Below are positions 1 through 64,000 of a stretch of 64,000 nt of DNA, one piece after another. The position numbers were made by a program, and so were the translations under genes. Every line of letters begins with the position of its first letter. Within the stretch, counting starts at the first letter, position 1. The notes below the pieces were generated by a model, which did no database searches, was not told where the DNA came from, and saw only the letters and a list, made by a program, of their open reading frames with translations. The DNA lies in assembly GCF_048403405.1 (NCBI RefSeq), contig NZ_CP183129.1, one strand, 5' to 3'. This stretch comes from Escherichia coli (GTDB lineage: Bacteria > Pseudomonadota > Gammaproteobacteria > Enterobacterales > Enterobacteriaceae).

Positions 1-1
1 T

Positions 2-784
2 TTTGCTTGAGTTGGCTAGTTTTCGGATGAAATCAATGTCATTACCTTTATAAAAAACAGCCTTTGTATCTGTAGATACTAGCCAGTTTCGCTCAACTGC
101 TTTCTGTTTATCAAGGCGATAAAGCATGCTGGTTTGTTCAAGGCCTAAATATACATCCCAACTAAGAAATACTTCGGTTTTCTTTTCTCGGCAAGCTATA
201 AAAAGAGTAGGAGTAACCGCTTCTCCAAATGGAGTTCTGATATAATCATCACTTTCTAACGATAAAATTACATTTTTCGAATCATCAATTGGCGATGTAG
301 TAATGGATGTGTGCCATTTTCCTACATCTGTGGCTTTCTCTAATTTTGATTCAGCTTGAGCGATTTTATCCTGTGGGAATAGTTTATCGTAGCAGTTTAG
401 TCTGGCTTCTTTATCATTTTCTGCACGACATTTAGATATCTCAGAAAGATTTGGTTGCTGAGCCTCTGTTGTTACTGGCTTTTCCGTTTTAGATTTTGAG
501 TTTACAGATGGAGTAAATGTTGGAGAAAAGAAACGATCATAACAAGATAAACGTCTATCATCATCTTTCTCATCAGGGCATTGATCTCTGCTTTCGAATT
601 TTTCAGCAACTTTCGTTCGAGTCGGTTGTATTGACTTATCGTAACAAGAAAGTCTGTCTTTATTATTTTCTATTGCTCGGCACTGGAGTACTGCATTGAA
701 GTTCTTATGTTCAGTTGCTGCTTGAACAGGCAGTACACTAATTGATATAAATGATGCACCTATAGAAAAAATTATATTTTTCAT
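2..784 (-). CDS. Secreted protein with three C-x(8-10)-RL-x-CYD repeats; start at 784, C-terminus runs off the window start (partial)
   Basis: Manual minus-strand translation from ATG at 784-782 is open to position 2 (about 261 codons); N-terminal signal-peptide-like MKNIIFSIGASFISISVLPVQA; repeats QCRAIENNKDRLSCYDK / QCPDEKDDDRRLSCYDRF / KCRAENDKEARLNCYDKLF; AT-rich. Absent from ORF track because no stop lies in the window. Confidence 0.6.
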   Translation of the reverse strand, partial: MKNIIFSIGASFISISVLPVQAATEHKNFNAVLQCRAIENNKDRLSCYDKSIQPTRTKVAEKFESRDQCPDEKDDDRRLSCYDRFFSPTFTPSVNSKSKTEKPVTTEAQQPNLSEISKCRAENDKEARLNCYDKLFPQDKIAQAESKLEKATDVGKWHTSITTSPIDDSKNVILSLESDDYIRTPFGEAVTPTLFIACREKKTEVFLSWDVYLGLEQTSMLYRLDKQKAVERNWLVSTDTKAVFYKGNDIDFIRKLANSSK

Positions 785-788
785 TTTA

Positions 789-1121
789 TTATCCCTTTGG
801 TTTAGTAAGAAATACTAAAATTCCGATAATGATATCGCCAATAACCCATAAGCTTCCAATGGTAATTAAACCTAAGCCTGTACCAATAACTGCACCGGCT
901 TTTTCGGCATCGGATGTGGCATTATTTATTATTTCACTAGTGCCTCCTAGTCCAACTAAAAGCGTATAGATCATAAAAATATTAAATAATATAAAAACCC
1001 ACTTAATGATCCGTCCAAAAAATGAACGCTTAAGTTTTTGCAGTTGTTTACCACAAGCAGGGCAATACAATGCTGAATCGCTCACCTCTTTCTGGCATTC
1101 AGGACATTTGATTAATGCCAT
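789..1121 (-). CDS. Small zinc-ribbon (CPxC...CPxC) membrane protein, hypothetical
   Basis: ORF track 110 aa; N-terminal CPECQ...CPACG zinc-ribbon motif followed by two hydrophobic helices; AT-rich; stop 4 nt before the start of the 2..784 gene. Confidence 0.6.
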   Translation of the reverse strand: MALIKCPECQKEVSDSALYCPACGKQLQKLKRSFFGRIIKWVFILFNIFMIYTLLVGLGGTSEIINNATSDAEKAGAVIGTGLGLITIGSLWVIGDIIIGILVFLTKPKG

Positions 1122-1383
1122 GTAATCCGCCTCCTTTGGATTAATACGAGTTGATATTTGTTACAAAACATTTTGATTTTATCAGATTTATTTTTATTGA
1201 TAAGTGTCAATTGATTAGCTGGTATAGAGTGAGGCATATAGAAGGGCTGGTCTGTATCAGTATGTGATGCAAAAATCCCACAGTTTCATGGAATTTTTGC
1301 ATTTAGAGCTGTGAGATAGGGTGCCTTATCGACCTTACCCTGGCAACCGATTGACGGGGGATTACTCCCCCGTCGCGGTTTCC

Positions 1384-1524
1384 TTACTGCTTACACTGTA
1401 AGAACGCCGCAAACTCCGCTCCCCAGAAGCTCATCCGTATTTCACACAGCGAACCGTGCAGCATCCAGATGATGAGGATTACCGTCACGCAGAACGTGAT
1501 GGCCGTAAGCGATTTTTGCGACAT
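1384..1524 (-). CDS. Hok/Gef-family type I toxin (small membrane peptide)
   Basis: Manual translation MSQKSLTAITFCVTVILIIWMLHGSLCEIRMSFWGAEFAAFLQCKQ (46 aa); AAGGAG Shine-Dalgarno upstream; SLCE(I/L) and E-x-AAFLxCK motifs resemble HokA-like proteins (from memory); strong hairpin GACGGGGG-AGTAAT-CCCCCGTC downstream. Below ORF-track size cutoff. Confidence 0.55.
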   Translation of the reverse strand: MSQKSLTAITFCVTVILIIWMLHGSLCEIRMSFWGAEFAAFLQCKQ

Positions 1525-1714
1525 AGCGCTTGCTCCTTTTTCGGGGAGGCGCTAACCTATCACTTGCTTAGGGTAGACGGTTAGGGCCTCGGTTAAACAA
1601 AAGTGTTTTCCGGGGCCTTTCCACATCCGGCCATCGGGTATTCCCTCCGACCATCAGCCGAAAGGCACCCGCGCGTAATCTATCGCTTTTTTGTTACTCC
1701 GGCAATTCTGCCTG

Positions 1715-1975
1715 TTAATTCTGAGGTAAAGGCAAACTCATCTGATTGTTTCCCCTGTGTGAAGCTGGCAGCTCATGCCACGGGATACCTTCTGAAGAGT
1801 GAACGCCGGAGGCGTGTTTTGATGTGAATTTATGGAAGGCTTCCAGTGTTGAGAAGCATACGCCGCATTCCAGATTGTTACACTGGTAATACTTTTGCCG
1901 CACGGTGTTTGAATCATTTTCCGGACGACTGGTGCGGATACGGGCAGATGCGCCACAAAGCGGACAACGGAACAT
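1715..1975 (-). CDS. ogr: Late gene transcriptional activator Ogr (zinc-finger)
   Basis: Starts MFRCPLCGASARIRTSR...YYQCNNLECG, matching the P2 Ogr/phage 186 B pattern; lies immediately downstream of D. Confidence 0.85.
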   Translation of the reverse strand: MFRCPLCGASARIRTSRPENDSNTVRQKYYQCNNLECGVCFSTLEAFHKFTSKHASGVHSSEGIPWHELPASHRGNNQMSLPLPQN

Positions 1976-2017
1976 AGCGACCTCCCTTAACGTGGTGCTG
2001 CCGCTATTCTAAGTTGC

Positions 2018-3127
2018 TCACTCTGTTTCCGCTATCCATTCCGGGATTTTTGCCTCAAGCTCAAGCTGCGTGGTAAAGCCGCTGTTATCAATAGTGTGCT
2101 CGGCTTTTGCAATGATCCAGTCCTGATTATCAATCTCGCTTTTAAATCCTGTTACCGTACCATGCATTTCGGGGTAGAGTTCTGCACGTCCACGCGCCAG
2201 CGTGATGGAGAATGATGCGGCTCCGCGTTGTAGTTGCTGCCACTTTGCCGCCGCTGCGCGTCTTGCTGCCTGTTCGTTCTGATAGGTCTTGCGTAACACA
2301 AACACATTGCCTTCCGCGCCTTCCATATAATCACCTTCACGGCTGCTGCTTTTCTCCTTTTGGGGTTTTGGTGGTTTGCGGCGTTTCACGCTGACTTTTT
2401 TCTTTTCCCCGTAATTAAGATCAAGCCAGTAGGCGCGTACCCCCGTATACGCCTCGCGGTCAGCAATACGGAACTGATGGCGATCGCCGCTGCTGCGTGT
2501 AATGGCGAACGAGGGCAACGGCTGGCCCTGTGCGTTCACGCCACCACCTGGCATGATGAATAACAGATTGCCGCTTTTTACCGTGGTGATTGCGCCCAGC
2601 ATTTCCGCCATGCGCGTAAGGAAGGACATGTCGCTTTCTTCGGTCTGGTCGGCGTGGTCGATTTCGATATCCATCAGCATTTCGCTGATTTGTGGTTTCA
2701 GACCATACCGATGAGCGATGGCGGATACCACACGCTCAACGGTCACATCATGCCAGGACACCTCACGTTTAACGTTAAATTCATCCCGAAAATCTGCGCT
2801 TCTGGCTGAAACAGTCAGCCTGTCCGGCGGTCCTTCGTGAGCGATTTCATCAACAATGTAAGTGCCTTTTTCTGTCAGCGGTTCTCCTTTCCAGCCAATG
2901 AGAACCGTCAGGCGCGCGCCCCGTGGCGGTAGCTGCAACTGACCATCCGCATCATCCAGCGTGATGGTGAGCTGGTCCGCCTCAAATCCCCGGTTGTCGG
3001 TCAGTGACAGGCTCATCAGGCGCTCTGCCACGCCTGACAGCGTTTTACCCTCCGCGAGAATATCAAAATCCGGCATTTTCACGGGGTCTGTGCCCTGACT
3101 GAGCAATTGCATGGTGGTGTCGGTCAT
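2018..3127 (-). CDS. D: Tail protein D (late control gene D)
   Basis: ORF track frame 2018..3259; start trimmed to ATG at 3127 (MTDTTMQLLSQGTDPVKMPDFDILAEG...) preceded by a GGGAGGGAA ribosome-binding site; P2 gpD-like length and sequence. Confidence 0.85.
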   Translation of the reverse strand: MTDTTMQLLSQGTDPVKMPDFDILAEGKTLSGVAERLMSLSLTDNRGFEADQLTITLDDADGQLQLPPRGARLTVLIGWKGEPLTEKGTYIVDEIAHEGPPDRLTVSARSADFRDEFNVKREVSWHDVTVERVVSAIAHRYGLKPQISEMLMDIEIDHADQTEESDMSFLTRMAEMLGAITTVKSGNLLFIMPGGGVNAQGQPLPSFAITRSSGDRHQFRIADREAYTGVRAYWLDLNYGEKKKVSVKRRKPPKPQKEKSSSREGDYMEGAEGNVFVLRKTYQNEQAARRAAAAKWQQLQRGAASFSITLARGRAELYPEMHGTVTGFKSEIDNQDWIIAKAEHTIDNSGFTTQLELEAKIPEWIAETE

Positions 3128-3284
3128 CTGTTCCCTCCCTGTGCGGCATGGTCGCATGTGCGTGCGGAGGGGGTTACTGCTTTTTGTTGTCGCCGGGTCG
3201 GGAGAACGGCGCAGGGGTGAGATTACGCGCGTGGTGGGTGATGATTGTTGCCGAATCATTTAACGGATACAAGGGGCTGAAGCT

Positions 3285-4469
3285 ATGAGTGAAACTCGTT
3301 TTCATGGTGCCCGTGTTACGGAAAATACCGACCTGGTAACAGCGATTAACGATGTTGATTCCAGCGTTATCGGTATCGTGGCAACGGCGGATGATGCGGA
3401 CGCGAAGCTGTTCCCGCTGAATAAGCCCACACTGCTGACCCGCGTCAATGACGTGCTGGGAAAATGCGGGACAACGGGGACGCTTTATCGTGCGCTTAAG
3501 GCCATCGCAGACCAGGTGAGCACAAAGGTGATCGTCGTTCGCGTGGCTGAACACAAAGAAGAAGACGGAAAGACGCAGGATCAACTGGTTATCGGTGGTT
3601 CTGAGGATGACGGCAGCTATACGGGGATGTATGCGCTGCTTGTTGCAGAGCAGGATGAAAGCATCGGATACCGTCCGCGTATTCTGGCCGCGCCGGAGCT
3701 GGACACGGAGGCTGTAACAAAATCCCTGTGCGTGATTGCAGGTAAACTGCGCGCGTTTGTGTATGCCTCATGTCACGGCTGTAACACGATGGCTGAGGCG
3801 ATTACCTACCGCCAGAAATTCAACGAACGTGAGGTGATGCTCTTATGGCCGGACTTCATCGCCTACAACCCGAAAAGTGGCAAAAACGAAACGTTCCCCG
3901 CGCCTGCCTATGCGTGCGGCCTTCGTGCGTACATTGACCATGAGCAGGGCTGGCACAAATCGCTGTCCAACGTTCCGGTTAAAAATGTGCTGGGAATGTC
4001 CAGGCATGTGTTCTGGTCGTTGCAGGCCGAAGACAGCGATGCCAACAGCCTCAACAACAAAGAAATCACGACCATTATTCGTCGCAACGGGTTCCGCTTC
4101 TGGGGCAACCGCACACCGGAAACGAACGCCTACATCTTTGAGGTGTATACCCGAACCGCACAGGTGCTGGCTGATTCAATTGCGGAAGCGCAGTTTGAAA
4201 CCATCGACAGTCCACTGACACCTGCGAACGTGAAGGATGTTATCAGCGCCATCAGGGCAAAACTGGATTCGCTGGTTACTGCCGGGAAACTGATTGGTGT
4301 GGAGTGCTGGTATGACGTGGTGGATAACGGCACCACGAATTTACGTCAGGGACGTGTGCGTATTCGCTACAAATATACGCCTGTTCCCCCGCTGGAAGAC
4401 ATGGAGCTTTACCAGACGTTTACTGATGAATTCTTTGGTCCCGCATTTGCGGTGCTGGGAGGTGCCTGA
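3285..4469 (+). CDS. FI: Tail sheath protein FI
   Basis: 394 aa; GIVATADDADAKLFPLNKP...DGFRFWGNRT...YTPVPPLE motifs as in P2 gpFI. Confidence 0.9.
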   Translation: MSETRFHGARVTENTDLVTAINDVDSSVIGIVATADDADAKLFPLNKPTLLTRVNDVLGKCGTTGTLYRALKAIADQVSTKVIVVRVAEHKEEDGKTQDQLVIGGSEDDGSYTGMYALLVAEQDESIGYRPRILAAPELDTEAVTKSLCVIAGKLRAFVYASCHGCNTMAEAITYRQKFNEREVMLLWPDFIAYNPKSGKNETFPAPAYACGLRAYIDHEQGWHKSLSNVPVKNVLGMSRHVFWSLQAEDSDANSLNNKEITTIIRRNGFRFWGNRTPETNAYIFEVYTRTAQVLADSIAEAQFETIDSPLTPANVKDVISAIRAKLDSLVTAGKLIGVECWYDVVDNGTTNLRQGRVRIRYKYTPVPPLEDMELYQTFTDEFFGPAFAVLGGA

Positions 4470-4981
4470 TGGCTGTACCAAAACATCTTCGCTTTTTTAC
4501 GTTGTTTGTGGATGGTGAAAACGAAGTGGGTAAAGTGACATCCGTCACGCCGCCCAAACTGACGCGCAAAACCGACAGCTATCGTGGTGGTGGCATGATG
4601 GGGGCGGTAAGTATTGATCTCGGTCTGGACGACTCCGCGCTTGATGCGAGTTTTGTCATGGGGGGAGCTGTTCGTGCGCTGTTCCTTAAATATGGCGGCA
4701 CGATTGACGGCACGCTGCTGCGTTTTGCGGGTGAATACTACACCGATGCAGAAAGCGATCTGTATGAAATCGAGATGCGCGGGCGTGTGACGGAAATTGA
4801 TATGGGGGAAGCCAAACAGGGCGAAGCCACATCACACACTTACGCTGTCAAAAACACCTACTACAAGCTGAGCGTTAACGATCGCCCGCTGTGGGAAATC
4901 GACCTGTTGAACCACATCTACCGGAAGGACGGCAAGGACATTGTGCCTGACCGTATCCGTTCCGCGCTTGGGCTTGGCTGA
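4469..4981 (+). CDS. FII: Tail tube protein FII
   Basis: 170 aa, directly follows FI; P2 gpFII-like. Confidence 0.9.
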   Translation: MAVPKHLRFFTLFVDGENEVGKVTSVTPPKLTRKTDSYRGGGMMGAVSIDLGLDDSALDASFVMGGAVRALFLKYGGTIDGTLLRFAGEYYTDAESDLYEIEMRGRVTEIDMGEAKQGEATSHTYAVKNTYYKLSVNDRPLWEIDLLNHIYRKDGKDIVPDRIRSALGLG

Positions 4982-5036
4982 TAAGTAATATGCAGGCGGC
5001 GCAGTGCGTCGCCTCTGACTGAAAAGGAGACAACTG

Positions 5037-5411
5037 ATGAAAGACATCGATACTGAAACCCGGAATAACACCGTGGCGGATGATGTGACGGCAGGTGAGG
5101 ATATGGCTGTCGAACGTGGCGTAAAACTGACCCGACCAATTGAGCGTGGTGGCGAAAAAATCACGTATGTGGAGATCACCGGGGCTATTGAGCAGGCTGG
5201 ATCCCTGCGTGGTCTGTCGCTGTCTGATGTGCTGAATCTGAAAGCGGATACCATGTTTACGCTGTTGCCTCGCGTGACCTCGCCACGACTGGATGAAGTG
5301 ATGATTAAAAAAATGTCGTCACGCGATTTTATTCAGTTGTGCGCTGTGGCTGTAAATTTTATGAGCGAGCCAGACTCTGGCGCGAAGAGCGTGCAGGAGA
5401 CGGCAGCGTAA
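5037..5411 (+). CDS. E: Tail assembly chaperone E (zero-frame product)
   Basis: ORF between tube and tape-measure genes, the position of P2 gene E. Confidence 0.75.
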   Translation: MKDIDTETRNNTVADDVTAGEDMAVERGVKLTRPIERGGEKITYVEITGAIEQAGSLRGLSLSDVLNLKADTMFTLLPRVTSPRLDEVMIKKMSSRDFIQLCAVAVNFMSEPDSGAKSVQETAA

Positions 5412-5575
5412 TCACCCTGGTGTGCTTTGAGCACATCGAAGATCTGGTGGCGGATATTGCCGCCATTTTTAACTGGTCGCCCGCCGAAATCTTCATGATG
5501 ACGCCCGGCGAAGTGGTTAGCTGGCGCGAGCGGGCGGCACTTCGCAGCGGGAATGCAGATAATGAAGACTCTTGA
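5037..5575 (+). CDS. E+E' fusion by programmed -1 ribosomal frameshift
   Basis: The -1 frame is open from 5309 to 5575 and overlaps the E frame; an A7 run (5307-5313) in ATT-AAA-AAA-ATG is a plausible slippery site; 3' end overlaps the T start, as in P2 E/E' and lambda G/GT. Confidence 0.55.
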
Positions 5576-8369
5576 TATCCGGGTCGCTTTCAGCGCCGTT
5601 GACAGGCTGACCCGGCCTGCCGAAAACGCCCGCCGCCTGATGGGGCAGTTTGGTGACTCCATCCAGCGAACGCAGGGGGCGATCAAAAATCTCGAGCGTC
5701 AGGCGCGTTCATTTGAGCGCGCCCGTGACGCTGTCAGTAAAGCGGATGCTGGCATCGTGAAAGCACGACGCCAGCTTAACGCCCTTAATCAGTTACAACG
5801 CACGGGTACAGTGCTCAGCGAAAAACAACAAAAGCTGATGCAGCAGTTAAGCACCCGGCTTGAACGCCTGAATGAATCGCGCACACGGGAAATTCAGAAA
5901 ATGCGGGAGCTTGGCGGAGAGCTGAAACGCCACGGCATTTCCCTGACAGGCAGCGATAACACCATCCAGCAGGCCATCAGACGCACCGAACAGTACAACA
6001 ACCAGCTTGAACGCGAACGGCAGGCGCTTGCGCGTGTAACGCGGGCGCGTGAGCGGTATTCGCGCGCGCAGGAAACAGCGGGAAAACTGAAAACAGGTGG
6101 TGCGCTGGCAATTGGTGCGGCAGCGGCGGGCGGCTATGCTGCCGGGCGTTTTTTGCAGCCTGCGATCGGGTTCGGCAAAGAGATGTCCCGCGTTCAGGCA
6201 CTGACGCGAATCGACCAGAACAGCCCGCAGTTTAAGGCGCTGCGTGAGCAGGCGTTAAAACTTGGCTCTGAAACGCAGTTCACCGCAGGCGATGCCGCCA
6301 GTGGACAGGCATTTCTTGCAATGGCTGGCTTCACTCCGCAGGCCATTCAGGCTGCGCTTCCCGGCGTGCTGAGCATGGCAACGGCTGGCGGTATGGATCT
6401 CGGCGAGACGGCAGATATTGGCTCAAATATCCTGACGCAGTTCGGCCTTTCTGCTGACCAGATGGACCGGGTCGGTGACACACTCACCGCAGCGTTTACC
6501 CGTACCAACACTGACCTTCGCGCACTGGGCGAAACCATGAAATATGCAGGTCCGGTGGCGGGTAAGCTGGGAATATCGCTGGAGCAGGCCGCAGCGATGG
6601 CTGGCGTGCTGGCGAATATGGGCATCAGAGGGAGTGATGCCGGGACGGCAATGCGTGCCAGCCTGGCTCGTCTGGCATCACCGCCAAAGGCGGCGGCAGA
6701 AGCTCTGAAAGAGCTGGGCGTGTCCGTCTCGGATGCCGGGGGCAAAATGCGCCCGATGGAGGATGTGCTGGCCGACCTTTATAAAGCCACCCGTAAATAC
6801 GGGGAAGTTGACCGGGTATCGTTCTTTAAGGACATTGCCGGAGAAGAGGCTTTCACATCGTTTATGGCGCTCGTTGATGCAGCGGGTGACGGTTCCTTAC
6901 CCAAACTGAGAAAAGAACTTGAAGGCGCGCGCGGTGAGGCTGAACGCACAGCAAAGGTTATGGCCAACAACCTTGACGGCGATCTGAAATCACTCGGCAG
7001 TGCATGGGAAGGGTTGCGCATCCGCATTGCAGATCTGATTGACGGTCCGCTGCGTTCTGTCACGCAGTGGCTCACGCGGGTGGTCTCAAAAGTGACGGCA
7101 CTGGCGCAGGCCCATCCGGCACTGACGCGCCAGTTACTGATAGCGGGAGGTGCACTGCTGGCGACAACAGCAACGGTTGGTTCGTTGTCTCTGGTTATTG
7201 GGGTGCTTCACGGGAAGCTGGCTACGTTACGTCTCGGTTTTTCTCTCCTGACCGGATCAATGAATGCTGTCAGGGGCCTGCCAGCACTATGGGGAATGGT
7301 GACGGGTTCCGTTTCTTTACTGGGAGGCGCTATCGGGGCGCTGATCAGTCCGGTTGGTCTTATCGTGGCTGCGCTTGCCGGAGCTGCCGTTCTTATCTGG
7401 AAATACTGGGATCCCATCAGGGCATTTTTTGCCGGGGTGTTCAGCGGGATTATGGAAAGGCTGACCCCGTTGCGCGAAACCTTTGAACGGTTTGGTCCTG
7501 TTTTTGACGCAATCGGAAGCGGGATCAGCCAGGTGTTTAACTGGTTTAAATCGCTGCTGTCACCGATGGAGTCCAGCAAGGAAACGCTGGATAAATGTAC
7601 CAGTGCTGGCGAGATATTCGGTAACGTTCTTGGCGGTGCGTTACAGCTTGTTCTGACACCTGCAAAAATGCTACTGGATACGCTGGCGTGGATACTTGAA
7701 AAACTTGGCGTCCTTCCGGATGAAGCGGAAAAGGCGCGCAAGAAAATCGAAGACGCACAGCGTGCGGCCATTCTTCAGGACAAGGTTGCCTTGCTTCAGG
7801 GGGACCTTGCGAAAATCAATCCGCCGAAGCCTGTGGAAAATGGCAATGGCACCGGAGGTGATAAACCCAAAGACAACAAACCGCTCACAGACAGCAATAC
7901 CGGGACGCTACGCAGACTCAGCAAAATTGCTGATAACACAGGTAAGCTGGTTGATGAGACGAAAAAACGCATTGGCCCTGGCGATATTGTCTTTAAGAAC
8001 CTGCCCCGCGCACTTGCTGTTCGTGGGGAGTGGCAGGAGCGGAAGATTGCGCAGGTCAGTAAGCCTGCCCCCGCAATTAATATCACACCCGTAGTCCCGG
8101 CTCCGCTGCCTCCGGCGCTGGTCCCTGTTGTTGCGGCCAGCTCCCGCCCGGTGGCGGAGGCCATACGATCGCCAGTGGCATCAGTTCCTGCAGCTTCCCG
8201 TAATCGGGAGCCTGCTGTCTCCAGATTTGGCGGTGAAATTCATGTTCATCTGCATAACGTTGTTACGCAGAATCCCCGCGAACTGGCGAAACTGGTCGGT
8301 GAAATGGTCAGGGCAGAGATGGAACGGCGCGCCCGTGCCGGACGTGGCAGTTTTTACGATAAAGATTGA
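5553..8369 (+). CDS. T: Tail tape measure protein T
   Basis: 938 aa; coiled-coil-rich N-terminal part, Gly/Ala-rich hydrophobic middle; position after E/E'. Alternative start ATG at 5562. Confidence 0.85.
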   Translation: MQIMKTLDIRVAFSAVDRLTRPAENARRLMGQFGDSIQRTQGAIKNLERQARSFERARDAVSKADAGIVKARRQLNALNQLQRTGTVLSEKQQKLMQQLSTRLERLNESRTREIQKMRELGGELKRHGISLTGSDNTIQQAIRRTEQYNNQLERERQALARVTRARERYSRAQETAGKLKTGGALAIGAAAAGGYAAGRFLQPAIGFGKEMSRVQALTRIDQNSPQFKALREQALKLGSETQFTAGDAASGQAFLAMAGFTPQAIQAALPGVLSMATAGGMDLGETADIGSNILTQFGLSADQMDRVGDTLTAAFTRTNTDLRALGETMKYAGPVAGKLGISLEQAAAMAGVLANMGIRGSDAGTAMRASLARLASPPKAAAEALKELGVSVSDAGGKMRPMEDVLADLYKATRKYGEVDRVSFFKDIAGEEAFTSFMALVDAAGDGSLPKLRKELEGARGEAERTAKVMANNLDGDLKSLGSAWEGLRIRIADLIDGPLRSVTQWLTRVVSKVTALAQAHPALTRQLLIAGGALLATTATVGSLSLVIGVLHGKLATLRLGFSLLTGSMNAVRGLPALWGMVTGSVSLLGGAIGALISPVGLIVAALAGAAVLIWKYWDPIRAFFAGVFSGIMERLTPLRETFERFGPVFDAIGSGISQVFNWFKSLLSPMESSKETLDKCTSAGEIFGNVLGGALQLVLTPAKMLLDTLAWILEKLGVLPDEAEKARKKIEDAQRAAILQDKVALLQGDLAKINPPKPVENGNGTGGDKPKDNKPLTDSNTGTLRRLSKIADNTGKLVDETKKRIGPGDIVFKNLPRALAVRGEWQERKIAQVSKPAPAINITPVVPAPLPPALVPVVAASSRPVAEAIRSPVASVPAASRNREPAVSRFGGEIHVHLHNVVTQNPRELAKLVGEMVRAEMERRARAGRGSFYDKD

Positions 8370-8375
8370 GGAGTC

Positions 8376-8870
8376 ATGGTCATGATGATGATCTACGGCA
8401 TGTTTGTTTTTGAGCTGCGCACACTGCCGCATCAGCAGTTACAGCAAAACAAAAGCTGGCGGCATGTGAAAAATGAACGCGTTAACCGTTCAGCAAGCTG
8501 GCAGTATATAGGTGCAGGTGATGATCGCATTGTGCTTTCCGGCGTGCTTTATCCTGAAATTACAGGTGGCGAAGTGTCGCTTTCGTTGCTGACCACGCAG
8601 GCATATACAGGACGCCCCTGGCCTCTGATTGATGGTGTCGGGCAGATTTACGGCATGTATGTGCTGACTGAAACGAATACGACCCGTTCCGAGTTTGATC
8701 GCTACGGTAAGGCGAAAAAGATAGAATTTTCACTGACCCTTGAACGCTGTGATGAGGATTTGCGGGAGCGCCTGCAATCCTCATCATTCAGCGATATGCT
8801 GTCCGGCTTCAAAGATAAGGTGACATCATCTCTTAACAGCGCGGCCAGTTCAGTTAAAGGGCTGTTCTGA
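8376..8870 (+). CDS. U: Tail protein U
   Basis: 164 aa; MMMIYGMFVFELRT... resembles P2 gpU. Confidence 0.85.
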   Translation: MVMMMIYGMFVFELRTLPHQQLQQNKSWRHVKNERVNRSASWQYIGAGDDRIVLSGVLYPEITGGEVSLSLLTTQAYTGRPWPLIDGVGQIYGMYVLTETNTTRSEFDRYGKAKKIEFSLTLERCDEDLRERLQSSSFSDMLSGFKDKVTSSLNSAASSVKGLF

Positions 8871-8883
8871 TTTAACACAAAAA

Positions 8884-8912
8884 CCGCTAATGGTCAGATT
8901 AGCGGTTATTTT
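8884..8912. terminator. Bidirectional intrinsic terminator between convergent U and invertase genes
   Basis: Hairpin CCGCTAA-tggtcaga-TTAGCGG flanked by T-rich tracts on both strands. Confidence 0.5.
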
Positions 8913-9493
8913 GTTTCCTGACTCTTCTCTATTGTTCCGATTGATTCTCCTGCGGGGTGGTAACGATAAATCGTCGATATACCAATGCCGTAAATTATTG
9001 CCAGTTGTTTTCTGTCGTGCCCGTTTTTGATCAGCCTTGCTATTTGCTCATGCTGTTCTTTTGTCAGCTTCGGTCGACGTCCGCCTGTGCGCCCCCGTGC
9101 GCGTGCTGCCGCCAGTCCGGCCAGTGTACGTTCAACAATTAATTCACGTTCCATTTCAGCCAGGGCACCCATCACGTGGAAGAAAAAACGCCCCATTGGA
9201 GAAGATGTATCTATGCTGTCGGTCAGACTGCGAAAATTAATTCCTCGCTCCCGTAGTTCCCCGACGAGAGAAATCAGATGTTTCATGCTTCGCCCGAGGC
9301 GATCCAGTTTCCAGACAACCAGCGTGTCACCTTTTTGAAGGCGCTTTAAAGCGCGTTTTAATCCCGGTCGGTCTGTCTTTGTCCCGCTTAATTTATCTTC
9401 AAATATTTGTTCACATCCTGCACAAACAAGAGCGTTTCGTTGCAGGTCTGTATTCTGGTCATTTGTTGATACCCTTACATAGCCAATCAGCAC
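8906..9493 (-). CDS. Site-specific DNA invertase, Gin/Pin/Cin/Hin serine recombinase family
   Basis: (V)LIGYVRVSTNDQNTDLQRNALVCAGCEQIFEDKLSGTKTDRPGLKRALKRL... is near-identical in pattern to Mu Gin / e14 Pin; start trimmed to GTG at 9493. Confidence 0.9.
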   Translation of the reverse strand: MLIGYVRVSTNDQNTDLQRNALVCAGCEQIFEDKLSGTKTDRPGLKRALKRLQKGDTLVVWKLDRLGRSMKHLISLVGELRERGINFRSLTDSIDTSSPMGRFFFHVMGALAEMERELIVERTLAGLAAARARGRTGGRRPKLTKEQHEQIARLIKNGHDRKQLAIIYGIGISTIYRYHPAGESIGTIEKSQETK

Positions 9494-9547
9494 GCTGAAT
9501 CTCCCGTCCAAAAGCGCAAATCATGCCATGCAGGCCGGAAACGGCCA

Positions 9548-9580
9548 TTATCTAAAACCTCGGTTTACAGGAAACGGTAA
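9548..9580. other. gix-like inversion crossover site (right)
   Basis: TTATCTAAAACC-TC-GGTTTACAGGAA matches the gix/cix-type 26-bp site; an inverted copy lies at 12614-12646. Confidence 0.8.
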
Positions 9581-10581
9581 ACAAGGCTGGTAACGCCGTC
9601 CAAAAGACAGGCGATATCTTGTCCGGTGGGCTTACTTTTGAAAACGACTCAATCCTTGCCTGGATTCGGAATACTGACTGGGCAAAGATTGGTTTTAAAA
9701 ATGATGCCGACAGCGATACTGATTCATACATGTGGTTTGAAACAGGCGACAACGGCAATGAATATTTCAAATGGAGAAGCAAACAAAGCACCACAACAAA
9801 AGACCTGATGAATCTTAAATGGGATGCTTTGTCTGTTCTTGTTAAAGCCCTTTTCAGCAGTGAAGTAAAAATATCGACAGTCAATGCACTGAGGATATTT
9901 AATTCATCTTTTGGTGCTATTTTTCGCCGTTCTGAAGAATGCCTGCATATCATCCCGACACGAGAGAATGAGGGAGAAAATGGTGATATAGGGCCACTAC
10001 GCCCCTTTACGCTTAATCTCAGAACTGGTCGGATAAGCATGGGGCATGGTCTTGATGTTACAGGGGATATATTTGCAAACCGTTTTGCAATTAACAGTAG
10101 TACCGGCATGTGGATTCATATGCGTGACCAGAATGTTATTTTGGGACGCAATGCGGTATCCACCGATGGTGCACAGGCATTACTTCGTCAGGACCATGCT
10201 GATCGCAAATTTATGATTGGTGGGCTGGGAAATAAGCAATTTGGCATCTACATGATTAATAACTCAAGGACAGCTAATGGCACCGATGGTCAGGCGTACA
10301 TGGATAATAACGGGAACTGGCTTTGCGGTTCGCAAGTTATTCCCGGCAACTATGGCAATTTTGATTCCAGATATGTGAAAGATGTTCGACTTGGTTCACA
10401 GCAATATTATGGAGTGAACAACTGGCAAACATGGAATTTCCAGTGCCCGTCAGGTCATGTATTGTCTGGTATTAATGTTCAGGATACAGGGTCCAACTCT
10501 GCCGATAATATAGCGGGCGTTTATTACAGACCCGTTCAAAAGTATATAAATGGCACCTGGTATAATATAGCGAGCGTTTAA
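9559..10581 (+). CDS. Alternative tail-fiber C-terminal variable cassette (promoterless, silent in this orientation)
   Basis: Frame opens inside the crossover site and encodes LGLQETVN, the same peptide encoded at the other site within H; C-terminus [12 protein letters not shown] parallels the H C-terminus [12 protein letters not shown]. Confidence 0.75.
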
Positions 10582-10582
10582 T

Positions 10583-11110
10583 ATGATGCACTTAAAGAAC
10601 ATAAAAGCGGGTAATGCTAAAACACTGGAACAGTATGAGTTAACAAAGAAGCACGGAGTCATCTGGCTTTACTCTGAGGACGAAAAAAACTGGTATGAGG
10701 AAGTGAAAAACTTTCAGCCAGACACCATAAAGATTGTTTACGATGCAAATAATATTATTGTCGCCATCACTAAAGATGCCTCCACGCTTAACCCTGAAGG
10801 TTTTAGCGTCGTTGAGGTTCCAGATATTACAGCCAACCGCCGCGCTGATGATTCAGGAAAGTGGATGTTTAAGGATGGAGCTGTAGTTAAACGGATTTAT
10901 ACGGCAGACGAACAGCAACAACAGGCCGAATCACAAAAGGCCGCATTGCTTTCCGAAGCTGAATCAGTCATCCAGCCGCTGGAACGCGCTGTCAGGCTGA
11001 ATATGGCAACAGACGAGGAACGCACACGACTGGAAGCATGGGAACGCTACAGTGTTCTGGTCAGCCGTGTGGATACGGCAAATCCTGAATGGCCACAAAA
11101 GCCTGAATAA
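10583..11110 (+). CDS. Alternative tail fiber assembly protein (silent orientation)
   Basis: 175 aa; N-terminus [23 protein letters not shown] nearly identical to the active copy at 11139..11672, C-terminal part divergent. Confidence 0.8.
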
Positions 11111-11115
11111 AAATT

Positions 11116-11137
11116 AAGGCCCGCTATCGGGCCTTGT
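11116..11137. terminator. Bidirectional hairpin between the two convergent tail fiber assembly genes
   Basis: AAGGCCCG-ctat-CGGGCCTT perfect stem at the centre of the invertible segment. Confidence 0.5.
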
Positions 11138-11138
11138 C

Positions 11139-11672
11139 TCATTCAGGTTGTTCGGGAAATGTTACTGGCAGGCTGGAGGTGTCTGTAGATTCGACTTTCT
11201 GCGCATAGAGCATCCACTCGGTTAATTTTGGTTTATTCTCGTCGGAAATGATGCCCAGCCGTAGCTGTGAGTCCCATAGCTGGGTTTTATCCCTGACAAG
11301 TTGCAACAGGCTTTGCTTTTCATTTTCCGCCTGCTGCCTCTGCTCTTCCTCGGTATAAGTTCGCTTTACCACTACGCCATCTTTGAACATCCATTTACCC
11401 GAAATGTCAGCACGGCGATTTGCTGTAATATCAGGTAATTCAACGACGCTTGCGCCTTCCGGATTAATTGCTGAAACATCCTTTTCAATACAAATAATAA
11501 CGCCGTTATGGTCATAGACCATTTTTAAAGTGTCTGGCTGGAAATTCTTTTGTTCCTCATACCAGTTTTTTCCATCCTCTGAATAAAGCCATTTGATGTT
11601 AAATTGTTTCGTTAGCTGGTATTGCTCTTTTGTTTTAGGGTTGCCAGCAGTAATGTTTTTTAAGTGCATCAT
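11139..11672 (-). CDS. G: Tail fiber assembly protein (P2 G-like), active orientation
   Basis: 177 aa, immediately downstream of H. Confidence 0.85.
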
Positions 11673-11674
11673 CG

Positions 11675-13777
11675 TTAAATACTCCCCGCGTTATACCACG
11701 TCCCATTAATGCAATACTGAATTGGCCTTGCCTGAGTTGTATCAATTAATTCATCACGGTTTCCGTTAACTGAACCCGTAACGACATAACCTGACCTGTC
11801 AGACCAGCCGGGACCATTCCATGTCTGAACAGATGACAGACCGCCAAGGCGAATACCTGTAATAAACCTTGAGTTACATTCTGCCTGCGTGTATGCACCA
11901 ACATCTCCCGCTGAGGGTTTGCGGGTCGTGGTGTAAAACTCTGACCAGTCAGCTTCAAAGCCATAACCATCACGCGCTGAACGATAAAAAATGCCGCCGT
12001 TCCTGTAATTCACGCGGAACTGTACAGCAGGGCAACTCCCCGCATTCATATTGAAATGAAGAATTAACGTTGATGCGCCGGTGATTCTGGCGCAATAAAC
12101 TCCGCTGTTCCAGTTCCAGCCAACAGCTTTATCATTTCCGACAGTGCTTCCTGTTTGCCCTAAAGCAAATGCAGGTTGTTGATTTTTCGTGTTGTAGTCT
12201 CGTCGCCAGCCAGGAGCGTAAGCATCACCATGATTGATATAAGTGAATTGAGCGTTAGTAATTCCGCCACCGCTGGACGTGCTCGGCGTGGTAACGCGTA
12301 TGGTCATTGCGCCGCGAGTGCCAATAACTTCCACCACAGCACCTGCAAGACAAATATTTCCGCAACCTGTATCTGTAATGACCTTATTATTTGCATAAGC
12401 CCATGAGCCTTTGCACATCCAGTAAGGATGGTTAAATGCTCCCTGACTCTCCAGCCACGAAATAAATTGCGCGGTTGTCCAGACCTGACTATCGCCACCA
12501 ATATTCAGCCATGCGCTATATGCGCGGCAGGCACCAATATTTTTGGTGAAGGTATCTTTTCCTGGAATATCTGCGCCGTTCTGGTTTTTCTGTAATGCGC
12601 CAGAAGCCTGATTTACCGTTTCCTGTAAACCGAGGTATTCGATAACGGCAGCAACGGTCGATTTCGCAAGAATATCCCGCCCGACTTTTGTCAGGGTTGC
12701 CAGGCTGGCGACATCATTCCCCGTAAAATACGGAAACCTGTCTGCCGCAGTAGCAAGCCCGGCCAGCGCCGTCAGGGTGGCATCTTTCGGTTGCTTACCC
12801 GCAAGCGCTTTAGTCATGGTGGTCGCAAAATTCGGGTCGTTTCCCAGCGCCGCCGCTAACTCGTTCAACGTATTCAGTGCGTCAGGCGACGAGTCTACAA
12901 GTGCGGCAATCGCGGCCATCACATAAGCCGTGCTTGCGATCTGAGTATTATTAGTCCCTTTTGGCGCAGTTGGCGTTGTTGGCGTTCCGGTCAGTGCAGG
13001 ACTATTTAAGGGCGCTTTCTTGTTCGTTTCATCCATTACCGCCTTAACCGCTTTTGGCGTCGCAGCCAGCGTTTCAGATGTGCTGTTGGTGGCGCTACTG
13101 AGCTGAACTATCCCTTTTCGCGCAGTGGTAGCGTCCTGTGCGGTGTATTTGCCATTAGCCAGGTCATATGCCGCCTTAACAGCCTTTGGCGTTGCCGCAA
13201 GCGTTTCAGACGTGCTGTTAGTGGCGCTGCTAAGTTGAACAAAGCCTTTTGCGGTCAGCGAGGCGTCCGGGTGACGTCGTGAGTGTTCATGCTCTTTCAG
13301 TTTGTCATCCACGTAATCCACTGTGGCCATCACCATGGTGTTATCCACGGTAAGCGCCACGGTGGCAGTGCTGGATACGGTCAGAATGGTGCGAAATGTT
13401 TGTGCACGTCCTGACCCTTCGGCAACGGCTGGCTTGTAACTTTCGGCAGTATTGCCTACTGCGATTAAATCGCCGTGCTCATCAAACACACCAATTTCCC
13501 GGATCCAGAATCCGCCCGTTTCTGGAGGAATAACCAGCTCCGCAATAATGCGGTTCTGATGTGTTGCGTCCAGTATGACGCGATTAACAGTGTGTCGCCA
13601 CACCTCATGCACCAGACGGGTCTGCTTACTGTCTGGTGTGGGCAACGTGCCGCCACCGTCGCCCACGGCCATATGAGTCAGGCGGACAGGCTTACCATCT
13701 GGCGCGGCTGCCTGAGCTAATTTTTTTGCACCCGTATCGGTGATAACGGTTTTAAATTTTCGTGTTGTGGTACTCAT
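11675..13777 (-). CDS. H: Tail fiber protein H (constant N-terminal part 13777-12634, variable C-terminal part inside the invertible segment)
   Basis: 700 aa; conserved P2 H-like N-terminus, internal tandem repeat [22 protein letters not shown] x2; crossover site within the coding sequence. Confidence 0.9.
12614..12646. other. gix-like inversion crossover site (left), inside H
   Basis: TTACCGTTTCCTGTAAACCGAGGTATTCGATAA is the reverse complement of the 9548-9580 site, with 31 of 33 positions matching. Confidence 0.8.
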
Positions 13778-13779
13778 GC

Positions 13780-14310
13780 TTAATCGTCCGGATAAATGGT
13801 AATGACTTCACCGTCGTAAGTTGCTGCCGCCGCGAAAATATCTCCCGGGATCTCCTGAATGATATTCAGCCCTGTCATGTGGCGGCTGACCGGGCGGGCA
13901 TCAGCAATCAACCGCTCCATTTCCAGATACATTTCCTCCGTCACGCCACTGTCCAGCGTGCCGACTTCAACGGTAAATGTTCCCGGTTCTCCGCCGAACT
14001 CCCACCACTCAGACACGCGAATGAGGTATCCCAGCGGCTCAATGGCCCGGCGCAGTGCGCTGATGGTCCCTTTGTGTCGGTGTATCAGCCATGCATCACG
14101 AATCACCTGTCGCTTTGTCTCTTCCGGCCAGTTGCGATCCCAGCGGTCAACGGAAAATGCCCAGGCGAGATAAGGCAGCAAATGCACCGGGCAGGTGTCC
14201 GGTGACCACAGCGTGTTGAGGTCTACCGGGATGTCTGTAATGCGCGCTCCGACAGCTTCGGCGCAACGCATGAAACGGCTGGCTGATGGCGGTAACAGTG
14301 AATTACTCAT
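13780..14310 (-). CDS. I: Baseplate/tail protein I
   Basis: ORF track frame 13780..14343; start trimmed to MSNSLLPP as in P2 gpI. Confidence 0.8.
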   Translation of the reverse strand: MSNSLLPPSASRFMRCAEAVGARITDIPVDLNTLWSPDTCPVHLLPYLAWAFSVDRWDRNWPEETKRQVIRDAWLIHRHKGTISALRRAIEPLGYLIRVSEWWEFGGEPGTFTVEVGTLDSGVTEEMYLEMERLIADARPVSRHMTGLNIIQEIPGDIFAAAATYDGEVITIYPDD

Positions 14311-15199
14311 TGCGCCCACCTTCGCTGATGGTGAATGACTCACAGCGCGCCGCCTGTATGTCGCTGATGGCCAGATTCTGTGTGGGTTCGATTATCTCCA
14401 CGCGTTGCACACCGTGCACATGCAGTGCGGCAGCAATGGCGGACAACGCCACGTCCTGACCGATAAGCCCCTGCTCAGCCAGCCACTTCCTGAACGACGA
14501 TTCAGCCGCCGCCAGAATAGGTTCGGATTCCGGACCGGGGTAAAAGTACAGTTTTGCATTCAGCCGCCATGTCACGATTCTGGCGCTCTGTACGGTCAGG
14601 CGGTCGGCCACCGGGCGGGTATCCTCTGCATTCAGAACGGCGCGAACGGTATTAAGCAACGCCTCCGTTGCTGTGCCGTCGCCTTCAGTGGACAGGATGG
14701 AAACCGTCACATTTGCCGGAGACGGACTGATAGCCCGCGCATCACGCACCAGACCGCTGGCGCTGCGGGCAAAATACTCGTATGCACCTGACGGGCCAGC
14801 AACACTCAGGCCGTCGTACGCCCGCTGCGCCCGCAGTCTCAGCGAGGTGTCGCTCTCCATCACCGCGTCGGTGGTATCCGTTGCCGGAGTGATAACCAGG
14901 CGCTTTGTGTTCATATTGCCCGCGAGGTTGTCCAGGTCTGTCCCGGCGCTGTGGCTTAACATGCAGGCGCGTGCCCCCTCGTTAACCCGCTGGCGTAACA
15001 GCATTTCACGAAACGACATGGTTTGAGCGATAACGTTCAGGGGTTCCGATTCCAGCTCCAGCGCGGCGGAAACGGCTTCACGCTGTTCGGCGGGATAGGA
15101 CGCAATCATCATGGCTTTTGTGTCAGCCAGAATTGCTTCAAAGTCAGGCTCCGCGATGATGGCGGGTTCCGGTAACTGGGAAAGGTCAACGGCGGGCAT
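14303..15199 (-). CDS. J: Baseplate assembly protein J
   Basis: 298 aa; P2 gpJ-like, overlaps the I start. Confidence 0.85.
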   Translation of the reverse strand: MPAVDLSQLPEPAIIAEPDFEAILADTKAMMIASYPAEQREAVSAALELESEPLNVIAQTMSFREMLLRQRVNEGARACMLSHSAGTDLDNLAGNMNTKRLVITPATDTTDAVMESDTSLRLRAQRAYDGLSVAGPSGAYEYFARSASGLVRDARAISPSPANVTVSILSTEGDGTATEALLNTVRAVLNAEDTRPVADRLTVQSARIVTWRLNAKLYFYPGPESEPILAAAESSFRKWLAEQGLIGQDVALSAIAAALHVHGVQRVEIIEPTQNLAISDIQAARCESFTISEGGRNE

Positions 15200-15202
15200 G
15201 AT

Positions 15203-15553
15203 TTACTCCCTCAGCGTGATGGTTAACTCAATATTCTGCATGGTCTGCATGACAGTGCCCGACAGCGTCACCCCGGCGCGGCCTCCCGCTTTCCAGACAA
15301 CGTCGATGGCATCCAGGGCAATGCGGGGTTCCCATCGTGTCAGCGCAATCACGGCAGCACTCATGCATTGCAGACGCGTGGTGTTATTCATGGGTTCGTC
15401 AATCAAATCAGGCACAAGGCTGCCATATTCCCGTCGCATAACCCGGCTGGCCAGCGGGGTGGTCAGGATGTCCCTGACTGACTGTTTCAGGTGCTCCATA
15501 TCGTTCAGGTTTCCCGTTCCGTCCGGGTTCATTCCTGTGTAGCGGGTTGTCAC
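15203..15553 (-). CDS. W: Baseplate protein W (gp25-like)
   Basis: 116 aa, position between V and J. Confidence 0.85.
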   Translation of the reverse strand: MTTRYTGMNPDGTGNLNDMEHLKQSVRDILTTPLASRVMRREYGSLVPDLIDEPMNNTTRLQCMSAAVIALTRWEPRIALDAIDVVWKAGGRAGVTLSGTVMQTMQNIELTITLRE

Positions 15554-16131
15554 TGCGGGCCTCCTGTCGAATCGCTGCCACCTTTAACGCCACCGTGCTT
15601 ATGCGTATGCACTGTGATGCCGTTTGAGGTGAAGTTGCCGCCGCTGTGCGTGATATTGCCGCTCATCTTTCCCCCTTTTGTGACGTCAAGCGTCGCTGTT
15701 CTCAGAAGGTTTGTGCATTCCACGACGGGCGTATCCAGTGTCACGCTGACGGATGCCTGCAGGGTGGCTGTTTTCATGCCGCTGGCGCTCAGTGCGCCTG
15801 CGTCTGCGTCGTAGCGGAACACCGCGCCATCCGGCGCGCTGACCACGATTTCTTTCAGGCTTTTGCCGGGGGCCGGACTGGCATCACTCCACAGGCTGCC
15901 AATTATCATGGCGGTTTCCGGGTTGCCGCCAATGCAGGCAATTACCACCTGTTCGCCTGGTGATGGCGGCAGCCACACATTGAAGGCTCCCGCGCGCGTG
16001 GTGTTCCAGCGCAACCAGCCTGTTTCCAGTTCGCCGCTGCGAACGCGCACGCGCCAGGACTTCTCATCAACTTCAGAGATGATCCCGGTGCGGATGATAT
16101 TACTCAGCAGTCGCATGAGTTCTGCGCTCAC
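15550..16131 (-). CDS. V: Baseplate spike protein V
   Basis: 193 aa; overlapping stop/start with W. Confidence 0.85.
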   Translation of the reverse strand: MSAELMRLLSNIIRTGIISEVDEKSWRVRVRSGELETGWLRWNTTRAGAFNVWLPPSPGEQVVIACIGGNPETAMIIGSLWSDASPAPGKSLKEIVVSAPDGAVFRYDADAGALSASGMKTATLQASVSVTLDTPVVECTNLLRTATLDVTKGGKMSGNITHSGGNFTSNGITVHTHKHGGVKGGSDSTGGPQ

Positions 16132-16772
16132 CGTACAGCCTCCGCAATCCGGCCCAGCACCGTGTTATAAATCAGGCGCTCATCTGCCTGGCTGATACCC
16201 AGCAGCTCACGTACCGGGTAATCGGTGAAAATGCCCGGCGCAACCTGATCGCGCTCACCGAACTGATGAACGCGGGCAATACGTGCGGCCACGCCGCTGT
16301 AACCCACCGTCACACCGGAAGCATCTGCACGGGCTTTCAGGTAGCGGGCGGTGCGCAGTTTTACGAACATGGGGACGCGCTTTGTGCTGTCCTGGTTGAT
16401 GCGCCGGGTGCGTATTTCCAGAAAACGGTCGATGTCATCCCGGTAAAACGTGCGGATATTGTTTTTATCCTCATCCCACCCGGTAATGGTTCGCCCGTAT
16501 TTCCCCGTGTCGTGATGCCAGTTTTTCAGCGTGCGTGCTTCGTTATTCCAGATAAAGCGAATGCGTTCCTGTATCCGGGTTACGCGGCGTCTGCGTGGTG
16601 TCCACGCGGTCCCGTCCGGCGCTTTCTGTGACCGGATACGCGCCTGCTGGGCGCGGCGTAAATCCTGTGCCAGCTTTCTGGCGATGTTATTGATGGCCTG
16701 CTGATTCAGGCTGTCGCGGATGGCCTCAAAGGTTTCATCCACGCGTGTGAATGCCTTATCCATCGCTTTCAC
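16128..16772 (-). CDS. S: Tail completion / virion morphogenesis protein S
   Basis: Position between R and V; longer than P2 gpS, so start uncertain. Confidence 0.7.
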   Translation of the reverse strand: MKAMDKAFTRVDETFEAIRDSLNQQAINNIARKLAQDLRRAQQARIRSQKAPDGTAWTPRRRRVTRIQERIRFIWNNEARTLKNWHHDTGKYGRTITGWDEDKNNIRTFYRDDIDRFLEIRTRRINQDSTKRVPMFVKLRTARYLKARADASGVTVGYSGVAARIARVHQFGERDQVAPGIFTDYPVRELLGISQADERLIYNTVLGRIAEAVR

Positions 16773-17223
16773 CCCACGTCACATCCTGGAATACATGCGA
16801 CCAGTCGCCTTCGGAAGATGGCAGGCGGGGTTTTGGCTCCGGCAGGTGTTCTGCCTGCGGTGTGCCCTGACTGCTGCGCGTGATGCGAACGCGTTCCCGC
16901 AGGGGGAGCGTAAACAGGAGATCGGCGCTGTCATCGTCATTGATAACGGCGGAGAATTTGATGTCCTGATTACGCTCCGGATTGAGCAACAACTGTGGCT
17001 GATTTTCGGATAACCACGCCAGCAGCGGCAGCGTGAGGTCGTCCAGCTCCCCGGCGTAATCCATGACAAACATCACCATCTGATAGCGGTAAACAAACGA
17101 GGGCGTTTCTCCGGTCGTTTCAATGTTGCCGCTCTCCACGAAAATGGTGAATTTTTCCGGGTTGGCCTGACACCATCGGCATGAACGGGTCATGGCTTCA
17201 CGCAGGGAATCAGTTTTCAGCAT
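16756..17223 (-). CDS. R: Tail completion protein R
   Basis: 155 aa, same length as P2 gpR, position after the lysis genes. Confidence 0.75.
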   Translation of the reverse strand: MLKTDSLREAMTRSCRWCQANPEKFTIFVESGNIETTGETPSFVYRYQMVMFVMDYAGELDDLTLPLLAWLSENQPQLLLNPERNQDIKFSAVINDDDSADLLFTLPLRERVRITRSSQGTPQAEHLPEPKPRLPSSEGDWSHVFQDVTWGESDG

Positions 17224-17500
17224 GGTTGTTGTCCTCGTTGTTCAGTCGTTGCAGCCTGCGCTGTTCCAGTAATTCAATGGCCCGTTTATCCGCGTTACAG
17301 GTTTCCAGTGCATCCAGAAGGCGGTCGCCCCATATACCGAGATTTCCCCATGTGGGAGTATCAGGGAAGGGGGGAGGCGTTACCGGTATGGTCAGCGTCT
17401 GCGGTATAAGCCGGACTGACGGCGCTGGCAGTGGCGCGTTCTGCGTGCCTGCGCAGCCTGTCAGTAAAACGAGCGTCAGGCAAAGCGTGGGCGCATTCAT
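17210..17500 (-). CDS. lysC: o-spanin (LysC/Rz1-like outer-membrane lipoprotein) embedded in the lysB frame region
   Basis: Lipobox LLTGC after the signal sequence MNAPTLCLTLVLLTGCAG; Pro-rich; overlaps the 3' part of lysB in another frame. Confidence 0.65.
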   Translation of the reverse strand: MNAPTLCLTLVLLTGCAGTQNAPLPAPSVRLIPQTLTIPVTPPPFPDTPTWGNLGIWGDRLLDALETCNADKRAIELLEQRRLQRLNNEDNNHAEN

Positions 17501-17768
17501 CTTTTGCAATATCGTTGCGTAGCTGTTCACGTCTTGCCTCTCCGTCCTGATTGCGTTGCTGATTTTCCACGCGGAGTTGCGCCAGCACCTGCTGCATATC
17601 CTGTACCCCGGCGCTGATGATATTCAGGGTGTCGGCGGTACGTTTCAGGGTGCTGGCCTGCGCTTCGTTTCTGGCGTTCTCCCGGCCCAGCGACCATGAC
17701 AGACGCATGGATGTTCCCCATGCGGCAATCAGAAGGAAAGCGACACCCAGCGTGGGCCAGAGCTTCAT
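17361..17768 (-). CDS. lysB: i-spanin (LysB/Rz-like)
   Basis: Start trimmed to MKLWPTLGVAFLLIAAWG (N-terminal transmembrane helix) followed by a coiled-coil region. Confidence 0.7.
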   Translation of the reverse strand: MKLWPTLGVAFLLIAAWGTSMRLSWSLGRENARNEAQASTLKRTADTLNIISAGVQDMQQVLAQLRVENQQRNQDGEARREQLRNDIAKDECAHALPDARFTDRLRRHAERATASAVSPAYTADADHTGNASPLP

Positions 17769-18157
17769 GCGGGATAGGCTCCGTGTGGTAACTGAAAATG
17801 CGGTCCGTCTTTCAGGGTCTTCCAGTCGCCGCCCCATTCCACCGGAATATTCAGCTCCCGGCTGGCCTGTCTGAATGCTGCTGCGATTTTTTCGTACAGC
17901 GGCCATTCCCATGACACCTGGCTGCCGATATAAGCCACAACATCCACGGCATGTCCCGTAAGGTGGCGGCTGTTCATGGTCTGGCTCTTACCTGTGGCCA
18001 CAAGTTGCTTCTGGCGGTAACGGCTGCGCAACCCTTCGGTGATACCAAAATCCACTTCCGAAATTTCCAGTGCCCGTCGGGTCACTTTCACCAGATCAGG
18101 ATTTACACCCTGCAAATTCTTTTCGCTCCGGCTGCTGAATTTAAATGTGTTGCTCAT
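17765..18157 (-). CDS. Endolysin, peptidase M15-type (L-alanyl-D-glutamate / D-Ala-D-Ala peptidase fold)
   Basis: 130 aa with HxxxxxxD...H metal-binding pattern typical of M15 phage endolysins; not the P2 K lysozyme type. Confidence 0.7.
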   Translation of the reverse strand: MSNTFKFSSRSEKNLQGVNPDLVKVTRRALEISEVDFGITEGLRSRYRQKQLVATGKSQTMNSRHLTGHAVDVVAYIGSQVSWEWPLYEKIAAAFRQASRELNIPVEWGGDWKTLKDGPHFQLPHGAYPA

Positions 18158-18477
18158 TCGTCCTTCTCCTTCACCCTGCGATTAAAGGCCGCAATAACCT
18201 TGTCGCGTGCTTTCTCTGCGCCCATAAAACCGATTGATGCGCCGATAAACGTCACGGCATCTTCAGGAAACCCGAAGAAGCGCAACGACCCGGCCACGGC
18301 CATGGCAAGAACGCCGCACGCCAGCGATCCCGTTACGGTCTGAACCAGTGTTCGTCCGTCATAAAGACTCATCAGCGCGGAAATGCTGACCGCCGCGCCT
18401 ACTGCATACACCGTTGGCAGGTGGTCAAAGAGCCACGCAATAACCTGCTCTGTGATCCCTGTTTGAATGGTGCTCAC
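18154..18477 (-). CDS. Holin (multi-transmembrane small protein)
   Basis: GTG start at 18477 preceded by GGGGGGAG; three hydrophobic helices; immediately follows the X stop and precedes the endolysin. Confidence 0.6.
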   Translation of the reverse strand: MSTIQTGITEQVIAWLFDHLPTVYAVGAAVSISALMSLYDGRTLVQTVTGSLACGVLAMAVAGSLRFFGFPEDAVTFIGASIGFMGAEKARDKVIAAFNRRVKEKDE

Positions 18478-18479
18478 TG

Positions 18480-18686
18480 CTACTCCCCCCACAACTGAAT
18501 CATTTCTCGTTTCTTCTTCTCCGGCTCCGGCATCTCCACGTCCTGCCCGGCGTCCAGAAATACCTGCTGACAGAGTCCGGGGTTGGCATCCAGCACCTTT
18601 TCGGTGGCGCCCTGCGTCGTGCCGTAGTACCGGAAACAGAGCGAATCCACGGTGTCGCCTTCCAGTGCCTTCACTTTCATCAGCAC
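18480..18686 (-). CDS. X: Tail protein X (LysM-like)
   Basis: 68 aa, ...GDTVDSLCFRYYG...ANPGL... as in P2 gpX. Confidence 0.8.
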   Translation of the reverse strand: MLMKVKALEGDTVDSLCFRYYGTTQGATEKVLDANPGLCQQVFLDAGQDVEMPEPEKKKREMIQLWGE

Positions 18687-19183
18687 AGCTCCGCAAAAAT
18701 TCGCGGGCGGCGCAGAATGTCAGAGATGGCCCAGCTCACATCGCGCCACAAATCCGATGTCTGTATATCCAGTGCGTCCGCCCGGCGGTCGCCCTTATCC
18801 GTTGTGTCCGCATCGCGGTAACGCTCCAGAATCAGGGCGCGCGTGGCGGTATAAACCGCATTGCGCCAGTGCCAGAGATTGACGCTTTCTCCGTTAATTA
18901 CGGGTGCCGGAACATCGGCCAGCGTCTGATGGCCAGCCGCCTGCTGTTCCTGCTGCCATGCTTCCAGCTCGCGGGTAACGTGAGCCACCGCCCCGGTGGC
19001 GGTATGCAGCAGGCGGGAGGTGGTCACGCGCCCCGGCAGTCGTACCGCCAGACGCAGCTCACGCAGCACAATATCCGGCCAGAATGCACCCGCTGAAATA
19101 CGGGTATCACCATCATCGGTATCGGTGATGTCGTCCTCTGCGGGGCCGGGGTTGGTTCTGGCAACCATACTCATGGGGTTCAC
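18680..19183 (-). CDS. L: Head completion/stabilization protein L
   Basis: 167 aa, position between M and X. Confidence 0.8.
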   Translation of the reverse strand: MNPMSMVARTNPGPAEDDITDTDDGDTRISAGAFWPDIVLRELRLAVRLPGRVTTSRLLHTATGAVAHVTRELEAWQQEQQAAGHQTLADVPAPVINGESVNLWHWRNAVYTATRALILERYRDADTTDKGDRRADALDIQTSDLWRDVSWAISDILRRPRIFAELC

Positions 19184-19275
19184 TCCTGAAAAAATCGGGC
19201 GGTGGGTGCGCGGTGTAAACGGTCACGGAGTCAAACCGGAACACCGCGCACGCCGCCCGCTGACGGGGTCAGTCG

Positions 19276-20076
19276 TTAACCGCGCTTCGCCTTCTGCGTC
19301 GCGGTGGTTTTTCGTGTTGCAGGCTTCCGCGTTGTCTTTTTACTTTTGCTGCTTTCGTCCTGCGCCTGCGGTGCGCTGGCGTCTTCTGGTTCGGCTGCGG
19401 AATCGGCTTTTTTCAGGGCGCGGGAAAGGGTTGCAATCTCGCGTTTCACACCTGCGTTCGGGTTCAGGTGCATCGCTTCGCGCAGCAGCTTCAGTGATAA
19501 GGCCATGTTGTCTGCATCGGTCAGACCACGACGGGCAAAGGCGCACGCCTTGCATAATTTGGCGCGCACTTCGTCCGGCATATCCTGGTTGGCGACAATT
19601 TCCCAAAGTGTGTCCAGTGGTTCGATAAAGGCGGACAAATCCGCGTCGGCATCCGTCCCGGCCTGCGTCAGTACCGGGTTGCAGATTTCTTCGGTCAGTA
19701 CCGTGGCAGCAGTACGGCCAAAGTTATCCGGCATGATGAGGTTGTGACGGACCACATACGCACCAATACGCAGCGCAAGCGGAAGATCGCCGCAGTCAAT
19801 TGCCCACACCATCAGCGTGGCAATCACTTCATCCTGCTGCCCGCCGTCAGCCTCCAGCGTTCCCTCAATCCAGCCGGAAAAATCCGGCAACAACTCTTTT
19901 TTGATGGCGGCTTTCGCGCTTCTGGCCTGTACGCCCTTAAGCCGGGCCTGTGCCAGACGCAGACGATACAGCACCTCTTCATGCGCGGTACGCGCGGCGT
20001 GGTCCACGCCTTCATTCGCCCGGCCTGCGCGCTGTGCCATCACGTTCTGCCAGTGTTGCTGTGCAGGAGTAATCAT
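19276..20076 (-). CDS. M: Terminase small (endonuclease) subunit M
   Basis: 266 aa, position after the major capsid gene; basic C-terminal tail. Confidence 0.8.
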   Translation of the reverse strand: MITPAQQHWQNVMAQRAGRANEGVDHAARTAHEEVLYRLRLAQARLKGVQARSAKAAIKKELLPDFSGWIEGTLEADGGQQDEVIATLMVWAIDCGDLPLALRIGAYVVRHNLIMPDNFGRTAATVLTEEICNPVLTQAGTDADADLSAFIEPLDTLWEIVANQDMPDEVRAKLCKACAFARRGLTDADNMALSLKLLREAMHLNPNAGVKREIATLSRALKKADSAAEPEDASAPQAQDESSKSKKTTRKPATRKTTATQKAKRG

Positions 20077-20121
20077 TTGTTCTCTCCGTTACTGGCGGGC
20101 ATGATGCCCGCCGTGAGTTGA

Positions 20122-21174
20122 TTAGCTGTCGGCGAACTTCAGGCCAGTGACCATCGCGCACTTGCCATAGTCTTCAACGACATAAGCGTCATTGATGGAC
20201 TGGTAGGTGGCGATGCGGTTGTATTCCGGCTCGTCTTTCATCAGACGACGCATTGAACCTTTCTGCCAGTAAATCGACAGGTTGTTGAACGAGGTGATCA
20301 GCATCGTTGCATCCGGGAAGAACGGCGCAAGGAACACACCCAGCCCGCCAATGGTGCGCGATGACAGGATGAGCTGCCCGGCGAGTAATTCCGCATTGGG
20401 ATTCTGGCCGCTGATGCTGTTCAGCACGGGCAGACGCAGCGAGTTAAACAGGTTGCGCCCCATAATCACCACGAGGTCGTCAGCTTCCTTGTGCCATTCA
20501 TCCAGCAGGGATGAGCGTGCGTCCTGAACCAGTGCATCAGCATTCGCATACTTACCCGCGTGCGCCACGGTGTTGTCCATGTTGCGGGAGGTCAGCGTCA
20601 CGTCATTCATTACGCGCGCGCTGGCATTGGTTCTGATGTGCTTCAGCCACCCCACGTTAACGTCCTGAAGCAGCTTGTTGGTGCTGAAGTTGGACTCATC
20701 CGCGTGAGACGTGCCGTTGAAACCGATCATGATGCGGTCAAGCGCCACCTGCCGGGCAATCTGTGTGCTGACGCGTGACTGAAAATCAGGGTGTGCCGCC
20801 CAGGCATCAAGCTGCGGATACGAAATAAACGTGTCGTAGTTCACCTGTTCGCACTGATATTTGCGGTTTTTCAGATCAACCACGTTATTCGGGTTACGGC
20901 GTTTTGTGCCGTCATAACTGGTATTCGTGCGCGCAATCGGCCCGGTGGTGTCCAGGAGGATTTTTTCGCCTTTCTGGTCGGTCACACCGAACACGTTAAT
21001 TTTTTTTGTAAATTCAGTGCTCTCCTTTACTGCGTTTTCAAAACGCTGCTGCACCGAGGGTTCCACGGTAAATCGCGATACCAGTGCAGATACCGGGATG
21101 TTGTTAAGCGACGCCTGCTGCGCCATATAGCAACCCAGCTTGTTGCGGGTAATATCTGACATCACCAGATTCAT
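20122..21174 (-). CDS. N: Major capsid protein N
   Basis: 350 aa; KFTVEPSV...NKYECEQVN...IDYVVEDY motifs as in P2 gpN. Confidence 0.9.
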   Translation of the reverse strand: MNLVMSDITRNKLGCYMAQQASLNNIPVSALVSRFTVEPSVQQRFENAVKESTEFTKKINVFGVTDQKGEKILLDTTGPIARTNTSYDGTKRRNPNNVVDLKNRKYQCEQVNYDTFISYPQLDAWAAHPDFQSRVSTQIARQVALDRIMIGFNGTSHADESNFSTNKLLQDVNVGWLKHIRTNASARVMNDVTLTSRNMDNTVAHAGKYANADALVQDARSSLLDEWHKEADDLVVIMGRNLFNSLRLPVLNSISGQNPNAELLAGQLILSSRTIGGLGVFLAPFFPDATMLITSFNNLSIYWQKGSMRRLMKDEPEYNRIATYQSINDAYVVEDYGKCAMVTGLKFADS

Positions 21175-21197
21175 AAAAAATTTGCTCCTTTGTCTTA

Positions 21198-22067
21198 TCA
21201 GAAGTCAGCCAGTTGATCGGAGGCTGCGCCTGTTGCGGTGAACCGGTTCTGCGGATCGCCGTCCTGCGTGCGCAGTTTTTCCTTCAGTGCTGTCAGCTCT
21301 GTGGTCAGTAAAGTGATTTTCTGGCTGTCCTGCTGATGGCGGGTTTCCAGCGCATTAAAACGGTCGATAATGTCGGCCTGTGACGTTGCGACACCTTCCA
21401 CCGCTTCCTGAATACGGGAGAAACTGGCGTCATCCGCTTTGCGGCCACGGCCAATAATCCCCATAACGCGGTTAAACCACTGGGTGCCTTCTTCCTGACG
21501 TTGTTCGGTGAGTTCGATAAGTTCTGACTCCATAGCGGCGGTAAACATCGCCACGTCTCCCTGCTGACAGTTGAATGTCATCAGTTGCATACGTTGTTGT
21601 GCCGCAAAGGCCAGACGTTCCGTGCCCAGGCTGGCGGGGGTGTCGGTCATTGCCAGCCCGCGCAGGTAAGGGCCTCCCGTGATGGTTGACTGTGGTTCCA
21701 GCTCAATACTGGAGTAAATTTTTTTACCATCGTTAAGCAGGGACATCATGCGAGCGGTCGGCTCAATTTCGGCATACAGTGCCGTGCGACCTGCCAGCGG
21801 GCCATCGGTTATGTCTTCGGTGCTCAACCCCACAACATCGCCCATAGCGGAAAACTCGCTACCGGGGAGTGGTGACAGGATGTGCTCAATATTCACACGT
21901 GCACCATAAACGGACGGGTTATAACTGGTGGCGGCAGCTTTCAGCATGTCGCCGTTGATTTCGCGCCCGTCTGCCGTTACACCGGAGACAGCCACGCGAA
22001 ACTTTTTGCGGGATGTCTTTTTTTCATTAGCCATAGTTTTTGCCCCTCTGACTGGTTCTTCAGTCAT
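21198..22067 (-). CDS. O: Capsid scaffolding protein O
   Basis: 289 aa, first gene of the O operon, divergent from P. Confidence 0.85.
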   Translation of the reverse strand: MTEEPVRGAKTMANEKKTSRKKFRVAVSGVTADGREINGDMLKAAATSYNPSVYGARVNIEHILSPLPGSEFSAMGDVVGLSTEDITDGPLAGRTALYAEIEPTARMMSLLNDGKKIYSSIELEPQSTITGGPYLRGLAMTDTPASLGTERLAFAAQQRMQLMTFNCQQGDVAMFTAAMESELIELTEQRQEEGTQWFNRVMGIIGRGRKADDASFSRIQEAVEGVATSQADIIDRFNALETRHQQDSQKITLLTTELTALKEKLRTQDGDPQNRFTATGAASDQLADF

Positions 22068-22188
22068 GATGGCAAAGCGTAACAGGCTGATACAAAGGGC
22101 TTTTGTTGTAAGAAAACAGTCAGAACAGGGGGTTAAGGAGAACGGTTTCGCGCGCGGGTAATCTTCCTGTAATTACTCAGGGGGAGCA

Positions 22189-23940
22189 ATGATTCAGGAC
22201 GCTTTTGTGCGCCAGCGTGCGCGACAACTTTACTGGCAGGGTTATCCGCCCGCAGAAATATCACGTCTGATGGGAATAAACCCGAACACGATTTATGCGT
22301 GGAAAAAACGCGACCAGTGGGATGAAACGCCACCCGTGCAGCGTGTCACGCAGTCCATCGATGCGCGCCTCATCCAGCTTACTGAAAAACAGAATAAAAC
22401 AGGCGGTGACTTTAAGGAAATAGACCTGCTGACCCGGCAACTTAAAAAGCTGCATGATGGCCAGCCGGATGTGATGGCCGCAGGAAAGAAAGGCCGGGCG
22501 AAAAAACTCAAAAATCATTTCACGCCGGAACAGATTGCCGCACTGCGGGAAAAAATCATCAGCAGGCTGGAGTGGCATCAGCGGGGCTGGTTTGACTCCC
22601 TGACCCTTTGCAGGGAAGCCGGGATACGTAACAGGATGATCCTGAAATCCCGACAGATTGGGGCGACCTGGTATTTTGCACAGGAAGCACTGCTGATGGC
22701 GCTGCGTGACGATGTGGTGCAACCTTATCAGCGTAACCAGATTTTTTTGTCTGCGTCGCGTCGTCAGGCGTTCCAGTTTAAAAGCATTATTCAGAAGGCC
22801 GCGGCTGAAGTTGATGTGGAGCTGAAAGGGGGCGATAAAATCATCCTCTCCAACGGCGCAGAGCTGCATTTTCTCGGCACTTCTGCTGCGTCGGCACAGT
22901 CCTATACGGGCAATTTTTATTTTGATGAATTCTTCTGGGTCAGTCGCTTTGCTGAACTGCGCAAGGTGGCTGGCGCTATGGCAACCCTCAGCGGACTGCG
23001 GCGCACCTACTTCTCCACGCCATCCACCGAAACGCACGAGGCATACGCCTACTGGAACGGCGACCGCTGGAACGAGAAAAAGGCCACGCATAAACGCCAG
23101 CGTTTTTCTGTGGACTGGAAAACGCTGCATAACGGGCTTATCTGCCCTGACCGGACGTGGCGGCAAATTGTCACGCTGGAAGATGTGGTTAATCACGGCT
23201 GGAAACACACCGATATTGATGAAATTCGTGATGAAAACACCGAAGACGAGTTCCTCAATCTCTATATGTGTGAGTTTGTCCGCGAAGGGGAATCGGCATT
23301 TAACCTGAATATCCTGATTGGCTGCGGTGTTGACGGATACGACGACTGGAAAGACTGGAAACCTTTTGCTCCCCGCCCGATGGGGAATCGCCCGGTATGG
23401 ATTGGGTATGACGCAAACGGCAGCAGTGGCAACGGCGACAGCGGCGCTGTGTCCGTGGTGGTTCCTCCGGCTGTTCCTGGTGGCCGTTTTCGAACGGTGG
23501 AGACGCGACGCGTTCAGGGGCTGGAGTTTGAAGAACAGGCCAGAGTCATTGAAGAGTTCACGTGTCGCTACAACGTGGAACACATCGGCATTGATGTGAC
23601 GGGCGGGAACGGGGAGGCTGTTTATCAGATAGTGAAACGGTTTTTCCCTGCCGCTATTCCGTACACCTTCACGCTGTCATCAAAACGGTCGCTGGTACTG
23701 AAAATGCTGCAAATAATGCGTGCCGGGCGGTGGGAATACGATCGCGCCGAACGCGAGCTGGTCGCGGCCTTTAACGCCGTGCGTAAGGTGAAAACACCGG
23801 GCGGCTTTATCACTTACGAAACGGACCGCGCGAGGGGGATCAGCCACGGCGACCTTGCGTGGGCAACCATGCTTGCTGTCATTAACGAACCAATTGGCGG
23901 CGAAGGAGAAAACGAGCGTTTCACGGTTATGGAGTTCTGA
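22189..23940 (+). CDS. P: Terminase large (ATPase) subunit P
   Basis: 583 aa; N-terminus ...RARQLYWQGYPPAEISRLMGINPNTIYAWKKRDQWD as in P2 gpP. Confidence 0.9.
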   Translation: MIQDAFVRQRARQLYWQGYPPAEISRLMGINPNTIYAWKKRDQWDETPPVQRVTQSIDARLIQLTEKQNKTGGDFKEIDLLTRQLKKLHDGQPDVMAAGKKGRAKKLKNHFTPEQIAALREKIISRLEWHQRGWFDSLTLCREAGIRNRMILKSRQIGATWYFAQEALLMALRDDVVQPYQRNQIFLSASRRQAFQFKSIIQKAAAEVDVELKGGDKIILSNGAELHFLGTSAASAQSYTGNFYFDEFFWVSRFAELRKVAGAMATLSGLRRTYFSTPSTETHEAYAYWNGDRWNEKKATHKRQRFSVDWKTLHNGLICPDRTWRQIVTLEDVVNHGWKHTDIDEIRDENTEDEFLNLYMCEFVREGESAFNLNILIGCGVDGYDDWKDWKPFAPRPMGNRPVWIGYDANGSSGNGDSGAVSVVVPPAVPGGRFRTVETRRVQGLEFEEQARVIEEFTCRYNVEHIGIDVTGGNGEAVYQIVKRFFPAAIPYTFTLSSKRSLVLKMLQIMRAGRWEYDRAERELVAAFNAVRKVKTPGGFITYETDRARGISHGDLAWATMLAVINEPIGGEGENERFTVMEF

Positions 23941-24986
23941 TGAGCAGAAAAAATAAAAAAGTGCGCATGAGTTCACGCATTGATCTCGCTGATGCGCTCA
24001 GGAAAGAATCATCGCTCAGTGCATTCACATTTGATGGTCCTTATCGCCTGACCGGGCATGACCTGCTGGACAATATGTACTGTGCTGATAACGGGCGGTG
24101 GTATGAAACCCCGGTGGACTGGTACGGTCTGGCAAGAGCCGCCCGGCAAACGTCCTGGCATCAGTCTGCGCTTTACTTTAAGCGCAATGTATTACTCGGT
24201 TGCTACATCCCGCACCCGCTGCTTTCCCGGCAGGATTTCTCGGCGCTGGCGCTGGACTGGTTTGTGTTCGGTAACGCATTCCTTGAGCTTCGGAGCAATA
24301 TGCTCGGCGAACCGCTTAAATTACGGCACGCCCTGGCGAAATACATGCGACGCGGAAGCGATCTTGAATCATGGTGGTATGTGCAGGATGGCAAGGACGC
24401 GTTCCAGTTTCGCCCTGGCAAAGTGTGCCACCTGATGAATCCGGATATTAACCAGGAAATCTACGGCATGCCGGAATATCTTGGCGCATTACTCTCGGCC
24501 AGCCTTTCTCATTCGGCGGACATGTTCAGAAAACTGTACTACGACAACGGATCCCACGCCGGGTGCATCATCTACATCGGTGCAGCGCAGGTAAACCGCG
24601 AAAGCATGGACTCCCTGAAAGAAACGTTACAGGGTGCGCGTGGTGGTGGTGCATTTAAAAACGTGCTCATTCATGCGCCCAACGGGGGCAAAGAAGGGGT
24701 GCAAATTTTGCCGTTCCAGCAGATCACCGCAAAAGATGAGTTCATGAATGTTAAGGCGGCATCCCGTGATGATGTGCTGGCTGCGCACCGCGTTCCGCCG
24801 CAACTGATGGGGGCGATGCCGGGCGAAAAAAGTGCGTTTGGTGATGTGGAGAAGGCCGCGCGGGTTTACGCAATTAACGAGCTGATGCCCGTCATGGAGG
24901 CCATGAAGCACATCAATGACTGGCTTGGCGAAGAGGTGATCCGCTTTAACCCTTACGCACTGTTAGACACCCAGCCCACATCCTGA
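23940..24986 (+). CDS. Q: Portal protein Q
   Basis: 348 aa; ...NGRWYETPVDWYGLA...RVPPQLMG...GDVEKAARV...EEVIRFNPYALL as in P2 gpQ. Confidence 0.9.
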   Translation: MSRKNKKVRMSSRIDLADALRKESSLSAFTFDGPYRLTGHDLLDNMYCADNGRWYETPVDWYGLARAARQTSWHQSALYFKRNVLLGCYIPHPLLSRQDFSALALDWFVFGNAFLELRSNMLGEPLKLRHALAKYMRRGSDLESWWYVQDGKDAFQFRPGKVCHLMNPDINQEIYGMPEYLGALLSASLSHSADMFRKLYYDNGSHAGCIIYIGAAQVNRESMDSLKETLQGARGGGAFKNVLIHAPNGGKEGVQILPFQQITAKDEFMNVKAASRDDVLAAHRVPPQLMGAMPGEKSAFGDVEKAARVYAINELMPVMEAMKHINDWLGEEVIRFNPYALLDTQPTS

Positions 24987-25013
24987 CGCGCTTCGCTTGT
25001 CTGCTGCTTCGCC

Positions 25014-25036
25014 GGGGCATAAAAAATTTATGCCCC
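25014..25036 (+). terminator. Hairpin downstream of Q
   Basis: GGGGCATAAA-aaa-TTTATGCCCC inverted repeat just after the Q stop. Confidence 0.4.
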
Positions 25037-25289
25037 GACTCTCCAGCTCCTGTATCAGTCAGATAATTTCACGACGCTTTCCTGCTGATTGCCATCATCG
25101 ACAGTCAGACTCTTACGCAATCCCACCGCGTTGACTGCATGTTCTCGCCGTCTCAGTGCGATTTTGACGGCCTTACCTTTCACCCCATCAAATCAAAAGC
25201 CCTCACGTCTTTTTCACGCTCAGCGTGAGAAATACAGCCATTCTGTTGTGTCTCTGCGACATCGTTCAGGGGATGCTATTTACCCCCTG

Positions 25290-25325
25290 AAACGCGGGCT
25301 GTTCCCCCGTCACCTGCGCGCAGAA
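25290..25325. other. Candidate cos (cohesive-end) region
   Basis: Lies between portal Q and the accessory region, where P2-family cos sits; GC-rich 19-mer ending CAC followed by TGCGCGC resembles the remembered P2 cos end. Low confidence. Confidence 0.3.
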
Positions 25326-25537
25326 AAAGCGCGTTTTTTTGTGCACGCACGGATCCTTGACGGATCCAGCCGCCATGCGGGCCGGAAGGGTAAAAAGTCG
25401 TTCAAAAAAATTGTGCAAATTTGTGCACTTTTGTGCAGGTAAGCATGCCTATATATTTGACCGTGGCTTGCCTTTGATGTAGTTTATACGTCACAAAAAC
25501 CACAAAACGTGGTTATGATTTCTATGAGGGGGTTGAT

Positions 25538-25573
25538 ATGAAAAAAATGTATGATGAATTTGATGGTTTCTAA
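25538..25573 (+). CDS. Candidate 11-codon mini-ORF (MKKMYDEFDGF) upstream of the AT-rich cassette
   Basis: GAGGGGG ribosome-binding site 6 nt upstream of ATG; followed within 20 nt by a strong intrinsic terminator; TATGAT -10-like hexamer at 25513-25518. Confidence 0.35.
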   Translation: MKKMYDEFDGF

Positions 25574-25593
25574 GCTACGTTGACCTCTAATGA

Positions 25594-25620
25594 GGCGGGG
25601 ATTTGCTCCCCGCCTTTTTT
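25594..25620 (+). terminator. Intrinsic terminator / candidate attenuator hairpin
   Basis: GGCGGGGA-tttgc-TCCCCGCC stem followed by T6, 15 nt upstream of the next gene start. Confidence 0.6.
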
Positions 25621-25634
25621 ATGGATGAAATAGG

Positions 25635-26132
25635 ATGAACCCAATAACACTACAAATCATCAGCAATGCTATTGTTCTGCTTGGCGTTTTGGTTGCCATT
25701 GGAACCATTATCTACAATGTGCGTACCGCAAAAAAAACTCAAACGGCCAACTTTCTTTTTGAGAGTCGGCAAGATATGCAATATATAGAGTCATTGCATA
25801 CCCTGAAACAAGTGCATCGTTCAGGCAAATCATTTCGTTCTTATGTTTTTCCTTGTGATGGTTGCATAATAACAGATGAAGAAATGGCCGAGCGTCGAAA
25901 ATTTCAATATATTTTAAATTTTTACGAGCGAGTTGCTGTAAGTATTCGTGAAGGTATTTATGATGAAAAAATGATAAAAAGAACATCTTACACAACAGTT
26001 GTAGAGACATATGATATTGCCGAGCCATTAATTAAAGCAATCAGAGAAAGCATTAATTCGGATACTACATATCAAGAATTCGAATGGTTAGTAAGAAGAT
26101 GGAAAGCTAATCCTTTACGGAAAAACAAATAA
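25635..26132 (+). CDS. Hypothetical protein, single N-terminal transmembrane helix plus ~130-aa soluble domain (unassigned family)
   Basis: 165-aa ORF in strongly AT-rich DNA, where long open frames are unlikely by chance; N-terminal hydrophobic helix ITLQIISNAIVLLGVLVAIGTIIY. Confidence 0.75.
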   Translation: MNPITLQIISNAIVLLGVLVAIGTIIYNVRTAKKTQTANFLFESRQDMQYIESLHTLKQVHRSGKSFRSYVFPCDGCIITDEEMAERRKFQYILNFYERVAVSIREGIYDEKMIKRTSYTTVVETYDIAEPLIKAIRESINSDTTYQEFEWLVRRWKANPLRKNK

Positions 26133-26171
26133 TGTTTTACCCTTTAATTTACAAGTAACACAGGGGGAAGT

Positions 26172-27014
26172 GTGACACAGAATCCGTTTTCATTTTATGA
26201 CTTTTTGGGCTATCTAATTCCAGGTGGGTTATTCCTGTTTATCCTTTTTTTGTTTTCTATTGAAATTAACCCTGTTTATATAGAAGGTATTCTTAACCAT
26301 ATCCTGAAATATAAAGAAATAATAAGTGTATTTATATATGTGGCATTAATCGTTCTATCATATATTTCAGGTCACTTCATATCTATTCTATCATCCTGTT
26401 TAATTGAAAAATACATGAACAGTAAACTTGGGTATCCTTCAATTTATCTGTTTTCTAAAAGAAGCTCCCTGAAAATAAAACGACATAATACTAAGTTCAG
26501 TATAGTTAATTTTATTCGTGGAGTTTTTTTATTTCCTGTATCAGCTTTTGATAAAGCAGAACATCATAAAACCACACTGCATTCTATACTTATTAAAGTC
26601 TTTTGGCCGCAAATACGAGATGGTTATATAAATGTTTTTTCTGTATCTACGCTATATCGACGTAAGGGCTTGAGGGGCAATCTTTTTCGCCTTGCTTATC
26701 ATTATGTGTATGAACATTCTAAAAATCATCAGGTGAAAATGCAAAACTATGTTGCTTTGTATGGTTTTTGTAGAAACATTACATTTGTTTTTCTCGCTTC
26801 AGTCTGGTTGCTTATGTTCCTGCTCCTTCTATCCTTTTTAATAGATATAAATATCAGACTGTTACCTTTTTGTTTTCTTCTCTTGTTTTGTATTGCTGTA
26901 TCCCGAGTATTTTATTATGGTTTTGTTAAGTATTATCGCCGCTATTCTCTTGAGGTTTTAATGGCATTTGCGGTACTTCAGCACGATAAAAAAACTTCGG
27001 CAATTTCATCATGA
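26172..27014 (+). CDS. Hypothetical polytopic inner-membrane protein (unassigned family)
   Basis: 280-aa ORF, GTG start after CAGGGGGAAG ribosome-binding site; several long hydrophobic segments at the N- and C-termini; AT-rich; 39 nt downstream of the preceding gene. Confidence 0.75.
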   Translation: MTQNPFSFYDFLGYLIPGGLFLFILFLFSIEINPVYIEGILNHILKYKEIISVFIYVALIVLSYISGHFISILSSCLIEKYMNSKLGYPSIYLFSKRSSLKIKRHNTKFSIVNFIRGVFLFPVSAFDKAEHHKTTLHSILIKVFWPQIRDGYINVFSVSTLYRRKGLRGNLFRLAYHYVYEHSKNHQVKMQNYVALYGFCRNITFVFLASVWLLMFLLLLSFLIDINIRLLPFCFLLLFCIAVSRVFYYGFVKYYRRYSLEVLMAFAVLQHDKKTSAISS

Positions 27015-27023
27015 TTTGAAACA

Positions 27024-27046
27024 TTGGCACCCTGTTAGCAAGGGTG
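27024..27046. terminator. Hairpin between the convergent cassette and parR-like gene
   Basis: GGCACCCT-gttagca-AGGGTGCC perfect stem. Confidence 0.4.
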
Positions 27047-27097
27047 CCAGAATGATGTGTTGGTCTGTATTTTATTAGTTCACATACAATTATCAGA

Positions 27098-27412
27098 TTA
27101 TTCTGGGAATAAGGTCTGAATATTCTTTTTTATTCTATAAAAATTGCATTCAACTCCGCTAGGCTGATTATCCTGGTATGTTTCCTTGATGCTAACGGTA
27201 TTGAAGGGGAGGTTGTCCTCTGGCCATTCGGCCATCCAGTAGGCAAATGCTGGGTTGCGCTTTATGAGCGCTAGCCCAGCCAGAAAGGCCGCGCGTTGCG
27301 CGCGGCTGCGTTCGGAGGCTGGTAGGCTATCGAGGTAATTGCACGCCTCCTGTTCACTCTTGACGGCGGCGGGCTTCAGATAGAAACTTATCCGTCTGGT
27401 TGGTGTCGTCAT
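27098..27412 (-). CDS. ParR/StbB-like partition adaptor
   Basis: Start trimmed to MTTPTRRISFYLKP...; YLDSLPASERSRAQRAAFLAGLAL resembles the R1 ParR motif as remembered; lies directly downstream of the ParM-like gene. Confidence 0.65.
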   Translation of the reverse strand: MTTPTRRISFYLKPAAVKSEQEACNYLDSLPASERSRAQRAAFLAGLALIKRNPAFAYWMAEWPEDNLPFNTVSIKETYQDNQPSGVECNFYRIKKNIQTLFPE

Positions 27413-27416
27413 TGGT

Positions 27417-28376
27417 TTACTCCTTGTCCATTGCGTACAGCCCATTAACCAGAGCAAACTGTGGCACCCCGTCCGCGATGAAAGTCGCATTAACTCCGCA
27501 GACTTCGCGGATAGCGGGTGCCACAATCTCCGCCCCTCCACCGACAACCATCACCCGCCCGTAACCCGAAAAAACCGCCAGCGCGCGGATCACGCGTTGT
27601 TTCAGTGTTTCTTCCTTTTCACGAATAACCGCCATCAGGCTGGCGTAATGCGCGTCATTGTGGATGTGCTGGCGCAGCCAGGCTTCATCATGGCGATGTT
27701 CGATAATGGTATTGGCGATGTGGTGACTGGTGCGCATACCGTTAGTGGCCATCACCGACAGTACGGCATCGGCCATCAGGGAAACGCCTACGTGTGGATC
27801 GCAAAACACCTGGCTGATACCTGCCAGTTGCCCTTGAACCTTTGCCACATCCAGCGTGGTTCCGCCTAAATCCACAATCAGCAGGGATTCAAACGGACTC
27901 ATGTCAGCCAGTGCTTTAAAGCCAGCCGGAATGGATTCAGGCATAACCCGCACGTTACGGATAGTGAATGCTTCGCCGTTCTGGTACTCCACCGAGCGCA
28001 TAACGTTCGCTTTTTTGCGGTTGATGTTGGCCATGTCCGGCTGTGCGTTTGTCTCGAAATACTCGCTCAGTGGCAGGGTGACAACCACATCCACCTCTTG
28101 TGGCGTGATGCCTGATTTGACCAGCGCGTGATGAATGGCGATTACATTCACATCGCTGTACTGGTATTGCGTGTCGGTCGTCTGGACAAAGCGATCGCTG
28201 ACCGGATCAAAACCATAGCGCACGCCATCAAGCATGTAGTTCGCGGGCTGCATGCCACCGAACGGCGCAGACCATTCCGACTTGAAGCTGTTCGGGCTGA
28301 TGGCGTTGCGGCGTTCGCCATTCTCAGTCCATGCCAGCTTGATGTTGGTGGAGCCGTCGTCGATACAAATTTTCAT
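27417..28376 (-). CDS. ParM/StbA-like actin-type partition ATPase
   Basis: 319 aa; IDDGSTNIKL, ISPNSF, QYSDVNV..HHAL, RKKAN, PESIPAG, LIVDLGGTTLD, GVSL, VVGGGAE and LVNG motifs as in plasmid R1 ParM (from memory). Confidence 0.8.
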   Translation of the reverse strand: MKICIDDGSTNIKLAWTENGERRNAISPNSFKSEWSAPFGGMQPANYMLDGVRYGFDPVSDRFVQTTDTQYQYSDVNVIAIHHALVKSGITPQEVDVVVTLPLSEYFETNAQPDMANINRKKANVMRSVEYQNGEAFTIRNVRVMPESIPAGFKALADMSPFESLLIVDLGGTTLDVAKVQGQLAGISQVFCDPHVGVSLMADAVLSVMATNGMRTSHHIANTIIEHRHDEAWLRQHIHNDAHYASLMAVIREKEETLKQRVIRALAVFSGYGRVMVVGGGAEIVAPAIREVCGVNATFIADGVPQFALVNGLYAMDKE

Positions 28377-28402
28377 GTCGATTTTCCTTATGTTGGTTAA
28401 TT

Positions 28403-28520
28403 AACCGTTTACGGGATTTTTAAATCCCGCTTTCGCCTGTTTTGTGCGCGCTTCATATATCGCGGCGCGTTTTTTGCTCATTTACGGGATTTGTGAATCC
28501 CGTTTCTGTCTGTTTTTTGT
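28403..28520. repeat. Two ~40-bp direct repeats, each with an internal palindrome (candidate parC-like centromere/operator)
   Basis: TTTACGGGATTT(T/G)T(A/G)AATCCCG...CTGTTTT occurs at 28403-28445 and 28477-28520, upstream of the ParM-like start and overlapping the 3' end of gene A. Confidence 0.45.
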
Positions 28521-31293
28521 TTCCACTGGTCAGGCCAGTCCTCAGCAGGTTTGCTTTGCGGCGGGCGCGTTCAGTGGTTTCTCTGATTCTCTGTGCGTGC
28601 TCTGCGTCACGAATGGCGCGCAGCATGTCAGAAAGCACGGTAACGGGTGTTTTCATGGTGTTCTGGACCTGCTGAAGTGTGGATGCCAGGCGTGCGGCGG
28701 CTTCGGGGTCTGATGCCCCGAGCTGTGCCAGATAGCTGGAGACCGGGTTATGGCGGATCTCCGTGCTGCTTACGCCGTGATTACGGCTCAGGCGCTGCCA
28801 GAGCTGCGTGATTCGGCTGTCCGGGCGGGCATCCGGTTTGCGTACAATTTCAAATCCCTGCGGTGCAATGATGCTGCCGTCAACGTACAGACTGCCGCCC
28901 CGTAACAGGTGCTGCATCTGTTGTTCACCGATATGCAGGCCGAGAGATTCAGCAGACTCCCGCCATTCTTTAGCGAGTAATTCGTGGTTATCAGGCAAAG
29001 GCCGCTGCTGTTTGCGGCTCTGTGTCCAGCTCTGCATTTCATCGCTGCTGTTTTTTGCCTGTTTGTCACGAAGCGAACGCATCAGCGCCCGGCGTTCGTG
29101 TCGTTTCAGTGAGCGCATCCATTCGTTCACTTCAACGCCGTTAGGGAGCTGCGGCCACGGTGCTGGCCGTTCTTCCGGCTGTTCTGTCCCGTTGTTGTCC
29201 GTTTCCTGTACACGGGGACAGTTATTGCCACGAGTCCAAGGGGCGGCAGGGCCGCCCTGAAGGTCAAAACCATTTTCGCGGGCGCTGTCTTCCGCTTCCG
29301 GTTTGCGTCTTACCAGCTTCCAGTTATCCGGATGCGTGCACACACGGGAGGATTCCCCGATGAGTGGTGACCAGATCCCGTAAATCTGTACGCTCTGTTC
29401 GCCGTAATCGTTCATCTCATCGGCGAGGTCGTAGGCGGTGCGAATCAGGTAGTCTTTGCGTGGAACAAGTACGCCGCCCTGTTTCTCTATGTAGGTGGCA
29501 AAACATCCGGCATCAGCGGCGGCAAGAACCGCATCCATTGCGTCATCCTTCAGCCGTTGCGGGCCTTCCGGGTTGCGTGCCATCTGGCTGGCAAGGCGGC
29601 GCAGTTCACGCCATACCTGGCGGGAGGGGATGCCAAAGAACTGGAACTGGCGGACCCGGTGAAGGCGCGCCCAGCCGATGGCGCGTTCCACGCTCTCGGC
29701 CATTGATTTTCCGGTTTCGTGGTCAACGCGTGGCTTGCCCGTTTTCGGGTCGATGCCATCCACGGCACGGCTGTCCAGGTTTTTCCCGATGTAGGTGGCG
29801 ATGTAGCTGGTCGGTGTGCCTTTTGAGCCGTCGACGTACTCCGCCTTAAAGCGTGGGGTAATATCATCACCCAGCTCGTGACGATCTTCCTGAATGGCAA
29901 TATCGCGGGTGTGGGACACAATAGTGTCGATTTCTTCCGGATGAGCAAAGACCATCATATGCCAGTGCACGGTGCCGTCATGGTGAGGCTCCACCGTGCG
30001 GATGCCATACCAGCGCAGGCCGTCGCGGTTCAGTTTCTTGCGGACCGCCGCAAAAAACGTGTTAACCAGGTAATCGCTGGAGTCGCGCATGGTGGCCCCG
30101 TTCCATTTGGGATTCGGATGACCGTTCTCTGTTGTGGCGTGGTATTTTGACGGGCAGGTGACAGTCAGAAACACCGCTCTGTCGCCACGGGCTTCGGCCA
30201 GAAGTTCCAGCCCCTTCATGGTGGCCATCATTTCTGCCTTACGGTGAACCGGGTTACTTACTCCCGCGTAATACACTGTCTCGAGATCAATCGTGAACCC
30301 ATCTTCGTTTTCCAGCATGAAACTTTTCAGGAAATCGCGTGTTTTCTCGCGCTGTGCGCGAAACTCGCTTAATGCGTCCTGGCTCAGATAGGGCGATGTT
30401 TTTCTGGAAACCAGACAGGCGGCGCGGAGTTGTTCTTCTCTCCACTCGCAACGTAACAGCCACAGTTTGCGTTTCCACCATTCCGCACAGGTCAGGCGAA
30501 GGATTGCGCCCGGCAGCAGCTCCGTGTCCGGTTCGTTCCTCCGGTCTTTATCTGTTGTCAGTGCGTCATAATGTGGAGGCATGATGTGCAGGTGTAACGC
30601 CATGCGGGCCAGCATCTGATACGCCTTCAGCGTTACATCCATGGTCAGTTCGCCATCGGTCGCGCCAAAGCCATCGCAGAGTTTTTCGAAGGTGCTGCTG
30701 AACATCGCCGCCGTCATGGTGGCCAGCGTCTGTATCTGGTGTTTGTTGAGCTGCGGCAGGTAAAGCAAATCGTCCAGGCGTTCGCGTCCGGCAAGGGAGC
30801 GATAACCAGGTGTCAGCCAGCGCCCGTCAGTGCGATCCAGACGTTCGAATATTTTGCGCAGGGTTCCGCGTGCATAGCGTTCCGCCTGCCAGGTCTTTTT
30901 GCCTTTCTGACGATCGGCTTCCTGCTTCTTGCGCAGGAAAGAGAGGTGGCGGCTCAGAGGTTCTCGCAGATAACCGGGAAGCGCCTTCAGTGTGGCAAAG
31001 GCACGGGCTACCGGGTCTTGTTCTGTTGCCCGGCGCTTACTGATGATGCTCTGTGCCAGCTTTTCACGCTGTCCGGCTTCCTCAAGGGATGCCATGAGTT
31101 TTTTACCCATGGCGGATTGTGCGAAAAAGGCTTCTTCCTTCGCTTCCTGTTCTTCCTGTGCCCTTTTGTCCGCCTCAAGGTAGTAACGGATGGCGCGTTG
31201 CAGGTCGGTTTCAGTTTCCTGCCTGCGCTCCGTAAATCTGGCCGGATCAATAGCTGGTCGTGGTTCATTCCAGCTCCATGCAAACGCACTCAT
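28453..31293 (-). CDS. A: Replication initiation protein A (rolling-circle HUH endonuclease)
   Basis: Long ORF with HWHMMVF HUH-like motif and P2 gpA-like region; start trimmed to MSAFAWS, abutting the upstream gene stop. Confidence 0.85.
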   Translation of the reverse strand: MSAFAWSWNEPRPAIDPARFTERRQETETDLQRAIRYYLEADKRAQEEQEAKEEAFFAQSAMGKKLMASLEEAGQREKLAQSIISKRRATEQDPVARAFATLKALPGYLREPLSRHLSFLRKKQEADRQKGKKTWQAERYARGTLRKIFERLDRTDGRWLTPGYRSLAGRERLDDLLYLPQLNKHQIQTLATMTAAMFSSTFEKLCDGFGATDGELTMDVTLKAYQMLARMALHLHIMPPHYDALTTDKDRRNEPDTELLPGAILRLTCAEWWKRKLWLLRCEWREEQLRAACLVSRKTSPYLSQDALSEFRAQREKTRDFLKSFMLENEDGFTIDLETVYYAGVSNPVHRKAEMMATMKGLELLAEARGDRAVFLTVTCPSKYHATTENGHPNPKWNGATMRDSSDYLVNTFFAAVRKKLNRDGLRWYGIRTVEPHHDGTVHWHMMVFAHPEEIDTIVSHTRDIAIQEDRHELGDDITPRFKAEYVDGSKGTPTSYIATYIGKNLDSRAVDGIDPKTGKPRVDHETGKSMAESVERAIGWARLHRVRQFQFFGIPSRQVWRELRRLASQMARNPEGPQRLKDDAMDAVLAAADAGCFATYIEKQGGVLVPRKDYLIRTAYDLADEMNDYGEQSVQIYGIWSPLIGESSRVCTHPDNWKLVRRKPEAEDSARENGFDLQGGPAAPWTRGNNCPRVQETDNNGTEQPEERPAPWPQLPNGVEVNEWMRSLKRHERRALMRSLRDKQAKNSSDEMQSWTQSRKQQRPLPDNHELLAKEWRESAESLGLHIGEQQMQHLLRGGSLYVDGSIIAPQGFEIVRKPDARPDSRITQLWQRLSRNHGVSSTEIRHNPVSSYLAQLGASDPEAAARLASTLQQVQNTMKTPVTVLSDMLRAIRDAEHAQRIRETTERARRKANLLRTGLTSGNKKQTETGFTNPVNEQKTRRDI

Positions 31294-31679
31294 GGCTGGT
31301 ATCCCGTCACGCGCTGCCACTCCTGCGAGAAGAGGGCGGAAAGGCGGTTAAATTCAGCGGTGTATTCACTCAGCGAGGCACACCCGCCAGCAGTGCGATG
31401 CGCCAGCATTGCTGCAAATACGGAGGCCGGAGAGTCGTAATACGCCAGCAGTGATTCGCCGTGCGGTGTCAGGCAGTGCAACGCCAGTCCGTGTGGTGTG
31501 AAGTCCACGCGGTAGCAGTCGTCTACTGTGAAATAAAGGGTGTCTGCATTCTCCGGTTTTGTGGTGCGTGCTCTGTTGTCACGACCACGGATGTAGAGAT
31601 CAAATAACCCCTGAAGAACGGGAGCCAGACGGGTGTCCTGTGTGCGCACCCATCTTGTGAAGTCATGAGCGTCAATCAT
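31290..31679 (-). CDS. Hypothetical early-region protein (position of P2 B / orf80-83)
   Basis: 129-aa ORF ending at the A start. Confidence 0.55.
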   Translation of the reverse strand: MIDAHDFTRWVRTQDTRLAPVLQGLFDLYIRGRDNRARTTKPENADTLYFTVDDCYRVDFTPHGLALHCLTPHGESLLAYYDSPASVFAAMLAHRTAGGCASLSEYTAEFNRLSALFSQEWQRVTGYQP

Positions 31680-31751
31680 GCTGCAATTCTCTTTACTACA
31701 GATGTGCGAAGGCCTCCCGCCGCAAGGTGCAGAAAAGGCCCGGAACAGGAA

Positions 31752-31982
31752 TTAATGGAGTTTGTTTTGCTGCTGGATGAGCTGTTGAAGCTCGTGCAGA
31801 TCATCCGCCAGATAGCTGAAAACAGAGGCGGAATAAATGTTTGATAGTGCGTGGCTGCGCTCATGCAGCATATTGATGTGCATGATTTGCGCGACGCGTG
31901 ATGCGCGGGAAAGTCTGCGGTTGATTTCAGTCTGGATGTGACGACGCTCCGCGATAGCGCGGTGCTGTTTGCGGTCTGCCAT
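31752..31982 (-). CDS. Hypothetical small protein
   Basis: 76-aa ORF in the early operon; no family recognised. Confidence 0.4.
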   Translation of the reverse strand: MADRKQHRAIAERRHIQTEINRRLSRASRVAQIMHINMLHERSHALSNIYSASVFSYLADDLHELQQLIQQQNKLH

Positions 31983-32161
31983 GGTGTGGCCTCTTTGCTC
32001 GGTGATAGAAATAACTCACCATCCAGAGTTGAGAATCTCGGGGTGGCGAGACGTACAGGGTTCTCAACACCGGAGAGCAAAGAATCCGGCCCGACCGAAG
32101 TCGGCCCCGTACGCCCCGCCATAATTCTGACGCGAAAAAGACGTGGCAATACAGTACGCAC

Positions 32162-32186
32162 AAAAAAACCGCTTGCGCGGTTATGC
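32162..32186 (-). terminator. Intrinsic terminator on minus strand
   Basis: Minus-strand hairpin AACCGC-GCAA-GCGGTT followed by T7. Confidence 0.45.
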
Positions 32187-32304
32187 GCTTTGCTCTGTAT
32201 CGGGTTGAGAATCCCGGCACCCGTTTTATGAGGTGCAGCGGAAATGTAACCTGACCGATTGAGGCATGGCAAGCGGTTTTTTTGTGTGTGCATGTTCTGG
32301 TTTC

Positions 32305-32604
32305 TTACTGGTTCAGAAAAAAATCAAAAACGTTATCGATGCGTTGCAGCAGCTCTTGCTGCATTGCTTCCGGCGTTTCCGGTTCGCCAGGTGCCCCCAG
32401 CGTTGCGCAGAAATCAGCGATTTCATGATGGAGCGTGAGGCGAATGGCAGGAGCCGTGGTTCTGGCGTGCTCCAGCTGATCCAGCAGTGCCAGCACAGCA
32501 GACGGCGAGAGCATTGCGCGAAATGCCAGTAATTTTTGAGGCGTTGCCATTCGTTGCAGGGCAAATGCCAGTTCGCGTAGCTTCTGGTGGTTGATGGTGC
32601 TCAT
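32305..32604 (-). CDS. Hypothetical early-region protein
   Basis: 99-aa ORF overlapping its neighbour by 4 nt. Confidence 0.55.
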   Translation of the reverse strand: MSTINHQKLRELAFALQRMATPQKLLAFRAMLSPSAVLALLDQLEHARTTAPAIRLTLHHEIADFCATLGAPGEPETPEAMQQELLQRIDNVFDFFLNQ

Positions 32605-32846
32605 GCTCTGGCTTCCTTCAGTAGCTGGTTAAACATGTTGGTAAGTGGATTGCCGCACCCGAACGGCATCGGGTTTATCTGGTAAGAAAAGCGACCGCCT
32701 GTTTTGCGCTCTTTTCTTATGACTGAACCGCTGCGCCAGAGTCGGCGTAACTCCGCATTAATGGCTGTGGTTGGGGTATTCAGTGCTGCGGCGATTTCTC
32801 CACCGCTACACCCCGGATTGGCAGCGATATAATCCAGAATGGTCAT
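32601..32846 (-). CDS. Hypothetical early-region protein (possible winged-helix DNA-binding)
   Basis: 81-aa ORF, operon-style overlaps on both sides. Confidence 0.55.
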   Translation of the reverse strand: MTILDYIAANPGCSGGEIAAALNTPTTAINAELRRLWRSGSVIRKERKTGGRFSYQINPMPFGCGNPLTNMFNQLLKEARA

Positions 32847-33046
32847 CTGCGTGACTCCTGTACCTGTCGGATAAGGTTCACCTGCACCACATTCGTGGCG
32901 CAGAAGTAAGTGCCGTCAGTGAGATAGATGTGATGTGCATCCTTTTCTGAACGGTGTTTGTCGATTGTGGTAATCAGGCGTTCGTCGACTTCGTATTCAC
33001 GTCCTCTGGAGGTAAAACGAACGACAGGAAAATGCTTAATTGCCAT
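32843..33046 (-). CDS. Hypothetical early-region protein
   Basis: 67-aa ORF. Confidence 0.5.
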   Translation of the reverse strand: MAIKHFPVVRFTSRGREYEVDERLITTIDKHRSEKDAHHIYLTDGTYFCATNVVQVNLIRQVQESRR

Positions 33047-33132
33047 TACGCCTCCTTGGCGTATGCGAATACCTCCGCGAATGCGGATTGTTTTTACATT
33101 TTCTTATTTAACCTGTGGTTTTATTTGCTCTG

Positions 33133-33246
33133 TTATTCGCCAGTGAAAAAGCGTTCAATCTTTTTTACTGAATGAATAATTCGCATAATCCCAATGGCGC
33201 AGGCCACAGAAATAATCAGAACAAGCCATGAGATAAATATACTCAT
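33133..33246 (-). CDS. Small hydrophobic peptide (37 aa), translationally coupled
   Basis: Manual translation MSIFISWLVLIISVACAIGIMRIIHSVKKIERFFTGE; its ATG overlaps the TGA stop of the upstream 80-aa gene (ATGA); below ORF-track cutoff. Confidence 0.4.
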   Translation of the reverse strand: MSIFISWLVLIISVACAIGIMRIIHSVKKIERFFTGE

Positions 33247-33485
33247 GCGATATTCCCCAGCTTATACGGTTCAATATGTTCCCCGCATTCTGCGGCACAG
33301 ATTAGCTCGGAAAGTTCGTTAAGTGCATCCAGATCATCAGCGTAAAAAGCCACGTCATACAGACTCCGGATTGCCCTGGTCAATGAGTCACGGGCTGCAC
33401 GTTCAGCATGAGAGCCTGATGCACTTAAGCGAAAATAAAAACGCTCAAGTGCTTTGTTGATGAGTGTTTTATATTCTTTGCCCAT
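33243..33485 (-). CDS. Hypothetical early-region protein
   Basis: 80-aa ORF. Confidence 0.55.
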   Translation of the reverse strand: MGKEYKTLINKALERFYFRLSASGSHAERAARDSLTRAIRSLYDVAFYADDLDALNELSELICAAECGEHIEPYKLGNIA

Positions 33486-33496
33486 TGCAACACCCT

Positions 33497-33784
33497 TTAA
33501 TCTGCTTTCTGAATTTCAGCTTCTGAATCCATGCAAATAATTTCGATATAGGGTTCATTGCCATTAGCCTGGCGCGCTTTTTCAGCTTTGCTAATGATTT
33601 CTCGTACGGTCTGGTACGGAAGTTCCACAAGCAGTCGCGTGCCGTTCAGATAAACGTAAGTGGCTTCGTCGGCTCCGTTTTTACCCGCCGGAGCCACTCC
33701 ATCAATAGCGGATGCGCGTAATAACAGTTCACCGCGAAAATCAATAAAACGGATAAATACACCTTGTGCATGGTCTTTGGTCAT
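33497..33784 (-). CDS. Hypothetical early-region protein
   Basis: ORF track frame 33497..33844, start trimmed to the internal Met (MTKDHAQ) to avoid overlap with the upstream gene. Confidence 0.5.
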   Translation of the reverse strand: MTKDHAQGVFIRFIDFRGELLLRASAIDGVAPAGKNGADEATYVYLNGTRLLVELPYQTVREIISKAEKARQANGNEPYIEIICMDSEAEIQKAD

Positions 33785-33794
33785 AAAGCACCTG

Positions 33795-34136
33795 TTATAA
33801 ATCAGCCTGTTTAATAAAACTTTGTCCGCGAAGCAGACGATCAACCGTGCGTAGTGCTTCGTATAATGTGAAATCCTGCCCGAACTGATTTTCGCCGCTG
33901 CTTAGAGCAAAAATGCGGTTTCCAGTAAACGGGTTGCGTGGGCATTTGTGGACCACGATTCCAGCTTTCTCAATCAGCCAGGCATGCTCGCCGATTTGTT
34001 TTACTGGGTAGCCATCCGGCGTTGCGTGTGTATCACTCAGGCTGTAGCGGATGTTGCTGCGTGATGCACTGGTAGCGAAACGATTAGCGTGACGTTCAGC
34101 ACCATTACGAAAGCGTGAATTACGTTGCTGTTTCAT
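33795..34136 (-). CDS. Hypothetical early-region protein
   Basis: 113-aa ORF. Confidence 0.5.
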   Translation of the reverse strand: MKQQRNSRFRNGAERHANRFATSASRSNIRYSLSDTHATPDGYPVKQIGEHAWLIEKAGIVVHKCPRNPFTGNRIFALSSGENQFGQDFTLYEALRTVDRLLRGQSFIKQADL

Positions 34137-34388
34137 GTTAAAGACTCTGTACAGATTTAATTATTCCGGCATAGCGGCCGAACTCAAAATATTTGCGATT
34201 AAATCGCATCGCATTGTTTTCACGTTGTGCGGACTGCTGGTTCATTTTCGTTTGCCTCCGCACATGAGAATTACGCCGCTTAAGAGGTAACCGAAGTTAA
34301 TTGATAGTATTACAATTAACATAAGGTCCAATTTGTCCATGCCACACATAATTACCCTCATTGCAGTAGTTGTGGTTTATCAGGTTTC

Positions 34389-34595
34389 TCACCCGATAAA
34401 CCAGATAACAAACGCTATAAACATCGCCCCAATAGCTGCCGGGAAAAGCCCTTTGGTATAAGCGGCGATATATTCAATGCTGAGTTCAATAAAGCGTTCT
34501 TCATGTCCCGTTAACTTACGAAACAAATAGATCGCTATTACGCCTATCTCAATAAAAACAAGGGTCAGAATGGCGCTGATGATATGGCTGGTCAT
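34389..34595 (-). CDS. Small membrane protein (two transmembrane helices)
   Basis: 68 aa, hydrophobic; immediately downstream of cox. Confidence 0.5.
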   Translation of the reverse strand: MTSHIISAILTLVFIEIGVIAIYLFRKLTGHEERFIELSIEYIAAYTKGLFPAAIGAMFIAFVIWFIG

Positions 34596-34601
34596 TTATG
34601 A

Positions 34602-34889
34602 CTAAAGCCCCAGCCACAACAACCATGCATCGCGGCGTTCTTTCGGTTGCTCAAAAAACGCTTTGCGCATGCCTTCGTTAAATGCTGGCAGATATACCCA
34701 GTTTTCTGATGCACGCGTCTTTACTGAACCTGGTTTCACAAAGTCAATTGTCGGTAGCTTTGCTGCGTCAATCATGGTTCTGACTGTGGATTCCTTGCGG
34801 CCGATCATCTTGGCGAATAGTTGATATGGCACCGCTTCAAGTGGATATGGTGCTACCTGAATGAAGCCCCCAAGCTCTGATTCGCTCAT
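34602..34889 (-). CDS. cox: Cox (excisionase / early-promoter repressor)
   Basis: 95 aa; ...PYQLFAKMIG...WVYLPA...WLLWLGL resembles P2 Cox; divergent from C. Confidence 0.8.
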   Translation of the reverse strand: MSESELGGFIQVAPYPLEAVPYQLFAKMIGRKESTVRTMIDAAKLPTIDFVKPGSVKTRASENWVYLPAFNEGMRKAFFEQPKERRDAWLLWLGL

Positions 34890-34954
34890 TGTGGTAATCT
34901 CCCTAATTCGTTCGAATGGCTCAAAATGGCTTATATCGGCTTATTTGAGTGTTT

Positions 34955-35010
34955 TTATGTTTGTGCCCGATGTGGCATGTTGCGATGGAGGATATGCCCG
35001 ATATGGCATC
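34955..35010. promoter_or_regulatory. Immunity switch region with direct-repeat operator candidates
   Basis: GTGCCCGATGTGGCATG and ATGCCCGATATGGCATC direct repeats about 32 bp apart between divergent cox and C (P2 C binds direct repeats). Confidence 0.4.
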
Positions 35011-35323
35011 TTTGTCAAGCATGGGTGAAAAATTTCGCCTGATTCGTGAAGCAGAAGGTATGACCCGCCAGGAGTTTGCGGATTGTGTTGGGCTGCCTTA
35101 TGGGACGGTAACTAACTATGAGGTGAGGGGGAAGCAAGTAACAGAGGGTGCCTTACTTAAGGTTACGAAACACCCTAAATTTAAGAAATATGCTTATTGG
35201 TTATCAACAGATGAAACGATGCCGGAGGTTGGGCAAATTTCTCCGGCTCTCTCTCTTGATGGTTCCTGCAATTCGGAGGGAGATCGTGTTTCAACCGAAA
35301 CAATCCAAAAATTATCCCGCTGA
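35003..35323 (+). CDS. C: Immunity repressor C (helix-turn-helix)
   Basis: ...MTRQEFADCVGLPYGTVTNYE... helix-turn-helix region as in P2 C; start ambiguous among 35003, 35021 or upstream Met codons. Confidence 0.8.
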   Translation: MASLSSMGEKFRLIREAEGMTRQEFADCVGLPYGTVTNYEVRGKQVTEGALLKVTKHPKFKKYAYWLSTDETMPEVGQISPALSLDGSCNSEGDRVSTETIQKLSR

Positions 35324-35419
35324 GGCCAGAAAACTGGTTAGACCTGCTTTTTGTCTGGTCTGATTATTGCTGGAAAGAGGCTGGAGAAATTGTAGAGCGG
35401 TTCATTGGAGGGCTTCGCA

Positions 35420-36424
35420 ATGTCGATTAAGAAGCTCGAAGATGGTCGTTATTTGCTGGACATCAGGCCGAACGGACGCAAGGGAAAGCGCGTGCGTAAG
35501 GTATTTGACAAAAAATCGGTAGCGGTGGCCACTGAACGCTACATCATGGCGAACGCTGAAAAGCGGGAATATATACAGGGCTACCGTGATCGTCGAACGC
35601 TAAATGATTTGCTTGAGTTGTGGTGGATGTATCACGGCCAGCACAGGCGTAAGGCAGAAGAAGACCGAAAACAACTGCGCAACATAATCAATGAGCTTGG
35701 CGCTGATATGCAGGCTGTGGATCTTGATAAGCTAAAAATTATCGCGTGGCGTTCTCAAAAGATAGCTGATGGATTGAAACCGTCATCTGCTAACAGATAC
35801 ATGAATCGGTTATCCGGAATGTTTACCGTACTGAAGAAAATAGGCCTCTGGGATGCAGAACATCCGGTAAGGGGAATTTCTATTCTTTATGTATCTCCAC
35901 GAGAAATGGCTTTCCTGTCCCAGAAGGAAGTGGCGTTATTGCTCGATACACTGGAGGGCGATTACTGGCGTGTTGCGCTTTTGTGTTTAAGCACGGGGGC
36001 GCGCTGGAGTGAAGCCTGTAAGCTTCGTGGTGAACAGATAGTTCATAACCGTGTAACGTTTCTTGAAACCAAAAATGGCCGAAAGAGAACAGTGCCAATT
36101 TCGCAGGCAGTTTGTGAGGCGATCAAAACCAGAGAAACAGGCGGCTTGTTTGAGGTGAAGTACCGGGAATTCTGCTTGGCGCTGAAAAGAGTTAAGCCCG
36201 ATTTGCCAAAAGGCCAGGCTGCACATGTGCTGCGGCATACGTTCGCCAGCCATTTTGTGATGAACGGAGGAAACATTATTGCGCTTCAGAAGATTCTTGG
36301 CCACGCAACCATTCAGCAAACAATGGCATATGCACATTTTGCACCGGATTACCTGCAGGATGCGGTGGCCCTTAATCCGCTGAAAGGTGGCGTGAGTGTC
36401 CACGCAGTGTCCACGGGGGATTAA
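35420..36424 (+). CDS. int: Tyrosine integrase (P2 Int-like)
   Basis: MSIKKLEDGRYLLDIRPNGRKGKRVRKVFDKK...LSTGARWSEA...HVLRHTFASHF...MAYAHFAPDYLQDA closely parallels P2 Int. Confidence 0.9.
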   Translation: MSIKKLEDGRYLLDIRPNGRKGKRVRKVFDKKSVAVATERYIMANAEKREYIQGYRDRRTLNDLLELWWMYHGQHRRKAEEDRKQLRNIINELGADMQAVDLDKLKIIAWRSQKIADGLKPSSANRYMNRLSGMFTVLKKIGLWDAEHPVRGISILYVSPREMAFLSQKEVALLLDTLEGDYWRVALLCLSTGARWSEACKLRGEQIVHNRVTFLETKNGRKRTVPISQAVCEAIKTRETGGLFEVKYREFCLALKRVKPDLPKGQAAHVLRHTFASHFVMNGGNIIALQKILGHATIQQTMAYAHFAPDYLQDAVALNPLKGGVSVHAVSTGD

Positions 36425-36582
36425 TTTTATATAGCCTGAAACGGCTTAAAGGGCGATACTGAATAACAATTTTTCAGTATTGCCCGTCTAAATGGTTATG
36501 TTGTTATCTGTATGATTATGAATGTTTTTTCAGATTAAACAGCAGTTTGCAAATGGGCGTTTGTTAATAAAGGAGCCTTAGA

Positions 36583-37740
36583 TTGTCAGAGACTGAAAAA
36601 TGGTTAAAAATCCTTGTTGATGAAAATATGCCTTATGCCCGCGACTTATTTAGCCGTTTGGGTGAGGTGACCGCGGTTCCCGGGCGTCCAATTCCCGTGG
36701 CTCAACTGGCAGACGCGGATGCGATGATGGTGCGTTCGGTCACGAAAGTGAATGAATCTTTGCTGGCAGGAAAACCCATTAAATTTGTTGGCACTGCCAC
36801 CGCGGGGACCGACCATGTCGATGAAGCGTGGTTAAAGCAGGCGGGAATTGGTTTTTCCGCGGCACCTGGCTGTAATGCGATTGCGGTGGTGGAATATGTT
36901 TTCTCCTCACTGCTGATGCTTGCCGAACGCGATGGATTTTCACTGCACGAGCGTACCGTGGGGATCGTGGGCGTTGGTAACGTTGGTCGCCGTTTACAGG
37001 CGCGACTGGAAGCGTTAGGGATTACAACCTTGCTTTGCGATCCGCCCCGCGCCGACCGTGGGGATGAGGGGGATTTCCGCTCGCTGGATGAATTAGTTCA
37101 GCATGCGGATATTCTGACTTTCCATACGCCACTCTTTAAAGATGGTCCGTACAAAACGCTGCATCTGGCGGATGAAAAACTGATCCGCAGCCTGAAGCCG
37201 GGAGCGATTCTGATTAACGCCTGCCGTGGCGCAGTTGTCGATAATACCGCCCTGCTGACCTGCCTGAACGAAGGCCAGAAGTTAAGCGTAGTGCTGGATG
37301 TCTGGGAAGGCGAACCGGAACTTAACGTGGAATTGCTGAAAAAAGTGGATATCGGCACGCCGCATATCGCAGGCTATACCCTGGAAGGTAAAGCACGCGG
37401 TACTACGCAAGTGTTTGAAGCTTATAGCAAGTTTATTGGGCATGAACAGCACGTTGCGCTGGATACATTACTGCCCGCGCCAGAGTTTGGTCGCATTACG
37501 CTGCATGGCCCGCTCGATCAGCCAACGCTGAAAAGGCTGGTGCATTTGGTGTATGATGTGCGCCGCGATGACGCACCGCTGCGTAAAGTCGCCGGGATAC
37601 CGGGTGAGTTCGATAAACTGCGCAAAAACTATCTTGAGCGCCGTGAATGGTCATCTCTGTATGTGATTTGTGATGACGCCAGCGCGGCATCATTGCTGTG
37701 TAAACTGGGTTTTAACGCCGTTCATCATCCGGCACGTTAA
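36583..37740 (+). CDS. pdxB: Erythronate-4-phosphate dehydrogenase
   Basis: Full-length match to E. coli PdxB pattern ([15 protein letters not shown]...); exact start codon uncertain. Confidence 0.9.
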
Positions 37741-37805
37741 TCTCTTCTTCATGCTCTCTGCTGTAATATTGGCAGGGAGCTTTGCTATTTCTGGAGTAAA
37801 CCACC

Positions 37806-38819
37806 ATGTCTGAAGGCTGGAACATTGCCGTCCTGGGCGCAACTGGCGCTGTGGGCGAAGCCCTGCTTGAAACGCTGGCTGAACGTCAGTTCCCGGTTGG
37901 GGAAATTTATGCACTGGCACGTAACGAAAGCGCAGGCGAACAACTGCGCTTTGGTGGTAAGACAATCACCGTGCAGGATGCTGCTGAATTCGACTGGACG
38001 CAGGCGCAGCTGGCGTTTTTTGTCGCAGGCAAAGAAGCTACCGCTGCCTGGGTTGAAGAAGCGACCAACTCAGGTTGTCTGGTGATCGACAGCAGCGGAT
38101 TGTTTGCTCTCGAACCTGACGTACCGCTGGTGGTGCCGGAAGTAAACCCGTTTGTACTGACCGATTACCGCAACCGGAATGTCATCGCCGTACCGGACAG
38201 TCTGACCAGCCAACTGCTGGCGGCACTGAAACCGTTAATCGATCAGGGCGGTTTGTCGCGTATCAGCGTTACCAGCCTGATTTCAGCCTCCGCCCAGGGC
38301 AAAAAAGCGGTCGATGCGTTAGCGGGGCAGAGTGCGAAATTACTCAATGGCATTCCGATTGACGAAGAAGATTTCTTCGGGCGTCAGCTGGCGTTCAACA
38401 TGCTGCCGTTACTGCCGGATAGCGAAGGTAGCGTGCGTGAAGAACGTCGTATCGTTGACGAAGTACGCAAAATCCTGCAGGACGAAGGGCTGATGATTTC
38501 GGCAAGCGTCGTCCAGGCACCGGTATTCTACGGTCATGCCCAGATGGTCAACTTTGAAGCACTGCGTCCGCTGGCAGCAGAAGAAGCGCGTGATGCGTTT
38601 GCTCAGGGCGAAGATATTGTGCTCTCTGAAGAGAACGAATTCCCGACTCAGGTGGGGGATGCTTCTGGTACGCCGCATCTTTCCGTTGGCTGCGTACGTA
38701 ATGACTACGGTATGCCGGAGCAAGTTCAGTTCTGGTCGGTGGCCGATAACGTTCGCTTTGGCGGCGCGCTGATGGCAGTAAAAATCGCCGAGAAACTGGT
38801 GCAGGAGTATCTGTACTAA
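37806..38819 (+). CDS. usg: Usg protein (aspartate-semialdehyde dehydrogenase paralog)
   Basis: 337 aa, conserved position between pdxB and truA. Confidence 0.9.
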
Positions 38820-39631
38820 TGTCCGACCAGCAACAACCGCCAGTTTATAAAATTGCGCTGGGCATTGAGTACGACGGCAGTAAGTATTACGGCTGGCAAC
38901 GGCAGAACGAAGTCCGCAGTGTGCAGGAGAAGCTGGAAAAGGCGCTCTCCCAGGTGGCGAACGAACCGATCACCGTCTTCTGCGCCGGGCGTACTGACGC
39001 AGGTGTACACGGCACCGGGCAGGTTGTGCATTTCGAAACGACCGCGCAGCGCAAAGACGCTGCGTGGACGTTGGGCGTAAATGCGAATTTACCTGGTGAC
39101 ATCGCCGTGCGTTGGGTTAAAGCTGTACCTGATGATTTTCATGCCCGATTTAGCGCCACGGCTCGCCGTTATCGCTACATCATCTACAATCATCGGCTGC
39201 GCCCGGCGGTATTGAGTAAAGGGGTAACCCATTTTTACGAACCGCTGGACGCTGAACGGATGCATCGGGCCGCGCAATGCTTGCTGGGCGAGAATGATTT
39301 CACCTCGTTCCGTGCGGTGCAGTGCCAGTCCCGAACCCCGTGGCGCAACGTTATGCATATTAATGTCACGCGTCACGGTCCTTATGTGGTGGTAGATATC
39401 AAAGCGAATGCCTTTGTACATCATATGGTCAGGAATATTGTCGGCAGCCTGATGGAAGTCGGTGCCCACAACCAGCCGGAGAGCTGGATAGCAGAGTTGC
39501 TGGCGGCAAAGGACAGAACGCTGGCGGCAGCAACGGCAAAAGCGGAAGGGCTGTATCTGGTCGCGGTGGATTACCCTGACCGGTATGATCTTCCAAAACC
39601 GCCAATGGGCCCGCTATTTCTGGCGGACTAA
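38819..39631 (+). CDS. truA: tRNA pseudouridine(38-40) synthase
   Basis: 270 aa, conserved TruA sequence and position. Confidence 0.95.
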
Positions 39632-39713
39632 CAAGAATAATGCTCGGAACATTTCAGGCTGTAGCCAACGTAGTTACAGCCTGAAAGATGACGAGTACAA
39701 GGCATAGGCTAAT

Positions 39714-40373
39714 ATGGACCTGATTTATTTCCTCATCGATTTTATCCTGCACATTGACGTGCATCTGGCAGAACTGGTCGCGGAGTATGGCGTCTGGGTT
39801 TATGCCATTTTGTTCTTAATTTTGTTCTGTGAAACCGGTCTGGTGGTAACGCCGTTTTTACCGGGTGATTCATTGCTGTTTGTTGCCGGTGCGTTGGCAT
39901 CACTGGAAACCAACGATCTCAACGTCCATATGATGGTGGTGCTGATGCTGATCGCCGCGATTGTGGGTGACGCGGTGAACTACACCATTGGACGGTTATT
40001 TGGTGACAAACTGTTCAGTAATCCGGATTCGAAAATCTTTCGTCGCAGTTATCTTGATAAGACTCATCAGTTTTACGAGAAACATGGCGGCAAAACGATT
40101 ATTCTCGCCCGTTTTGTGCCGATCGTCAGAACGTTCGCGCCGTTCGTTGCGGGAATGGGCCACATGTCGTATCGTCATTTCGCCGCTTTTAACGTCATCG
40201 GCGCGTTGCTATGGGTACTGATTTTTACCTACGCGGGTTATTTCTTCGGAACGCTCCCCTTCATTCAGAGCAACCTTAAACTGATGATTGTTGGCATTAT
40301 TTTTGTTTCAATATTGCCAGGTGTTTTCGAATTTATTCGCCACAAACGCGCTGCGGCACGCGCCGCAAAATAA
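39714..40373 (+). CDS. dedA: DedA family inner-membrane protein
   Basis: 219 aa, hydrophobic; conserved position. Confidence 0.9.
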
Positions 40374-40528
40374 AAAGTAACTCCGCGGTTCGACCACTTT
40401 TTTATCCAAAGTTTCGGGCTGTTATGTTTTAATGTGCAACATTCATGGTCTGTTGGGGGCAAAAATGGCATTATGCGTCCCCAAAGATAAAACTGGCATC
40501 GAACCAGGTTCAGACAGAAAGGTCCCTA

Positions 40529-41443
40529 ATGAGCTGGATTGAACGAATTAAAAGCAACATTACTCCCACCCGCAAGGCGAGCATTCCTGAAGGGGTGTGG
40601 ACTAAGTGTGATAGCTGCGGTCAGGTTTTATACCGCGCTGAGCTGGAACGTAATCTTGAGGTCTGTCCGAAGTGTGACCATCACATGCGTATGACAGCGC
40701 GTAATCGCCTGCATAGCCTGTTAGATGAAGGAAGCCTTGTGGAGCTGGGTAGCGAGCTTGAGCCGAAAGATGTGCTGAAGTTTCGTGACTCCAAGAAGTA
40801 TAAAGACCGTCTGGCATCTGCGCAGAAAGAAACCGGCGAAAAAGATGCGCTGGTGGTGATGAAAGGCACCCTGTATGGAATGCCGGTTGTCGCTGCGGCA
40901 TTCGAGTTTGCCTTTATGGGCGGTTCCATGGGGTCTGTGGTAGGTGCACGTTTCGTGCGTGCCGTTGAGCAGGCGCTGGAAGATAACTGCCCACTGATCT
41001 GCTTCTCCGCCTCTGGTGGCGCACGTATGCAGGAAGCACTGATGTCGCTGATGCAGATGGCGAAAACCTCTGCGGCGCTGGCAAAAATGCAGGAGCGCGG
41101 CTTGCCGTACATCTCCGTGCTGACCGACCCGACCATGGGTGGTGTTTCTGCAAGTTTCGCCATGCTGGGCGATCTCAACATCGCTGAACCGAAAGCGTTA
41201 ATCGGCTTTGCCGGTCCGCGTGTTATCGAACAGACCGTTCGCGAAAAACTGCCGCCAGGATTCCAGCGCAGTGAATTCCTGATCGAGAAAGGCGCGATCG
41301 ACATGATCGTCCGTCGTCCGGAAATGCGCCTGAAACTGGCGAGCATTCTGGCGAAGTTGATGAATCTGCCAGCGCCGAATCCTGAAGCGCCGCGTGAAGG
41401 CGTAGTGGTGCCACCGGTACCAGATCAGGAACCTGAGGCCTGA
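40529..41443 (+). CDS. accD: Acetyl-CoA carboxylase carboxyltransferase beta subunit
   Basis: Start trimmed to MSWIERIK; zinc-finger CDSCG...CPKCDHH. Confidence 0.95.
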
Positions 41444-41512
41444 TAACTGATAAGGGCAGGGCCACTGGCTCTGCCCTTTTGCTATTCTCACCGTAACGAA
41501 TCAGCGGATACC

Positions 41513-42781
41513 ATGATTATCAAACGCACTCCTCAAGCCGCGTCGCCTCTGGCTTCGTGGCTTTCTTATCTGGAAAACCTGCACAGTAAAACTATCGATC
41601 TCGGCCTTGAGCGCGTGAGCCAGGTCGCGGCGCGTCTTGGCGTCCTGAAACCTGCGCCATTTGTGTTTACCGTTGCGGGTACGAATGGCAAAGGCACCAC
41701 TTGCCGTACGCTGGAGTCGATTCTGATGGCGGCAGGGTACAAAGTGGGCGTCTACAGTTCGCCGCATCTGGTGCGTTATACCGAGCGCGTACGTGTGCAG
41801 GGCCAGGAATTGCCGGAATCGGCCCACACCGCCTCTTTTGCGGAGATTGAATCGGCACGCGGTGATATTTCCCTGACCTATTTCGAGTACGGTACGCTGT
41901 CGGCGTTGTGGCTGTTCAAGCAGGCACAACTTGACGTGGTGATTCTGGAAGTAGGGCTGGGCGGTCGTCTGGACGCAACCAATATTGTCGATGCCGATGT
42001 CGCGGTAGTAACCAGTATTGCGCTGGATCATACCGACTGGCTGGGGCCAGATCGCGAAAGTATTGGTCGCGAGAAAGCAGGTATCTTTCGCAGCGAAAAA
42101 CCGGCAATTGTCGGTGAGCCGGAAATGCCTTCTACCATTGCTGATGTGGCGCAGGAAAAAAGTGCACTGTTACAACGTCGGGGCGTTGAGTGGAACTATT
42201 CCGTCACCGATCATGACTGGGCGTTTAGCGATGCTCACGGCACGCTGGAAAATCTGCCGTTGCCGCTTGTCCCGCAACCGAATGCCGCAACGGCGCTGGC
42301 GGCACTGCGTGCCAGCGGGCTGGAGGTCAGTGAAAATGCCATTCGCGACGGGATTGCCAGCGCAATTTTGCCGGGACGTTTCCAGATTGTGAGCGAGTCG
42401 CCACGTGTTATTTTTGATGTCGCGCATAATCCACATGCGGCGGAATATCTCACCGGGCGTATGAAAGCGCTACCGAAAAACGGGCGCGTGCTGGCGGTTA
42501 TCGGTATGCTACATGATAAAGATATTGCCGGAACTCTGGCCTGGTTGAAAAGCGTGGTTGATGACTGGTATTGTGCGCCACTGGAAGGGCCGCGCGGTGC
42601 CACGGCAGAACAACTGCTTGAGCATTTGGGTAACGGCAAATCATTTGATAGCGTGGCGCAGGCATGGGATGCCGCAATGGCGGACGCTAAAGCGGAAGAT
42701 ACCGTGCTGGTGTGTGGTTCGTTCCACACGGTCGCACATGTCATGGAAGTGATTGACGCGAGGAGAAGCGGTGGCAAGTAA
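41513..42781 (+). CDS. folC: Dihydrofolate synthase / folylpolyglutamate synthase
   Basis: 422 aa, GTNGKGTT P-loop. Confidence 0.95.
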   Translation: MIIKRTPQAASPLASWLSYLENLHSKTIDLGLERVSQVAARLGVLKPAPFVFTVAGTNGKGTTCRTLESILMAAGYKVGVYSSPHLVRYTERVRVQGQELPESAHTASFAEIESARGDISLTYFEYGTLSALWLFKQAQLDVVILEVGLGGRLDATNIVDADVAVVTSIALDHTDWLGPDRESIGREKAGIFRSEKPAIVGEPEMPSTIADVAQEKSALLQRRGVEWNYSVTDHDWAFSDAHGTLENLPLPLVPQPNAATALAALRASGLEVSENAIRDGIASAILPGRFQIVSESPRVIFDVAHNPHAAEYLTGRMKALPKNGRVLAVIGMLHDKDIAGTLAWLKSVVDDWYCAPLEGPRGATAEQLLEHLGNGKSFDSVAQAWDAAMADAKAEDTVLVCGSFHTVAHVMEVIDARRSGGK

Positions 42782-43421
42782 GTTTCAGAATCGGTTAGTG
42801 GGCACGATCGTGCTGGTGGCGCTGGGGGTGATTGTACTTCCAGGGCTGCTGGACGGGCAGAAAAAACATTATCAGGATGAGTTCGCGGCTATCCCGCTGG
42901 TGCCGAAAGCGGGCGATCGCGATGAGCCTGATATGATGCCAGCCGCCACCCAGGCGTTGCCGACGCAGCCGCCGGAAGGCGCAGCGGAAGAGGTGCGGGC
43001 AGGTGATGCCGCAGCACCGTCGCTCGATCCGGCCACTATTGCAGCCAATAACACCGAGTTTGAACCGGAACCTGCACCGGTCGTCCCACCGAAGCCGAAA
43101 CCGGTGGAGCCGCCTAAGCCGAAGGTTGAAGCACCACCTGCGCCGAAGCCGGTCGTGGAAGAAAAAGCAGCGCCAACGGGTAAAGCCTATGTTGTACAAC
43201 TGGGCGCACTGAAAAATGCCGATAAAGTGAATGAGATTGTCGGTAAGCTGCGCGGTGCCGGTTATCGGGTTTATACGTCGCCATCCACGCCAGTGCAGGG
43301 TAAAATTACCCGTATTCTGGTTGGGCCAGATGCCTCGAAAGATAAGCTGAAAGGTTCGCTGGGTGAGTTGAAGCAACTTTCTGGCTTAAGTGGCGTGGTA
43401 ATGGGCTATACGCCGAATTAA
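42771..43421 (+). CDS. dedD: Cell division protein DedD (SPOR domain)
   Basis: GTG start (VASKFQNRLVGTIVLVALG); Pro/Lys-rich linker; overlaps the folC stop. Confidence 0.9.
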   Translation: MASKFQNRLVGTIVLVALGVIVLPGLLDGQKKHYQDEFAAIPLVPKAGDRDEPDMMPAATQALPTQPPEGAAEEVRAGDAAAPSLDPATIAANNTEFEPEPAPVVPPKPKPVEPPKPKVEAPPAPKPVVEEKAAPTGKAYVVQLGALKNADKVNEIVGKLRGAGYRVYTSPSTPVQGKITRILVGPDASKDKLKGSLGELKQLSGLSGVVMGYTPN

Positions 43422-43430
43422 TACGGTCTT

Positions 43431-43612
43431 GCCTGATGCGACGCTGGCGCGTCTTATCAGTCCTACGCAGGAGTAGAACCGTAGGTCGAATAAGGCGTTC
43501 ACGCCGCATCCGACAGCCGTTGCCTGATGCGACGCTGGCGCGTCTTATCAGGCCTGCGCAGGGGTAGAACCGTAGGTCGAATAAGGCGTTCACGCCGCAT
43601 CCGACACGCATT
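43431..43612. repeat. Tandem REP/BIME-type extragenic palindromic repeats (two ~90-bp units)
   Basis: GCCTGATGCGACGCTGGCGCGTCTTATCAGGCCT... unit repeated at 43431-43520 and 43522-43611. Confidence 0.7.
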
Positions 43613-43698
43613 GCCCGATGCCGCAAAGGCATAAAAAGTCGATGGCGTTGAATATTTTTTCAGCGCCATTTTTATTGATGCGTGGGAAGGAAATCCCT

Positions 43699-43714
43699 AC
43701 GCAAACGTTTTCTT
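43699..43714. promoter_or_regulatory. PurR operator (PUR box) upstream of cvpA-purF
   Basis: ACGCAAACGTTTTCTT matches the PUR box consensus; -10-like TTAGAAT follows. Confidence 0.5.
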
Positions 43715-43770
43715 TTTCTGTTAGAATGCGCCCCGAACAGGATGACAGGGCGTAAAATCGTGGAACACAT

Positions 43771-44259
43771 ATGGTCTGGATTGATTACGCCATAATCGCG
43801 GTGATTGCTTTTTCCTCTCTGGTTAGCCTGATCCGCGGCTTTGTTCGTGAAGCGTTATCGCTGGTGACATGGGGTTGTGCTTTCTTTGTTGCCAGTCATT
43901 ACTACACTTACCTGTCAGTCTGGTTTACGGGCTTTGAAGACGAACTGGTTCGAAATGGGATTGCCATCGCGGTACTGTTTATCGCTACCCTGATTGTTGG
44001 TGCTATCGTGAACTTCGTGATAGGCCAGTTGGTGGAGAAAACGGGGTTGTCAGGCACCGATCGGGTGCTGGGCGTCTGTTTCGGTGCGTTGCGCGGTGTG
44101 TTGATTGTTGCCGCCATTCTCTTCTTTCTCGACTCCTTTACCGGGGTGTCGAAAAGCGAAGACTGGAGCAAATCACAGCTGATCCCGCAGTTCAGTTTTA
44201 TCATCAGATGGTTTTTTGATTATCTGCAAAGCTCGTCAAGTTTCTTGCCCAGAGCGTAA
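43771..44259 (+). CDS. cvpA: Colicin V production membrane protein
   Basis: 162 aa, hydrophobic; upstream of purF. Confidence 0.9.
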   Translation: MVWIDYAIIAVIAFSSLVSLIRGFVREALSLVTWGCAFFVASHYYTYLSVWFTGFEDELVRNGIAIAVLFIATLIVGAIVNFVIGQLVEKTGLSGTDRVLGVCFGALRGVLIVAAILFFLDSFTGVSKSEDWSKSQLIPQFSFIIRWFFDYLQSSSSFLPRA

Positions 44260-44295
44260 GTGCTCTGAGATGTGGCTTAACGAGGAAAAAGACGT

Positions 44296-45813
44296 ATGTG
44301 CGGTATTGTCGGTATCGCCGGTGTTATGCCGGTTAACCAGTCGATTTATGATGCCTTAACGGTGCTTCAGCATCGCGGTCAGGATGCCGCCGGCATCATC
44401 ACCATAGATGCCAATAACTGCTTCCGTTTGCGTAAAGCGAACGGGCTGGTGAGCGATGTATTTGAAGCTCGCCATATGCAGCGTTTGCAGGGCAATATGG
44501 GCATTGGTCATGTGCGTTACCCTACGGCTGGCAGCTCCAGCGCCTCTGAAGCGCAGCCGTTTTACGTTAACTCTCCGTATGGCATTACGCTTGCCCACAA
44601 CGGCAATCTGACCAACGCTCACGAGTTGCGTAAAAAACTGTTTGAAGAAAAACGCCGCCACATCAACACCACTTCCGACTCGGAAATTCTGCTTAATATC
44701 TTCGCCAGCGAGCTGGACAACTTCCGCCACTACCCGCTGGAAGCCGACAATATTTTCGCTGCCATTGCTGCCACAAACCGCTTAATCCGCGGCGCGTATG
44801 CCTGCGTGGCGATGATTATCGGCCATGGTATGGTTGCTTTCCGCGATCCTAACGGGATTCGTCCGCTCGTACTGGGAAAACGTGATATTGACGAGAACCG
44901 CACAGAATATATGGTCGCTTCCGAAAGCGTTGCGCTCGATACACTAGGCTTTGATTTCCTGCGTGACGTCGCGCCGGGCGAAGCGATTTACATCACTGAA
45001 GAAGGGCAGTTGTTTACCCGTCAATGTGCTGACAATCCGGTCAGCAATCCGTGCCTGTTTGAGTATGTATACTTTGCTCGCCCGGACTCGTTCATCGACA
45101 AAATTTCCGTTTACAGCGCGCGTGTGAATATGGGCACGAAGCTGGGCGAGAAAATTGCCCGCGAATGGGAAGATCTGGATATCGACGTGGTGATCCCGAT
45201 CCCGGAAACCTCGTGTGATATCGCGCTGGAAATTGCTCGTATTCTGGGCAAACCGTACCGTCAGGGCTTCGTTAAAAACCGCTATGTAGGCCGTACCTTC
45301 ATCATGCCGGGTCAGCAACTGCGTCGTAAGTCCGTGCGCCGTAAACTGAACGCCAACCGCGCCGAGTTCCGCGATAAAAACGTCCTGCTGGTCGACGACT
45401 CCATCGTCCGTGGCACCACTTCTGAGCAGATTATCGAGATGGCACGCGAAGCCGGAGCGAAGAAAGTGTACCTCGCTTCTGCGGCACCGGAGATTCGCTT
45501 CCCGAACGTTTATGGTATTGATATGCCGAGCGCCACGGAACTGATTGCTCACGGTCGCGAAGTAGATGAAATTCGCCAGATCATCGGTGCTGACGGGTTG
45601 ATTTTCCAGGATCTGAACGATCTGATCGAAGCCGTTCGCGCTGAAAACCCGGATATTCAGCAGTTTGAGTGTTCGGTGTTCAACGGCGTCTACGTCACCA
45701 AGGATGTTGATCAGGGCTACCTCGATTTCCTCGATACGTTACGTAATGACGACGCCAAAGCAGTGCAACGTCAGAACGAAGTGGAAAATCTCGAAATGCA
45801 TAACGAAGGATGA
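44296..45813 (+). CDS. purF: Amidophosphoribosyltransferase
   Basis: 505 aa, N-terminal MCGIVGI. Confidence 0.95.
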
Positions 45814-45907
45814 TGCCTTCGCTCAGGGTGCCGGTCTGGCACCCTGACTTGCAACTCCCGCCGAAATCCTGCAAAGTCTGCCTGCAAGTCTGACAGGGCA
45901 ACTATTT

Positions 45908-46477
45908 ATGAAACGACTTATTGTGGGCATCAGCGGTGCCAGCGGCGCGATTTATGGCGTGCGCTTATTACAGGTTCTGCGCGATGTCGCAGATGTTGAA
46001 ACGCATCTGGTAATGAGCCAGGCCGCGCGCCAGACCTTATCTCTTGAAACGGATTTTTCCCTGCGCGAAGTGCAGGCATTAGCCGATGTGACGCACGATG
46101 CGCGCGATATTGCTGCCAGCATTTCTTCCGGTTCTTTCCAGACACTGGGGATGGTGATTTTACCCTGTTCAATCAAAACCCTGTCCGGCATTGTCCATAG
46201 CTATACTGATGGCTTACTGACCCGTGCGGCAGATGTGGTGCTGAAAGAGCGTCGCCCGTTGGTGCTCTGCGTACGTGAAACACCATTGCACTTAGGCCAT
46301 CTGCGTTTAATGACTCAGGCAGCAGAAATCGGTGCGGTGATTATGCCTCCCGTTCCGGCGTTTTATCATCGCCCGCAATCCCTTGATGATGTGATAAATC
46401 AGACGGTTAACCGTGTACTCGATCAATTCGCCATAACGCTTCCTGAAGATCTCTTTGCCCGCTGGCAGGGCGCATAA
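45908..46477 (+). CDS. ubiX: Flavin prenyltransferase
   Basis: 189 aa, MKRLIVGISGASGAIYG. Confidence 0.9.
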   Translation: MKRLIVGISGASGAIYGVRLLQVLRDVADVETHLVMSQAARQTLSLETDFSLREVQALADVTHDARDIAASISSGSFQTLGMVILPCSIKTLSGIVHSYTDGLLTRAADVVLKERRPLVLCVRETPLHLGHLRLMTQAAEIGAVIMPPVPAFYHRPQSLDDVINQTVNRVLDQFAITLPEDLFARWQGA

Positions 46478-46489
46478 CTCCGCTGTTGC

Positions 46490-46516
46490 CCTGTTTCAGG
46501 GCAATTTTGCAACCGC
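46490..46516 (+). terminator. Intrinsic terminator after ubiX
   Basis: TTGCCCTG-ttt-CAGGGCAA followed by TTTTG. Confidence 0.4.
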
Positions 46517-46658
46517 GATCAAATCCTCGACATTTTGTTCCTTTCGATGAATCGAAACGCTGCGATTCAACCGCCATACCTGCTATCTTCAACTTCAGGA
46601 CAATAATGCAACGTCTTATTAACATATTTAACGTTGAATGTTACTGCTGTCGTAAAGA

Positions 46659-46675
46659 TGGCATAAGACCTGCAT
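46659..46675 (+). promoter_or_regulatory. Candidate sigma-54 promoter of argT
   Basis: TGGCAT-N5-CTGCA with GG and GC elements spaced as in the -24/-12 consensus. Confidence 0.45.
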
Positions 46676-46742
46676 GAAAGAGCCTGCAAACACACAACAC
46701 AATACACAACATAAAAAAGCCATTTTCACTTGAGGGTTATGT

Positions 46743-47525
46743 ATGAAGAAGTCGATTCTCGCTCTGTCTTTGTTAGTCGGTCTCTCCGCAGCGGCTTCCA
46801 GCTATGCGGCGCTACCGGAGACGGTACGTATCGGAACTGATACCACCTATGCGCCGTTCTCATCGAAAGATGCCAAAGGTGACTTTGTTGGCTTTGATAT
46901 CGATCTCGGTAACGAGATGTGCAAACGGATGCAGGTGAAATGTACCTGGGTTGCCAGTGACTTTGACGCGCTGATCCCCTCACTGAAAGCGAAAAAAATC
47001 GACGCCATTATTTCGTCGCTTTCCATTACCGATAAACGTCAGCAGGAGATTGCTTTCTCCGACAAGCTGTACGCCGCAGATTCTCGTTTGATTGCCGCCA
47101 AAGGTTCGCCGATTCAGCCAACGCTGGATTCACTGAAAGGTAAACATGTGGGTGTGCTGCAGGGATCAACCCAGGAAGCTTACGCTAACGAGACCTGGCG
47201 TAGCAAAGGCGTGGATGTGGTGGCCTATGCCAACCAGGATTTGGTCTATTCCGATCTGGCTGCAGGACGTCTGGATGCCGCACTGCAGGATGAAGTGGCG
47301 GCCAGCGAAGGTTTCCTCAAGCAACCAGCCGGTAAAGAGTTCGCTTTTGCTGGCTCATCAGTGAAAGACAAAAAATACTTCGGTGACGGTACCGGTGTAG
47401 GGCTACGTAAAGATGATGCCGAACTGACGGCTGCCTTCAATAAGGCGCTTGGCGAGCTGCGTCAGGACGGCACCTACGACAAGATGGCGAAAAAGTATTT
47501 TGACTTTAATGTCTACGGTGACTGA
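46743..47525 (+). CDS. argT: Lysine/arginine/ornithine periplasmic binding protein
   Basis: 260 aa with signal peptide; paralog of the downstream hisJ. Confidence 0.9.
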
Positions 47526-47745
47526 TACGTCGCAGGGAAGCTGTACCTGATGGAATGATCATCATGGTGCACGCCAGGTTTGTTGCACTATCGTGGTGCA
47601 TTGAAATGCATACTTAAGCATTTTTAATGAAAAATAATACGTCTAACGGGGCGGGATATTTTGCCTTGATGGTCAATTTTATGGCACGATAAGTGTAACA
47701 AACCTGTAAATATTCCCTATAAAAAGACTGTCAGTTGAGGACATT

Positions 47746-48528
47746 ATGAAAAAACTGGTGCTATCGCTCTCTCTGGTTCTGGCCTTCTCCAGCGCAACTG
47801 CGGCATTTGCTGCGATTCCGCAAAACATCCGCATCGGTACCGACCCGACCTATGCGCCATTTGAATCAAAAAATTCACAAGGCGAACTGGTTGGCTTCGA
47901 TATCGATCTGGCGAAGGAGTTGTGCAAGCGCATCAATACGCAATGTACGTTTGTCGAAAACCCACTGGATGCGTTAATCCCGTCCTTAAAAGCGAAGAAG
48001 ATTGACGCCATCATGTCATCGCTTTCCATTACGGAAAAACGTCAGCAAGAAATAGCCTTCACCGACAAACTGTACGCTGCCGATTCTCGTCTGGTGGTGG
48101 CGAAAAATTCCGACATTCAGCCGACAGTCGAGTCGCTGAAAGGCAAACGGGTAGGCGTATTGCAGGGCACCACCCAGGAGACGTTCGGTAACGAACACTG
48201 GGCACCAAAAGGCATTGAAATCGTCTCTTATCAGGGGCAGGACAACATTTATTCTGACCTGACTGCCGGACGTATTGATGCCGCGTTCCAGGATGAGGTC
48301 GCTGCCAGCGAAGGTTTCCTCAAACAACCCGTCGGTAAAGATTACAAATTCGGTGGCCCGTCTGTTAAAGATGAAAAACTGTTTGGCGTAGGGACCGGCA
48401 TGGGCCTGCGTAAAGAAGATAACGAACTGCGCGAGGCTCTGAACAAAGCCTTTGCCGAAATGCGCGCTGACGGTACTTACGAGAAATTAGCGAAAAAGTA
48501 CTTCGATTTTGATGTTTATGGTGGTTAA
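47746..48528 (+). CDS. hisJ: Histidine periplasmic binding protein
   Basis: 260 aa with signal peptide. Confidence 0.95.
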
Positions 48529-48617
48529 TCGCCATCGGTGAAAGAAAGTCCGCTCCCTTCGGGTAACCGGAGGGAGACAAGAGGCGGTAATTCACCACAC
48601 ACGACAGGACAGGCAGC

Positions 48618-49304
48618 ATGTTGTATGGGTTTTCAGGTGTTATTTTACAGGGGGCGCTCGTCACGCTGGAGCTGGCTATCAGCTCTGTAGTGCTCGCTGT
48701 AATCATCGGTTTAATTGGCGCTGGCGGTAAGCTCTCGCAAAATCGGCTTTCGGGGCTGATTTTCGAAGGGTACACCACGCTGATTCGAGGCGTGCCGGAC
48801 TTGGTGTTGATGCTGCTAATTTTCTACGGTTTGCAGATTGCACTAAACACGGTGACGGAGGCGATGGGCGTCGGGCAGATTGATATTGATCCGATGGTCG
48901 CAGGTATTATCACTCTCGGTTTTATCTACGGTGCTTACTTTACCGAAACGTTCCGTGGCGCGTTTATGGCTGTGCCGAAAGGGCATATAGAGGCGGCGAC
49001 GGCGTTCGGTTTTACTCGTGGGCAAGTGTTTCGGCGGATCATGTTTCCGGCGATGATGCGTTACGCCCTGCCAGGCATTGGCAACAACTGGCAGGTGATC
49101 CTCAAATCTACCGCTCTGGTTTCGTTACTTGGCCTGGAAGATGTGGTCAAAGCCACGCAGCTGGCAGGCAAAAGTACCTGGGAACCGTTCTATTTCGCCA
49201 TCGTCTGTGGCGTGATTTACCTGGTTTTCACCACTGTTTCCAATGGTGTGCTGCTGTTCCTTGAGCGCCGCTACTCCGTGGGTGTGAAGAGGGCTGACCT
49301 GTGA
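48618..49304 (+). CDS. hisQ: Histidine ABC transporter permease
   Basis: 228 aa, hydrophobic. Confidence 0.95.
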   Translation: MLYGFSGVILQGALVTLELAISSVVLAVIIGLIGAGGKLSQNRLSGLIFEGYTTLIRGVPDLVLMLLIFYGLQIALNTVTEAMGVGQIDIDPMVAGIITLGFIYGAYFTETFRGAFMAVPKGHIEAATAFGFTRGQVFRRIMFPAMMRYALPGIGNNWQVILKSTALVSLLGLEDVVKATQLAGKSTWEPFYFAIVCGVIYLVFTTVSNGVLLFLERRYSVGVKRADL

Positions 49305-50017
49305 TCGAAATCTTACATGAATACTGGAAACCGTTGTTGTGGACCGACGGTTATCGCTTTACTGGCGTGGCGATCACTCTGTGGCTGCTTATTTTGTCGG
49401 TAGTGATAGGCGGAGTTCTGGCGCTGTTTCTGGCGATTGGTCGCGTCTCAAGTAATAAATACATCCAGTTTCCAATCTGGTTATTTACCTATATTTTTCG
49501 CGGTACGCCGCTGTATGTTCAGTTGCTGGTGTTCTATTCTGGCATGTATACGCTGGAGATTGTTAAGGGGACCGAGTTCCTTAACGCCTTTTTTCGCAGT
49601 GGCCTGAACTGTACCGTGCTGGCGCTGACGCTTAACACCTGTGCTTACACCACCGAGATTTTTGCCGGAGCGATCCGTTCAGTGCCGCATGGGGAAATCG
49701 AAGCCGCCAGAGCCTATGGCTTCTCGACCTTTAAAATGTATCGCTGCATTATTTTGCCTTCTGCGCTGCGTATTGCGTTACCGGCATACAGCAACGAAGT
49801 GATCCTGATGCTGCACTCTACTGCGTTGGCATTTACTGCCACGGTGCCGGATCTGCTGAAAATAGCCCGCGATATTAACGCCGCCACGTATCAACCTTTT
49901 ACCGCCTTCGGCATTGCCGCGGTGCTCTATTTAATCATCTCTTATGTCCTGATCAGCCTCTTTCGCAGAGCGGAAAAACGCTGGTTGCAGCATGTGAAAC
50001 CTTCTTCAACGCACTGA
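49301..50017 (+). CDS. hisM: Histidine ABC transporter permease
   Basis: 238 aa, overlaps the hisQ stop. Confidence 0.95.
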
Positions 50018-50024
50018 GAATACG

Positions 50025-50798
50025 ATGTCCGAGAATAAATTAAACGTTATCGATTTGCACAAACGCTACGGCGAACACGAAGTGCTGAAAGGGGTTTCAC
50101 TGCAAGCGAATGCCGGAGATGTAATTAGCATCATCGGATCGTCGGGATCGGGGAAAAGTACCTTTCTGCGCTGCATTAACTTCCTCGAAAAACCGAGCGA
50201 AGGATCGATCGTGGTCAATGGCCAGACGATCAATCTGGTGCGCGACAAAGATGGTCAACTCAAAGTCGCCGATAAAAATCAGCTGCGCTTACTGCGCACA
50301 CGCCTGACGATGGTATTCCAGCACTTCAATCTCTGGAGCCATATGACGGTGCTGGAAAACGTCATGGAAGCGCCGATTCAGGTGTTGGGCCTGAGCAAGC
50401 AGGAAGCGCGCGAGCGGGCGGTGAAGTATCTGGCAAAAGTCGGGATAGACGAGCGTGCGCAGGGGAAATATCCGGTGCATCTTTCCGGCGGTCAGCAACA
50501 GCGTGTTTCCATCGCAAGGGCGCTGGCAATGGAACCGGAAGTTTTACTATTTGATGAACCTACCTCGGCGCTCGATCCTGAACTGGTAGGCGAAGTGTTA
50601 CGTATTATGCAGCAACTGGCAGAAGAGGGGAAAACCATGGTGGTAGTGACTCACGAAATGGGCTTTGCTCGCCATGTTTCTACTCACGTCATTTTCCTCC
50701 ATCAGGGGAAAATAGAAGAAGAGGGCGCGCCAGAACAGTTATTCGGTAACCCGCAAAGTCCTCGTCTGCAACAGTTCCTTAAAGGTTCGCTGAAATAA
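50025..50798 (+). CDS. hisP: Histidine ABC transporter ATP-binding protein
   Basis: 257 aa; Walker [10 protein letters not shown], signature LSGGQQQR. Confidence 0.95.
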
Positions 50799-50993
50799 TT
50801 TCCTCTCCGGTGGCTAACGCTGCCGGAGTATTTCATGGGGAATTTGCGAGTCCGCTTCCGCTGAAATGTAAAAGTTGCAGTCCGCTAAAAATAGTTCTGA
50901 ATTCGCTGTCCAAAGATAAAAACTGCCTGCTGCATTGGGTGTAAATCGTGGTTATTGTCGCGTCATCTTAAATTTGAGGGGTGACGGAACGCC

Positions 50994-51884
50994 ATGACAA
51001 TATCGACAACTTCCACGCCGCATGATGCGGTATTTAAATCTTTTTTACGCCATCCAGACACCGCGCGGGATTTTATTGATATTCATCTTCCCGCGCCGCT
51101 GCGCAAACTGTGTGATTTAACAACACTTAAACTGGAACCAAACAGTTTTATTGATGAAGACCTGCGGCAATATTATTCCGACCTCTTGTGGTCTGTGAAA
51201 ACGCAGGAGGGAGCGGGTTATATTTATGTGGTGATAGAGCACCAAAGTAAGCCAGAGGAATTAATGGCTTTTCGCATGATGCGCTATTCCATTGCGGCGA
51301 TGCAAAACCATCTTGATGCGGGCTATAAAGAGCTTCCATTAGTGATCCCGATGCTGTTTTATCATGGTTGCAGAAGCCCTTATCCATATTCACTCTGCTG
51401 GCTTGATGAATTTGCCGAGCCTGCGATTGCCCGCCAAATTTATTCATCGGCTTTTCCGCTGGTGGATATTACCGTGGTGCCGGATGACGAGATTATGCAA
51501 CATCGCAAAATGGCGCTGTTGGAGTTAATTCAGAAACATATTCGTCAGCGCGATCTGTTGGGATTAGTCGACCAAATTGTTTCGCTGCTAGTTACAGGGA
51601 ACACTAATGACAGACAGCTAAAAGCCCTGTTTAATTACGTATTACAAACGGGGGATGCCCAGCGTTTCCGTGCATTTATTGGTGAGATAGCGGAACGCGC
51701 ACCACAAGAAAAGGAGAAACTGATGACTATTGCTGACAGATTACGTGAAGAAGGCGCAATGCAGGGCAAACACGAAGAAGCCCTGCGTATTGCTCAGGAG
51801 ATGCTGGAAAAAGGATTTGACTACGAAGTCATCCTGACGCTGACCCGACTTTCGCCAGACGATCTTATCGCGCAAAACCACTAA
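50994..51884 (+). CDS. rpnB: Rpn-family recombination-promoting nuclease (transposase_31-like, YfcI)
   Basis: 296 aa; conserved position after hisP. Confidence 0.8.
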
Positions 51885-51931
51885 TCCTGTAACACCGGGA
51901 ATTAACTGGCGGATGTTTGCAGTAGACCACA

Positions 51932-52825
51932 TCAGCGAACAACATCCGCCAGCGCCTCTTCTAAATCGTACCAGCGAAACGCAAAACCCGCTTCTTCCAA
52001 CCGTTTAGGCAAGGCGCGTTGACCGCCTAATACCAGTACTGAAGATTCGCCCATTAACAGTCGAATAGCGGTCGCGGGGACGCGCAAAATGGCCGGGCGA
52101 TGCAGCGCATGACCGAGCGCATGGGCAAATTGTTCATTGCGTACCGGGTAGGGCGAAACCATATTAAATGGCCCGCGCAGCTCGTTATCGAGCAGCCAGA
52201 GAATGCCGTTGACCATATCATCAATATGAATCCAGGCCAGATACTGCCGACCGGAACCAATCGGCCCGCCCAGGCCAAGACGAAACGGCGGCAGCATTTT
52301 ACCGAGAATACCGCCATCCGGTGCCAGCACTACGCCGGTACGCAGCAGGCACACTCGCGTTTTGTCACTTTGTGCCCGACAGGCAATTTCTTCCCAGCGG
52401 GCGCAGAGTTTATGAGTAAATTCGTTATGCGGCGGTTCCTCTTCGGTAACCACCACTTCACCTAAGTCGCCATAATAGCCCGTTGCCGAGCCGGAAATGA
52501 GTACCGACGGCGGCGTGTCGCTGGCATTAATCAAATCGACCAGTTTTTGCGTGATATTCCAGCGGCTTTGGCAGAGACGCTCTTTTTGCTCGTGAGTCCA
52601 GCGTTTATCAGCAATCGGTTCTCCGGCCAGGTTGATTACCGCATCAACGCCGTTGAGGTTACTTTGATCGGCAAGCCCTTGCCATAGTGTCACCCGAGGG
52701 CCGAGAACGGAACTGGCTTTCTGCGGGTTACGCGTCACTACCGTGATTTGATGGCCCAGATCCAGCAAACGCGGAATCAAATGGCGACCAATTAATCCCG
52801 TCCCTCCGGTGATCACTATCTTCAT
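51932..52825 (-). CDS. yfcH: Epimerase-family protein YfcH (NAD-binding)
   Basis: 297 aa; [13 protein letters not shown] Rossmann motif. Confidence 0.85.
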
Positions 52826-52845
52826 GCAGCCTCCCGATATGGCGG

Positions 52846-53208
52846 TTAACGCTGCCAGCTTAAGGTCATGGATACCGAATCGGCGTAGCGCAGCGCGTGC
52901 AGTTTATCGATCTCCACTTCAGCATACGTCACCCAGTGATGTTCACGTGCGATATCGAGCACATTCTGAGTTAATTTTTCCAGCAAAGAGAAACGGTTAT
53001 TCTCTACATGCTGAATAATGTTTTTCGTTACGGTGCGATAATTCAGCGCATCGTTGATATCTTCGCTAGTGCGCGCTTTATCGGCGGGGTAGTGGATCGT
53101 CACATTGATAACAATATCCTGACGGTTGTTAATTTCTTCTTCCTTAATTCCGATAAACGTACGTAAACGAAGGTTCTTTATACGAATAATAGCGGCAGGT
53201 TGTGCCAT
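52846..53208 (-). CDS. folX: Dihydroneopterin triphosphate 2'-epimerase
   Basis: 120 aa. Confidence 0.9.
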
Positions 53209-53264
53209 TGCAGGTTCTCCGTTGTTTTACTTAGAATGAAATAATACACGAGAACCTGTTTCTG

Positions 53265-54741
<1,477 letters not shown>

Positions 54742-54744
54742 TGA

Positions 54745-55299
54745 GTGATGAAACTGATGTTTGCATCGGACATTCATGGGTCGTTACCGGCGACGGAACG
54801 TGTTCTGGAGTTGTTTGCCCAAAGCGGTGCCCAGTGGCTGGTGATCCTTGGCGACGTGTTGAATCACGGCCCGCGTAATGCTTTACCGGAGGGTTACGCG
54901 CCAGCCAAAGTCGCTGAACGGCTTAATGAAGTGGCACATAAGGTTATCGCTGTGCGCGGCAACTGCGACAGCGAAGTGGATCAAATGCTGCTGCATTTCC
55001 CGATAACCGCGCCGTGGCAACAGGTATTACTGGAAAAACAACGTCTGTTTTTGACGCATGGTCATCTTTTTGGCCCGGAAAACCTACCTGCTTTAAACCA
55101 GAACGATGTGCTGGTGTACGGTCATACCCATCTGCCAGTGGCAGAACAGCGGGGGGAGATTTTCCACTTCAACCCCGGCTCGGTGAGTATTCCGAAAGGC
55201 GGTAATCCGGCGAGTTATGGCATGCTGGATAATGACGTACTTAGTGTAATCGCACTCAATGATCAAAGTATCATTGCGCAGGTCGCGATTAATCCGTAA
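54745..55299 (+). CDS. yfcE: Metallophosphoesterase YfcE
   Basis: 184 aa; DIHG...GDVLNHGPRN...GHTH motifs. Confidence 0.85.
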   Translation: MMKLMFASDIHGSLPATERVLELFAQSGAQWLVILGDVLNHGPRNALPEGYAPAKVAERLNEVAHKVIAVRGNCDSEVDQMLLHFPITAPWQQVLLEKQRLFLTHGHLFGPENLPALNQNDVLVYGHTHLPVAEQRGEIFHFNPGSVSIPKGGNPASYGMLDNDVLSVIALNDQSIIAQVAINP

Positions 55300-55356
55300 T
55301 TTACCCACAACTCAAAATGCGCCGTAAGAGCGCCAGAAAAAGAAGGTTTCCTGATA

Positions 55357-55899
55357 ATGGAACAGCGTCGTTTGGCAAGTACTGAATGGGTGGATATTGT
55401 CAATGAAGAGAACGAAGTCATTGCACAAGCCAGCCGGGAACAAATGCGGGCACAGTGTCTGCGTCATCGTGCAACTTACATCGTCGTGCATGATGGCATG
55501 GGCAAAATTCTGGTCCAGCGTCGTACCGAGACAAAAGACTTTTTACCCGGCATGTTAGATGCGACCGCAGGCGGTGTGGTCCAGGCCGATGAGCAACTGC
55601 TGGAATCCGCGCGTCGCGAAGCGGAAGAAGAGTTGGGCATTGCCGGTGTCCCCTTTGCCGAGCACGGGCAGTTCTATTTCGAAGATAAAAATTGCCGTGT
55701 CTGGGGCGCGTTGTTCAGTTGCGTCTCTCACGGTCCCTTCGCCCTACAGGAAGATGAAGTCAGTGAAGTTTGCTGGTTGACGCCGGAAGAAATCACCGCA
55801 CGCTGCGATGAGTTCACTCCAGACTCGCTGAAAGCGCTGGCGTTGTGGATGAAGCGCAATGCCAAAAATGAAGCCGTAGAGACTGAAACGGCAGAATGA
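55357..55899 (+). CDS. yfcD: Nudix hydrolase YfcD
   Basis: 180 aa; Nudix box region REAEEELG. Confidence 0.85.
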
Positions 55900-55931
55900 A
55901 AAAAGAGCCGCAATTGCGGCTCTTAACATTT

Positions 55932-57452
55932 TTAGTGGTAGCCCATCAACTGAGCGCCGATCACTACGACGCTGGACATAATAAACAGCAGTCCAAGCAG
56001 GGTCGCGCCCACCTTCAGCCAGTTACGGAAGTCCACCCGGCACACACCGAGCGTCGCCATTAACGAAGCTGAGGTTGGGTAAATGATGTGGCTGAAGCCA
56101 TCACCAAACTGGAACGCCAGCACGGTAACCTGACGGTTAACACCGACCAGATCGCCAAGCGGTGCCAGTAACGGCATGGTTAACGCCGCCTGACCAGAAC
56201 CGGACGTCACGAAGAAATTAAATACTGCCTGGAAGAGCAACATAAACCAGGCCGCGACCGCATTGTCCAGACCGCTAATGGCATTGGCAATGCTGTTGAG
56301 GATGGTATTTAACACGCTGGCATCACCCGCTTCACCATTACCGACCAGCAGCAAAATCCCTTTGGCGAAACCCACCAGCAGGGCAGGGGCGATCATCATT
56401 CGCGCCCCTTCGGTAAAGGATGAAGCCATGGTATTAACCGTCATGCCGTTAAGGCGGAAAACAACGCCGATGATGCCAATCACCAGACCCATGGTGAAGA
56501 ACTGGCTGGCAATTTCTGGAATAAACCAGGCATTAACGATCACGCCCCAAATCACCCAGACCATTACGGCGGTCAGGACAATCAATACCAGCCAGTCACC
56601 AAAGGTAAACGGACGTTGTTCAACATCCGCCTGCTTTTCACGAAAGAAGCGGTCGGACTCATGCACGCGTGACAGAAGAGGATTCTTTTTCACTCGTGAG
56701 GCGTACACCATGGTAAAGATCAGGCCAATCAGAGTGGCGATAACCCACACCACGATGCGCAACCCGGAGCCAGAAAGCACCGGAACGCCGGCAATCCCCT
56801 GAGCAACAACCACACAAAACGGGTTCATCCACGAACTGGCAAAACCGATTTGCGTGGCGATATAGGTCACCAGGACGGTGGTAATACTGTCATAGCCTAG
56901 CCGGACCATTAGCGGTGCGATGATAATGGCAAAGGCGACGGCCTCTTCTCCCATACCAAATACCGCGCCGCCAAGTGAAAACAGAATAAAGAGCGCAGGA
57001 ATAAAGAGAATTTCATTTCCGCGGGTATGGCGAATAAGCGCCAGGATACCGTTATCAATGGTTCCTGTACGCATCACAATGCCAAACGCGCCGCCAATCA
57101 CCAGCATAAACATGATGATGCCAACGGCTGTCCCGTATTTCGATCCTGAGGTTAACCCTTCAAACGGGAAGTTCATCAGACCCGGGCGTTCATCGCCCGT
57201 CGTGAACAGCTGTACGCGGTGATACTCAGGTTCGCCTGCTTCGTTAGTCAGAATGCGAAAAGAGTGTGGATCTACGACTTTGCGAGTTTTTGTTTGACCA
57301 TCAACCTGATACTGCACTTCCTGACTGTCAAACATCCCCACCGGAACTACCCAGGTGGCAAGGCTGGTTAAAATAGCAACAAAAAAGATAATCACCAACG
57401 TATCGGGCATTGCCCATCTTCTTGTTGGTTTAGATTCAGTGATTGCGGACAT
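55932..57452 (-). CDS. yfcC: Putative transporter YfcC (C4-dicarboxylate anaerobic carrier family)
   Basis: Start trimmed to MSAITESKPTRR; polytopic membrane protein. Confidence 0.85.
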   Translation of the reverse strand: MSAITESKPTRRWAMPDTLVIIFFVAILTSLATWVVPVGMFDSQEVQYQVDGQTKTRKVVDPHSFRILTNEAGEPEYHRVQLFTTGDERPGLMNFPFEGLTSGSKYGTAVGIIMFMLVIGGAFGIVMRTGTIDNGILALIRHTRGNEILFIPALFILFSLGGAVFGMGEEAVAFAIIIAPLMVRLGYDSITTVLVTYIATQIGFASSWMNPFCVVVAQGIAGVPVLSGSGLRIVVWVIATLIGLIFTMVYASRVKKNPLLSRVHESDRFFREKQADVEQRPFTFGDWLVLIVLTAVMVWVIWGVIVNAWFIPEIASQFFTMGLVIGIIGVVFRLNGMTVNTMASSFTEGARMMIAPALLVGFAKGILLLVGNGEAGDASVLNTILNSIANAISGLDNAVAAWFMLLFQAVFNFFVTSGSGQAALTMPLLAPLGDLVGVNRQVTVLAFQFGDGFSHIIYPTSASLMATLGVCRVDFRNWLKVGATLLGLLFIMSSVVVIGAQLMGYH

Positions 57453-57641
57453 AGCGCAAATATTCCCTTGCACAAAACAAAGTGGTAAGTATGCAAAGTG
57501 AGATGGCGCAATTCATTGATGCAGCGCAGCTAAGCAAGATAATCAGAAAGGATTAATGCAAATTAAGAGAATAAAAAACCGGAAATAGTGACTATTTCCG
57601 GTTCAGATATCCGCAGCGCAAAGCTGCGGATGATGACGAGA

Positions 57642-59786
57642 TTACTGCTGCTGTGCAGACTGAATCGCAGTCAGCGCGATGGTGTAGACGATATCGTCAA
57701 CCAGTGCGCCACGGGACAGGTCGTTAACCGGTTTGCGCATACCTTGCAGCATCGGCCCGATGGAGATCAGGTCGGCAGAACGCTGTACCGCTTTGTAGGT
57801 GGTGTTACCGGTGTTCAGATCCGGGAAGATGAACACGGTAGCGCGACCTGCAACCGGAGAGTTCGGCGCTTTGGATTTCGCAACGTCAGCCATTACCGCA
57901 GCGTCGTACTGCAGCGGACCGTCGATCATCAGGTCAGGACGTTTTTCCTGCGCCAGACGAGTTGCTTCGCGAACTTTTTCTACGTCGCTACCAGCACCAG
58001 AAGTCCCGGTGGAGTAGGAGAGCATAGCAACGCGCGGTTCGATACCGAAGGCCGCAGCGGAATCAGCGGACTGAATCGCGATTTCTGCCAGCTGTTCTGC
58101 GGTCGGATCCGGGTTGATCGCACAGTCACCGTAAACGTAAACCTGTTCCGGCAGCAGCATGAAGAACACGGAAGATACCAGGGAGCTGCCCGGTGCAGTT
58201 TTGATCAGCTGCAGCGGCGGACGGATGGTGTTTGCGGTGGTGTGAACAGCACCGGAAACCAGACCATCAACTTCATCCTGTTCCAGCATCAGCGTACCGA
58301 GAACCACGTTGTCTTCCAGCTGTTCGCGGGCAACGGTTTCGGTCATGCCTTTGTTCTTACGCAGTTCGACCAGACGACCAACATAGCTTTCGCGAACCAC
58401 TTCTGGATCAACGATTTCAATGCCTGCACCCAGTTCTACACCCTGAGACGCTGCAACACGGTTGATCTCTGCCGGATTACCCAGCAGTACGCAAGTTGCG
58501 ATACCACGTTCAGCACAGATAGCGGCTGCTTTAACGGTACGCGGTTCGTCACCTTCCGGCAGAACGATACGTTTGCCCGCTTTGCGCGCAAGTTCAGTCA
58601 GCTGATAACGGAACGCTGGCGGAGACAGACGACGGCTGCGCTCAGAAGTGGCAGTCAGAGAATCGATCCAGTCAGCGTTGATGTAGTTAGCAACGTATTC
58701 CTGAACTTTCTCGATACGCTCGTGATCGTCAACCGGAACTTCCAGGTTGAAGCTCTGCAGGCTCAGAGAAGTCTGCCAGGTGTTGGTGTTCACCATAAAT
58801 ACCGGCAGGCCGGTAGCGAAAGCACGTTCGCACAGTTTAGAAATGCGCGCGTCCATTTCGTAGCCGCCAGTCAGCAGCAGGGCACCGATTTCTACGCCGT
58901 TCATGGCAGCCAGGCAAGCGGCAACCAGCACGTCAGGACGGTCTGCGGAAGTCACCAGCAGAGAACCGGCACGGAAGTGCTCCAGCATGTGCGGAATGCT
59001 GCGTGCGCAGAAAGTGACGGATTTAACGCGGCGAGTATTGATGTCGCCTTCGTTGATGATGGTCGCATTCAGGTGGCGAGCCATATCGATCGCACGAGTC
59101 GCGATCAGGTCAAAGCTCCACGGAACCGCGCCGAGAACCGGCAGCGGGCTGGATTCTTGCAGCTTCGCCGGATCAACATTGTTTACTTTAGCTTTGGAAG
59201 AGTCGTCGAAAATCTCGGACAGATCCGGGCGAGTACGACCCTGTTCATCAACCGGTGCGTTCAGTTTGTTAACGATAACGCCGGTGATGTTGGTGTTTTT
59301 GGCACCGCCGAAGCTGTTGCGGGTCAGTTCGATACGCTCTTTCAGCTGTTCCGGGGTGTCAGTGCCCTGAGACATAACGAAGACGATTTCCGCATTCAGC
59401 GTTTTAGCGATTTCGTAGTTCAGAGACTGGGCAAACTGGTGCTTACGTGTCGGGACCAGACCTTCAACCAGAACGACTTCAGCGTCTTTGGTGTTAGCGT
59501 GGTAGTTTGCGACGATCTCTTCCATCAGCACATCTTTCTGATTGCTGGAAAGCAGACCTTCAACGTAGCTCATTTTCAGCGGTTCAGCGGCCGTCGTGGT
59601 GGAAGAGTTCGCACGCACGATAGTGGTAGTCTGATCGGGCGCATCGCCACCGGTACGCGGCTGAGCGATAGGTTTGAAAACGCTCAGACGAACGCCTTTG
59701 CGTTCCATTGCACGGATCACGCCAAGGCTGACGCTGGTCAGACCGACGCTGGTTCCGGTAGGGATCAGCATAATAATACGGGACAC
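57642..59786 (-). CDS. pta: Phosphate acetyltransferase
   Basis: 714 aa, [32 protein letters not shown]. Confidence 0.95.
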
Positions 59787-59860
59787 GGTTTATCCTCTTT
59801 CGTTACCGCCGATTTGGCGGGTTACAAAACAGCACCGCCAGCTGAGCTGGCGGTGTGAAA

Positions 59861-61063
59861 TCAGGCAGTCAGGCGGCTCGCGTCTTGCGCGATAACCAGT
59901 TCTTCGTTGGTTGGGATAACCACCGCAGGACGGGTACCTTCTTTGTTGATGAAACCAGATTTGCCGAAACGTGCAGCCAGGTTGCGTTCATGATCAACTT
60001 CAAAGCCCAGCACGCCCAGTTTGCCCAGAGACAGCTCACGAACCATCGCGGCATTTTCACCGATACCACCGGTGAATACAACAGCGTCCAGACGACCATC
60101 CATCAGCGCAGTGTAGGCACCGATGTATTTCGCCAGGCGGTGGCAGTAAACGTCCATTGCGCGCTTCGCGTCTTCTTTCGTCGCGTAGTTGTCTTCAACA
60201 TAGCGGCAGTCGCTGGTCACTTCGGTCAGACCCAGCAGGCCAGACTCTTTGGTCAGCAGTTTGTTGATTGCGTCAACGCTCATGCCCAGGGTGTCGTGCA
60301 GGTGGAAGATGATCGCCGGATCGATATCACCAGAACGGGTACCCATGACCAGACCTTCCAGCGGGGTCAGGCCCATAGAGGTGTCAACGCATTTACCGTT
60401 GCGGATAGCAGAAACGGAACCACCGTTGCCCAGGTGGCAGGTGATGATGTTCAGTTCTTCTACCGGTTTGTTCAGCATTTTTGCCGCTTCCTGGGTTACA
60501 TAGAAGTGGCTGGTGCCGTGCGCGCCGTAACGACGGATGCCGTGCTCTTTGTACAGGTTGTACGGCAGGGCGTAGAGGTAAGACTCTTCCGGCATAGTCT
60601 GGTGGAACGCGGTGTCAAATACAGCAACGTTTTTGTCTTTCAGCTGTGGGAAAGATTTCAGAGCTTCTTCGATACCGATCAGGTGAGCCGGGTTGTGCAG
60701 CGGTGCAAAAGAAGCTGCATCTTTGATACCCTGAATAACAGACTCATCGATCACTACGGAGCTGGTATACTTTTCGCCGCCGTGTACGATACGGTGACCG
60801 ATAGCAGTCAGCTGCGCAGACAGTTCTGGTTTTTGTGCCAGAATAGTATTAACGATAAAGTTGAGCGCTTCGCTGTGAGCGGCGCCTGCACCTAAAGCCG
60901 CTTCCTGTTTATTGCCGTCCATTTTCCATTTGATACGTGCTTCGGGCAGGTGGAAACATTCGGCTAAACCAGAAAGGTACTCTTCACCATTTACTGCATC
61001 GATGATGGCAAATTTCAGTGAAGAACTACCGCAGTTCAGAACCAGTACTAACTTACTCGACAT
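59861..61063 (-). CDS. ackA: Acetate kinase
   Basis: 400 aa, [20 protein letters not shown]. Confidence 0.95.
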
Positions 61064-61400
61064 GGAAGTACCTATAATTGATACGTGGCTAAAAAAACGT
61101 CAGGGAGCCATAGAGCGTAGCGCATGATGACACCGACATTTATGATTAACATCATGCACTGCAAATTTTTTTTGCATGATGGAAGAAATATCTTGAGTCT
61201 ATGCCATTTTGCGTAATTTTCAGCCAATGGCATAATGTATATGAATTTGACGACTCAATGAATATGTACTACTTAGGCCTTCAGGCTGCTAAAGGATACC
61301 TGATAGTGGGTATGGAAGACAAAATGTTTTGAACGTTGTCCCGCTGAGTTGTGAATTTGCACAAATTTTTGAATCTTTATATGTGAAGTTGAGGTGAAGC

Positions 61401-61856
61401 ATGTCAACGCCGGATAATCGTTCTGTTAATTTTTTTAGCTTGTTTCGCCGGGGACAGCATTACTCAAAGACGTGGCCGATGGAAAAACGCCTTGCCCCGG
61501 TCTTTGTCGAAAATCGCGTTATCAAGATGACGCGTTATGCGATCCGTTTTATGCCGCCGATCGCCGTATTTACTCTCTGCTGGCAGATTGCCCTGGGCGG
61601 TCAGCTTGGGCCGGCAGTTGCCACTGCGCTGTTCGCTTTAAGTTTACCCATGCAGGGATTGTGGTGGCTGGGCAAACGTTCTGTAACGCCATTACCCCCT
61701 GCAATCCTTAACTGGTTTTATGAAGTTCGCGGTAAATTGCAGGAGTCTGGACAGGTGTTGGCACCCGTTGAAGGCAAGCCTGATTACCAGGCATTAGCTG
61801 ACACGCTTAAGCGCGCATTCAAACAACTGGATAAAACTTTCCTTGATGATTTGTAA
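61401..61856 (+). CDS. yfbV: UPF0208 membrane protein YfbV
   Basis: 151 aa. Confidence 0.85.
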
Positions 61857-61860
61857 TTGA

Positions 61861-62433
<573 letters not shown>

Positions 62434-62443
62434 GGAGGCCCGC

Positions 62444-63094
62444 GTGCGGTGCAAAGGTTTTCTGTTTGATCTTGATGGAACGCTGGTGGATTCCCTGCCT
62501 GCAGTAGAACGGGCGTGGAGCAACTGGGCCAGACGTCATGGGTTAGCGCCGGAAGAGGTGCTGGCTTTTATTCACGGTAAACAGGCGATCACCTCTCTGC
62601 GCCATTTTATGGCGGGCAAATCCGAGGCTGATATTGCCGCCGAGTTTACGCGTCTGGAGCAAATCGAGGCCACGGAAACCGAGGGTATTACCGCGCTTCC
62701 GGGGGCAATCGCCTTACTCAATCATTTGAATAAAGCAGGTATTCCGTGGGCCATTGTGACTTCTGGCTCCATGCCGGTAGCGCGAGCGCGCCATAAAGTA
62801 GCTGGGCTTCCCGCACCAGAGGTGTTTGTAACCGCTGAGCGAGTGAAGCGCGGAAAACCAGAACCTGATGCGTATCTGTTAGGCGCGCAGCTGCTTGGGC
62901 TTGCGCCGCAGGAGTGTGTGGTGGTGGAAGATGCTCCCGCTGGCGTGCTTTCTGGCCTGGCGGCGGGTTGTCATGTCATTGCGGTTAACGCTCCGGCAGA
63001 TACCCCGCGCCTGAATGAGGTCGATTTGGTCCTCCACAGTCTGGAGCAAATTACTGTGACCAAACAGCCAAATGGCGATGTTATTATTCAGTGA
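62444..63094 (+). CDS. yfbT: HAD-family sugar phosphatase YfbT
   Basis: 216 aa; FDLDGTLVDS HAD motif I. Confidence 0.85.
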   Translation: MRCKGFLFDLDGTLVDSLPAVERAWSNWARRHGLAPEEVLAFIHGKQAITSLRHFMAGKSEADIAAEFTRLEQIEATETEGITALPGAIALLNHLNKAGIPWAIVTSGSMPVARARHKVAGLPAPEVFVTAERVKRGKPEPDAYLLGAQLLGLAPQECVVVEDAPAGVLSGLAAGCHVIAVNAPADTPRLNEVDLVLHSLEQITVTKQPNGDVIIQ

Positions 63095-63111
63095 AACACC
63101 TGATCATGATT

Positions 63112-63137
63112 TAGCCCCGTCTCGTCGGGGCTTTTTT
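63112..63137 (+). terminator. Intrinsic terminator after yfbT
   Basis: AGCCCCG-tctcgt-CGGGGCT followed by T5. Confidence 0.5.
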
Positions 63138-63180
63138 ATGGCAGAATCAAGTCATCCCCCTCAATTAACAAGGATAAGTT

Positions 63181-64000
63181 GTGAACGGTGAATTGATTTG
63201 GGTTCTTTCATTACTGGCCGTTGCCATCGTCTTGTTTGCGACGGGCAGAGTGCGTATGGATGCGGTCGCTTTGTTTGTTATTGTCGCGTTTGCATTAAGC
63301 GGAACGCTGACGGTCCCCGAAGTATTTTCCGGCTTTTCCGATCCTAACGTTGTCCTGATTGCCGCCTTGTTCATTATTGGCGATGGTTTGGTCCGTACCG
63401 GTGTTGCCACTGTAATGGGGACATGGCTGGTCAAAGTGGCGGGCAACAGTGAAATCAAAATGTTGGTTTTGTTGATGCTGACCGTCGCGGGGCTTGGCGC
63501 GTTTATGAGTTCAACCGGCGTTGTCGCTATCTTTATTCCTGTGGTGTTAAGCGTTGCCATGCGTATGCAAACGTCGCCGTCGCGCCTGATGATGCCGTTA
63601 AGTTTTGCCGGGCTGATAAGCGGCATGATGACGCTGGTGGCGACGCCGCCGAACCTGGTAGTCAACAGTGAATTGCTGCGTGAAGGCTATCATGGTTTTA
63701 GTTTCTTTAGCGTAACACCTATTGGCCTGGTCGTGCTGGTGCTGGGTATTTTGTATATGTTAGTGATGCGTTTCATGCTGAAAGGGGATACCCAGACCCC
63801 GCAGCGCGAAGGCTGGACGCGTCGAACCTTTCGCGATCTTATCCGTGAATATCGACTGACCGGGCGTGCGCGTCGTCTGGCTATTCGCCCCGGTTCGCCA
63901 ATGATTGGTCAACGGCTGGACGATCTCAAACTACGTGAGCGTTATGGCGCTAACGTCATCGGTGTTGAACGCTGGCGGCGTTTTCGTCGCGTTATCGTGA
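63181..64000 (+). CDS. yfbS: Putative transporter YfbS, N-terminal part (3' end beyond window)
   Basis: GTG start; manual translation [37 protein letters not shown]... continues open to the window end; the ORF track only shows an antisense ORF here. Confidence 0.85.

Follow-up and report, generated by a model that had tools for sequence, protein, structure and literature searches.

The lysis region of phage P2, consisting of Y, K, lysA, lysB and lysC, occupies the part of the late operon that is bounded by the tail genes X and R. In the S-R-Rz/Rz1 cassette of phage lambda, R is a transglycosylase, S carries a dual-start antiholin motif and Rz1 (1087-1269) lies wholly inside Rz (867-1328). ChiX of Serratia marcescens, a peptidase encoded chromosomally outside any prophage, acts in chitinase release; its activity, the roles of its active-site residues and the loss of function caused by the D120A substitution have been described (PMC5778951). 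Phage P88, a P2-like phage, is inducible with mitomycin C and yields infectious particles, and of its "lysin" only the phylogenetic distinctness from other P2-like phages has been noted (PMC5285337). The literature on P88, on Xuanwuvirus and on the diversity of P2-like viruses yielded no paper with a detailed account of the P88-type lysis cassette. The gene set is already known and annotated: RefSeq phage records label its products "endolysin (Peptidase M15)" and "holin/anti-holin", and in about a thousand Escherichia coli genomes PGAP uses the names "M15 family metallopeptidase" and "Rz1-like lysis system protein LysC".

In this work we have analyzed the lysis genes of a P2-type prophage present in a 64,000-nt stretch of E. 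coli DNA (the window). The points of use are that its spanins are of the overlapped P2 type and not of the embedded type, that the departures in kind from P2 are limited to holin and endolysin, and that the o-spanin start sites set by PGAP are not uniform.

Organization and distribution of the lysis cassette

Four intact lysis genes are found on the minus strand between X and R (Table 1). The initial annotation had placed here a holin whose GTG directly follows the X stop, an endolysin and spanins, and both the coordinates and the profiles agree with this content and position. The stop codon of X is TAG at 18482-18480; PGAP sets the start of X at 18680. The genes are tightly packed, with overlaps of 4 nt between holin and endolysin (18154-18157), 4 nt between the endolysin stop and the i-spanin start (17765-17768) and 14 nt between o-spanin and R. 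The second of these leaves no room for a lysA gene between endolysin and i-spanin, and BLASTP detected no protein similar to P2 LysA in the window, so that lysA is absent, as had been proposed. Promoter-like and terminator-like sites inside the cassette do not exceed the numbers expected from shuffled sequences, hence there is no evidence of its separate regulation.

Table 1 Positions of the lysis genes, their neighbours and the exchanged segment in the window
Feature	Position	Strand	Assignment and remarks
Tail protein X, upstream neighbour	18480..18686	-	Pfam Phage_tail_X, E 9e-20; 47% identical to P2 X
Holin, 107 aa, lambda S family (class I)	18154..18477	-	Pfam Phage_holin_3_1, E 1e-19; phrog_126, E 5e-35
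Endolysin, 130 aa, Zn-dependent LAS/M15 peptidase	17765..18157	-	Pfam Peptidase_M15_4; phrog_465 "endolysin", E 5e-77
Exchanged segment, 428 nt (endolysin gene and about 20 nt on each side)	17749..18176		blastn against Citrobacter phage Shae_phiSM
i-spanin, 135 aa	17361..17768	-	phrog_214 "Rz-like spanin", E 1e-40
o-spanin lipoprotein	17210..17530	-	+1 frame; Pfam LysC PF23793; overlaps the 3' part of the i-spanin gene and the first 14 nt of R
Tail completion protein R, downstream neighbour	16756..17223	-	Pfam P2_Phage_GpR, E 5e-40; 40% identical to P2 R

The cassette DNA is 98.2% identical to phage P88 (1601-nt query), and identity amounts to 97.9% over 4812 nt around the cassette, a value that refers to this local region and not to the whole genome. 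On this nucleotide identity the prophage is classed as P88-like, belonging to the genus Xuanwuvirus of the family Peduoviridae. Across the Xuanwuvirus phages and prophages P88, 500465-2, 503458, 520873, P884B11 and Chuche the X-holin-M15-spanin-R DNA is 98-99.6% identical to that of the window and preserves gene order and gene sizes, the differences being a few point changes with nothing of substance among them. Intact copies are present in roughly a fifth of the complete E. coli genomes (1007/5426). The immunity/integration end of the prophage differs from that in strain 2022S01-140, being on the pdxB side here and on the pheA side there.

The holin

Translation of the holin starts at a GTG located 2 nt past the X stop and preceded by the Shine-Dalgarno (SD) sequence GGGGGGAG; an in-frame GTG upstream of it brings no charged residue. 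The protein scores 71.1 bits against Pfam Phage_holin_3_1 (cut-off 23.8) and 54.5 bits, just under the cut-off of 55.05, against the stricter equivalog NCBIfam TIGR01594 holin_lambda. It shares 23% identity with lambda S over 60 aa (E 3e-5). Two strongly hydrophobic segments (residues 20-39 and 43-70) are followed by a weaker segment (74-87) that stays under the simple hydropathy threshold, and by a charged C-terminus. When the start region was read by eye no dual-start/antiholin motif was seen, there being neither a second Met nor Met-Lys-Met. P2 Y belongs to a different Pfam family, Phage_holin_3_2, and has no BLASTP similarity to this holin, so that orthology of the two was rejected.

The endolysin

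The endolysin matches Pfam Peptidase_M15_4 with 46 bits at a cut-off of 25. A sequence search of the PDB retrieved 5opz (ChiX, E 2.5e-48), 23ri (E 2e-48), 8q2g (E 3e-46) and 2mxz (T5 endolysin, E 9e-23), and the experimentally characterised L-Ala-D-Glu endopeptidases matched are ChiX, T5 endolysin and Ply500. Identity to ChiX reaches 62% with all catalytic residues kept: R44, H65, D72, D117 and H120 align with R47, H68, D75, D120 and H123 of ChiX. The zinc triad H-x6-D...H is formed by H65, D72 and H120, and the catalytic acid ahead of the last His is D117. We predict that the protein is most likely an L-alanyl-D-glutamate endopeptidase, with the bond specificity taken from its homology to ChiX and T5 endolysin. 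It contains no hydrophobic segment and neither a signal nor a SAR sequence, and should therefore be holin-dependent. NCBIfam gave no matches for the endolysin or the spanins.

The product had been described as a 130-aa M15-like enzyme distinct from P2 K, and a profile search of M15 versus lysozyme had been named beforehand as the means of refuting this. That search assigns the protein to M15 and to phrog_465 and so does not refute the description. P2 K is placed in phrog_90/phrog_17029, neither of which is matched by the window protein, and the BLASTP alignment of the two enzymes is limited to 11 residues (E 3.6), which counts as no match, so that orthology with K was rejected.

The spanin pair

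The i-spanin is composed of an N-terminal membrane anchor (residues ~3-23) followed by a periplasmic domain, polar and charged, whose single Cys is C92. Its score against Pfam DUF2570, 21.5 bits, falls under the cut-off of 26.6, and no Pfam family exceeds its cut-off; similarity to lambda Rz is weak (E 0.004). BLASTP revealed no match with P2 LysB, and the reciprocal cross-matches of the two proteins through phrog_214 and phrog_89 are weak (E ~2e-4).

The o-spanin is read in the +1 frame relative to the i-spanin, (17768-17500) mod 3 being 1. Its start is presumably either ATG at 17500 (96 aa) or GTG at 17530 (106 aa, SD GGAGAGG). PGAP starts for this gene vary among genomes, and some seem too short for a working lipoprotein signal peptide. 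The lipobox LLTG|C (Cys codon 17455-17453) reads LLTG|CAG, with no Asp at +2, and the mature N-terminus is proline-rich. The protein scores 48.6 bits against Pfam LysC PF23793 (cut-off 27; E 8e-13), falls into phrog_3001 (E 3e-25) and phrog_456 (E 5e-15), the latter common to P2 LysC, and is 28% identical to P2 LysC over 75 aa (BLASTP).

The o-spanin gene begins within the i-spanin gene, continues for 151 nt after the stop of the latter (17361) and terminates at 17210, having entered R by 14 nt. The architecture is thus overlapped, as in P2 lysB/lysC, and not embedded, as in lambda Rz/Rz1. The alternative-frame lipobox LLTGC reported in the initial annotation was found as described, whereas its term "embedded" for the pair has to be withdrawn in view of these 151 nt.

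Divergence of the cassette from P2

Each lysis protein of the window was compared by BLASTP with each lysis protein of P2, and the sole match, a weak one, was that between o-spanin and LysC. By their family assignments the holin and the endolysin are not homologous to those of P2 that they stand in for, the accessory lysA has no equivalent here, and the spanin pair appears to be a diverged version of lysB/lysC. The claim that the lysis genes had undergone modular replacement therefore holds in part: the holin and the endolysin come from other families than in P2 and lysA is absent, but the spanin part, in which the o-spanin retains the LysC family, phrog_456 and the P2 arrangement, has not been replaced. 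If it is taken to mean that the genes recently entered a P2 backbone, the claim fails, since the structural proteins L, X, R and S themselves share only 38, 47, 40 and 26% identity with those of P2. Flanking proteins only 26-47% identical indicate that the difference between this cassette and that of P2 is old and lies between two genera, Xuanwuvirus and Peduovirus, rather than reflecting a recent exchange.

Exchange of the endolysin gene within the P88 group

Recent replacement of a single gene can be recognized from sequence comparisons within the P88 group itself. Homology of Citrobacter phage Shae_phiSM to the window is confined in blastn to 15650-17748 and 18177-20249, so that the junctions fall at 17748/18177. 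In place of the 428-nt M15 segment stands a 639-nt segment with a gene for a 181-aa protein of the Pfam domains Glyco_hydro_108 (GH108) and PG_binding_3, and the prophages are otherwise 97.7% identical. Such a GH108 muramidase occupies precisely the endolysin slot in 38 E. coli genomes in addition to Shae_phiSM. The GH108 variant (Shae_phiSM, E. coli IHE3034 and others) has identical flanks and shares the holin family, spanins, R and X to the level of protein accessions; it differs in a 54-nt gap after the holin, where the genes overlap by 4 nt here.

The junctions are identical in 6/6 GH108 loci (Shae_phiSM and five E. coli). In a small sample of 6 GH108 and 8 M15 loci the right flanks group according to endolysin type, diverging by 0-2.0% within GH108 loci and by 2.2-4.7% from M15 loci, and the left flank is mixed between the two types. 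Repeated GH108/M15 swapping is disfavoured by the identical junctions and by the linkage of the holin-side flank to endolysin type, the latter within this small sample; a single old replacement, subsequently spread by ordinary homologous recombination, would fit better. An M15 gene 77% identical to the present one was also found in a lambdoid prophage whose holins are different. That the interval from the 3' end of the holin gene to the 5' end of the i-spanin gene might be a defined exchange slot, in which unrelated wall-cutting enzymes such as M15 and GH108 are swapped as single genes between phage types, perhaps under selection from differences in the host cell wall, is a speculative idea that we consider unlikely.

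Function of the cassette

The region is, with high probability, a functional cassette through which a P88-like prophage lyses its host in the canonical three steps. It would be transcribed within the long minus-strand late structural operon. In the first step the holin of the lambda S family would build up in the inner membrane and, once triggered, form holes that are presumably large. The cytoplasmic endolysin would then pass through these holes and most likely cut the stem peptide of peptidoglycan at its base, between L-Ala and D-Glu. Finally, the inner-membrane i-spanin and the outer-membrane o-spanin would form a complex spanning the periplasm which, probably after the loss of the wall, disrupts the outer membrane.

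Cryptic prophages are common among the P2-like elements of E. coli, and the cassette could be a decaying remnant that has lost its lysis function. The disruption of the adjacent tail gene (gpD region) in strain 2022S01-140 would agree with decay, yet none of the four lysis open reading frames is truncated and the catalytic residues are conserved, the endolysin has a 100% identical counterpart in the deposited genome of Escherichia phage 503458, the window carries a full P2-type structural gene set together with replication and integrase genes, and P88, 98% identical, is inducible and plaque-forming. Loss of function is highly improbable on these grounds.

Rated somewhat lower still is the possibility that the M15 protein serves not as the lysis endolysin but as a D-Ala-D-Ala carboxypeptidase/dipeptidase of the VanY/VanX kind or as a virion-associated enzyme remodelling the wall. 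The Pfam description of Peptidase_M15_4, "D-alanyl-D-alanine carboxypeptidase", does imply another bond than the one predicted here. Against it, the gene lies directly between holin and spanins, in the endolysin slot that a GH108 muramidase fills in sister prophages, its closest characterised relatives, ChiX and T5 endolysin, are L-Ala-D-Glu endopeptidases, and its best PHROG is that of an endolysin. A non-lytic or subpopulation protein-release system (type 10 secretion), as suggested by the protein composition in common with Serratia chiWXYZ (a holin-3 family holin, a ChiX-like endopeptidase and spanins), is the least credible reading, since the cassette, with X and R as its neighbours, is part of the late structural operon of a prophage that is complete, has a P2-like gene order and spanin arrangement and adjoins no cargo genes, and chiWXYZ is not accompanied by adjacent phage genes (PMC4259817).

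As a phage lysis cassette the locus matters little beyond its correct annotation, close homologues of the endolysin having solved structures and measured activity already. With their near-identical backbones, the naturally occurring M15 and GH108 variants would offer a convenient means of examining if the chemistry of the endolysin has an influence on the timing of lysis or on host range.

Comparison with known lysis systems

The endolysin resembles ChiX in its size, its single domain and the lack of a signal peptide, besides the conserved active site, and both have a holin-3 family holin and spanins as partners. In chiWXYZ, unlike in the present cassette, the lipoprotein gene chiY precedes the membrane-anchored chiZ and the two genes are separate. 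T5 endolysin belongs with ChiX to the LAS family of L-alanyl-D-glutamate endopeptidases. With lambda the cassette shares the Pfam family and the length of the holin and the logic of a holin, a soluble endolysin and a two-component spanin; it differs in having an M15 peptidase instead of a transglycosylase, in showing no dual-start motif and in the o-spanin gene extending beyond that of the i-spanin. With P2 it has in common the place between X and R and the overlapped spanin pair with a LysC-family o-spanin running in the +1 frame into R, whereas a lambda S-type holin stands here for the Y type, an M15 peptidase for the K lysozyme type, lysA is lacking and the i-spanin shows no BLASTP similarity to LysB.

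Organization of the lysis region

The lysis genes of the P88-like (Xuanwuvirus) prophage are closely packed between X and R, all on the minus strand. Re-derivation of the gene layout confirmed the coordinates and most of the description in the initial annotation, including the holin GTG start right after the X stop and the lack of lysA: the interval between endolysin and i-spanin genes is empty, hence no lysA equivalent is encoded.

Genes of the lysis region and their neighbours
Gene	Position	Strand	Remarks
Head completion L	18680-19183	-	Pfam Phage_GPL, far above threshold
Tail protein X	18480-18686	-	TAG stop 18482-18480; Pfam Phage_tail_X, far above threshold
Holin, 107 aa	18154-18477	-	GTG start 2 bases past X stop; GGGGGGAG upstream
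Endolysin, 130 aa	17765-18157	-	Start overlaps holin stop by 4 nt
i-spanin, 135 aa	17361-17768	-	Start overlaps endolysin stop by 4 nt
o-spanin	17210 to 17500 (ATG) or 17530 (GTG)	-	+1 frame
Tail completion R	16756-17223	-	Pfam P2_Phage_GpR, far above threshold

Since the cassette genes overlap or abut, and promoter-like and terminator-like sites within 15400-22400 did not exceed shuffled expectation, the cassette is most likely transcribed together with the structural genes of the late operon, a reading based also on P2 biology and the ogr-type activator gene at 1715-1975. Further along, S, 214 aa long where its P2 counterpart has 150 aa, shares 4 nt with V (16128-16131), so the P2 gap with orf30, a terminator and a separate V promoter is missing.

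Endolysin and holin

Profile search assigned the endolysin to Peptidase_M15_4 (Pfam, 46 bits vs 25) and to phrog_465 'endolysin' (E 5e-77), whereas P2 K belongs to a different family (phrog_90) and has no BLASTP similarity to it; the 130-aa protein had thus been rightly recognized as an M15 enzyme and not a K-type lysozyme. Its matches among solved structures comprised a Peptidase M15C protein (23ri, E 2e-48), Serratia ChiX (5opz, E 2.5e-48), an L-alanyl-D-glutamate endopeptidase (8q2g, E 3e-46) and the phage T5 endolysin (2mxz, E 9e-23), with Listeria Ply500 (2vo9) also among the best. Identity to ChiX reaches 62% over 126 ungapped positions, and residues R44, H65, D72, D117 and H120 align with ChiX R47, H68, D75, D120 and H123, which act in ChiX as zinc ligands, catalytic aspartate and a substrate-binding arginine (PMC5778951). 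ChiX releases GlcNAc-MurNAc-L-Ala from sacculi and is inactivated by D120A (PMC5778951); for the prophage enzyme we infer the same L-Ala-D-Glu bond specificity. Because no hydrophobic segment was found in its sequence, the endolysin is predicted to be a soluble cytoplasmic enzyme that would reach the wall only through the holin. The family is widespread among phages; T5-like, PY100 and T4-like phages are represented in its 1326 phage records.

The holin is a member of the lambda S family Phage_holin_3_1 (Pfam, 71 bits vs cut-off 23.8) and also matches phrog_126; it shares 23% identity over 60 residues with lambda S and narrowly misses the stricter NCBIfam model holin_lambda (54.5 vs 55.05 bits).

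Spanin pair

The i-spanin matches phrog_214 'Rz-like spanin' (E 1e-40) and, in Pfam, DUF2570 alone and below threshold. It has an N-terminal membrane anchor (approximately residues 3-23) followed by a polar, charged region containing a single cysteine. The o-spanin matches Pfam LysC (48.6 bits vs 27), phrog_3001 and phrog_456; its lipobox LLTG|C is followed by Ala-Gly, and therefore carries no inner-membrane retention signal, and then by a proline-rich stretch and one more cysteine.

The o-spanin was initially described as embedded. This is incorrect, since its frame opens within the i-spanin gene but closes 151 nt past the stop of that gene, overlapping the first 14 nt of R. The arrangement is of the 'overlapped' type of P2 (lysC 8202-8492, lysB 7922-8347, R from 8455), unlike that of lambda, in which Rz1 lies wholly within Rz.

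Which codon starts the o-spanin is uncertain. GTG 17530 lies 6 nt downstream of a good ribosome-binding sequence, GGAGAGG, and its use gives the signal peptide an extra lysine; the ribosome-binding sequence of ATG 17500 is weak. In near-identical sequences from other genomes (L002, L009-L018), the lysC start chosen by PGAP varies between the equivalents of 17479 (a CTG codon), 17476 and 17407. Some of these starts leave few residues and little or no signal peptide ahead of the lipobox cysteine; either ATG 17500 or GTG 17530 appears more plausible. In the RefSeq record of P88 the o-spanin gene is unannotated.

In a sub-lineage that includes E. coli NQ3, ST131-type prophages and phages vB_EcoM-569R5 and 705R2, homology to the window ends at 17275 (comparison locus L018, 1-1333). 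There a large DUF6645-domain gene replaces R after lysC, so the o-spanin C-terminus and downstream junction differ.

Exchange of the endolysin gene

In Citrobacter phage Shae_phiSM and 38 E. coli genomes the endolysin slot holds a 181-aa Glyco_hydro_108 + PG_binding_3 muramidase. Homology of this variant to the window (97.7%) runs up to 17748 and resumes from 18177, so the exchanged piece is the endolysin gene with about 20 nt on each side. This is a genuine exchange of a module within the P88-like group. Several of the flanking proteins (R, S, LysC, X) have the same accessions in M15 as in GH108 loci. Among six GH108 and eight M15 loci compared, the GH108 junctions are identical in all six; the holin-X-L flank sorts with the type of endolysin, diverging by 0-2.0% among the GH108 loci and by 2.2-4.7% from one type to the other, whereas the spanin-R-S flank does not. 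Shared junctions, holin-side clustering and an unclustered spanin side fit a single replacement, with ordinary homologous recombination thereafter.

The M15 gene also moves between phage types, as judged from a 77% nucleotide-identical copy adjoining two different holin genes in a lambdoid prophage of E. coli STEC307 (L008, 3991-5028). Downstream of that copy lie small hypothetical genes, not annotated spanins.

Other features of the prophage

In the interval 8906-11672, a Hin/Cin-type recombinase gene (8906-9511) is flanked by tail-fibre and tail-fibre-assembly genes that point in opposite directions, which suggests an invertible host-range segment; homology to the prophage of E. coli strain 2022S01-140 is lost for about 260 nt at 10394-10658. 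Past the portal gene, a variable slot (25440-27360) contains a gene with DUF4760 (25635-26132) and one for a 280-aa hypothetical protein (26172-27014); in 2022S01-140 a DUF3800 gene occupies this place. The position of the slot matches a known anti-phage gene hotspot of P2-like phages (PMC9122126). A ParM-like segregation ATPase and partition/stability genes (27098-28376) adjoin the replication endonuclease gene (28453-31320). Within 35405-37740 the integrase end abuts pdxB (36583-37740), whereas the 99%-similar 2022S01-140 prophage has a different immunity/integrase end at a site adjoining pheL/pheA; structural and lysis genes are thus common to prophages with different integration modules. 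The opposite end encodes a membrane protein with a zinc ribbon (789-1121), a Hok/Gef toxin (approximately 1384-1524) and ogr (1715-1975).

Occurrence and comparison with known systems

The cassette is an ordinary, well-annotated, very common and already known phage lysis cassette. A 1601-nt stretch is 98-99.6% identical in Escherichia phages 500465-2, Chuche, P884B11, PhiR44_2, P88, 520873 and 503458 (every match with taxonomy belonging to genus Xuanwuvirus) and is present, at coverage of at least 80%, in 1007 of 5426 complete E. coli genomes. In E. coli, PGAP calls the genes 'phage holin family protein', 'M15 family metallopeptidase', 'DUF2570 domain-containing protein' and 'Rz1-like lysis system protein LysC', and RefSeq labels the P88 gene 'endolysin; Peptidase M15'. 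P88 is inducible and gives infectious phage; the one point made by its authors was the phylogenetic separation of its 'lysin' from the counterparts in other P2-like phages (PMC5285337).

The modular replacement of lysis genes proposed initially holds in part. The holin, like the endolysin, is of a different family from its P2 counterpart (Y: Phage_holin_3_2, phrog_175; no BLASTP similarity), and P2 lysA (phrog_162) is missing. The spanin pair, however, is shared though diverged: LysC has the same Pfam family and PHROG (phrog_456; 28% identity over 75 aa), and LysB (phrog_89) shows weak reciprocal family cross-matches with the i-spanin (E ~2e-4) and no BLASTP match. A recent swap into a P2 backbone is rejected, as the neighbouring structural proteins are themselves only distantly related to those of P2 (L 38%, X 47%, R 40% and S 26% identity). 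The prophage and P2 rather represent two old P2-like lineages, differing in kind of holin and endolysin and in presence of lysA, with a diverged spanin pair in common. The same composition (holin-3 family holin, ChiX-type peptidase and spanins) is found in the Serratia chiWXYZ protein-release operon (PMC4259817).

Follow-up and report, generated by a model that had tools for sequence, protein, structure and literature searches.

A two-gene membrane-protein cassette in the P2 defence hotspot of Escherichia coli: candidate chimera of two single-gene modules

The AT-rich cassette inserted beside the portal gene of this Escherichia coli prophage carries two genes, each of which occurs elsewhere without the other, behind a leader that is conserved among DUF4760 genes. 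The reading favoured here, with about an even chance of being correct, is a chimeric operon of two independently mobile single-gene modules, each able to exclude or abort phage infection. In module 1, the DUF4760 gene would be preceded by a promoter, an 11-codon leader ORF ending in DEFDGF-stop and an intrinsic terminator, and its product would cross the inner membrane once, with a helical domain in the cytoplasm. Module 2 would encode a four-TM protein with distant similarity to Csx27; its gene appears to have taken over the place of the closing terminator of module 1, and would thus be co-transcribed behind the DUF4760 leader. The anatomy, the separate occurrence of the two genes elsewhere and the conservation of the leader are shown. 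As far as can be judged from the sequence, a lysogen would make small amounts of both proteins, limited by how often transcription passes the leader terminator, and either protein by itself, at the inner membrane, could exclude or abort infection by other phages.

In the P2 defence hotspot of E. coli, only two cargoes are more frequent than this cassette. If it consists of two independent single-gene modules, then each gene should be tested alone as well as together, and the way in which DefenseFinder or PADLOC should model the cassette changes as well. The DEFDGF-stop mini-ORF, which appears to be conserved and previously undescribed, and the DUF4760 fold, a confident prediction with one good match among solved structures, the plant immune EP domain, are testable leads beyond this locus rather than established findings.

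Anatomy and insertion slot of the cassette

In the window (the whole 64-kb stretch of DNA analysed), the GC content is 0.28–0.385 across approximately 25400–27200, against 0.53–0.59 in the flanks. The host element is a P88-like (P2-family) prophage, with the insert lying between the portal/cos side and the ParMR/gpA side (Table 1), and P88 itself carries other genes in this slot. The GC dip and the variability of the slot among P88-like phages agree with the earlier note, which had described foreign, AT-rich cargo in the P2 A-to-Q hotspot, and both ORFs lie at the positions and have the lengths that it gave. Its statement that the cassette runs opposite to its neighbours is correct for the ParMR and gpA genes on the right side, but not for the terminase and portal genes, which are on the same strand.

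Homology with cassette-less P88-like phages breaks off at 25437, the end of a TTGTGCA block that is also kept in a Xenorhabdus P2-like prophage; could this block be a cos-proximal element? The right junction is the stop codon of the ParR-like gene at 27098, and the stem-loop preceding it was not called as a terminator in the terminator scan, and is kept in a diverged copy of the cassette (L143). The hairpin at 25592 resembles the P2 cos core and was considered as a cos site, but was rejected since it lies inside the variable cargo and the P2 cos 19-mer had no match at ≤3 mismatches.

Table 1. Features of the cassette and its flanks in the window (all positions are those of the whole stretch).
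Feature	Position	Strand	Basis or remark
Terminase	22189..23940	+	left flank
Portal	23940..24986	+	left flank
Left junction: three TTGTGCA copies, 10 bp spacing	25411..25437	+	pattern positions; last conserved backbone before cargo
Promoter-like TTGACC-N17-TAGTTT of DUF4760 module	25457..25485	+	by eye, DNA alignment with three solo modules
Mini-ORF MKKMYDEFDGF-stop, 11 codons	25538..25573	+	sequence; Shine-Dalgarno GAGGGGG at 25526-25532
Intrinsic-terminator-like hairpin GAGGCGGGGA/TCCCCGCCTT plus T-run	25592..25620	+	terminator scan, fold
Gene 1, DUF4760 protein, 165 aa	25635..26132	+	ORF; Pfam PF15956
Gene 2, four-TM protein, 280 aa, GTG start	26172..27014	+	ORF; family alignments; Csx27 profile matches
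Stem-loop TGGCACCCT/AGGGTGCCA 3' of gene 2, without T-run, then right junction	27026..27049	+	sequence
ParR-like	27098..27412	-	right flank
ParM	27417..28376	-	right flank
gpA-like replication protein	28453..31320	-	right flank

The cassette was found in 288 of 5426 complete E. coli genomes (about 5%). It had been proposed as an undescribed system, but the same pair is System #3, DUF4760, in Table S5B of Rousset et al. 2022 (Cell Host Microbe 30:740; PMC9122126), where it is located between gpA and gpQ, has 1102 occurrences and carries the note '1 TM in protein 1, 4 TM in protein 2'. Protein 1 of System #3 is identical to the gene 1 product, and protein 2 differs from that of gene 2 at a few residues. 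Their table of tested systems does not contain the System #3 sequences (PMC9122126), and a literature search on the two proteins found no experiment. The slot is a published P2 defence hotspot, in which activity was seen for three of eight additional systems tested and which also holds partition and toxin genes (PMC9122126), so the position itself is weak evidence of function. An anti-phage role of the cassette is plausible.

The leader and its mini-ORF

The cassette had been credited with its own regulatory leader, and a mini-ORF and a terminator-like hairpin do precede gene 1. The -35 (TTGAC) and -10 (TA(G/A)(T/A)TT) elements of the promoter-like site are kept in a DNA alignment with three solo DUF4760 modules, and we infer that this site probably acts as a promoter; a consensus promoter scan did not list it, and listed a weaker site at 25490-25519. 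A mini-ORF ending in DE[FY][DE]GF-stop, or a near variant of it, precedes nearly all DUF4760 genes examined, with residues kept while synonymous codons vary, and the motif occurs once in the 64-kb window, where shuffled sequences give an expectation of 0.00. The first regular expression matched 45 of 57 loci, after which the misses were inspected by eye and variants such as DEFEWV and DENDGF were accepted, a post hoc widening of the motif definition made with the data already in view.

The hairpin stops 14 nt before the ATG of gene 1. A hairpin search found such a structure between mini-ORF and gene in 29 of 37 distinct DUF4760 leaders; the 33 hairpins comprise 19 distinct stem sequences (4 of the 33 lie inside the coding region), and the distance from the mini-ORF stop codon is 15–47 nt. 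In the Pasteurellaceae, where the mini-ORF stop and the DUF4760 start share bases (TAATG), the two are not separated by a terminator. The minimum-energy fold of the window leader keeps the terminator, and no antiterminator pairing alternative to the hairpin was found. A helix between the Shine-Dalgarno sequence and its complement, enclosing the mini-ORF, was seen in the window but failed to generalise across leaders and was rejected: this extra helix (Shine-Dalgarno against post-stop spacer) was no better than shuffles in most of them, with 6 of 37 at p≤0.05.

The same peptide ending is present in 53 of 75 scorable phage loci without DUF4760 downstream. These sites include operon ends facing convergent genes, and one lies 127 nt after a Q-like antiterminator gene. 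The mini-ORF occurs in P2-like, lambdoid and T4-like phages, tandem-motif versions exist (e.g., MLDEFEGFDEFDGF), and in a T4-like phage it is an annotated 21-aa ORF upstream of gp47, the peptide of which gave no matches by tblastn. No Rfam family matched the mini-ORF, and no mention of it was found in the searchable literature. The chance that it is a working peptide or leader element of phages, widespread and not described before, is judged to be even or slightly lower. A 174-aa ORF (WP_000236495) located between the portal gene and the cassette in PV468777 was also considered, as a leader-preceded 'MKKYEYML' protein, and this proved to be wrong.

Two gene families, together and apart

Gene 1 matches the whole of Pfam DUF4760 (PF15956) with an E-value of 2.1e-34 (positions 2-141 of the 141-position model, residues 12-156 of the protein) and is annotated as DUF4760 in RefSeq. 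The earlier note had recognised no family for it, which holds only in that DUF4760 has no assigned function. It also matches phrog_2284, and its AFDB50 neighbours are DUF4760 proteins without exception. The AF2 model (pLDDT 94.3) has an N-terminal TM helix, in agreement with the single helix proposed earlier and with the Phobius result of Rousset et al. (1 TM), followed by an all-helical domain that is predicted to be cytoplasmic (Lys/Arg-rich stretch after the TM helix, topology by eye). This soluble domain spans about residues 45–165 and includes the invariant E98, E111, R137, E148, E150 and W156. The closest solved folds are the EP domains of EDS1, PAD4 and SAG101, at 6–10% identity and with Foldseek E-values that are not significant; a DUF4760 profile search of PDB sequences gave no match at E≤10. 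Longer DUF4760 proteins, distinct from gene 1, are listed by DefensePredictor as predicted defence genes, and this listing, the hotspot slot and the Csx27 profile matches (see below) are leads to defence. PD-Lambda-6, which is tied to these longer proteins in the DefensePredictor supplement, was discarded as a candidate, with gene 1 unmatched to it in PADLOC.

For gene 2, the polytopic membrane protein described previously is supported by Phobius (4 TM in Rousset et al.) and by the AF2 helices. It matches phrog_12528 (E 3e-71), has 1121 relatives among 50%-identity cluster representatives, and shares with them a conserved N-terminal motif, NPFSxYDFLGYLIPGG. Judged by these sequence comparisons, the family is large, without a Pfam model, and has a weak but repeated similarity to Csx27. 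No Pfam family recurred consistently among 82 relatives, and the only PDB sequences returned by a profile search were noise (growth hormone). The AF2 model, from a 15-sequence alignment, reached a pLDDT of 59.5 and was left out of the fold search because this was too poor.

Neither gene has a match to a characterised defence family in PADLOC, NCBIfam or Pfam, as had been suspected. The NCBIfam search matched neither of them, and at E≤1 PADLOC gave only PDC-S35 for gene 1 (E 0.014, partial) and Csx27 for gene 2, consistent with the earlier exclusion of Old, Tin, RexAB and Kiwa; TIR, nuclease and ATPase domains were likewise absent from the Pfam results, as was DUF4868. Both are real, conserved genes. 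With dN/dS values of 0.07 (gene 1) and 0.28 (gene 2), each from a single comparison with L143, both appear to be under purifying selection on the basis of this one sequence pair.

The two families are largely found apart. No gene 2 relative lies within 4–6 kb of any of about 55 DUF4760 loci outside the cassette, and DUF4760 is likewise missing from all of about 50 loci that carry gene 2 relatives; both genes occur together only in the E. coli cassette lineage, at 86–100% identity. DUF4760 has no conserved neighbour that could be found. It occupies the same post-portal slot by itself in other P2-like prophages, among them L106, in which terminase and portal are 99–100% identical to those of the window, and is also found alone in unrelated prophages. 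One homolog sits among core genes, flanked by nrdAB-yfaE and an aldolase gene, without any trace of a mobile element. Relatives of gene 2 are located beside int/xis and in lambdoid nin regions, in one case on the opposite strand, and one distant relative is within a dense defence island with MmeI, HEPN_AbiU2, FRG and DEAD+T5orf172 genes. These solo relatives have AT-rich upstream regions of their own, whereas gene 2 of the cassette begins 39 nt after the gene 1 stop and has none. DNA homology with solo DUF4760 modules begins at the promoter and breaks off exactly at the stop codon of gene 1, beyond which the solo modules continue into a terminator and the window into gene 2. It is this position of gene 2, in place of the terminator closing the solo modules, that points to a lineage-specific chimeric operon. 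In L143, the dS is 0.04 for gene 1 but 0.28 for gene 2, which suggests allele exchange rather than co-evolution. The proposal of a sensor/effector pair is weakened, since conserved pairing across genomes fails outside a single E. coli lineage, and the cassette is probably not such a pair. Rousset et al. catalogued System #3 without a function and as one system, but the co-occurrence data presented here do not support a single system.

A true two-component system, in which the DUF4760 protein detects infection by way of its cytoplasmic domain and switches on the four-TM protein, an abortive-infection effector that disrupts the membrane, would account for the close spacing of the genes with no terminator between them, for an arrangement kept in 1102 catalogued loci and in the diverged copy, and for the listing of both genes as one system by Rousset et al. 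It is quite unlikely, given that the pairing is confined to one closely related lineage, that both families occur alone elsewhere, including DUF4760 beside the same portal and terminase, and that the unequal dS values suggest allele exchange. Cooperation between the proteins may nevertheless have arisen within the lineage, because the pair has been kept over the catalogued occurrences and about 14% divergence of the gene 2 protein. A function other than defence is unlikely; here, the proteins would serve the prophage or host, for example, in the physiology of the membrane or envelope, in tolerance of stress, or by controlling lysis or DNA entry of the phage itself. The hotspot does house non-defence cargo, one DUF4760 homolog is chromosomal and among core genes, and the searches turned up no classical defence domain such as a nuclease, NTPase or TIR, but the distant gene 2 relative in a defence island, the similarity of gene 2 to Csx27 and the typical accessory positions in several prophage types all argue for defence.

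The leader can also be read differently, with the mini-ORF being not (or not only) a cis-acting leader but the source of a free acidic-aromatic peptide that acts in trans, with DUF4760 as its partner or target; such a peptide might, for example, mimic an acidic Phe-ending protein tail such as the SSB C-terminus. This is unlikely, even though it would explain the many copies of the same ending in loci lacking DUF4760, the tandem-motif versions, the terminator-less Pasteurellaceae overlap and the failure to find an antiterminator. Peptides of 8–13 residues are usually short-lived, a hairpin and T-run directly after the mini-ORF in 29 of 37 leaders is the layout of an attenuator, and conservation in the last six residues before the stop also fits a nascent-peptide effect on termination. 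The similarity of the DUF4760 fold to the EP domains of EDS1 and PAD4 gave rise to the idea of an anti-defence protein that would bind or sequester nucleotide-derived immune signals. This is very improbable, as the likeness is at fold level (with the low identity, Foldseek and PDB results given above), a conserved neighbourhood with a TIR or other signal-producing gene was not seen, and a membrane anchor would be unusual for a sponge. It is also very improbable that DUF4760 is a membrane-anchored EP-domain counterpart, a receptor or decoy for small-molecule immune signals whose synthesis would be gated by the new DEFDGF-stop phage element.

Comparison with known systems

Gene 2 may be related to Csx27, the membrane accessory protein of type VI-B1 CRISPR-Cas13b. 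The PADLOC Csx27 profile matches gene 2 with an E-value of 1.6e-5 and 23.5 bits (residues 6-244 against positions 4-179 of 206), and eight of ten diverse relatives also match, from position 4, which corresponds to the N-terminal motif. Matches across the family are weak (E 4e-6 to 1e-4, 21–25 bits) and could be partly due to TM composition; two of the matching proteins also match the VI-B-associated 'tm_4' model. Csx27 and gene 2 are both small, with predicted TM segments and adjoining defence genes, but gene 2 is about 75–80 residues longer than the 206-position profile, with the surplus apparently in the middle, and no cas13b, CRISPR or Cas domain was found in any gene 2-family locus examined. 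For Csx27 itself, the mechanism is not established and membrane localisation not confirmed (Smargon et al., bioRxiv 10.1101/092577).

SieB, RexB and T4 Imm, membrane proteins of exclusion and abortive infection, resemble the cassette by kind only: they too are small proteins of the inner membrane whose genes stand alone, are compositionally foreign and occupy accessory positions in temperate phages. For the cassette, there were no PADLOC matches of the Rex, Sie or Imm type, and SieB (PF14163) did not match gene 2 and matched 1 of 82 relatives weakly (E 1.3e-3). Rst_2TM_1TM_TIR of the P2-like phage AC1 (Rousset 2022) includes a TIR protein, whereas the cassette has two ORFs, neither of them TIR. 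The DUF4760 alignment compared by hhalign with the 1TM protein of that system gave a probability of 0.4%.

The EP domains of plant EDS1, PAD4 and SAG101 are receptors for TIR-produced nucleotides. They have the same fold as the predicted model of DUF4760, and any common ancestry would rest on likeness at the fold level. DUF4760 differs in having 165 aa, a TM anchor and no lipase-like (alpha/beta-hydrolase) part. No heterodimer partner is recorded for DUF4760, and the EDS1 module is regarded as a seed-plant innovation.

The DUF4760 leader has the layout of attenuators of the trpL/pheL type and of arrest peptides of the TnaC and Erm/Cat leader type, with a short, well-translated ORF, an intrinsic terminator and then the regulated gene. 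It differs from them in the 15–47 nt between stop codon and hairpin and in that it shows neither a run of regulatory codons nor antiterminator pairing, and its type of mini-ORF, unlike attenuator leaders, is also found where the same strand has no following gene. Arrest and attenuator leaders and the DUF4760 mini-ORF nonetheless share a concentration of conservation just before the stop codon.

Anatomy of the cassette and its cargo slot

The two open reading frames described in the earlier note are real and lie exactly where it had placed them (see table), and its foreign, AT-rich composition was borne out as well, with a GC content of 0.28–0.385 over about 25400–27200 versus 0.53–0.59 in both flanks. 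The opposite orientation that it gave to the cassette applies to the ParR-like, ParM and gpA-like genes on the right only, since the terminase and portal genes on the left share the cassette's strand.

Features of the AT-rich cassette, its leader and the flanking prophage genes
Feature	Position	Strand	Remarks
Capsid scaffold		-	left of cassette
Terminase	22189..23940	+	left of cassette
Portal	23940..24986	+	left of cassette
Mini-ORF MKKMYDEFDGF-stop	25538..25573	+	strong Shine-Dalgarno sequence
GC-rich hairpin and T-run	25592-25620		14 nt before gene 1 start
Gene 1	25635..26132	+	ORF, ATG start, 165 aa
Gene 2	26172..27014	+	ORF, GTG start, 280 aa
ParR-like gene	27098..27412	-	right of cassette
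ParM	27417..28376	-	right of cassette
gpA-like replication protein	28453..31320	-	right of cassette, 955 aa

The phage records nearest to the window prophage are P88-like Peduoviridae (Xuanwuvirus). In P88-like phages without the cassette, homology with the window stops at 25437, directly after three TTGTGCA repeats at 10-bp spacing, and P88 itself has two unrelated small genes in the slot, which is therefore a variable cargo slot. Of 5426 complete E. coli genomes, 288 matched the whole 1.9-kb query over at least 80% of its length, in every case on the chromosome. Two complete E. coli genomes (H24 and H25; NZ_CP019903, NZ_CP076645) carry an IS4-like IS421 inside the matching region, and the cassette copy at locus L033 is disrupted, foreign sequence (about 5220–5457) having taken the place of both the mini-ORF and the leader hairpin's 5' arm.

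TTGTGCA occurs four times in the window between 25339 and 25437, and the three tandem copies (25411, 25421, 25431) close the conserved backbone before the cargo. The block, kept even in a Xenorhabdus P2-like prophage, is possibly a cos-proximal element or one related to terminase; the window has no copy of the P2 cos 19-mer. Many related prophages have an extra minus-strand gene for a 174-aa hypothetical protein between portal and cassette (L001 5188–5712, PV468777; that of L001 is probably WP_000236495). It is missing from the window (24987–25200 compared), so the stretch right after the portal gene is also variable. On the other side, the cassette adjoins a ParM/ParR-like partition pair (StbA/Plasmid_stab_B, 27098–28376).

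The gpA–gpQ interval has been surveyed across all E. coli genomes and 169 systems curated (Rousset et al. 2022, PMC9122126). The ParM/ParR-like pair is the commonest item of that catalogue (System #1, 4592 occurrences), and was suggested to possibly permit maintenance as a plasmid (PMC9122126). The two proteins of the cassette are System #3 of Table S5B ('DUF4760', 1102 occurrences, one TM in protein 1 and four in protein 2; PMC9122126), and the cassette, which had been put forward as undescribed, is therefore already known as a catalogue item. A functional study of it was not found: its protein sequences are absent from the table of tested systems in the same paper (PMC9122126), and neither the supplementary data of Vassallo et al. 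2022 nor a preprint of 2026 on the P2/P4 hotspots, where P4 loci alone were tested, was found to mention it. The accession numbers of the two proteins had no match in the searchable literature, and a full-text search for 'DUF4760' gave a single paper, which is unrelated.

The cassette is modular

Viral contigs supplied loci of both families, to which species-representative genomes added DUF4760 (gene 1) loci and assemblies added loci of gene 2 relatives; HMMs of both families were run against every collected locus. The two genes occur together only in one E. coli cassette lineage (L001, L029–L035 and L086–L093, 95–100% identical) and in a diverged locus, L143, with a gene 2 that is 86% identical to that of the window. 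About 55 other DUF4760 loci are without a gene 2 relative within 4–6 kb, DUF4760 is missing from about 50 loci that have a gene 2 relative, and no gene of any kind is a conserved neighbour of DUF4760 among the collected loci. The two genes are not a conserved system.

Solo DUF4760 modules occupy the same post-portal slot in P2-like prophages of Xenorhabdus and in many viral contigs, and one of them, L106, has terminase and portal genes 99–100% identical to those of the window. DUF4760 is also found in unrelated prophages, and once between core genes. Solo relatives of gene 2 adjoin int/xis or lie in lambdoid nin-type regions, once on the opposite strand, and have their own AT-rich upstream regions. 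In a DNA alignment of the window, L106, L094 and Xenorhabdus L006, similarity runs from the backbone repeats through promoter and leader to the DUF4760 stop codon, and divergence sets in right after it, with a terminator in the solo modules versus gene 2 (39 nt on) in the window. Gene 1 of L143 is nearly identical to that of the window (dS 0.04) while gene 2 gives, in one pairwise estimate, dN 0.079, dS 0.276 and dN/dS 0.28; this pattern fits an exchange of gene 2 alleles and suggests recombination or faster evolution limited to gene 2.

A distant gene 2 relative of 303 aa (L145 and L146) shares an island with genes for an MmeI-type enzyme, a DEAD helicase with T5orf172, a NucS-like protein, RadC, HEPN_AbiU2, FRG and a PD-(D/E)XK nuclease.

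The leader is conserved with DUF4760

A homologous mini-ORF precedes DUF4760 in every lineage looked at: MKKLFDEFDGF in Xenorhabdus, MKKWFDEFDGF in Klebsiella, MNSIQDEYDWF in Rahnella, MQLDEYDGF in Pantoea, MRYSDEYEGL in Entomohabitans, MKGLNEGWDGF in Pasteurellaceae and MTLNEGWGG in Rhodovulum. A regular expression matched 45/57 non-redundant DUF4760 loci; by eye, the misses comprise the variants DEFEWV, DENDGF and VIGGF, one read-through allele and, for the remainder, mainly truncated or disrupted loci, the motif being widened to these variants post hoc, with the data already in view. The near-universal linkage to DUF4760 is real. All synonymous codons are in use at the last six positions while the residues are confined to D/E, E/G, F/Y/W, D/E, G/W and F/L/V/Y, which points to selection at the peptide level.

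Of 37 distinct leaders, 33 had a terminator-like structure in a hairpin search, the stems being of 19 different sequences; it lies between mini-ORF and gene in 29 and inside the coding region in four. In the Pasteurellaceae type (L023, L135, L136, L137) the stop codon of the mini-ORF and the start codon of DUF4760 overlap (TAATG), and the conserved hairpin is placed in the first 30–70 nt of the coding sequence, not before the gene; compensatory changes are seen in it among these four loci. No antiterminator alternative to the hairpin was found, Rfam gave no match for the leader, and the peptide strings had none in the searched literature. The helix between Shine-Dalgarno and anti-Shine-Dalgarno sequences that the window shows is not a general feature of the leaders.

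A degenerate DNA pattern for DEFDGF-stop (about 35 bits) gave 116 matches in IMG/VR; by chance about 1 per 3e10 positions is expected under uniform composition. Among 80 of these 116 (L149–L228), DUF4760 lies downstream in 22 and is lacking in 53, five being too short to score. The motif closes a short reading frame (up to about 80 codons) in all cases, and frames with an in-frame ATG often have only 8–14 codons (e.g., MYDEFDGF, MKDEFDGF, MLDEFDGF, MKKKRMNDEFDGF), the shortest form being M-x-DEFDGF; tandem-motif versions also exist (e.g., MLDEFEGFDEFDGF). Other contexts include P2-like hotspots beside ParMR with a different cargo gene (174–175 aa, no family match), the ends of operons that converge with a terminase gene, a site 127 nt past a Q-like antiterminator gene, comparable to the position of the lambda late-promoter leader, and an annotated 21-aa ORF upstream of gp47 in a T4-like Karamvirus (Enterobacter phage PG7; L264, 804–869). 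A GC hairpin directly follows the stop codon at about half of the non-DUF4760 sites. Since the mini-ORF recurs in phage contexts without DUF4760, it may be either a portable device made up of leader and terminator or a small acidic-aromatic peptide that has a function in its own right.

Gene products and possible function

The gene 1 product is a DUF4760 protein by its full-length Pfam match (E 2e-34) and is assigned to phrog_2284, which has no functional assignment. The AF2 model (pLDDT 94.3, 59-sequence alignment) predicts a long N-terminal helix, residues 3–46 (TM and stalk), followed by a helical bundle; basic residues immediately after the TM segment, as judged by eye, suggest that the bundle is cytoplasmic. 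Its modelled EP-like fold, resembling the EP domain of plant EDS1/PAD4/SAG101, and the conserved DEFDGF-stop mini-ORF are the most unexpected features of the cassette.

The gene 2 product matched neither Pfam nor NCBIfam and was assigned to phrog_12528. Its family comprises 1121 representatives of 50%-identity clusters (E<=1e-3), nearly all of 260–340 aa, and every named member looked up is 'hypothetical'. Strongly conserved motifs are an N-terminal NPFSxYDFLGYLIPGG, GHxxS...E, HY..E...H..K.QNYVALYGF.R and F.KFYRR..LE. The sole PADLOC match of gene 2 was the Csx27 profile (E 1.6e-5), which 8/10 diverse relatives also matched, always starting at profile position 4; two relatives matched a second VI-B-associated membrane model.

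The anatomy of the cassette, its modularity and its leader's conservation are shown. As to function, the lysogen would transcribe the operon from the conserved promoter, the majority of transcripts would stop at the leader terminator, read-through would yield both membrane proteins at a low level, and each would counter incoming phages at the inner membrane. We give this chain as a whole an even chance. Its defence part draws on the hotspot position, on the way both families behave as accessory genes, on a single defence-island context, on the Csx27 similarity and on a machine-learning prediction for relatives. A function other than defence would account for the cassette with lower probability, and we regard it as unlikely. 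The two products might instead form a true two-component system, as the 'sensor/effector pair' of the earlier note implied; that claim is probably wrong, the genes being joined only in one E. coli cassette lineage and L143, and such a system is distinctly improbable. That the cassette encodes an anti-defence binder of immune signals is the most far-fetched reading. Of the accessory or anti-phage role first proposed, hotspot cargo in a variable slot stands, and a part in defence is plausible.

The cassette is prophage-hotspot membrane-protein cargo, a known kind. Gene 2 is best read as a probable remote relative of Csx27 and not as a member, because the profile scores are low and a Cas13b context was seen at none of the loci.

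Follow-up and report, generated by a model that had tools for sequence, protein, structure and literature searches.

An 11-codon open reading frame and an intrinsic terminator ahead of a DUF4760 gene in a P88-like prophage of Escherichia coli

The locus and its prophage setting

The window analysed here, a stretch of 64,000 nucleotides, represents a P88-like (P2-family) prophage of E. coli. Its segment 25457-25640 forms the start of the variable cargo in the cos-proximal gpQ–gpA hotspot of P2-like phages, which has been defined with cargo including old, tin and PARIS, among others (Rousset et al. 2022; PMC9122126). Gene order, a low-GC island and homology breakpoints place the segment in this defence hotspot, as the site lies between the portal gene gpQ and the replication gene gpA, beside cos, and is variable among related phages. 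The module shares with other cargo of the hotspot its position, low GC content, variability, an apparent promoter of its own and membrane proteins, but it has no significant match to a PADLOC defence model (the best hits being DUF4760 to PDC-S35, E = 0.014, and the second gene to Csx27, E = 1.6e-5), and DUF4760 is without a known defence phenotype. DUF4760 is a widespread proteobacterial and phage protein family, encountered here in a hotspot known for anti-phage systems. The features of the locus are as follows.

25411-25437, no strand assigned: three TTGTGCA direct repeats with exact 10-bp spacing, read in the sequence and kept in relatives
25457-25485, plus strand: probable sigma-70 promoter, TTGACC-17 nt-TAGTTT, conserved in relatives
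25498-25514, plus strand: inverted repeat AACCAC-aaaac-GTGGTT with a 5-nt loop, which forms in the minimum-free-energy fold
25526-25532, plus strand: Shine-Dalgarno (SD) sequence GAGGGGG, 5 nt before the ATG at 25538
25538-25573, plus strand: micro-ORF of 11 codons encoding MKKMYDEFDGF (ATG AAA AAA ATG TAT GAT GAA TTT GAT GGT TTC TAA)
25564-25577, plus strand: 5-bp hairpin around the micro-ORF stop codon, from RNAalifold; two of the window's pairs are G-U, and the hairpin is weak there
25583-25588, plus strand: anti-SD-like ACCTCT box between stop codon and terminator, nearly invariant in alignment A3
25592-25620, plus strand: intrinsic terminator from the terminator scan, stem GAGGCGGGGA/TCCCCGCCTT, loop TTTGC, T6
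25621-25638, plus strand: 5-codon ORF MDEIG (ATG GAT GAA ATA GGA TGA) read in the sequence, its ATG flush with the T-run
25635-26132, plus strand: DUF4760 gene, 165 aa (Pfam DUF4760, E = 2e-34)
26172-27014, plus strand: gene for a 280-aa multi-pass membrane protein with a phrog_12528 match and a weak Csx27 match

The TTGTGCA repeats are the final backbone sequence common to P88-like phages ahead of the variable cargo. Other P88-like phages cease to match the window at 25437-25461, and the ends of record NC_049391 map to about 25392. A separate terminator follows the portal gene (25316-25340; terminator scan).

A first-pass annotation of this region had listed an 11-codon ORF with a strong ribosome-binding site, a strong intrinsic terminator, a tiny ORF overlapping the start of the first cargo gene, a TATGAT hexamer and a palindrome, and direct reading finds each of them in place. 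The ORF stands as described, with a predicted anti-SD duplex energy of -12.1 kcal/mol (family median -11.1; long ORFs -4.7) and coding-type conservation; the terminator combines its hairpin with a T6 run, a stem energy of -18.9 kcal/mol and the top rank among local hairpins in the scan; and the overlap of the tiny ORF with the gene start recurs in several relatives. The hexamer (25514-25519) and the palindrome are likewise present, but the conserved promoter is TTGACC-17-TAGTTT instead. Its -35, spacing and TA(A/G)TTT -10 are conserved in at least 10 divergent relatives, a plasmid copy included, with relatives carrying TTGACT-17-TAATTT; the -10 is weak against the consensus, and the promoter scan does not report this promoter. 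The pairing GTCACA-18-TATGAT, which the scan favours, was set aside as it is not conserved among relatives. Transcription would start near 25492. The inverted repeat is kept in relatives with compensating changes (GTTCAC/GTGAAC, TTCACT/AGTGAA and AGCCACA/TGTGGTT), and would serve as an RNA stem-loop near the 5' end or else as an operator.

The DUF4760 protein comprises an N-terminal transmembrane helix and a helical domain, with a YQEFEWL motif that is invariant in the family. Its predicted structure is a high-confidence model of a membrane-anchored helical domain, for which the closest solved structures are the EP domains of plant EDS1/PAD4. Among 33 DUF4760 loci, the 280-aa membrane gene is confined to the window-type phage, and is by this comparison a lineage-specific neighbour outside the conserved module.

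A peptide family upstream of DUF4760

The upstream survey covered this DUF4760 subfamily, with the remote AFDB clades (Pseudomonas, Neisseria, Acinetobacter) left outside it, and was blind to the motif, the loci having been gathered without use of the peptide sequence. Wherever the upstream DNA of a subfamily member is intact, its DUF4760 gene is directly preceded by a micro-ORF; this holds for about 60 loci, with identities as low as 29%. The micro-ORF is found in 33 of 33 such IMG/VR loci, in all full-length loci of GTDB genomes (Enterobacterales, Halomonadaceae, Pasteurellaceae, Marinomonas and Nitrotoga) and in 4 of 4 additional homologues at 29-35% identity. These ORFs span 7–21 codons and encode acidic/aromatic peptides of the form ...[DE]-x-[FWY]-D-G-[FY]-stop, with C-terminal motifs DEFDGF, DEYDGF, DENDGY, EGWDGF/C or DTWDD. 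The predicted SD strength is markedly asymmetric across the family, at -11.1 kcal/mol for the micro-ORF versus -3.1 kcal/mol for DUF4760.

Entropies of 0.39, 0.63 and 1.40 bits at codon positions 1, 2 and 3, respectively, describe synonymous-type variation with free third positions, and across the aligned loci this shows coding-type selection on the peptide. All three stop codons are used within the family, and in locus L173 the stop codon is lost, extending the peptide by 4 residues. Conservation is strongest over the final 6 residues, a pattern that fits an arrest element and a C-terminal binding motif equally. The micro-ORF would be a translated gene. Nearly all the records examined leave it unannotated; the literature on DEFDGF, EFDGF and DUF4760 held nothing relevant and nowhere mentions the motif; and a search of Rfam at relaxed thresholds returned only sub-threshold matches, the best being SorX, whose 19.3 bits fall short of its gathering score (46.6). 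The ...DEFDGF peptides are an undescribed micropeptide family.

The arrangement of micro-ORF and terminator is 100% conserved in at least 265 E. coli genomes, and the same architecture recurs in divergent relatives with unrelated nucleotide sequence; on this comparison, it is therefore not a product of chance. That the ORF is incidental, and that the hairpin merely shields the cargo from late (P-Q) transcription arriving from upstream or belongs to the cos site, is hardly credible. The element does lie beyond the portal operon, with some 130-230 nt separating it from the conserved sequence on the cos side, but the portal gene already has its own terminator, and coding-type conservation across wide divergence, with the peptide kept in unrelated nucleotide contexts, contradicts such a reading. 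A cos role for the hairpin was ruled out, since the P2 19-mer is absent even at 3 mismatches and the hairpin sits in variable cargo rather than backbone, past the conserved cos-side sequence.

The ATGG that follows the T-run is invariant in 20 of the 20 sequences of alignment A3. In the window, the TGA of MDEIG overlaps the DUF4760 ATG at 25635 through a shared ATGA (25635-25638), and several relatives show stop/start overlaps of the form ATGA, TAATG or TGATG. Among relatives, the post-terminator ATG is in frame with DUF4760, stops at or over the DUF4760 ATG, or is out of frame, the class of this ORF in 8 sequences having been assigned by eye from alignment A3. The combination of stop/start overlap with a DUF4760 start lacking an SD (-3.1 kcal/mol) has the appearance of a coupled ORF pair, and in distant lineages it is the micro-ORF itself that overlaps the DUF4760 start. 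DUF4760 of Pasteurellaceae starts with MDET, and the post-terminator ATG is therefore probably the ancestral DUF4760 start.

The hairpin around the micro-ORF stop codon has 90.9% of its cells paired, with C-G/U-A swaps at two pairs, and none of 500 shuffles reaches the observed value. A stop codon in a small hairpin, a conserved peptide before it and a strong hairpin in the gap beyond recall bypassing of the T4 gene 60 type, in which peptidyl-tRNA-Phe would leave UUC-UAA, skip the hairpin gap of about 47 nt and land on a UUU of the T-run, fusing the peptide to the downstream frame. UUU codons do stand directly ahead of the invariant ATG, and the downstream ORF has no SD. The reading is nonetheless highly improbable, as in the window the landing frame is open for just 5 codons, relatives differ in how the post-terminator ATG is framed with respect to DUF4760, no natural in-frame fusion was seen, lineages without the gap retain the micro-ORF, and UUU is present in all frames of any T-run. 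Bypassing was set aside on the inconsistency of the frames among relatives.

The terminator and the question of attenuation

The terminator hairpin is the strongest reported by the scan between 24500 and 26500. Its core consists of GGCGGGGA (25594-25601), the TTTGC loop and TCCCCGCC (25607-25614), followed by T6 (25615-25620), and it extends from 25592 to 10 pairs, 7 of them G-C, around the 5-nt loop; the minus strand of the hairpin has no T-run. Across 20 relatives, 96.9% of the stem cells are paired, with G-C to A-U compensation in a Citrobacter phage, and divergent loci carry an unrelated hairpin and T-run at the same position (median -17.2 kcal/mol). From these features transcripts are predicted to end at the T-run, and the efficiency of the terminator is likewise a prediction. 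The distance from micro-ORF stop codon to hairpin falls at 16-18, 23-24 or 39-48 nt in the family, and is always at least 16 nt. The terminator is absent from the DUF4760 loci of Pasteurellaceae and Betaproteobacteria. Pasteurellaceae, Schauerella, Nitrotoga and the loci L168, L309 and L313 keep the micro-ORF without it, overlapping or abutting DUF4760, with a TAATG overlap in Pasteurellaceae and Schauerella and gaps of 2-5 nt elsewhere.

The first-pass annotation had read the leader as a possible attenuator, with conditional read-through in keeping with tight regulation of a potentially toxic module. What survives of this interpretation is a conserved, co-oriented 5' module of the DUF4760 gene; the conditional read-through switch does not. 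A competing antiterminator, which such a switch requires, was found neither by RNAalifold nor by a duplex search against shuffles. The RNAalifold consensus contains the terminator and the small stop-codon hairpin only, with no alternative helix, and the best duplex between the upstream RNA and the 5' arm of the terminator has a median energy of about -8.6 kcal/mol, which does not improve on shuffles (median z = -0.13), compared to -17.2 kcal/mol for the terminator. The sole complement of the ACCTCT box in the terminator arm is 4 nt long (GAGG). Tight regulation holds in part: there is no room for a promoter dedicated to DUF4760 and almost no SD, so that its expression must depend on terminator read-through, which fits the limiting of a possibly harmful product, but switchable control was not found.

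Ribosome-mediated attenuators, such as the trp and pheA leaders and those of the ermC and bmrB type, similarly place an SD-bearing leader ORF and then a terminator directly upstream of a gene that lacks a separate promoter. The present locus, with its short SD-bearing leader ORF ahead of a terminator, appears similar in these respects, but has no competing antiterminator helix and no regulatory codon run, and its leader stop codon, 16-48 nt from the hairpin, is too distant for the hairpin to fall within reach of a terminating ribosome. It also differs in that the terminator is dispensable, distant DUF4760 loci keeping the micro-ORF and its peptide sequence alone. Because these distant loci retain the ORF without the terminator, and because the motif occurs in phages without DUF4760, the conserved core of the arrangement is, on comparative grounds, the peptide ORF rather than a read-through switch. 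A textbook-looking attenuator can thus prove to be a micropeptide gene overlooked by gene callers.

Orphan copies and possible modes of action of the peptide

Orphan mini-genes bearing the motif are also present in unrelated phage backbones (116 loci, of which 82 are unique), and the motif is found without DUF4760 in T4-like, T5-size, lambdoid and Mu-like-size contigs. It takes tandem forms (MFDEFDGFDEFDGF and MLDEFEGFDEFDGF) and is internal to small proteins of phrog_6828, and Karamvirus PG7 has one copy under the annotation PG7_053. These phrog_6828 and PG7_053 proteins share the DEFDGF motif with the present peptide but are longer or orphan, unlinked to DUF4760 and encoded in genomes of virulent-phage size. 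In a stop-independent scan with partly fixed codons, whose counts are a sample, the motif is followed directly by a stop codon in 37 of 112 coding occurrences among the matches listed, where about 5% (3/64 stop codons) would be expected. The same small phage proteins also carry related motifs at the C-terminus, DEHPDF and DERPDL. Most orphan copies also have a hairpin downstream. In one orphan class the mini-gene is coupled to an N4 gp49-like gene and has a convergent terminase gene after it, so that it lacks a cis target. A tblastn search of phages with the 21-aa PG7 peptide returned no match, owing to the short, low-complexity query; the same peptide had no match in a sequence search of the PDB, and E. 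coli genomes yielded none for the orphan region of class E.

The favoured reading, held with some reservation and short of an even chance, is of a translated micropeptide gene whose terminator is constitutive and sets a ratio, holding DUF4760 at a low level; the peptide itself would probably act in trans. On this view, the segment 25457-25640 would head an ancient unit of two ORFs. The sigma-70 promoter would drive a short RNA, from which the 11-codon ORF, with its very strong SD, would be translated efficiently to MKKMYDEFDGF, and the terminator would end most transcripts to leave a peptide mRNA of about 130 nt. As the hairpin starts 18 nt past the stop codon, the terminating ribosome is not expected to reach it. 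DUF4760 would be carried by read-through transcripts only, and would be poorly translated because its start lacks a usable SD and is flush with the T-run; translation would probably proceed via the post-terminator ATG and then by re-initiation at the ATGA overlap. The peptide would as a result outnumber the membrane protein by a large and fixed margin, with no conditional switch. The peptide would be the selected product and most likely act once released, as a partner or inhibitor of DUF4760, and the orphan copies in other phages would hit the same target. The peptide motif resembles the invariant YQEFEWL helix of DUF4760, a likeness of 3-4 residues. Its action in trans, along with any role in defence or toxicity, is proposed by inference.

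ToxIN-type operons offer a parallel in their promoter, small abundant product, intrinsic terminator and then a scarce, potentially harmful protein, all on a mobile, defence-linked element. The intergenic terminator between antitoxin and toxin genes fixes their ratio there, and the same architecture is present here, but the upstream product at this locus would be a peptide rather than the RNA repeat array of ToxIN, and DUF4760 is not a known toxin.

Three observations would be expected equally from a nascent peptide acting in cis, namely the stop-adjacent conservation, the covarying hairpin at the stop codon and the strict adjacency and coupling to DUF4760. TnaC, SecM and the leader peptides of antibiotic-resistance genes act in cis as regulatory nascent peptides. 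A nascent peptide of this kind is a serious rival here, possible though on the whole improbable, in which ...DEFDGF-stop would slow or arrest the terminating ribosome, either constitutively or when triggered by a ligand or an infection-induced change in translation, and would thereby control terminator read-through and/or re-initiation at DUF4760; in lineages without a terminator, translational coupling alone would serve. This reading draws on a micro-ORF that is always directly upstream of and co-oriented with DUF4760, overlapping it or split from it only by the terminator, on a DUF4760 start without an SD, on conservation confined largely to the final 6 residues, on the covarying 5-bp hairpin that encloses the stop codon, on the invariant ATG flush with the T-run and on the hairpin that follows most orphan copies as well. 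It is weakened by the failure of both searches to find a conserved antiterminator, by a stop-to-hairpin distance whose length and variability rule against a steric effect, by the use of all three stop codons, by the convergent gene downstream of some orphan copies and by tandem and internal copies that resemble a protein-binding motif. In comparison with TnaC and SpeFL, which act at or near a stop codon, and with SecM and MifM, which control a downstream start, the peptide family has a similarly conserved C-terminus, where aromatic residues and Asp are important, and the gene downstream depends on what happens at the leader. It differs in its length of 7-21 residues, its tolerance of any stop codon, the putative nature of its arrest and the presence of its motif in tandem, inside longer proteins and as orphans without a downstream target.

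A free effector directed against a protein of the host or of a competing phage, with DUF4760 merely co-transcribed, is decidedly unlikely. The wide occurrence of the motif without DUF4760 is consistent with such an effector, as are its C-terminal position in a third of the occurrences among the matches listed and the related DEHPDF and DERPDL motifs. An AlphaFold2 (AF2) model built from a paired MSA, in which the cognate peptide was tethered to DUF4760, predicted no docking onto the DUF4760 monomer and a peptide pLDDT of about 35. This counts against the partner role of the favoured reading too, though as weak negative evidence, obtained with a monomer and a shallow MSA. One possibility, by analogy, is mimicry of acidic, Phe-ending C-terminal tails such as the tip of SSB. 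That tip reads DFDDDIPF, and its likeness to the peptide is inexact. Against this stands the linkage to DUF4760, 100% across Gamma- and Betaproteobacteria even at 29% identity, which would be difficult to account for if the two were not functionally connected.

A bolder proposal, which we regard as doubtful, is that the ...[FWY]-D-G-[FY]-COOH peptides constitute a new phage-borne signalling or decoy class restraining DUF4760 as a membrane-anchored, EDS1/PAD4-EP-like immune effector, with orphan copies serving virulent phages in counter-defence. The peptide would then act as an antitoxin or as the mimic of an auto-inhibitory helix, in prophages and chromosomes alike, and, if true, this would describe a peptide-gated bacterial effector linked structurally to the plant EDS1-family signalling node. 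The upstream micro-ORF, the orphan copies of the motif and the EP-domain-like model make DUF4760 directly testable.

Prophage setting and leader anatomy

The window is a P2-family prophage, its nearest phage records being P88-like Xuanwuvirus/Peduoviridae, and comprises the following features around the leader.

22189–23940 (+), terminase gpP
23940–24986 (+), portal gpQ
25526–25532, Shine-Dalgarno (SD) sequence GAGGGGG
25538–25573, micro-ORF encoding MKKMYDEFDGF
25592/4–25614/6, hairpin, followed by T6 to 25620
25621–25638, MDEIG ORF, with ATGA overlapping the 165-aa ORF (gene 1) at 25635
27098–28376 (−), ParM and its partner gene
28453–31320 (−), replication endonuclease gpA

Direct reading of the sequence located every element described in the first-pass annotation at the position given there, including the ATGA common to the MDEIG ORF and gene 1, which belongs to the Pfam family DUF4760. 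The hairpin (−18.9 kcal/mol) is the top-ranked terminator-like site in the 2-kb region, in keeping with its description there as a strong intrinsic terminator. The leader region matches none of the Rfam families, and no PADLOC model matches. Of 5,426 complete E. coli genomes, 298 contain the 221-nt leader, mostly as identical copies.

The island between gpQ and the ParM/gpA genes has a GC content of 27–40%, compared to ~55% in its flanks. Homology to P88-like phages ends at 25437–25461, right past three TTGTGCA repeats, and thus the leader module starts the variable cargo of the cos-proximal gpQ–gpA hotspot of P2-family phages (Rousset et al., PMC9122126). One P88-like genome record begins and ends at sequence corresponding to ~25392. 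The hairpin was considered as a cos site and rejected, since no copy of the P2 cohesive-end 19-mer is present and the conserved backbone does not extend to the hairpin. The TTGTGCA repeats (25411–25437), phased at exactly 10 bp on the margin of the conserved cos-side backbone, could be an array of sites bound by a protein such as terminase or a host factor. Two more hairpins lie 3′ of the portal gene (25011–25040 and 25316–25340); the second, GCGCGC...GCGCGT followed by T7, looks like the P-Q late-operon terminator, which would make the cargo its own transcription unit. Two otherwise 99%-identical phages (L001:1602–2126; L002:1599–2123) bear an extra 525-bp minus-strand gene directly 3′ of portal, at a point corresponding to about 24955–24980 and without counterpart in the window. 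Next to DUF4760, at 26172–27014, is a gene for a 280-aa multi-pass membrane protein (phrog_12528; weak Csx27 match, E = 1.6e-5) that is limited to the phage lineage of the window.

The micro-ORF and DUF4760

In a motif-blind test, seeded with the DUF4760 protein rather than the peptide, the micro-ORF was found upstream of DUF4760 at 33 of 33 IMG/VR loci with intact upstream DNA, at all full-length DUF4760 loci from 100,044 species genomes, and at four more homologues of 29–35% identity. Motif variants at these loci include DEFEGF, EEFDGF, DEYDGF, DEYDWF, DENDG[FYL], DDYDGI, EGWDG[FYC], DTWDD and DEWEDR. Loci breaking the rule are explicable by contig ends, IS421 in the hairpin, or one lost stop codon. 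The last is the sole case seen (L173:2380–2500, Enterobacter pulveris), where TAA has become TAC and the peptide gains four residues (MKKAFDEFDGFYIMK). IS421 (IS4 family) lies inside the hairpin, duplicating GGGATTTGCTCCC, at L008:2671–4045 and at L054, L081, L102 and L132, so that in several E. coli prophages DUF4760 is cut off from its micro-ORF.

Entropy over the last six codons is 0.39, 0.63 and 1.40 bits at positions 1, 2 and 3, and all three stop codons are used, which together indicate that selection acts on the peptide. Copies 80–85% identical to the leader, from a Citrobacter phage, E. coli no107 and a 49-kb plasmid, differ by synonymous or conservative changes in the peptide (MKKVFDEFDGF, MKKRYDEFDGF), retain a paired stem, in which a G-C pair has become A-U by a double change, and hold an invariant ATGG directly 3′ of the T-run. 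The SD energy of the micro-ORF is −11.1 kcal/mol against −4.7 for long ORFs, and that of the DUF4760 start is −3.1 kcal/mol, below background strength. The ATG that opens the MDEIG ORF probably represents the original start of DUF4760: Pasteurellaceae DUF4760 proteins start MDET, and the post-terminator ATG is in frame with DUF4760 in seven relatives, with stop/start overlaps in six and other relatives out of frame. Just past the terminator, T7 in locus L014 versus T6 in L017 shifts this ATG out of or into frame; either phase variation or an error in sequencing may explain this.

At 16 of 33 loci (L014, L016, L028, L046, L055, L083, L104, L165 and others, some otherwise unrelated in sequence), the 200 nt upstream of the micro-ORF contain an inverted repeat, (T)TACC-N3-9-GGTA(A), that is present in 1.1% of control windows. 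It is degenerate in the window (25468–25485), and also precedes the terminase small-subunit gene beside an orphan mini-ORF (L204, L209).

A full-text literature search on the motif and DUF4760 found nothing relevant; the micropeptide family and its obligate tie to DUF4760 appear undescribed, and the architecture is a new variation on the leader-ORF-plus-terminator theme. What is said of function for the micro-ORF, terminator and DUF4760 is throughout what we infer.

Attenuation

The proposal of a possible attenuator did not survive in its classical form, given no antiterminator pairing, a stop codon distant from the hairpin (16–48 nt) and a terminator missing in some lineages. RNAalifold on 20 sequences predicted only the terminator and a small stop-codon hairpin, and pairing of upstream RNA with the 5′ arm of the terminator was in no case stronger than for shuffled sequence. 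Sequence-unrelated terminators occupy the same position in Enterobacterales, Halomonadaceae and a soil metagenome; in Pasteurellaceae, Schauerella, Nitrotoga and others the terminator is absent, with the stop of the micro-ORF overlapping the start of DUF4760 or adjoining it. The anatomy suggests a well-translated small gene and an efficient, unregulated terminator that would throttle an SD-less downstream gene.

Orphan copies and the mode of action

A scan of IMG/VR for back-translated DEFDGF-TAA returned 116 loci in 82 unique contexts. About a quarter sit before DUF4760 genes, some with sequence-unrelated hairpins, and the remainder stand as orphan mini-ORFs in phages with other backbones and without DUF4760. 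In a second motif scan, among the matches listed, a stop directly follows the motif in 37 of 112 coding occurrences (expected ~5%, three stops in 64), and internal copies occur in small acidic proteins of phrog_6828. Tandem forms also exist, such as MLDEFEGFDEFDGF.

These orphan copies without a downstream target, the tandem and internal copies, the C-terminal placement of the motif and the resemblance of the peptide to the invariant YQEFEWL helix of DUF4760 tentatively favour a released peptide acting in trans on DUF4760, although a tethered AF2 model left the peptide undocked. A nascent peptide acting in cis on the ribosome is a less probable but serious alternative; it would account for the strict adjacency to DUF4760, the conserved residues adjoining the stop codon and a covarying 5-bp hairpin around it (25564–25577; columns 52–65 of A3, the alignment of leader relatives). 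Here Asp and Gly third codon positions covary with bases 3′ of the stop, two pairs showing C-G/U-A swaps, with all four combinations represented (the observed value was matched by 0 of 500 shuffles). That the peptide is aimed at a target other than DUF4760 is improbable. The putative trans partner, DUF4760, is modelled by AF2 (pLDDT 94) as a transmembrane helix and helical bundle, for which Foldseek gives query-normalised TM-scores of 0.52–0.58 to plant EDS1/PAD4 EP domains and <0.32 to all other matches, a predicted fold resemblance at 7–11% identity with homology not proven.

The orphans (L011–L126 and L195–L307 in IMG/VR; e.g. L041:1001–1022, L013:11632–11652(−), L194:854–919) take the forms MKDEFDGF, MYDEFDGF, MHDEFDGF, MNDEFDGF and tandem MFDEFDGFDEFDGF, often located close to cos or a terminase gene, usually with a hairpin 3′ of them. 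MKDEFDGF, coupled through ATGA to an N4 gp49-like gene, has a hairpin and a convergent terminase gene 3′ of it; MYDEFDGF lies 3′ of a Q-type antiterminator; and MNDEFDGF lies 3′ of a ParM partner gene or a ClpX-zinc-finger-like gene. One orphan carries an annotation, a 21-aa ORF before gp47 in Karamvirus PG7 (PG7_053). In the P88-like hotspot, in opposite orientation, three loci (L032, L047, L018) encode a 174-aa cargo protein without PHROG match. Before it comes an MNDEFDGF-type mini-ORF overlapping the end of the gene for the ParM partner or a small ClpX-type zinc-finger protein; in the common L018 lineage the ATG of this mini-ORF is replaced by CTG.

What the first reader, a model, noticed from the sequence alone, without database searches (positions are those of the whole stretch)
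25405..25440. Three TTGTGCA repeats at exact 10-bp spacing upstream of the cassette promoter
TTGTGCAaat-TTGTGCActt-TTGTGCAgg (25409-25436) puts three identical heptamers on the same face of the helix, a typical arrangement for a multimeric DNA-binding protein (regulator iterons) or terminase/IHF-type binding near cos. A fourth related copy (TTGTGCACGCAC) lies about 60 bp upstream.
Basis: seen in the sequence. Interest (0 to 1): 0.35.

Follow-up and report, generated by a model that had tools for sequence, protein, structure and literature searches.

The report
Phased repeats ending a phage cos site
The three TTGTGCA repeats are real and are most likely the outer edge of the DNA-packaging (cos) signal of a P2-like prophage, conserved in related phages and in satellites that borrow their capsids; they are probably not a switch for the neighbouring cargo genes.

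Summary
TTGTGCA occurs at 25411, 25421 and 25431, with a fourth copy at 25339. This is the only triple heptamer at a period of 8-13 bp in the window, and none arose in 300 simulated windows.

The window is a P88-like (Xuanwuvirus, P2-family) prophage. The repeats lie about 100 bp from a 19-mer homologous to the P2 cohesive end, between the portal gene Q and the variable cargo hotspot.

- **Conservation:** among 48 relatives under 85% identical, information content peaks at the cos 19-mer, at the T-run plus proximal copy, and at the A-tract plus three repeats. It falls to zero right after base 25437.
- **Hotspot boundary:** in most sampled E. coli hits with a different cargo, homology stops within one base of that position.
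- **Other phages:** P2, 186, PSP3 and satellite P4 carry ATGCA copies at the same distances from cos.
- **Satellite:** a portal-less, terminase-less P4-like satellite shares with the window only 25278-25437.

Best reading: a cosB-like terminase-recognition subsite. The regulator-iteron reading is not supported.

This is a known kind of element, and moderately interesting.

The parts
25278..25437 (.). Whole cos module: the only stretch shared between this prophage and a portal-less, terminase-less P4-like satellite
   Evidence: Alignment A4. Homology to satellites L272 and L282 starts near 25273-25278 and ends at 25437.
25296..25314 (.). Putative 19-nt cohesive-end sequence (cosN equivalent), GGGCTGTTCCCCCGTCACC
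   Evidence: 13 of 19 positions match the reverse complement of the annotated P2 cosL/cosR, in the same position relative to the hairpin, T-run and proximal repeat. Information content is high in 48 relatives. The physical ends are not mapped.
25316..25340 (+). Hairpin (GCGCGC-loop-GCGCG) plus T7 run directly after cos
   Evidence: Terminator-like hit. The same hairpin plus T-run follows cos in P2, P4 and 186. It is part of the published 55-bp core (PMC5694545, PMC3931495).
25339..25345 (+). Proximal (fourth) TTGTGCA copy
   Evidence: An NTGCA copy lies at +26/+28 from the cos end in 76 unique relatives. P2, P4 and 186 have AATGCA at this position.
25346..25403 (.). Spacer, variable in sequence but nearly constant in length
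   Evidence: Information content is low. It has diverged in the satellite while its flanks are identical. The proximal-to-distal distance is 72 bp in 59 of 76 unique sequences.
25404..25410 (+). Conserved A7 tract in front of the first distal repeat
   Evidence: It forms an inverted pair with the T7G at 25334-25341 (I8).
25411..25417 (+). Distal repeat 1, TTGTGCA
25421..25427 (+). Distal repeat 2, TTGTGCA (GTGCAC palindrome)
25431..25437 (+). Distal repeat 3, TTGTGCA: the last conserved bases before the cargo hotspot
   Evidence: In more distant relatives this copy is degenerate (TTGCA, ATGCA or TGCG).
22189..23940 (+). gpP, large terminase. Its N-terminal helix-turn-helix (residues 6-63, nt 22204-22377) is the candidate reader of the repeats
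   Evidence: Pfam Terminase_5, HTH_23, Terminase_6N and Terminase_6C. The recognition-helix region differs by repeat type. AF2 model with pLDDT 82.
19276..20076 (-). gpM, small terminase: the alternative reader
   Evidence: Pfam PF05944. 37% identical to P2 gpM. No solved relative.
23940..24986 (+). gpQ portal gene, which anchors the synteny
25438..27014 (+). Variable cargo (not part of the element). It contains candidate promoters, an 11-codon ORF, a terminator, a DUF4760 gene (25635-26132) and an ORF at 26172-27014
   Evidence: It is shared by only 279 of 1123 E. coli genomes that carry this cos type.

Best explanation
The three phased TTGTGCA copies, their A-tract and the proximal fourth copy are the recognition part of the phage's cos site, analogous to cosB. 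They are not a gene-regulatory element.

Proposed mechanism:
1. Several terminase protomers bind the NTGCA copies, which lie on one face of the helix at 10-bp phasing. The proximal copy lies 72 bp (about 7 turns) away.
2. The phased A/T tracts and the fixed-length spacer let the DNA bend or wrap, so that the complex sits over the 19-nt cohesive-end sequence about 100 bp away.
3. Terminase then nicks there and starts packaging.

Because everything up to the last base of the third repeat is needed in cis, it marks the exact inner boundary of the neighbouring cargo/defence hotspot.

The most concrete candidate reader is the N-terminal helix-turn-helix of large terminase gpP. Small terminase gpM is the alternative.

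Shown: position, conservation, spacing, and sharing with satellites. Inferred: terminase binding, which subunit binds, bending, and necessity for packaging.
For: (1) Context. The prophage is P88-like and the order is gpO-gpP-gpQ-cos-cargo-ParM-gpA. A 19-mer matching the P2 cohesive end at 13 of 19 positions lies at 25296-25314, followed by the same hairpin plus T-run as in P2.

(2) Same architecture in distant relatives. P2, P4 and 186 have ATGCA at +44 and at +116, +126 and +138/139 from the cos start. The window has GTGCA at +46, +118, +128 and +138 when counted from 25296; itself counted from 25297 and printed 45, 117, 127 and 137. PSP3 has three ATGCA copies, and phiCTX has CTGCR copies in the equivalent place.

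(3) Footprint. In 48 sequences under 85% identical, information content peaks at cos, at the T-run plus proximal copy, and at the A-tract plus three repeats. It drops to zero after 25437. The proximal-to-distal spacing is 72 bp in 59 of 76 unique sequences although the spacer sequence varies.

(4) Boundary. Phage records, and most sampled E. coli hits that lack this cargo, stop aligning within one base of 25437.

(5) Satellites. P4 shares only cos with P2 (PMC9122126) and has the repeats. A P4-like satellite has Int, AlpA, a Toprim primase, an Ogr/Delta-like protein and a P2-family capsid homologue, but no portal or terminase. It shares only 25278-25437 with the window: the repeats are identical and the spacer has diverged.

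(6) Phage-specific reader. The motif differs (ATGCA against GTGCA) between phages of the same host. The gpP HTH recognition helix is N-x-N-T-[IVL]-[YH]-[AS]-W in all 36 distinct GTGCA-type N-termini, KR[PA]TVQSWKQR[DE] in the ATGCA-type loci (14 of 16 distinct N-termini exactly KRPTVQSWKQRD), and KDKTLHSWKDRD in phiCTX.
Against: - No binding or packaging experiment is available here.
- The physical ends of this phage type are not mapped, so cos is placed by homology only.
- The open literature I could read describes only a 55-bp conserved core that ends at the proximal copy (PMC5694545, PMC3931495, PMC9594776). From memory, unverified, the published minimal P2/P4 cos was about 125 bp. That might exclude the distal copies, in which case they would enhance rather than be essential.
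- The helix/motif covariation rests on only three or four clades and is confounded by shared ancestry. One GTGCA-type phage has H instead of Y in the helix without a change of motif.
- The fold search for the gpP N-terminus gave no significant hit.
- In P2 the third copy overlaps the -35 hexamer I infer for the old promoter from the annotated old-tin mRNA starts, so a secondary promoter role exists in at least one phage.
Confidence: 0.75

Rival explanations
1. The repeats are operator sites (iterons) where a phage or cargo-encoded regulator controls the promoter of the downstream cassette. Alternatively, the third copy serves as the -35 of an outward promoter.
For: The repeats lie 20-50 bp upstream of candidate cassette promoters: TTGACC-17-TAGTTT at 25457-25485 (by eye) and GTCACA-18-TATGAT at 25490-25519. 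In P2 the third ATGCA copy overlaps the TTGAAT -35 that I infer from the annotated old-tin mRNA starts.
Against: - The repeats are conserved independently of the cargo. More than 40 distinct flanks follow them, many beginning with the terminator of a convergent gene, and only 4 of 48 have a -10 at 16-18 bp.
- They are also present in P4 and in the new satellite, where no such cassette follows.
- Their distance to cos, not to any promoter, is what is conserved.
- No known P2-family regulator motif matches.
Confidence: 0.06
2. The repeats and phased A/T tracts are an architectural element of cos. They would be curved DNA, or a site for a host nucleoid protein such as IHF, Fis, HU or H-NS, that helps terminase without being read by it.
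For: A7, AAATTT and TTTT tracts are phased with the repeats. Lambda cosB needs IHF (established knowledge). The fixed spacer length suggests a requirement for looping or wrapping.
Against: - There is no IHF consensus in 25270-25460.
- The conserved core is the pentamer NTGCA rather than the A/T tracts.
- Its first base differs between phages of the same host (P2 against P88-like, both in E. coli), which a single host protein would not explain.
Confidence: 0.12
3. The third repeat is a recombination site or boundary that mediates cassette exchange at the hotspot, which would explain why every cargo starts right after it.
For: The junction is sharp: more than 40 different cargo flanks diverge immediately after TTGTGCA. 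Rousset et al. speculate that cos ends promote exchange at this hotspot (PMC9122126).
Against: - No recombinase is linked to the site, and no second matching site was seen at the other end of the cargo in the sequences read.
- The sharp edge is equally expected if the repeat is the last base under selection.
- The same repeats occur in P4, where the variable hotspot lies on the other side of cos.
Confidence: 0.05

Closest known systems
cos site of P2, 186 and satellite P4 (55-bp conserved core; Ziermann & Calendar 1990, cited in PMC9122126, PMC5694545, PMC3931495)
   Same: The position is the same, between portal gene Q and the right-end hotspot. There is a homologous GC-rich 19-mer, the same hairpin plus T-run, an NTGCA copy ending the core, and three further NTGCA copies at the same distance.
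   Different: The pentamer is GTGCA instead of ATGCA, with strict 10+10 bp spacing instead of 10+12/13. The 19-mer differs at 6 positions. The distal copies lie outside the 55-bp core that the papers I could read describe.
Lambda cosB (R3-I1-R2-R1 bound by gpNu1, bent by IHF)
   Same: Several short repeats sit beside the nicking site, spread over about 120 bp, and are read by a helix-turn-helix of terminase. The arrangement implies DNA bending. This comparison is by established knowledge; nothing was tested here.
   Different: There is no sequence similarity and no IHF site. The repeats are 5-7 bp rather than 16 bp. The candidate HTH is fused to the large subunit gpP rather than the small one. 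P2 is reported to package from monomeric circles (my own knowledge).
phiCTX cos region with annotated R4-R6 repeats (NC_003278)
   Same: The depositors annotate a repeat-containing region spanning cos. CTGCR copies occupy positions equivalent to the NTGCA copies.
   Different: The motif and spacing differ, attP/int lie next to cos, and the function of those repeats is not stated in the record.
P2 old promoter
   Same: In P2 the third ATGCA copy overlaps the -35 hexamer I infer for the promoter whose mRNA starts are annotated.
   Different: In the window and in most relatives no -10 follows at the right distance. The cassette promoters lie in the variable DNA.

Membership tests
P2-family cos site (packaging signal) | Lies between portal gene Q and the gpA-side hotspot, next to a GC-rich 19-nt sequence homologous to the P2 cohesive end | tested here: met
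   Synteny. The 19-mer at 25296-25314 matches P2 at 13 of 19 positions, with the same following hairpin and T-run.
P2-family cos site (packaging signal) | Conserved in related phages while the flanking DNA varies | tested here: met
   conservation peaks on the repeats and falls to zero after 25437.
P2-family cos site (packaging signal) | Shared with satellites that encode no terminase and depend on the helper's | tested here: met
   P4 carries the ATGCA version. The satellite L272/L299 carries the GTGCA version and shares only 25278-25437.
P2-family cos site (packaging signal) | Staggered cleavage giving 19-nt cohesive ends at this place | not testable with these tools
   No virion DNA or read-terminus data are available. 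The ends of the one linear record, LR595891, fall in the variable spacer and look arbitrary.
P2-family cos site (packaging signal) | The repeats are required in cis for packaging | not testable with these tools
   This needs cosmid transduction or deletion assays. The primary paper on the minimal P2/P4 cos is not held.
cosB-type terminase-binding subsite | Direct binding of a terminase subunit to the repeats | not testable with these tools
   Only indirect evidence exists: gpP has an N-terminal HTH whose recognition helix differs by repeat type. The fold search was not significant.
cosB-type terminase-binding subsite | IHF site between the repeats, as in lambda | tested here: not met
   No WATCAR-N4-TTR match in 25270-25460 on either strand.
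Operator/iterons of a transcription regulator for the cassette | Fixed spatial relation to a promoter that travels with the repeats | tested here: not met
   Only 4 of 48 flanks have a -10 at 16-18 bp. Cargo orientation varies. The candidate promoters lie in variable DNA.
Operator/iterons of a transcription regulator for the cassette | Match to known P2-family or host regulator sites (Cox box, Ogr/B dyad, LexA, CRP, NtrC, sigma-54, DnaA) | tested here: not met
   No exact consensus match. The consensus strings were taken from my own knowledge.
parC centromere of the ParMR system encoded nearby | Repeats immediately upstream of parM, present only in phages that carry ParMR | tested here: not met
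   The repeats lie about 1.7 kb from the partition genes, beyond the cargo. They occur in P2, 186 and P4, whose cos-proximal annotated regions list no ParM.

The most novel reading that the evidence does not exclude
The distal three-copy NTGCA array may be a so far undescribed, essential second half of the Peduoviridae cos site, read by the helix-turn-helix fused to large terminase gpP. On this reading its first base (A, G or C), together with the recognition helix, defines packaging-specificity classes. Those classes would decide which satellites a helper can mobilise (P4 with P2/186; the capsid-homologue satellite with P88-like phages). The array would also fix, to the base, where the defence hotspot begins.
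Probability: 0.3. Interest if true: 0.55.

Novelty: new member of a known kind. Interest (0 to 1): 0.4.

Why it matters
- **Hotspot boundary.** It gives a base-precise inner boundary (25437/25438) for the P2-family defence hotspot, which helps in delimiting cargo systems automatically.
- **Longer cos.** It suggests that the functional cos of P2-like phages is about 160 bp rather than the 55-bp core usually quoted. This matters for designing P2/P4 cosmids and transducing particles.
- **Testable specificity code.** It offers a simple code (NTGCA type against gpP helix) for predicting helper-satellite compatibility.
- **Limits.** It does not reveal a new kind of biology. Repeats that guide terminase next to cos are a classic theme.

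Tried and rejected
- **Enrichment of the heptamer in the window:** none, 15 against 15.0 expected. Only the arrangement is special.
- **Known RNA families in 24900-25800:** only a sub-threshold SorX hit at 25568-25620.
- **Sigma-70 promoter using the repeats:** none found. The third repeat as a general -35 is rejected.
- **Consensus scans for IHF, sigma-54, Ogr/B dyad, Cox box, DnaA, CRP, LexA and NtrC:** no match. TGT-N12-ACT is one base short of the Ogr dyad (inspection), and P2-type repeats lack it.
- **parC centromere for the nearby ParMR:** rejected on position and on presence in ParM-less phages.
- **Hairpin formed by GTGCA/TGCAC:** a by-product of the palindromic TGCA core.
- **P4-like satellites of E. 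coli as carriers of the GTGCA type:** the sampled rows all match the P4/P2-type cos region at 94.7-99.7% identity. The GTGCA type was instead found in a different satellite through an exact-word scan.
- **Literature:** eight searches and eight papers found no description of the distal repeats. Ziermann & Calendar 1990 and the Christie & Calendar review are not held.
- **Structure:** the AF2 model of gpP 1-125 is confident (pLDDT 82), but Foldseek against the PDB gave nothing below E = 0.34. gpM has no solved relative.
- **HP1:** it has a different cos layout and was not comparable.

Full report
**1. The observation**

Reading 25000-26000 and a pattern search place TTGTGCA at 25411, 25421 and 25431 on the + strand, exactly 10 bp apart. 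A fourth copy is at 25339, 72 bp before the first. The heptamer is not over-represented in the window as a whole (15 matches, 15.0 expected). Three identical 7-mers at any period of 8-13 bp occur only here in 64 kb, and never occurred in 300 Markov simulations of the window. The feature is real.

**2. Where it lies**

The ORFs and Pfam hits give this order:
- gpM small terminase (19276-20076, - strand)
- capsid and scaffold genes
- gpP large terminase (22189-23940, + strand)
- gpQ portal (23940-24986, + strand)
- 650 bp of non-coding DNA holding the repeats
- two AT-rich cargo genes (a DUF4760 gene at 25635-26132 and an ORF at 26172-27014)
- ParM and a long gpA replication protein on the - strand

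blastn against phage records identifies a P88-like phage (Xuanwuvirus, Peduoviridae). This is the P2 layout with cos between Q and the old/tin hotspot, which is a known hotspot of anti-phage systems (PMC9122126).

**3. The repeats belong to the backbone, not to the cassette**

- In ten phage records the alignment to window 25000-25640 stops at query base 438, which is window 25437, the last A of the third repeat.
- A seven-sequence alignment shows CAAAAAAATTGTGCAAAyTTGTGCACTnTyGTGCA nearly invariant, even in Enterobacter phage phiT5282H (Novemvirus, 74% identical nearby). Unrelated sequence follows immediately.
- Of 5426 complete E. coli genomes, 1123 carry this region and only 279 share the cargo. 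In an evenly spaced sample of 60 records, 40 end at query 148-149 (window 25437-25438). Three end at 153, one at 139 and one at 321, and 15 run the full length.
- In P88 the first cargo genes point towards the repeats.
- Among 48 distinct downstream flanks only four have a plausible -10 hexamer 16-18 bp after the third repeat, and many start with a terminator hairpin.
- The candidate cassette promoters, TTGACC-17-TAGTTT at 25457-25485 (by eye) and GTCACA-18-TATGAT, lie in the variable DNA.

**4. It is part of cos**

The P2 record annotates its 19-nt cohesive ends. Read in the window's orientation, P2 shows:
- the cos 19-mer GTGCTTTCCCCGCCTCGCC
- a hairpin plus TTTT
- AATGCA
- about 70 bp of spacer
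- AATGCA-N5-ATGCA-N7-AATGCA

The window shows GGGCTGTTCCCCCGTCACC (25296-25314, 13 of 19 identical), a hairpin plus T7, TTGTGCA, 58 bp of spacer, A7, and the three repeats.

Counted from the first base of the 19-mer, the pentamers start at these positions (that script counted the window from 25297 and so printed 45, 117, 127 and 137):

| Genome | Proximal copy | Distal copies |
|---|---|---|
| P2 | 44 | 116, 126, 138 |
| P4 | 44 | 116, 126, 139 |
| 186 (adding the 19-mer) | 44 | 116, 126, 139 |
| Window | 46 | 118, 128, 138 |

PSP3 has three ATGCA copies. Pseudomonas phage phiCTX has CTGCR copies in the equivalent place, inside a region its depositors annotate as containing repeats R4-R6. P4 shares only the cos signal with P2 (PMC9122126), so finding the triplet in P4 ties it to packaging.

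**5. Breadth and footprint**

Two scans of IMG/VR with portal alignments gave 160 loci.
- Nearly all GTGCA-type loci (portal identity 55-100%) keep the cos 19-mer, hairpin, T-run plus GTGCA, a variable spacer, an A-tract and three TGCA-centred copies at 10-bp phase. The third copy is often degenerate.
- The proximal-to-distal distance is 72 bp in 59 of 76 unique sequences.
- In a MAFFT alignment of 48 sequences under 85% identical, information content peaks at 25296-25322, 25334-25345 and 25405-25437. It is low in the spacer and zero after 25437.
- P2-type loci (portal 78-100% identical to P2) keep ATGCA-N5-ATGCA plus a third copy in otherwise very different sequence.

**6. An independent satellite test**

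An exact scan of IMG/VR for TTGTGCAAATTTGTGCA returned 120 loci, 93 of them beside a portal gene. Four loci (L272, L209, L282, L223), and the E. coli chromosome region NZ_CP033635.1 1332184-1344457, are a roughly 12-kb integrative element. It carries a P4-type integrase, AlpA, an Icd-like protein, a Toprim primase, a second integrase, an Ogr/Delta-like zinc finger, a coiled-coil protein, a P2-family capsid homologue and MazEF. It has no portal or terminase, and it occurs in 57 E. coli genomes.

Its only similarity to the window is 25278-25437. The cos 19-mer, the proximal copy, the A-tract and the three repeats are identical, the spacer has diverged, and homology ends at the third repeat. This repeats the P2/P4 relationship for the GTGCA type. 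It delimits the functional module at about 160 bp.

**7. Who reads it**

The motif differs between phages of one host (ATGCA in P2/186, GTGCA in P88-like phages), which argues for a phage protein rather than a host factor. No IHF or other standard site is present.

gpP carries an N-terminal helix-turn-helix (Terminase_5/HTH_23, residues 6-63). The 186 record notes the same. An AF2 model is confident (pLDDT 82) and shows three short helices followed by two long ones. Its PDB matches are weak, with a best E of 0.34, and are mostly HTH regulators.

The putative recognition helix differs by repeat type:
- N-x-N-T-[IVL]-[YH]-[AS]-W in all 36 distinct GTGCA-type N-termini, including a divergent one
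- KR[PA]TVQSWKQR[DE] in the ATGCA-type loci, exactly KRPTVQSWKQRD in 14 of 16 distinct N-termini
- KDKTLHSWKDRD in phiCTX

This is suggestive only, because the clades are few and linked by descent. gpM (PF05944) is 37% identical to P2 gpM, has no recognisable DNA-binding domain and no solved relative. It remains an alternative.

**8. Mechanism proposed**

Terminase protomers would bind the phased copies on one helical face. The A/T tracts and the fixed-length spacer would allow bending or wrapping, so that the proximal copy and the nicking site are engaged. The 19-nt staggered cut follows. The position, conservation, spacing and satellite sharing are shown. Binding, the subunit involved, bending and necessity are inferred. 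Which DNA end enters the capsid first is not addressed by my data.

**9. Comparison with what is known, and novelty**

The kind of element is classic: cos accessory repeats, as in lambda cosB and the P2/P4 cos. The papers I could read mention only a 55-bp core that ends at the proximal copy (PMC5694545, PMC3931495, PMC9594776). I found no description of the distal triplet, but the primary paper (Ziermann & Calendar 1990) is not held. My unverified memory of a minimal fragment of about 125 bp leaves open whether the triplet is essential or only stimulatory. I therefore file this as a new member of a known kind, with moderate interest.

**10. Rivals**

- Operator or promoter function for the cassette: 0.06.
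- Purely architectural or host-factor site: 0.12.
- Recombination site for cassette exchange: 0.05.

The first is contradicted by cargo-independent conservation and by the satellites. The second is contradicted by the lineage-specific first base. The third has no supporting feature beyond the sharp junction, which selection on the last essential base explains equally well.

Noticed in passing
L272 (whole locus); L299 8365-20638 (NZ_CP033635.1 1332184-1344457): A roughly 12-kb P4-like satellite carries Int, AlpA, an Icd-like protein, a Toprim primase, a second integrase, an Ogr/Delta-like zinc finger, a coiled-coil protein and a 449-aa P2-family capsid homologue with an N-terminal extension, plus MazEF. 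It has no portal or terminase. It carries the P88-type cos module and occurs in 57 of 5426 E. coli genomes.
   Followed up: partly
window 25526-25616: An 11-codon ORF (MKKMYDEFDGF, 25538-25573) has a good Shine-Dalgarno sequence (GAGGGGG). A strong terminator hairpin (25592-25616) follows it, just upstream of the DUF4760 gene. The layout looks like a leader peptide or attenuator.
   Followed up: no
L019, L028, L029, L031, L034 (between the Q stop and cos); L001 2388-2912: There is a second variable spot between the portal gene and cos. In these relatives cos lies 886-938 nt after Q instead of 312 nt, and PV468777 has a 525-nt gene there.
   Followed up: no
L010 11480-11530 (P4): In P4 the second and third ATGCA copies form the stem of a hairpin (GCCATGCA...TGCATGGC followed by T's) that looks like the terminator after psu. 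One sequence may therefore serve two purposes.
   Followed up: no
L095 (HP1 right end, last 120 nt): Haemophilus phage HP1, whose cos layout is different, has three copies of ATTTTCCGTG near its right end. This may be an analogous repeat set.
   Followed up: no
L003/L004 (LR595891 ends) = window 25392/25393: The linear record of P88_4B11 is opened inside the variable spacer of the cos module, not at the predicted cohesive end. This is probably an arbitrary assembly break.
   Followed up: no
window 25334-25341 and 25403-25410: T7G and CA7 form an inverted pair that brackets the spacer between the proximal and distal repeats. Both are conserved.
   Followed up: no
window 27098-28376: Plasmid-type partition genes (ParM plus a small partner) sit between the cargo and gpA in this phage group. 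P2 has nothing comparable in the cos-proximal region I read.
   Followed up: no
window 25445-25462 vs L005 3450-3470: The cargo of the window and that of Citrobacter phage Shae_phiSM share a short block, CCATATATTTGAC (a -35-like TTGAC), although the genes differ. This suggests a portable promoter module.
   Followed up: no
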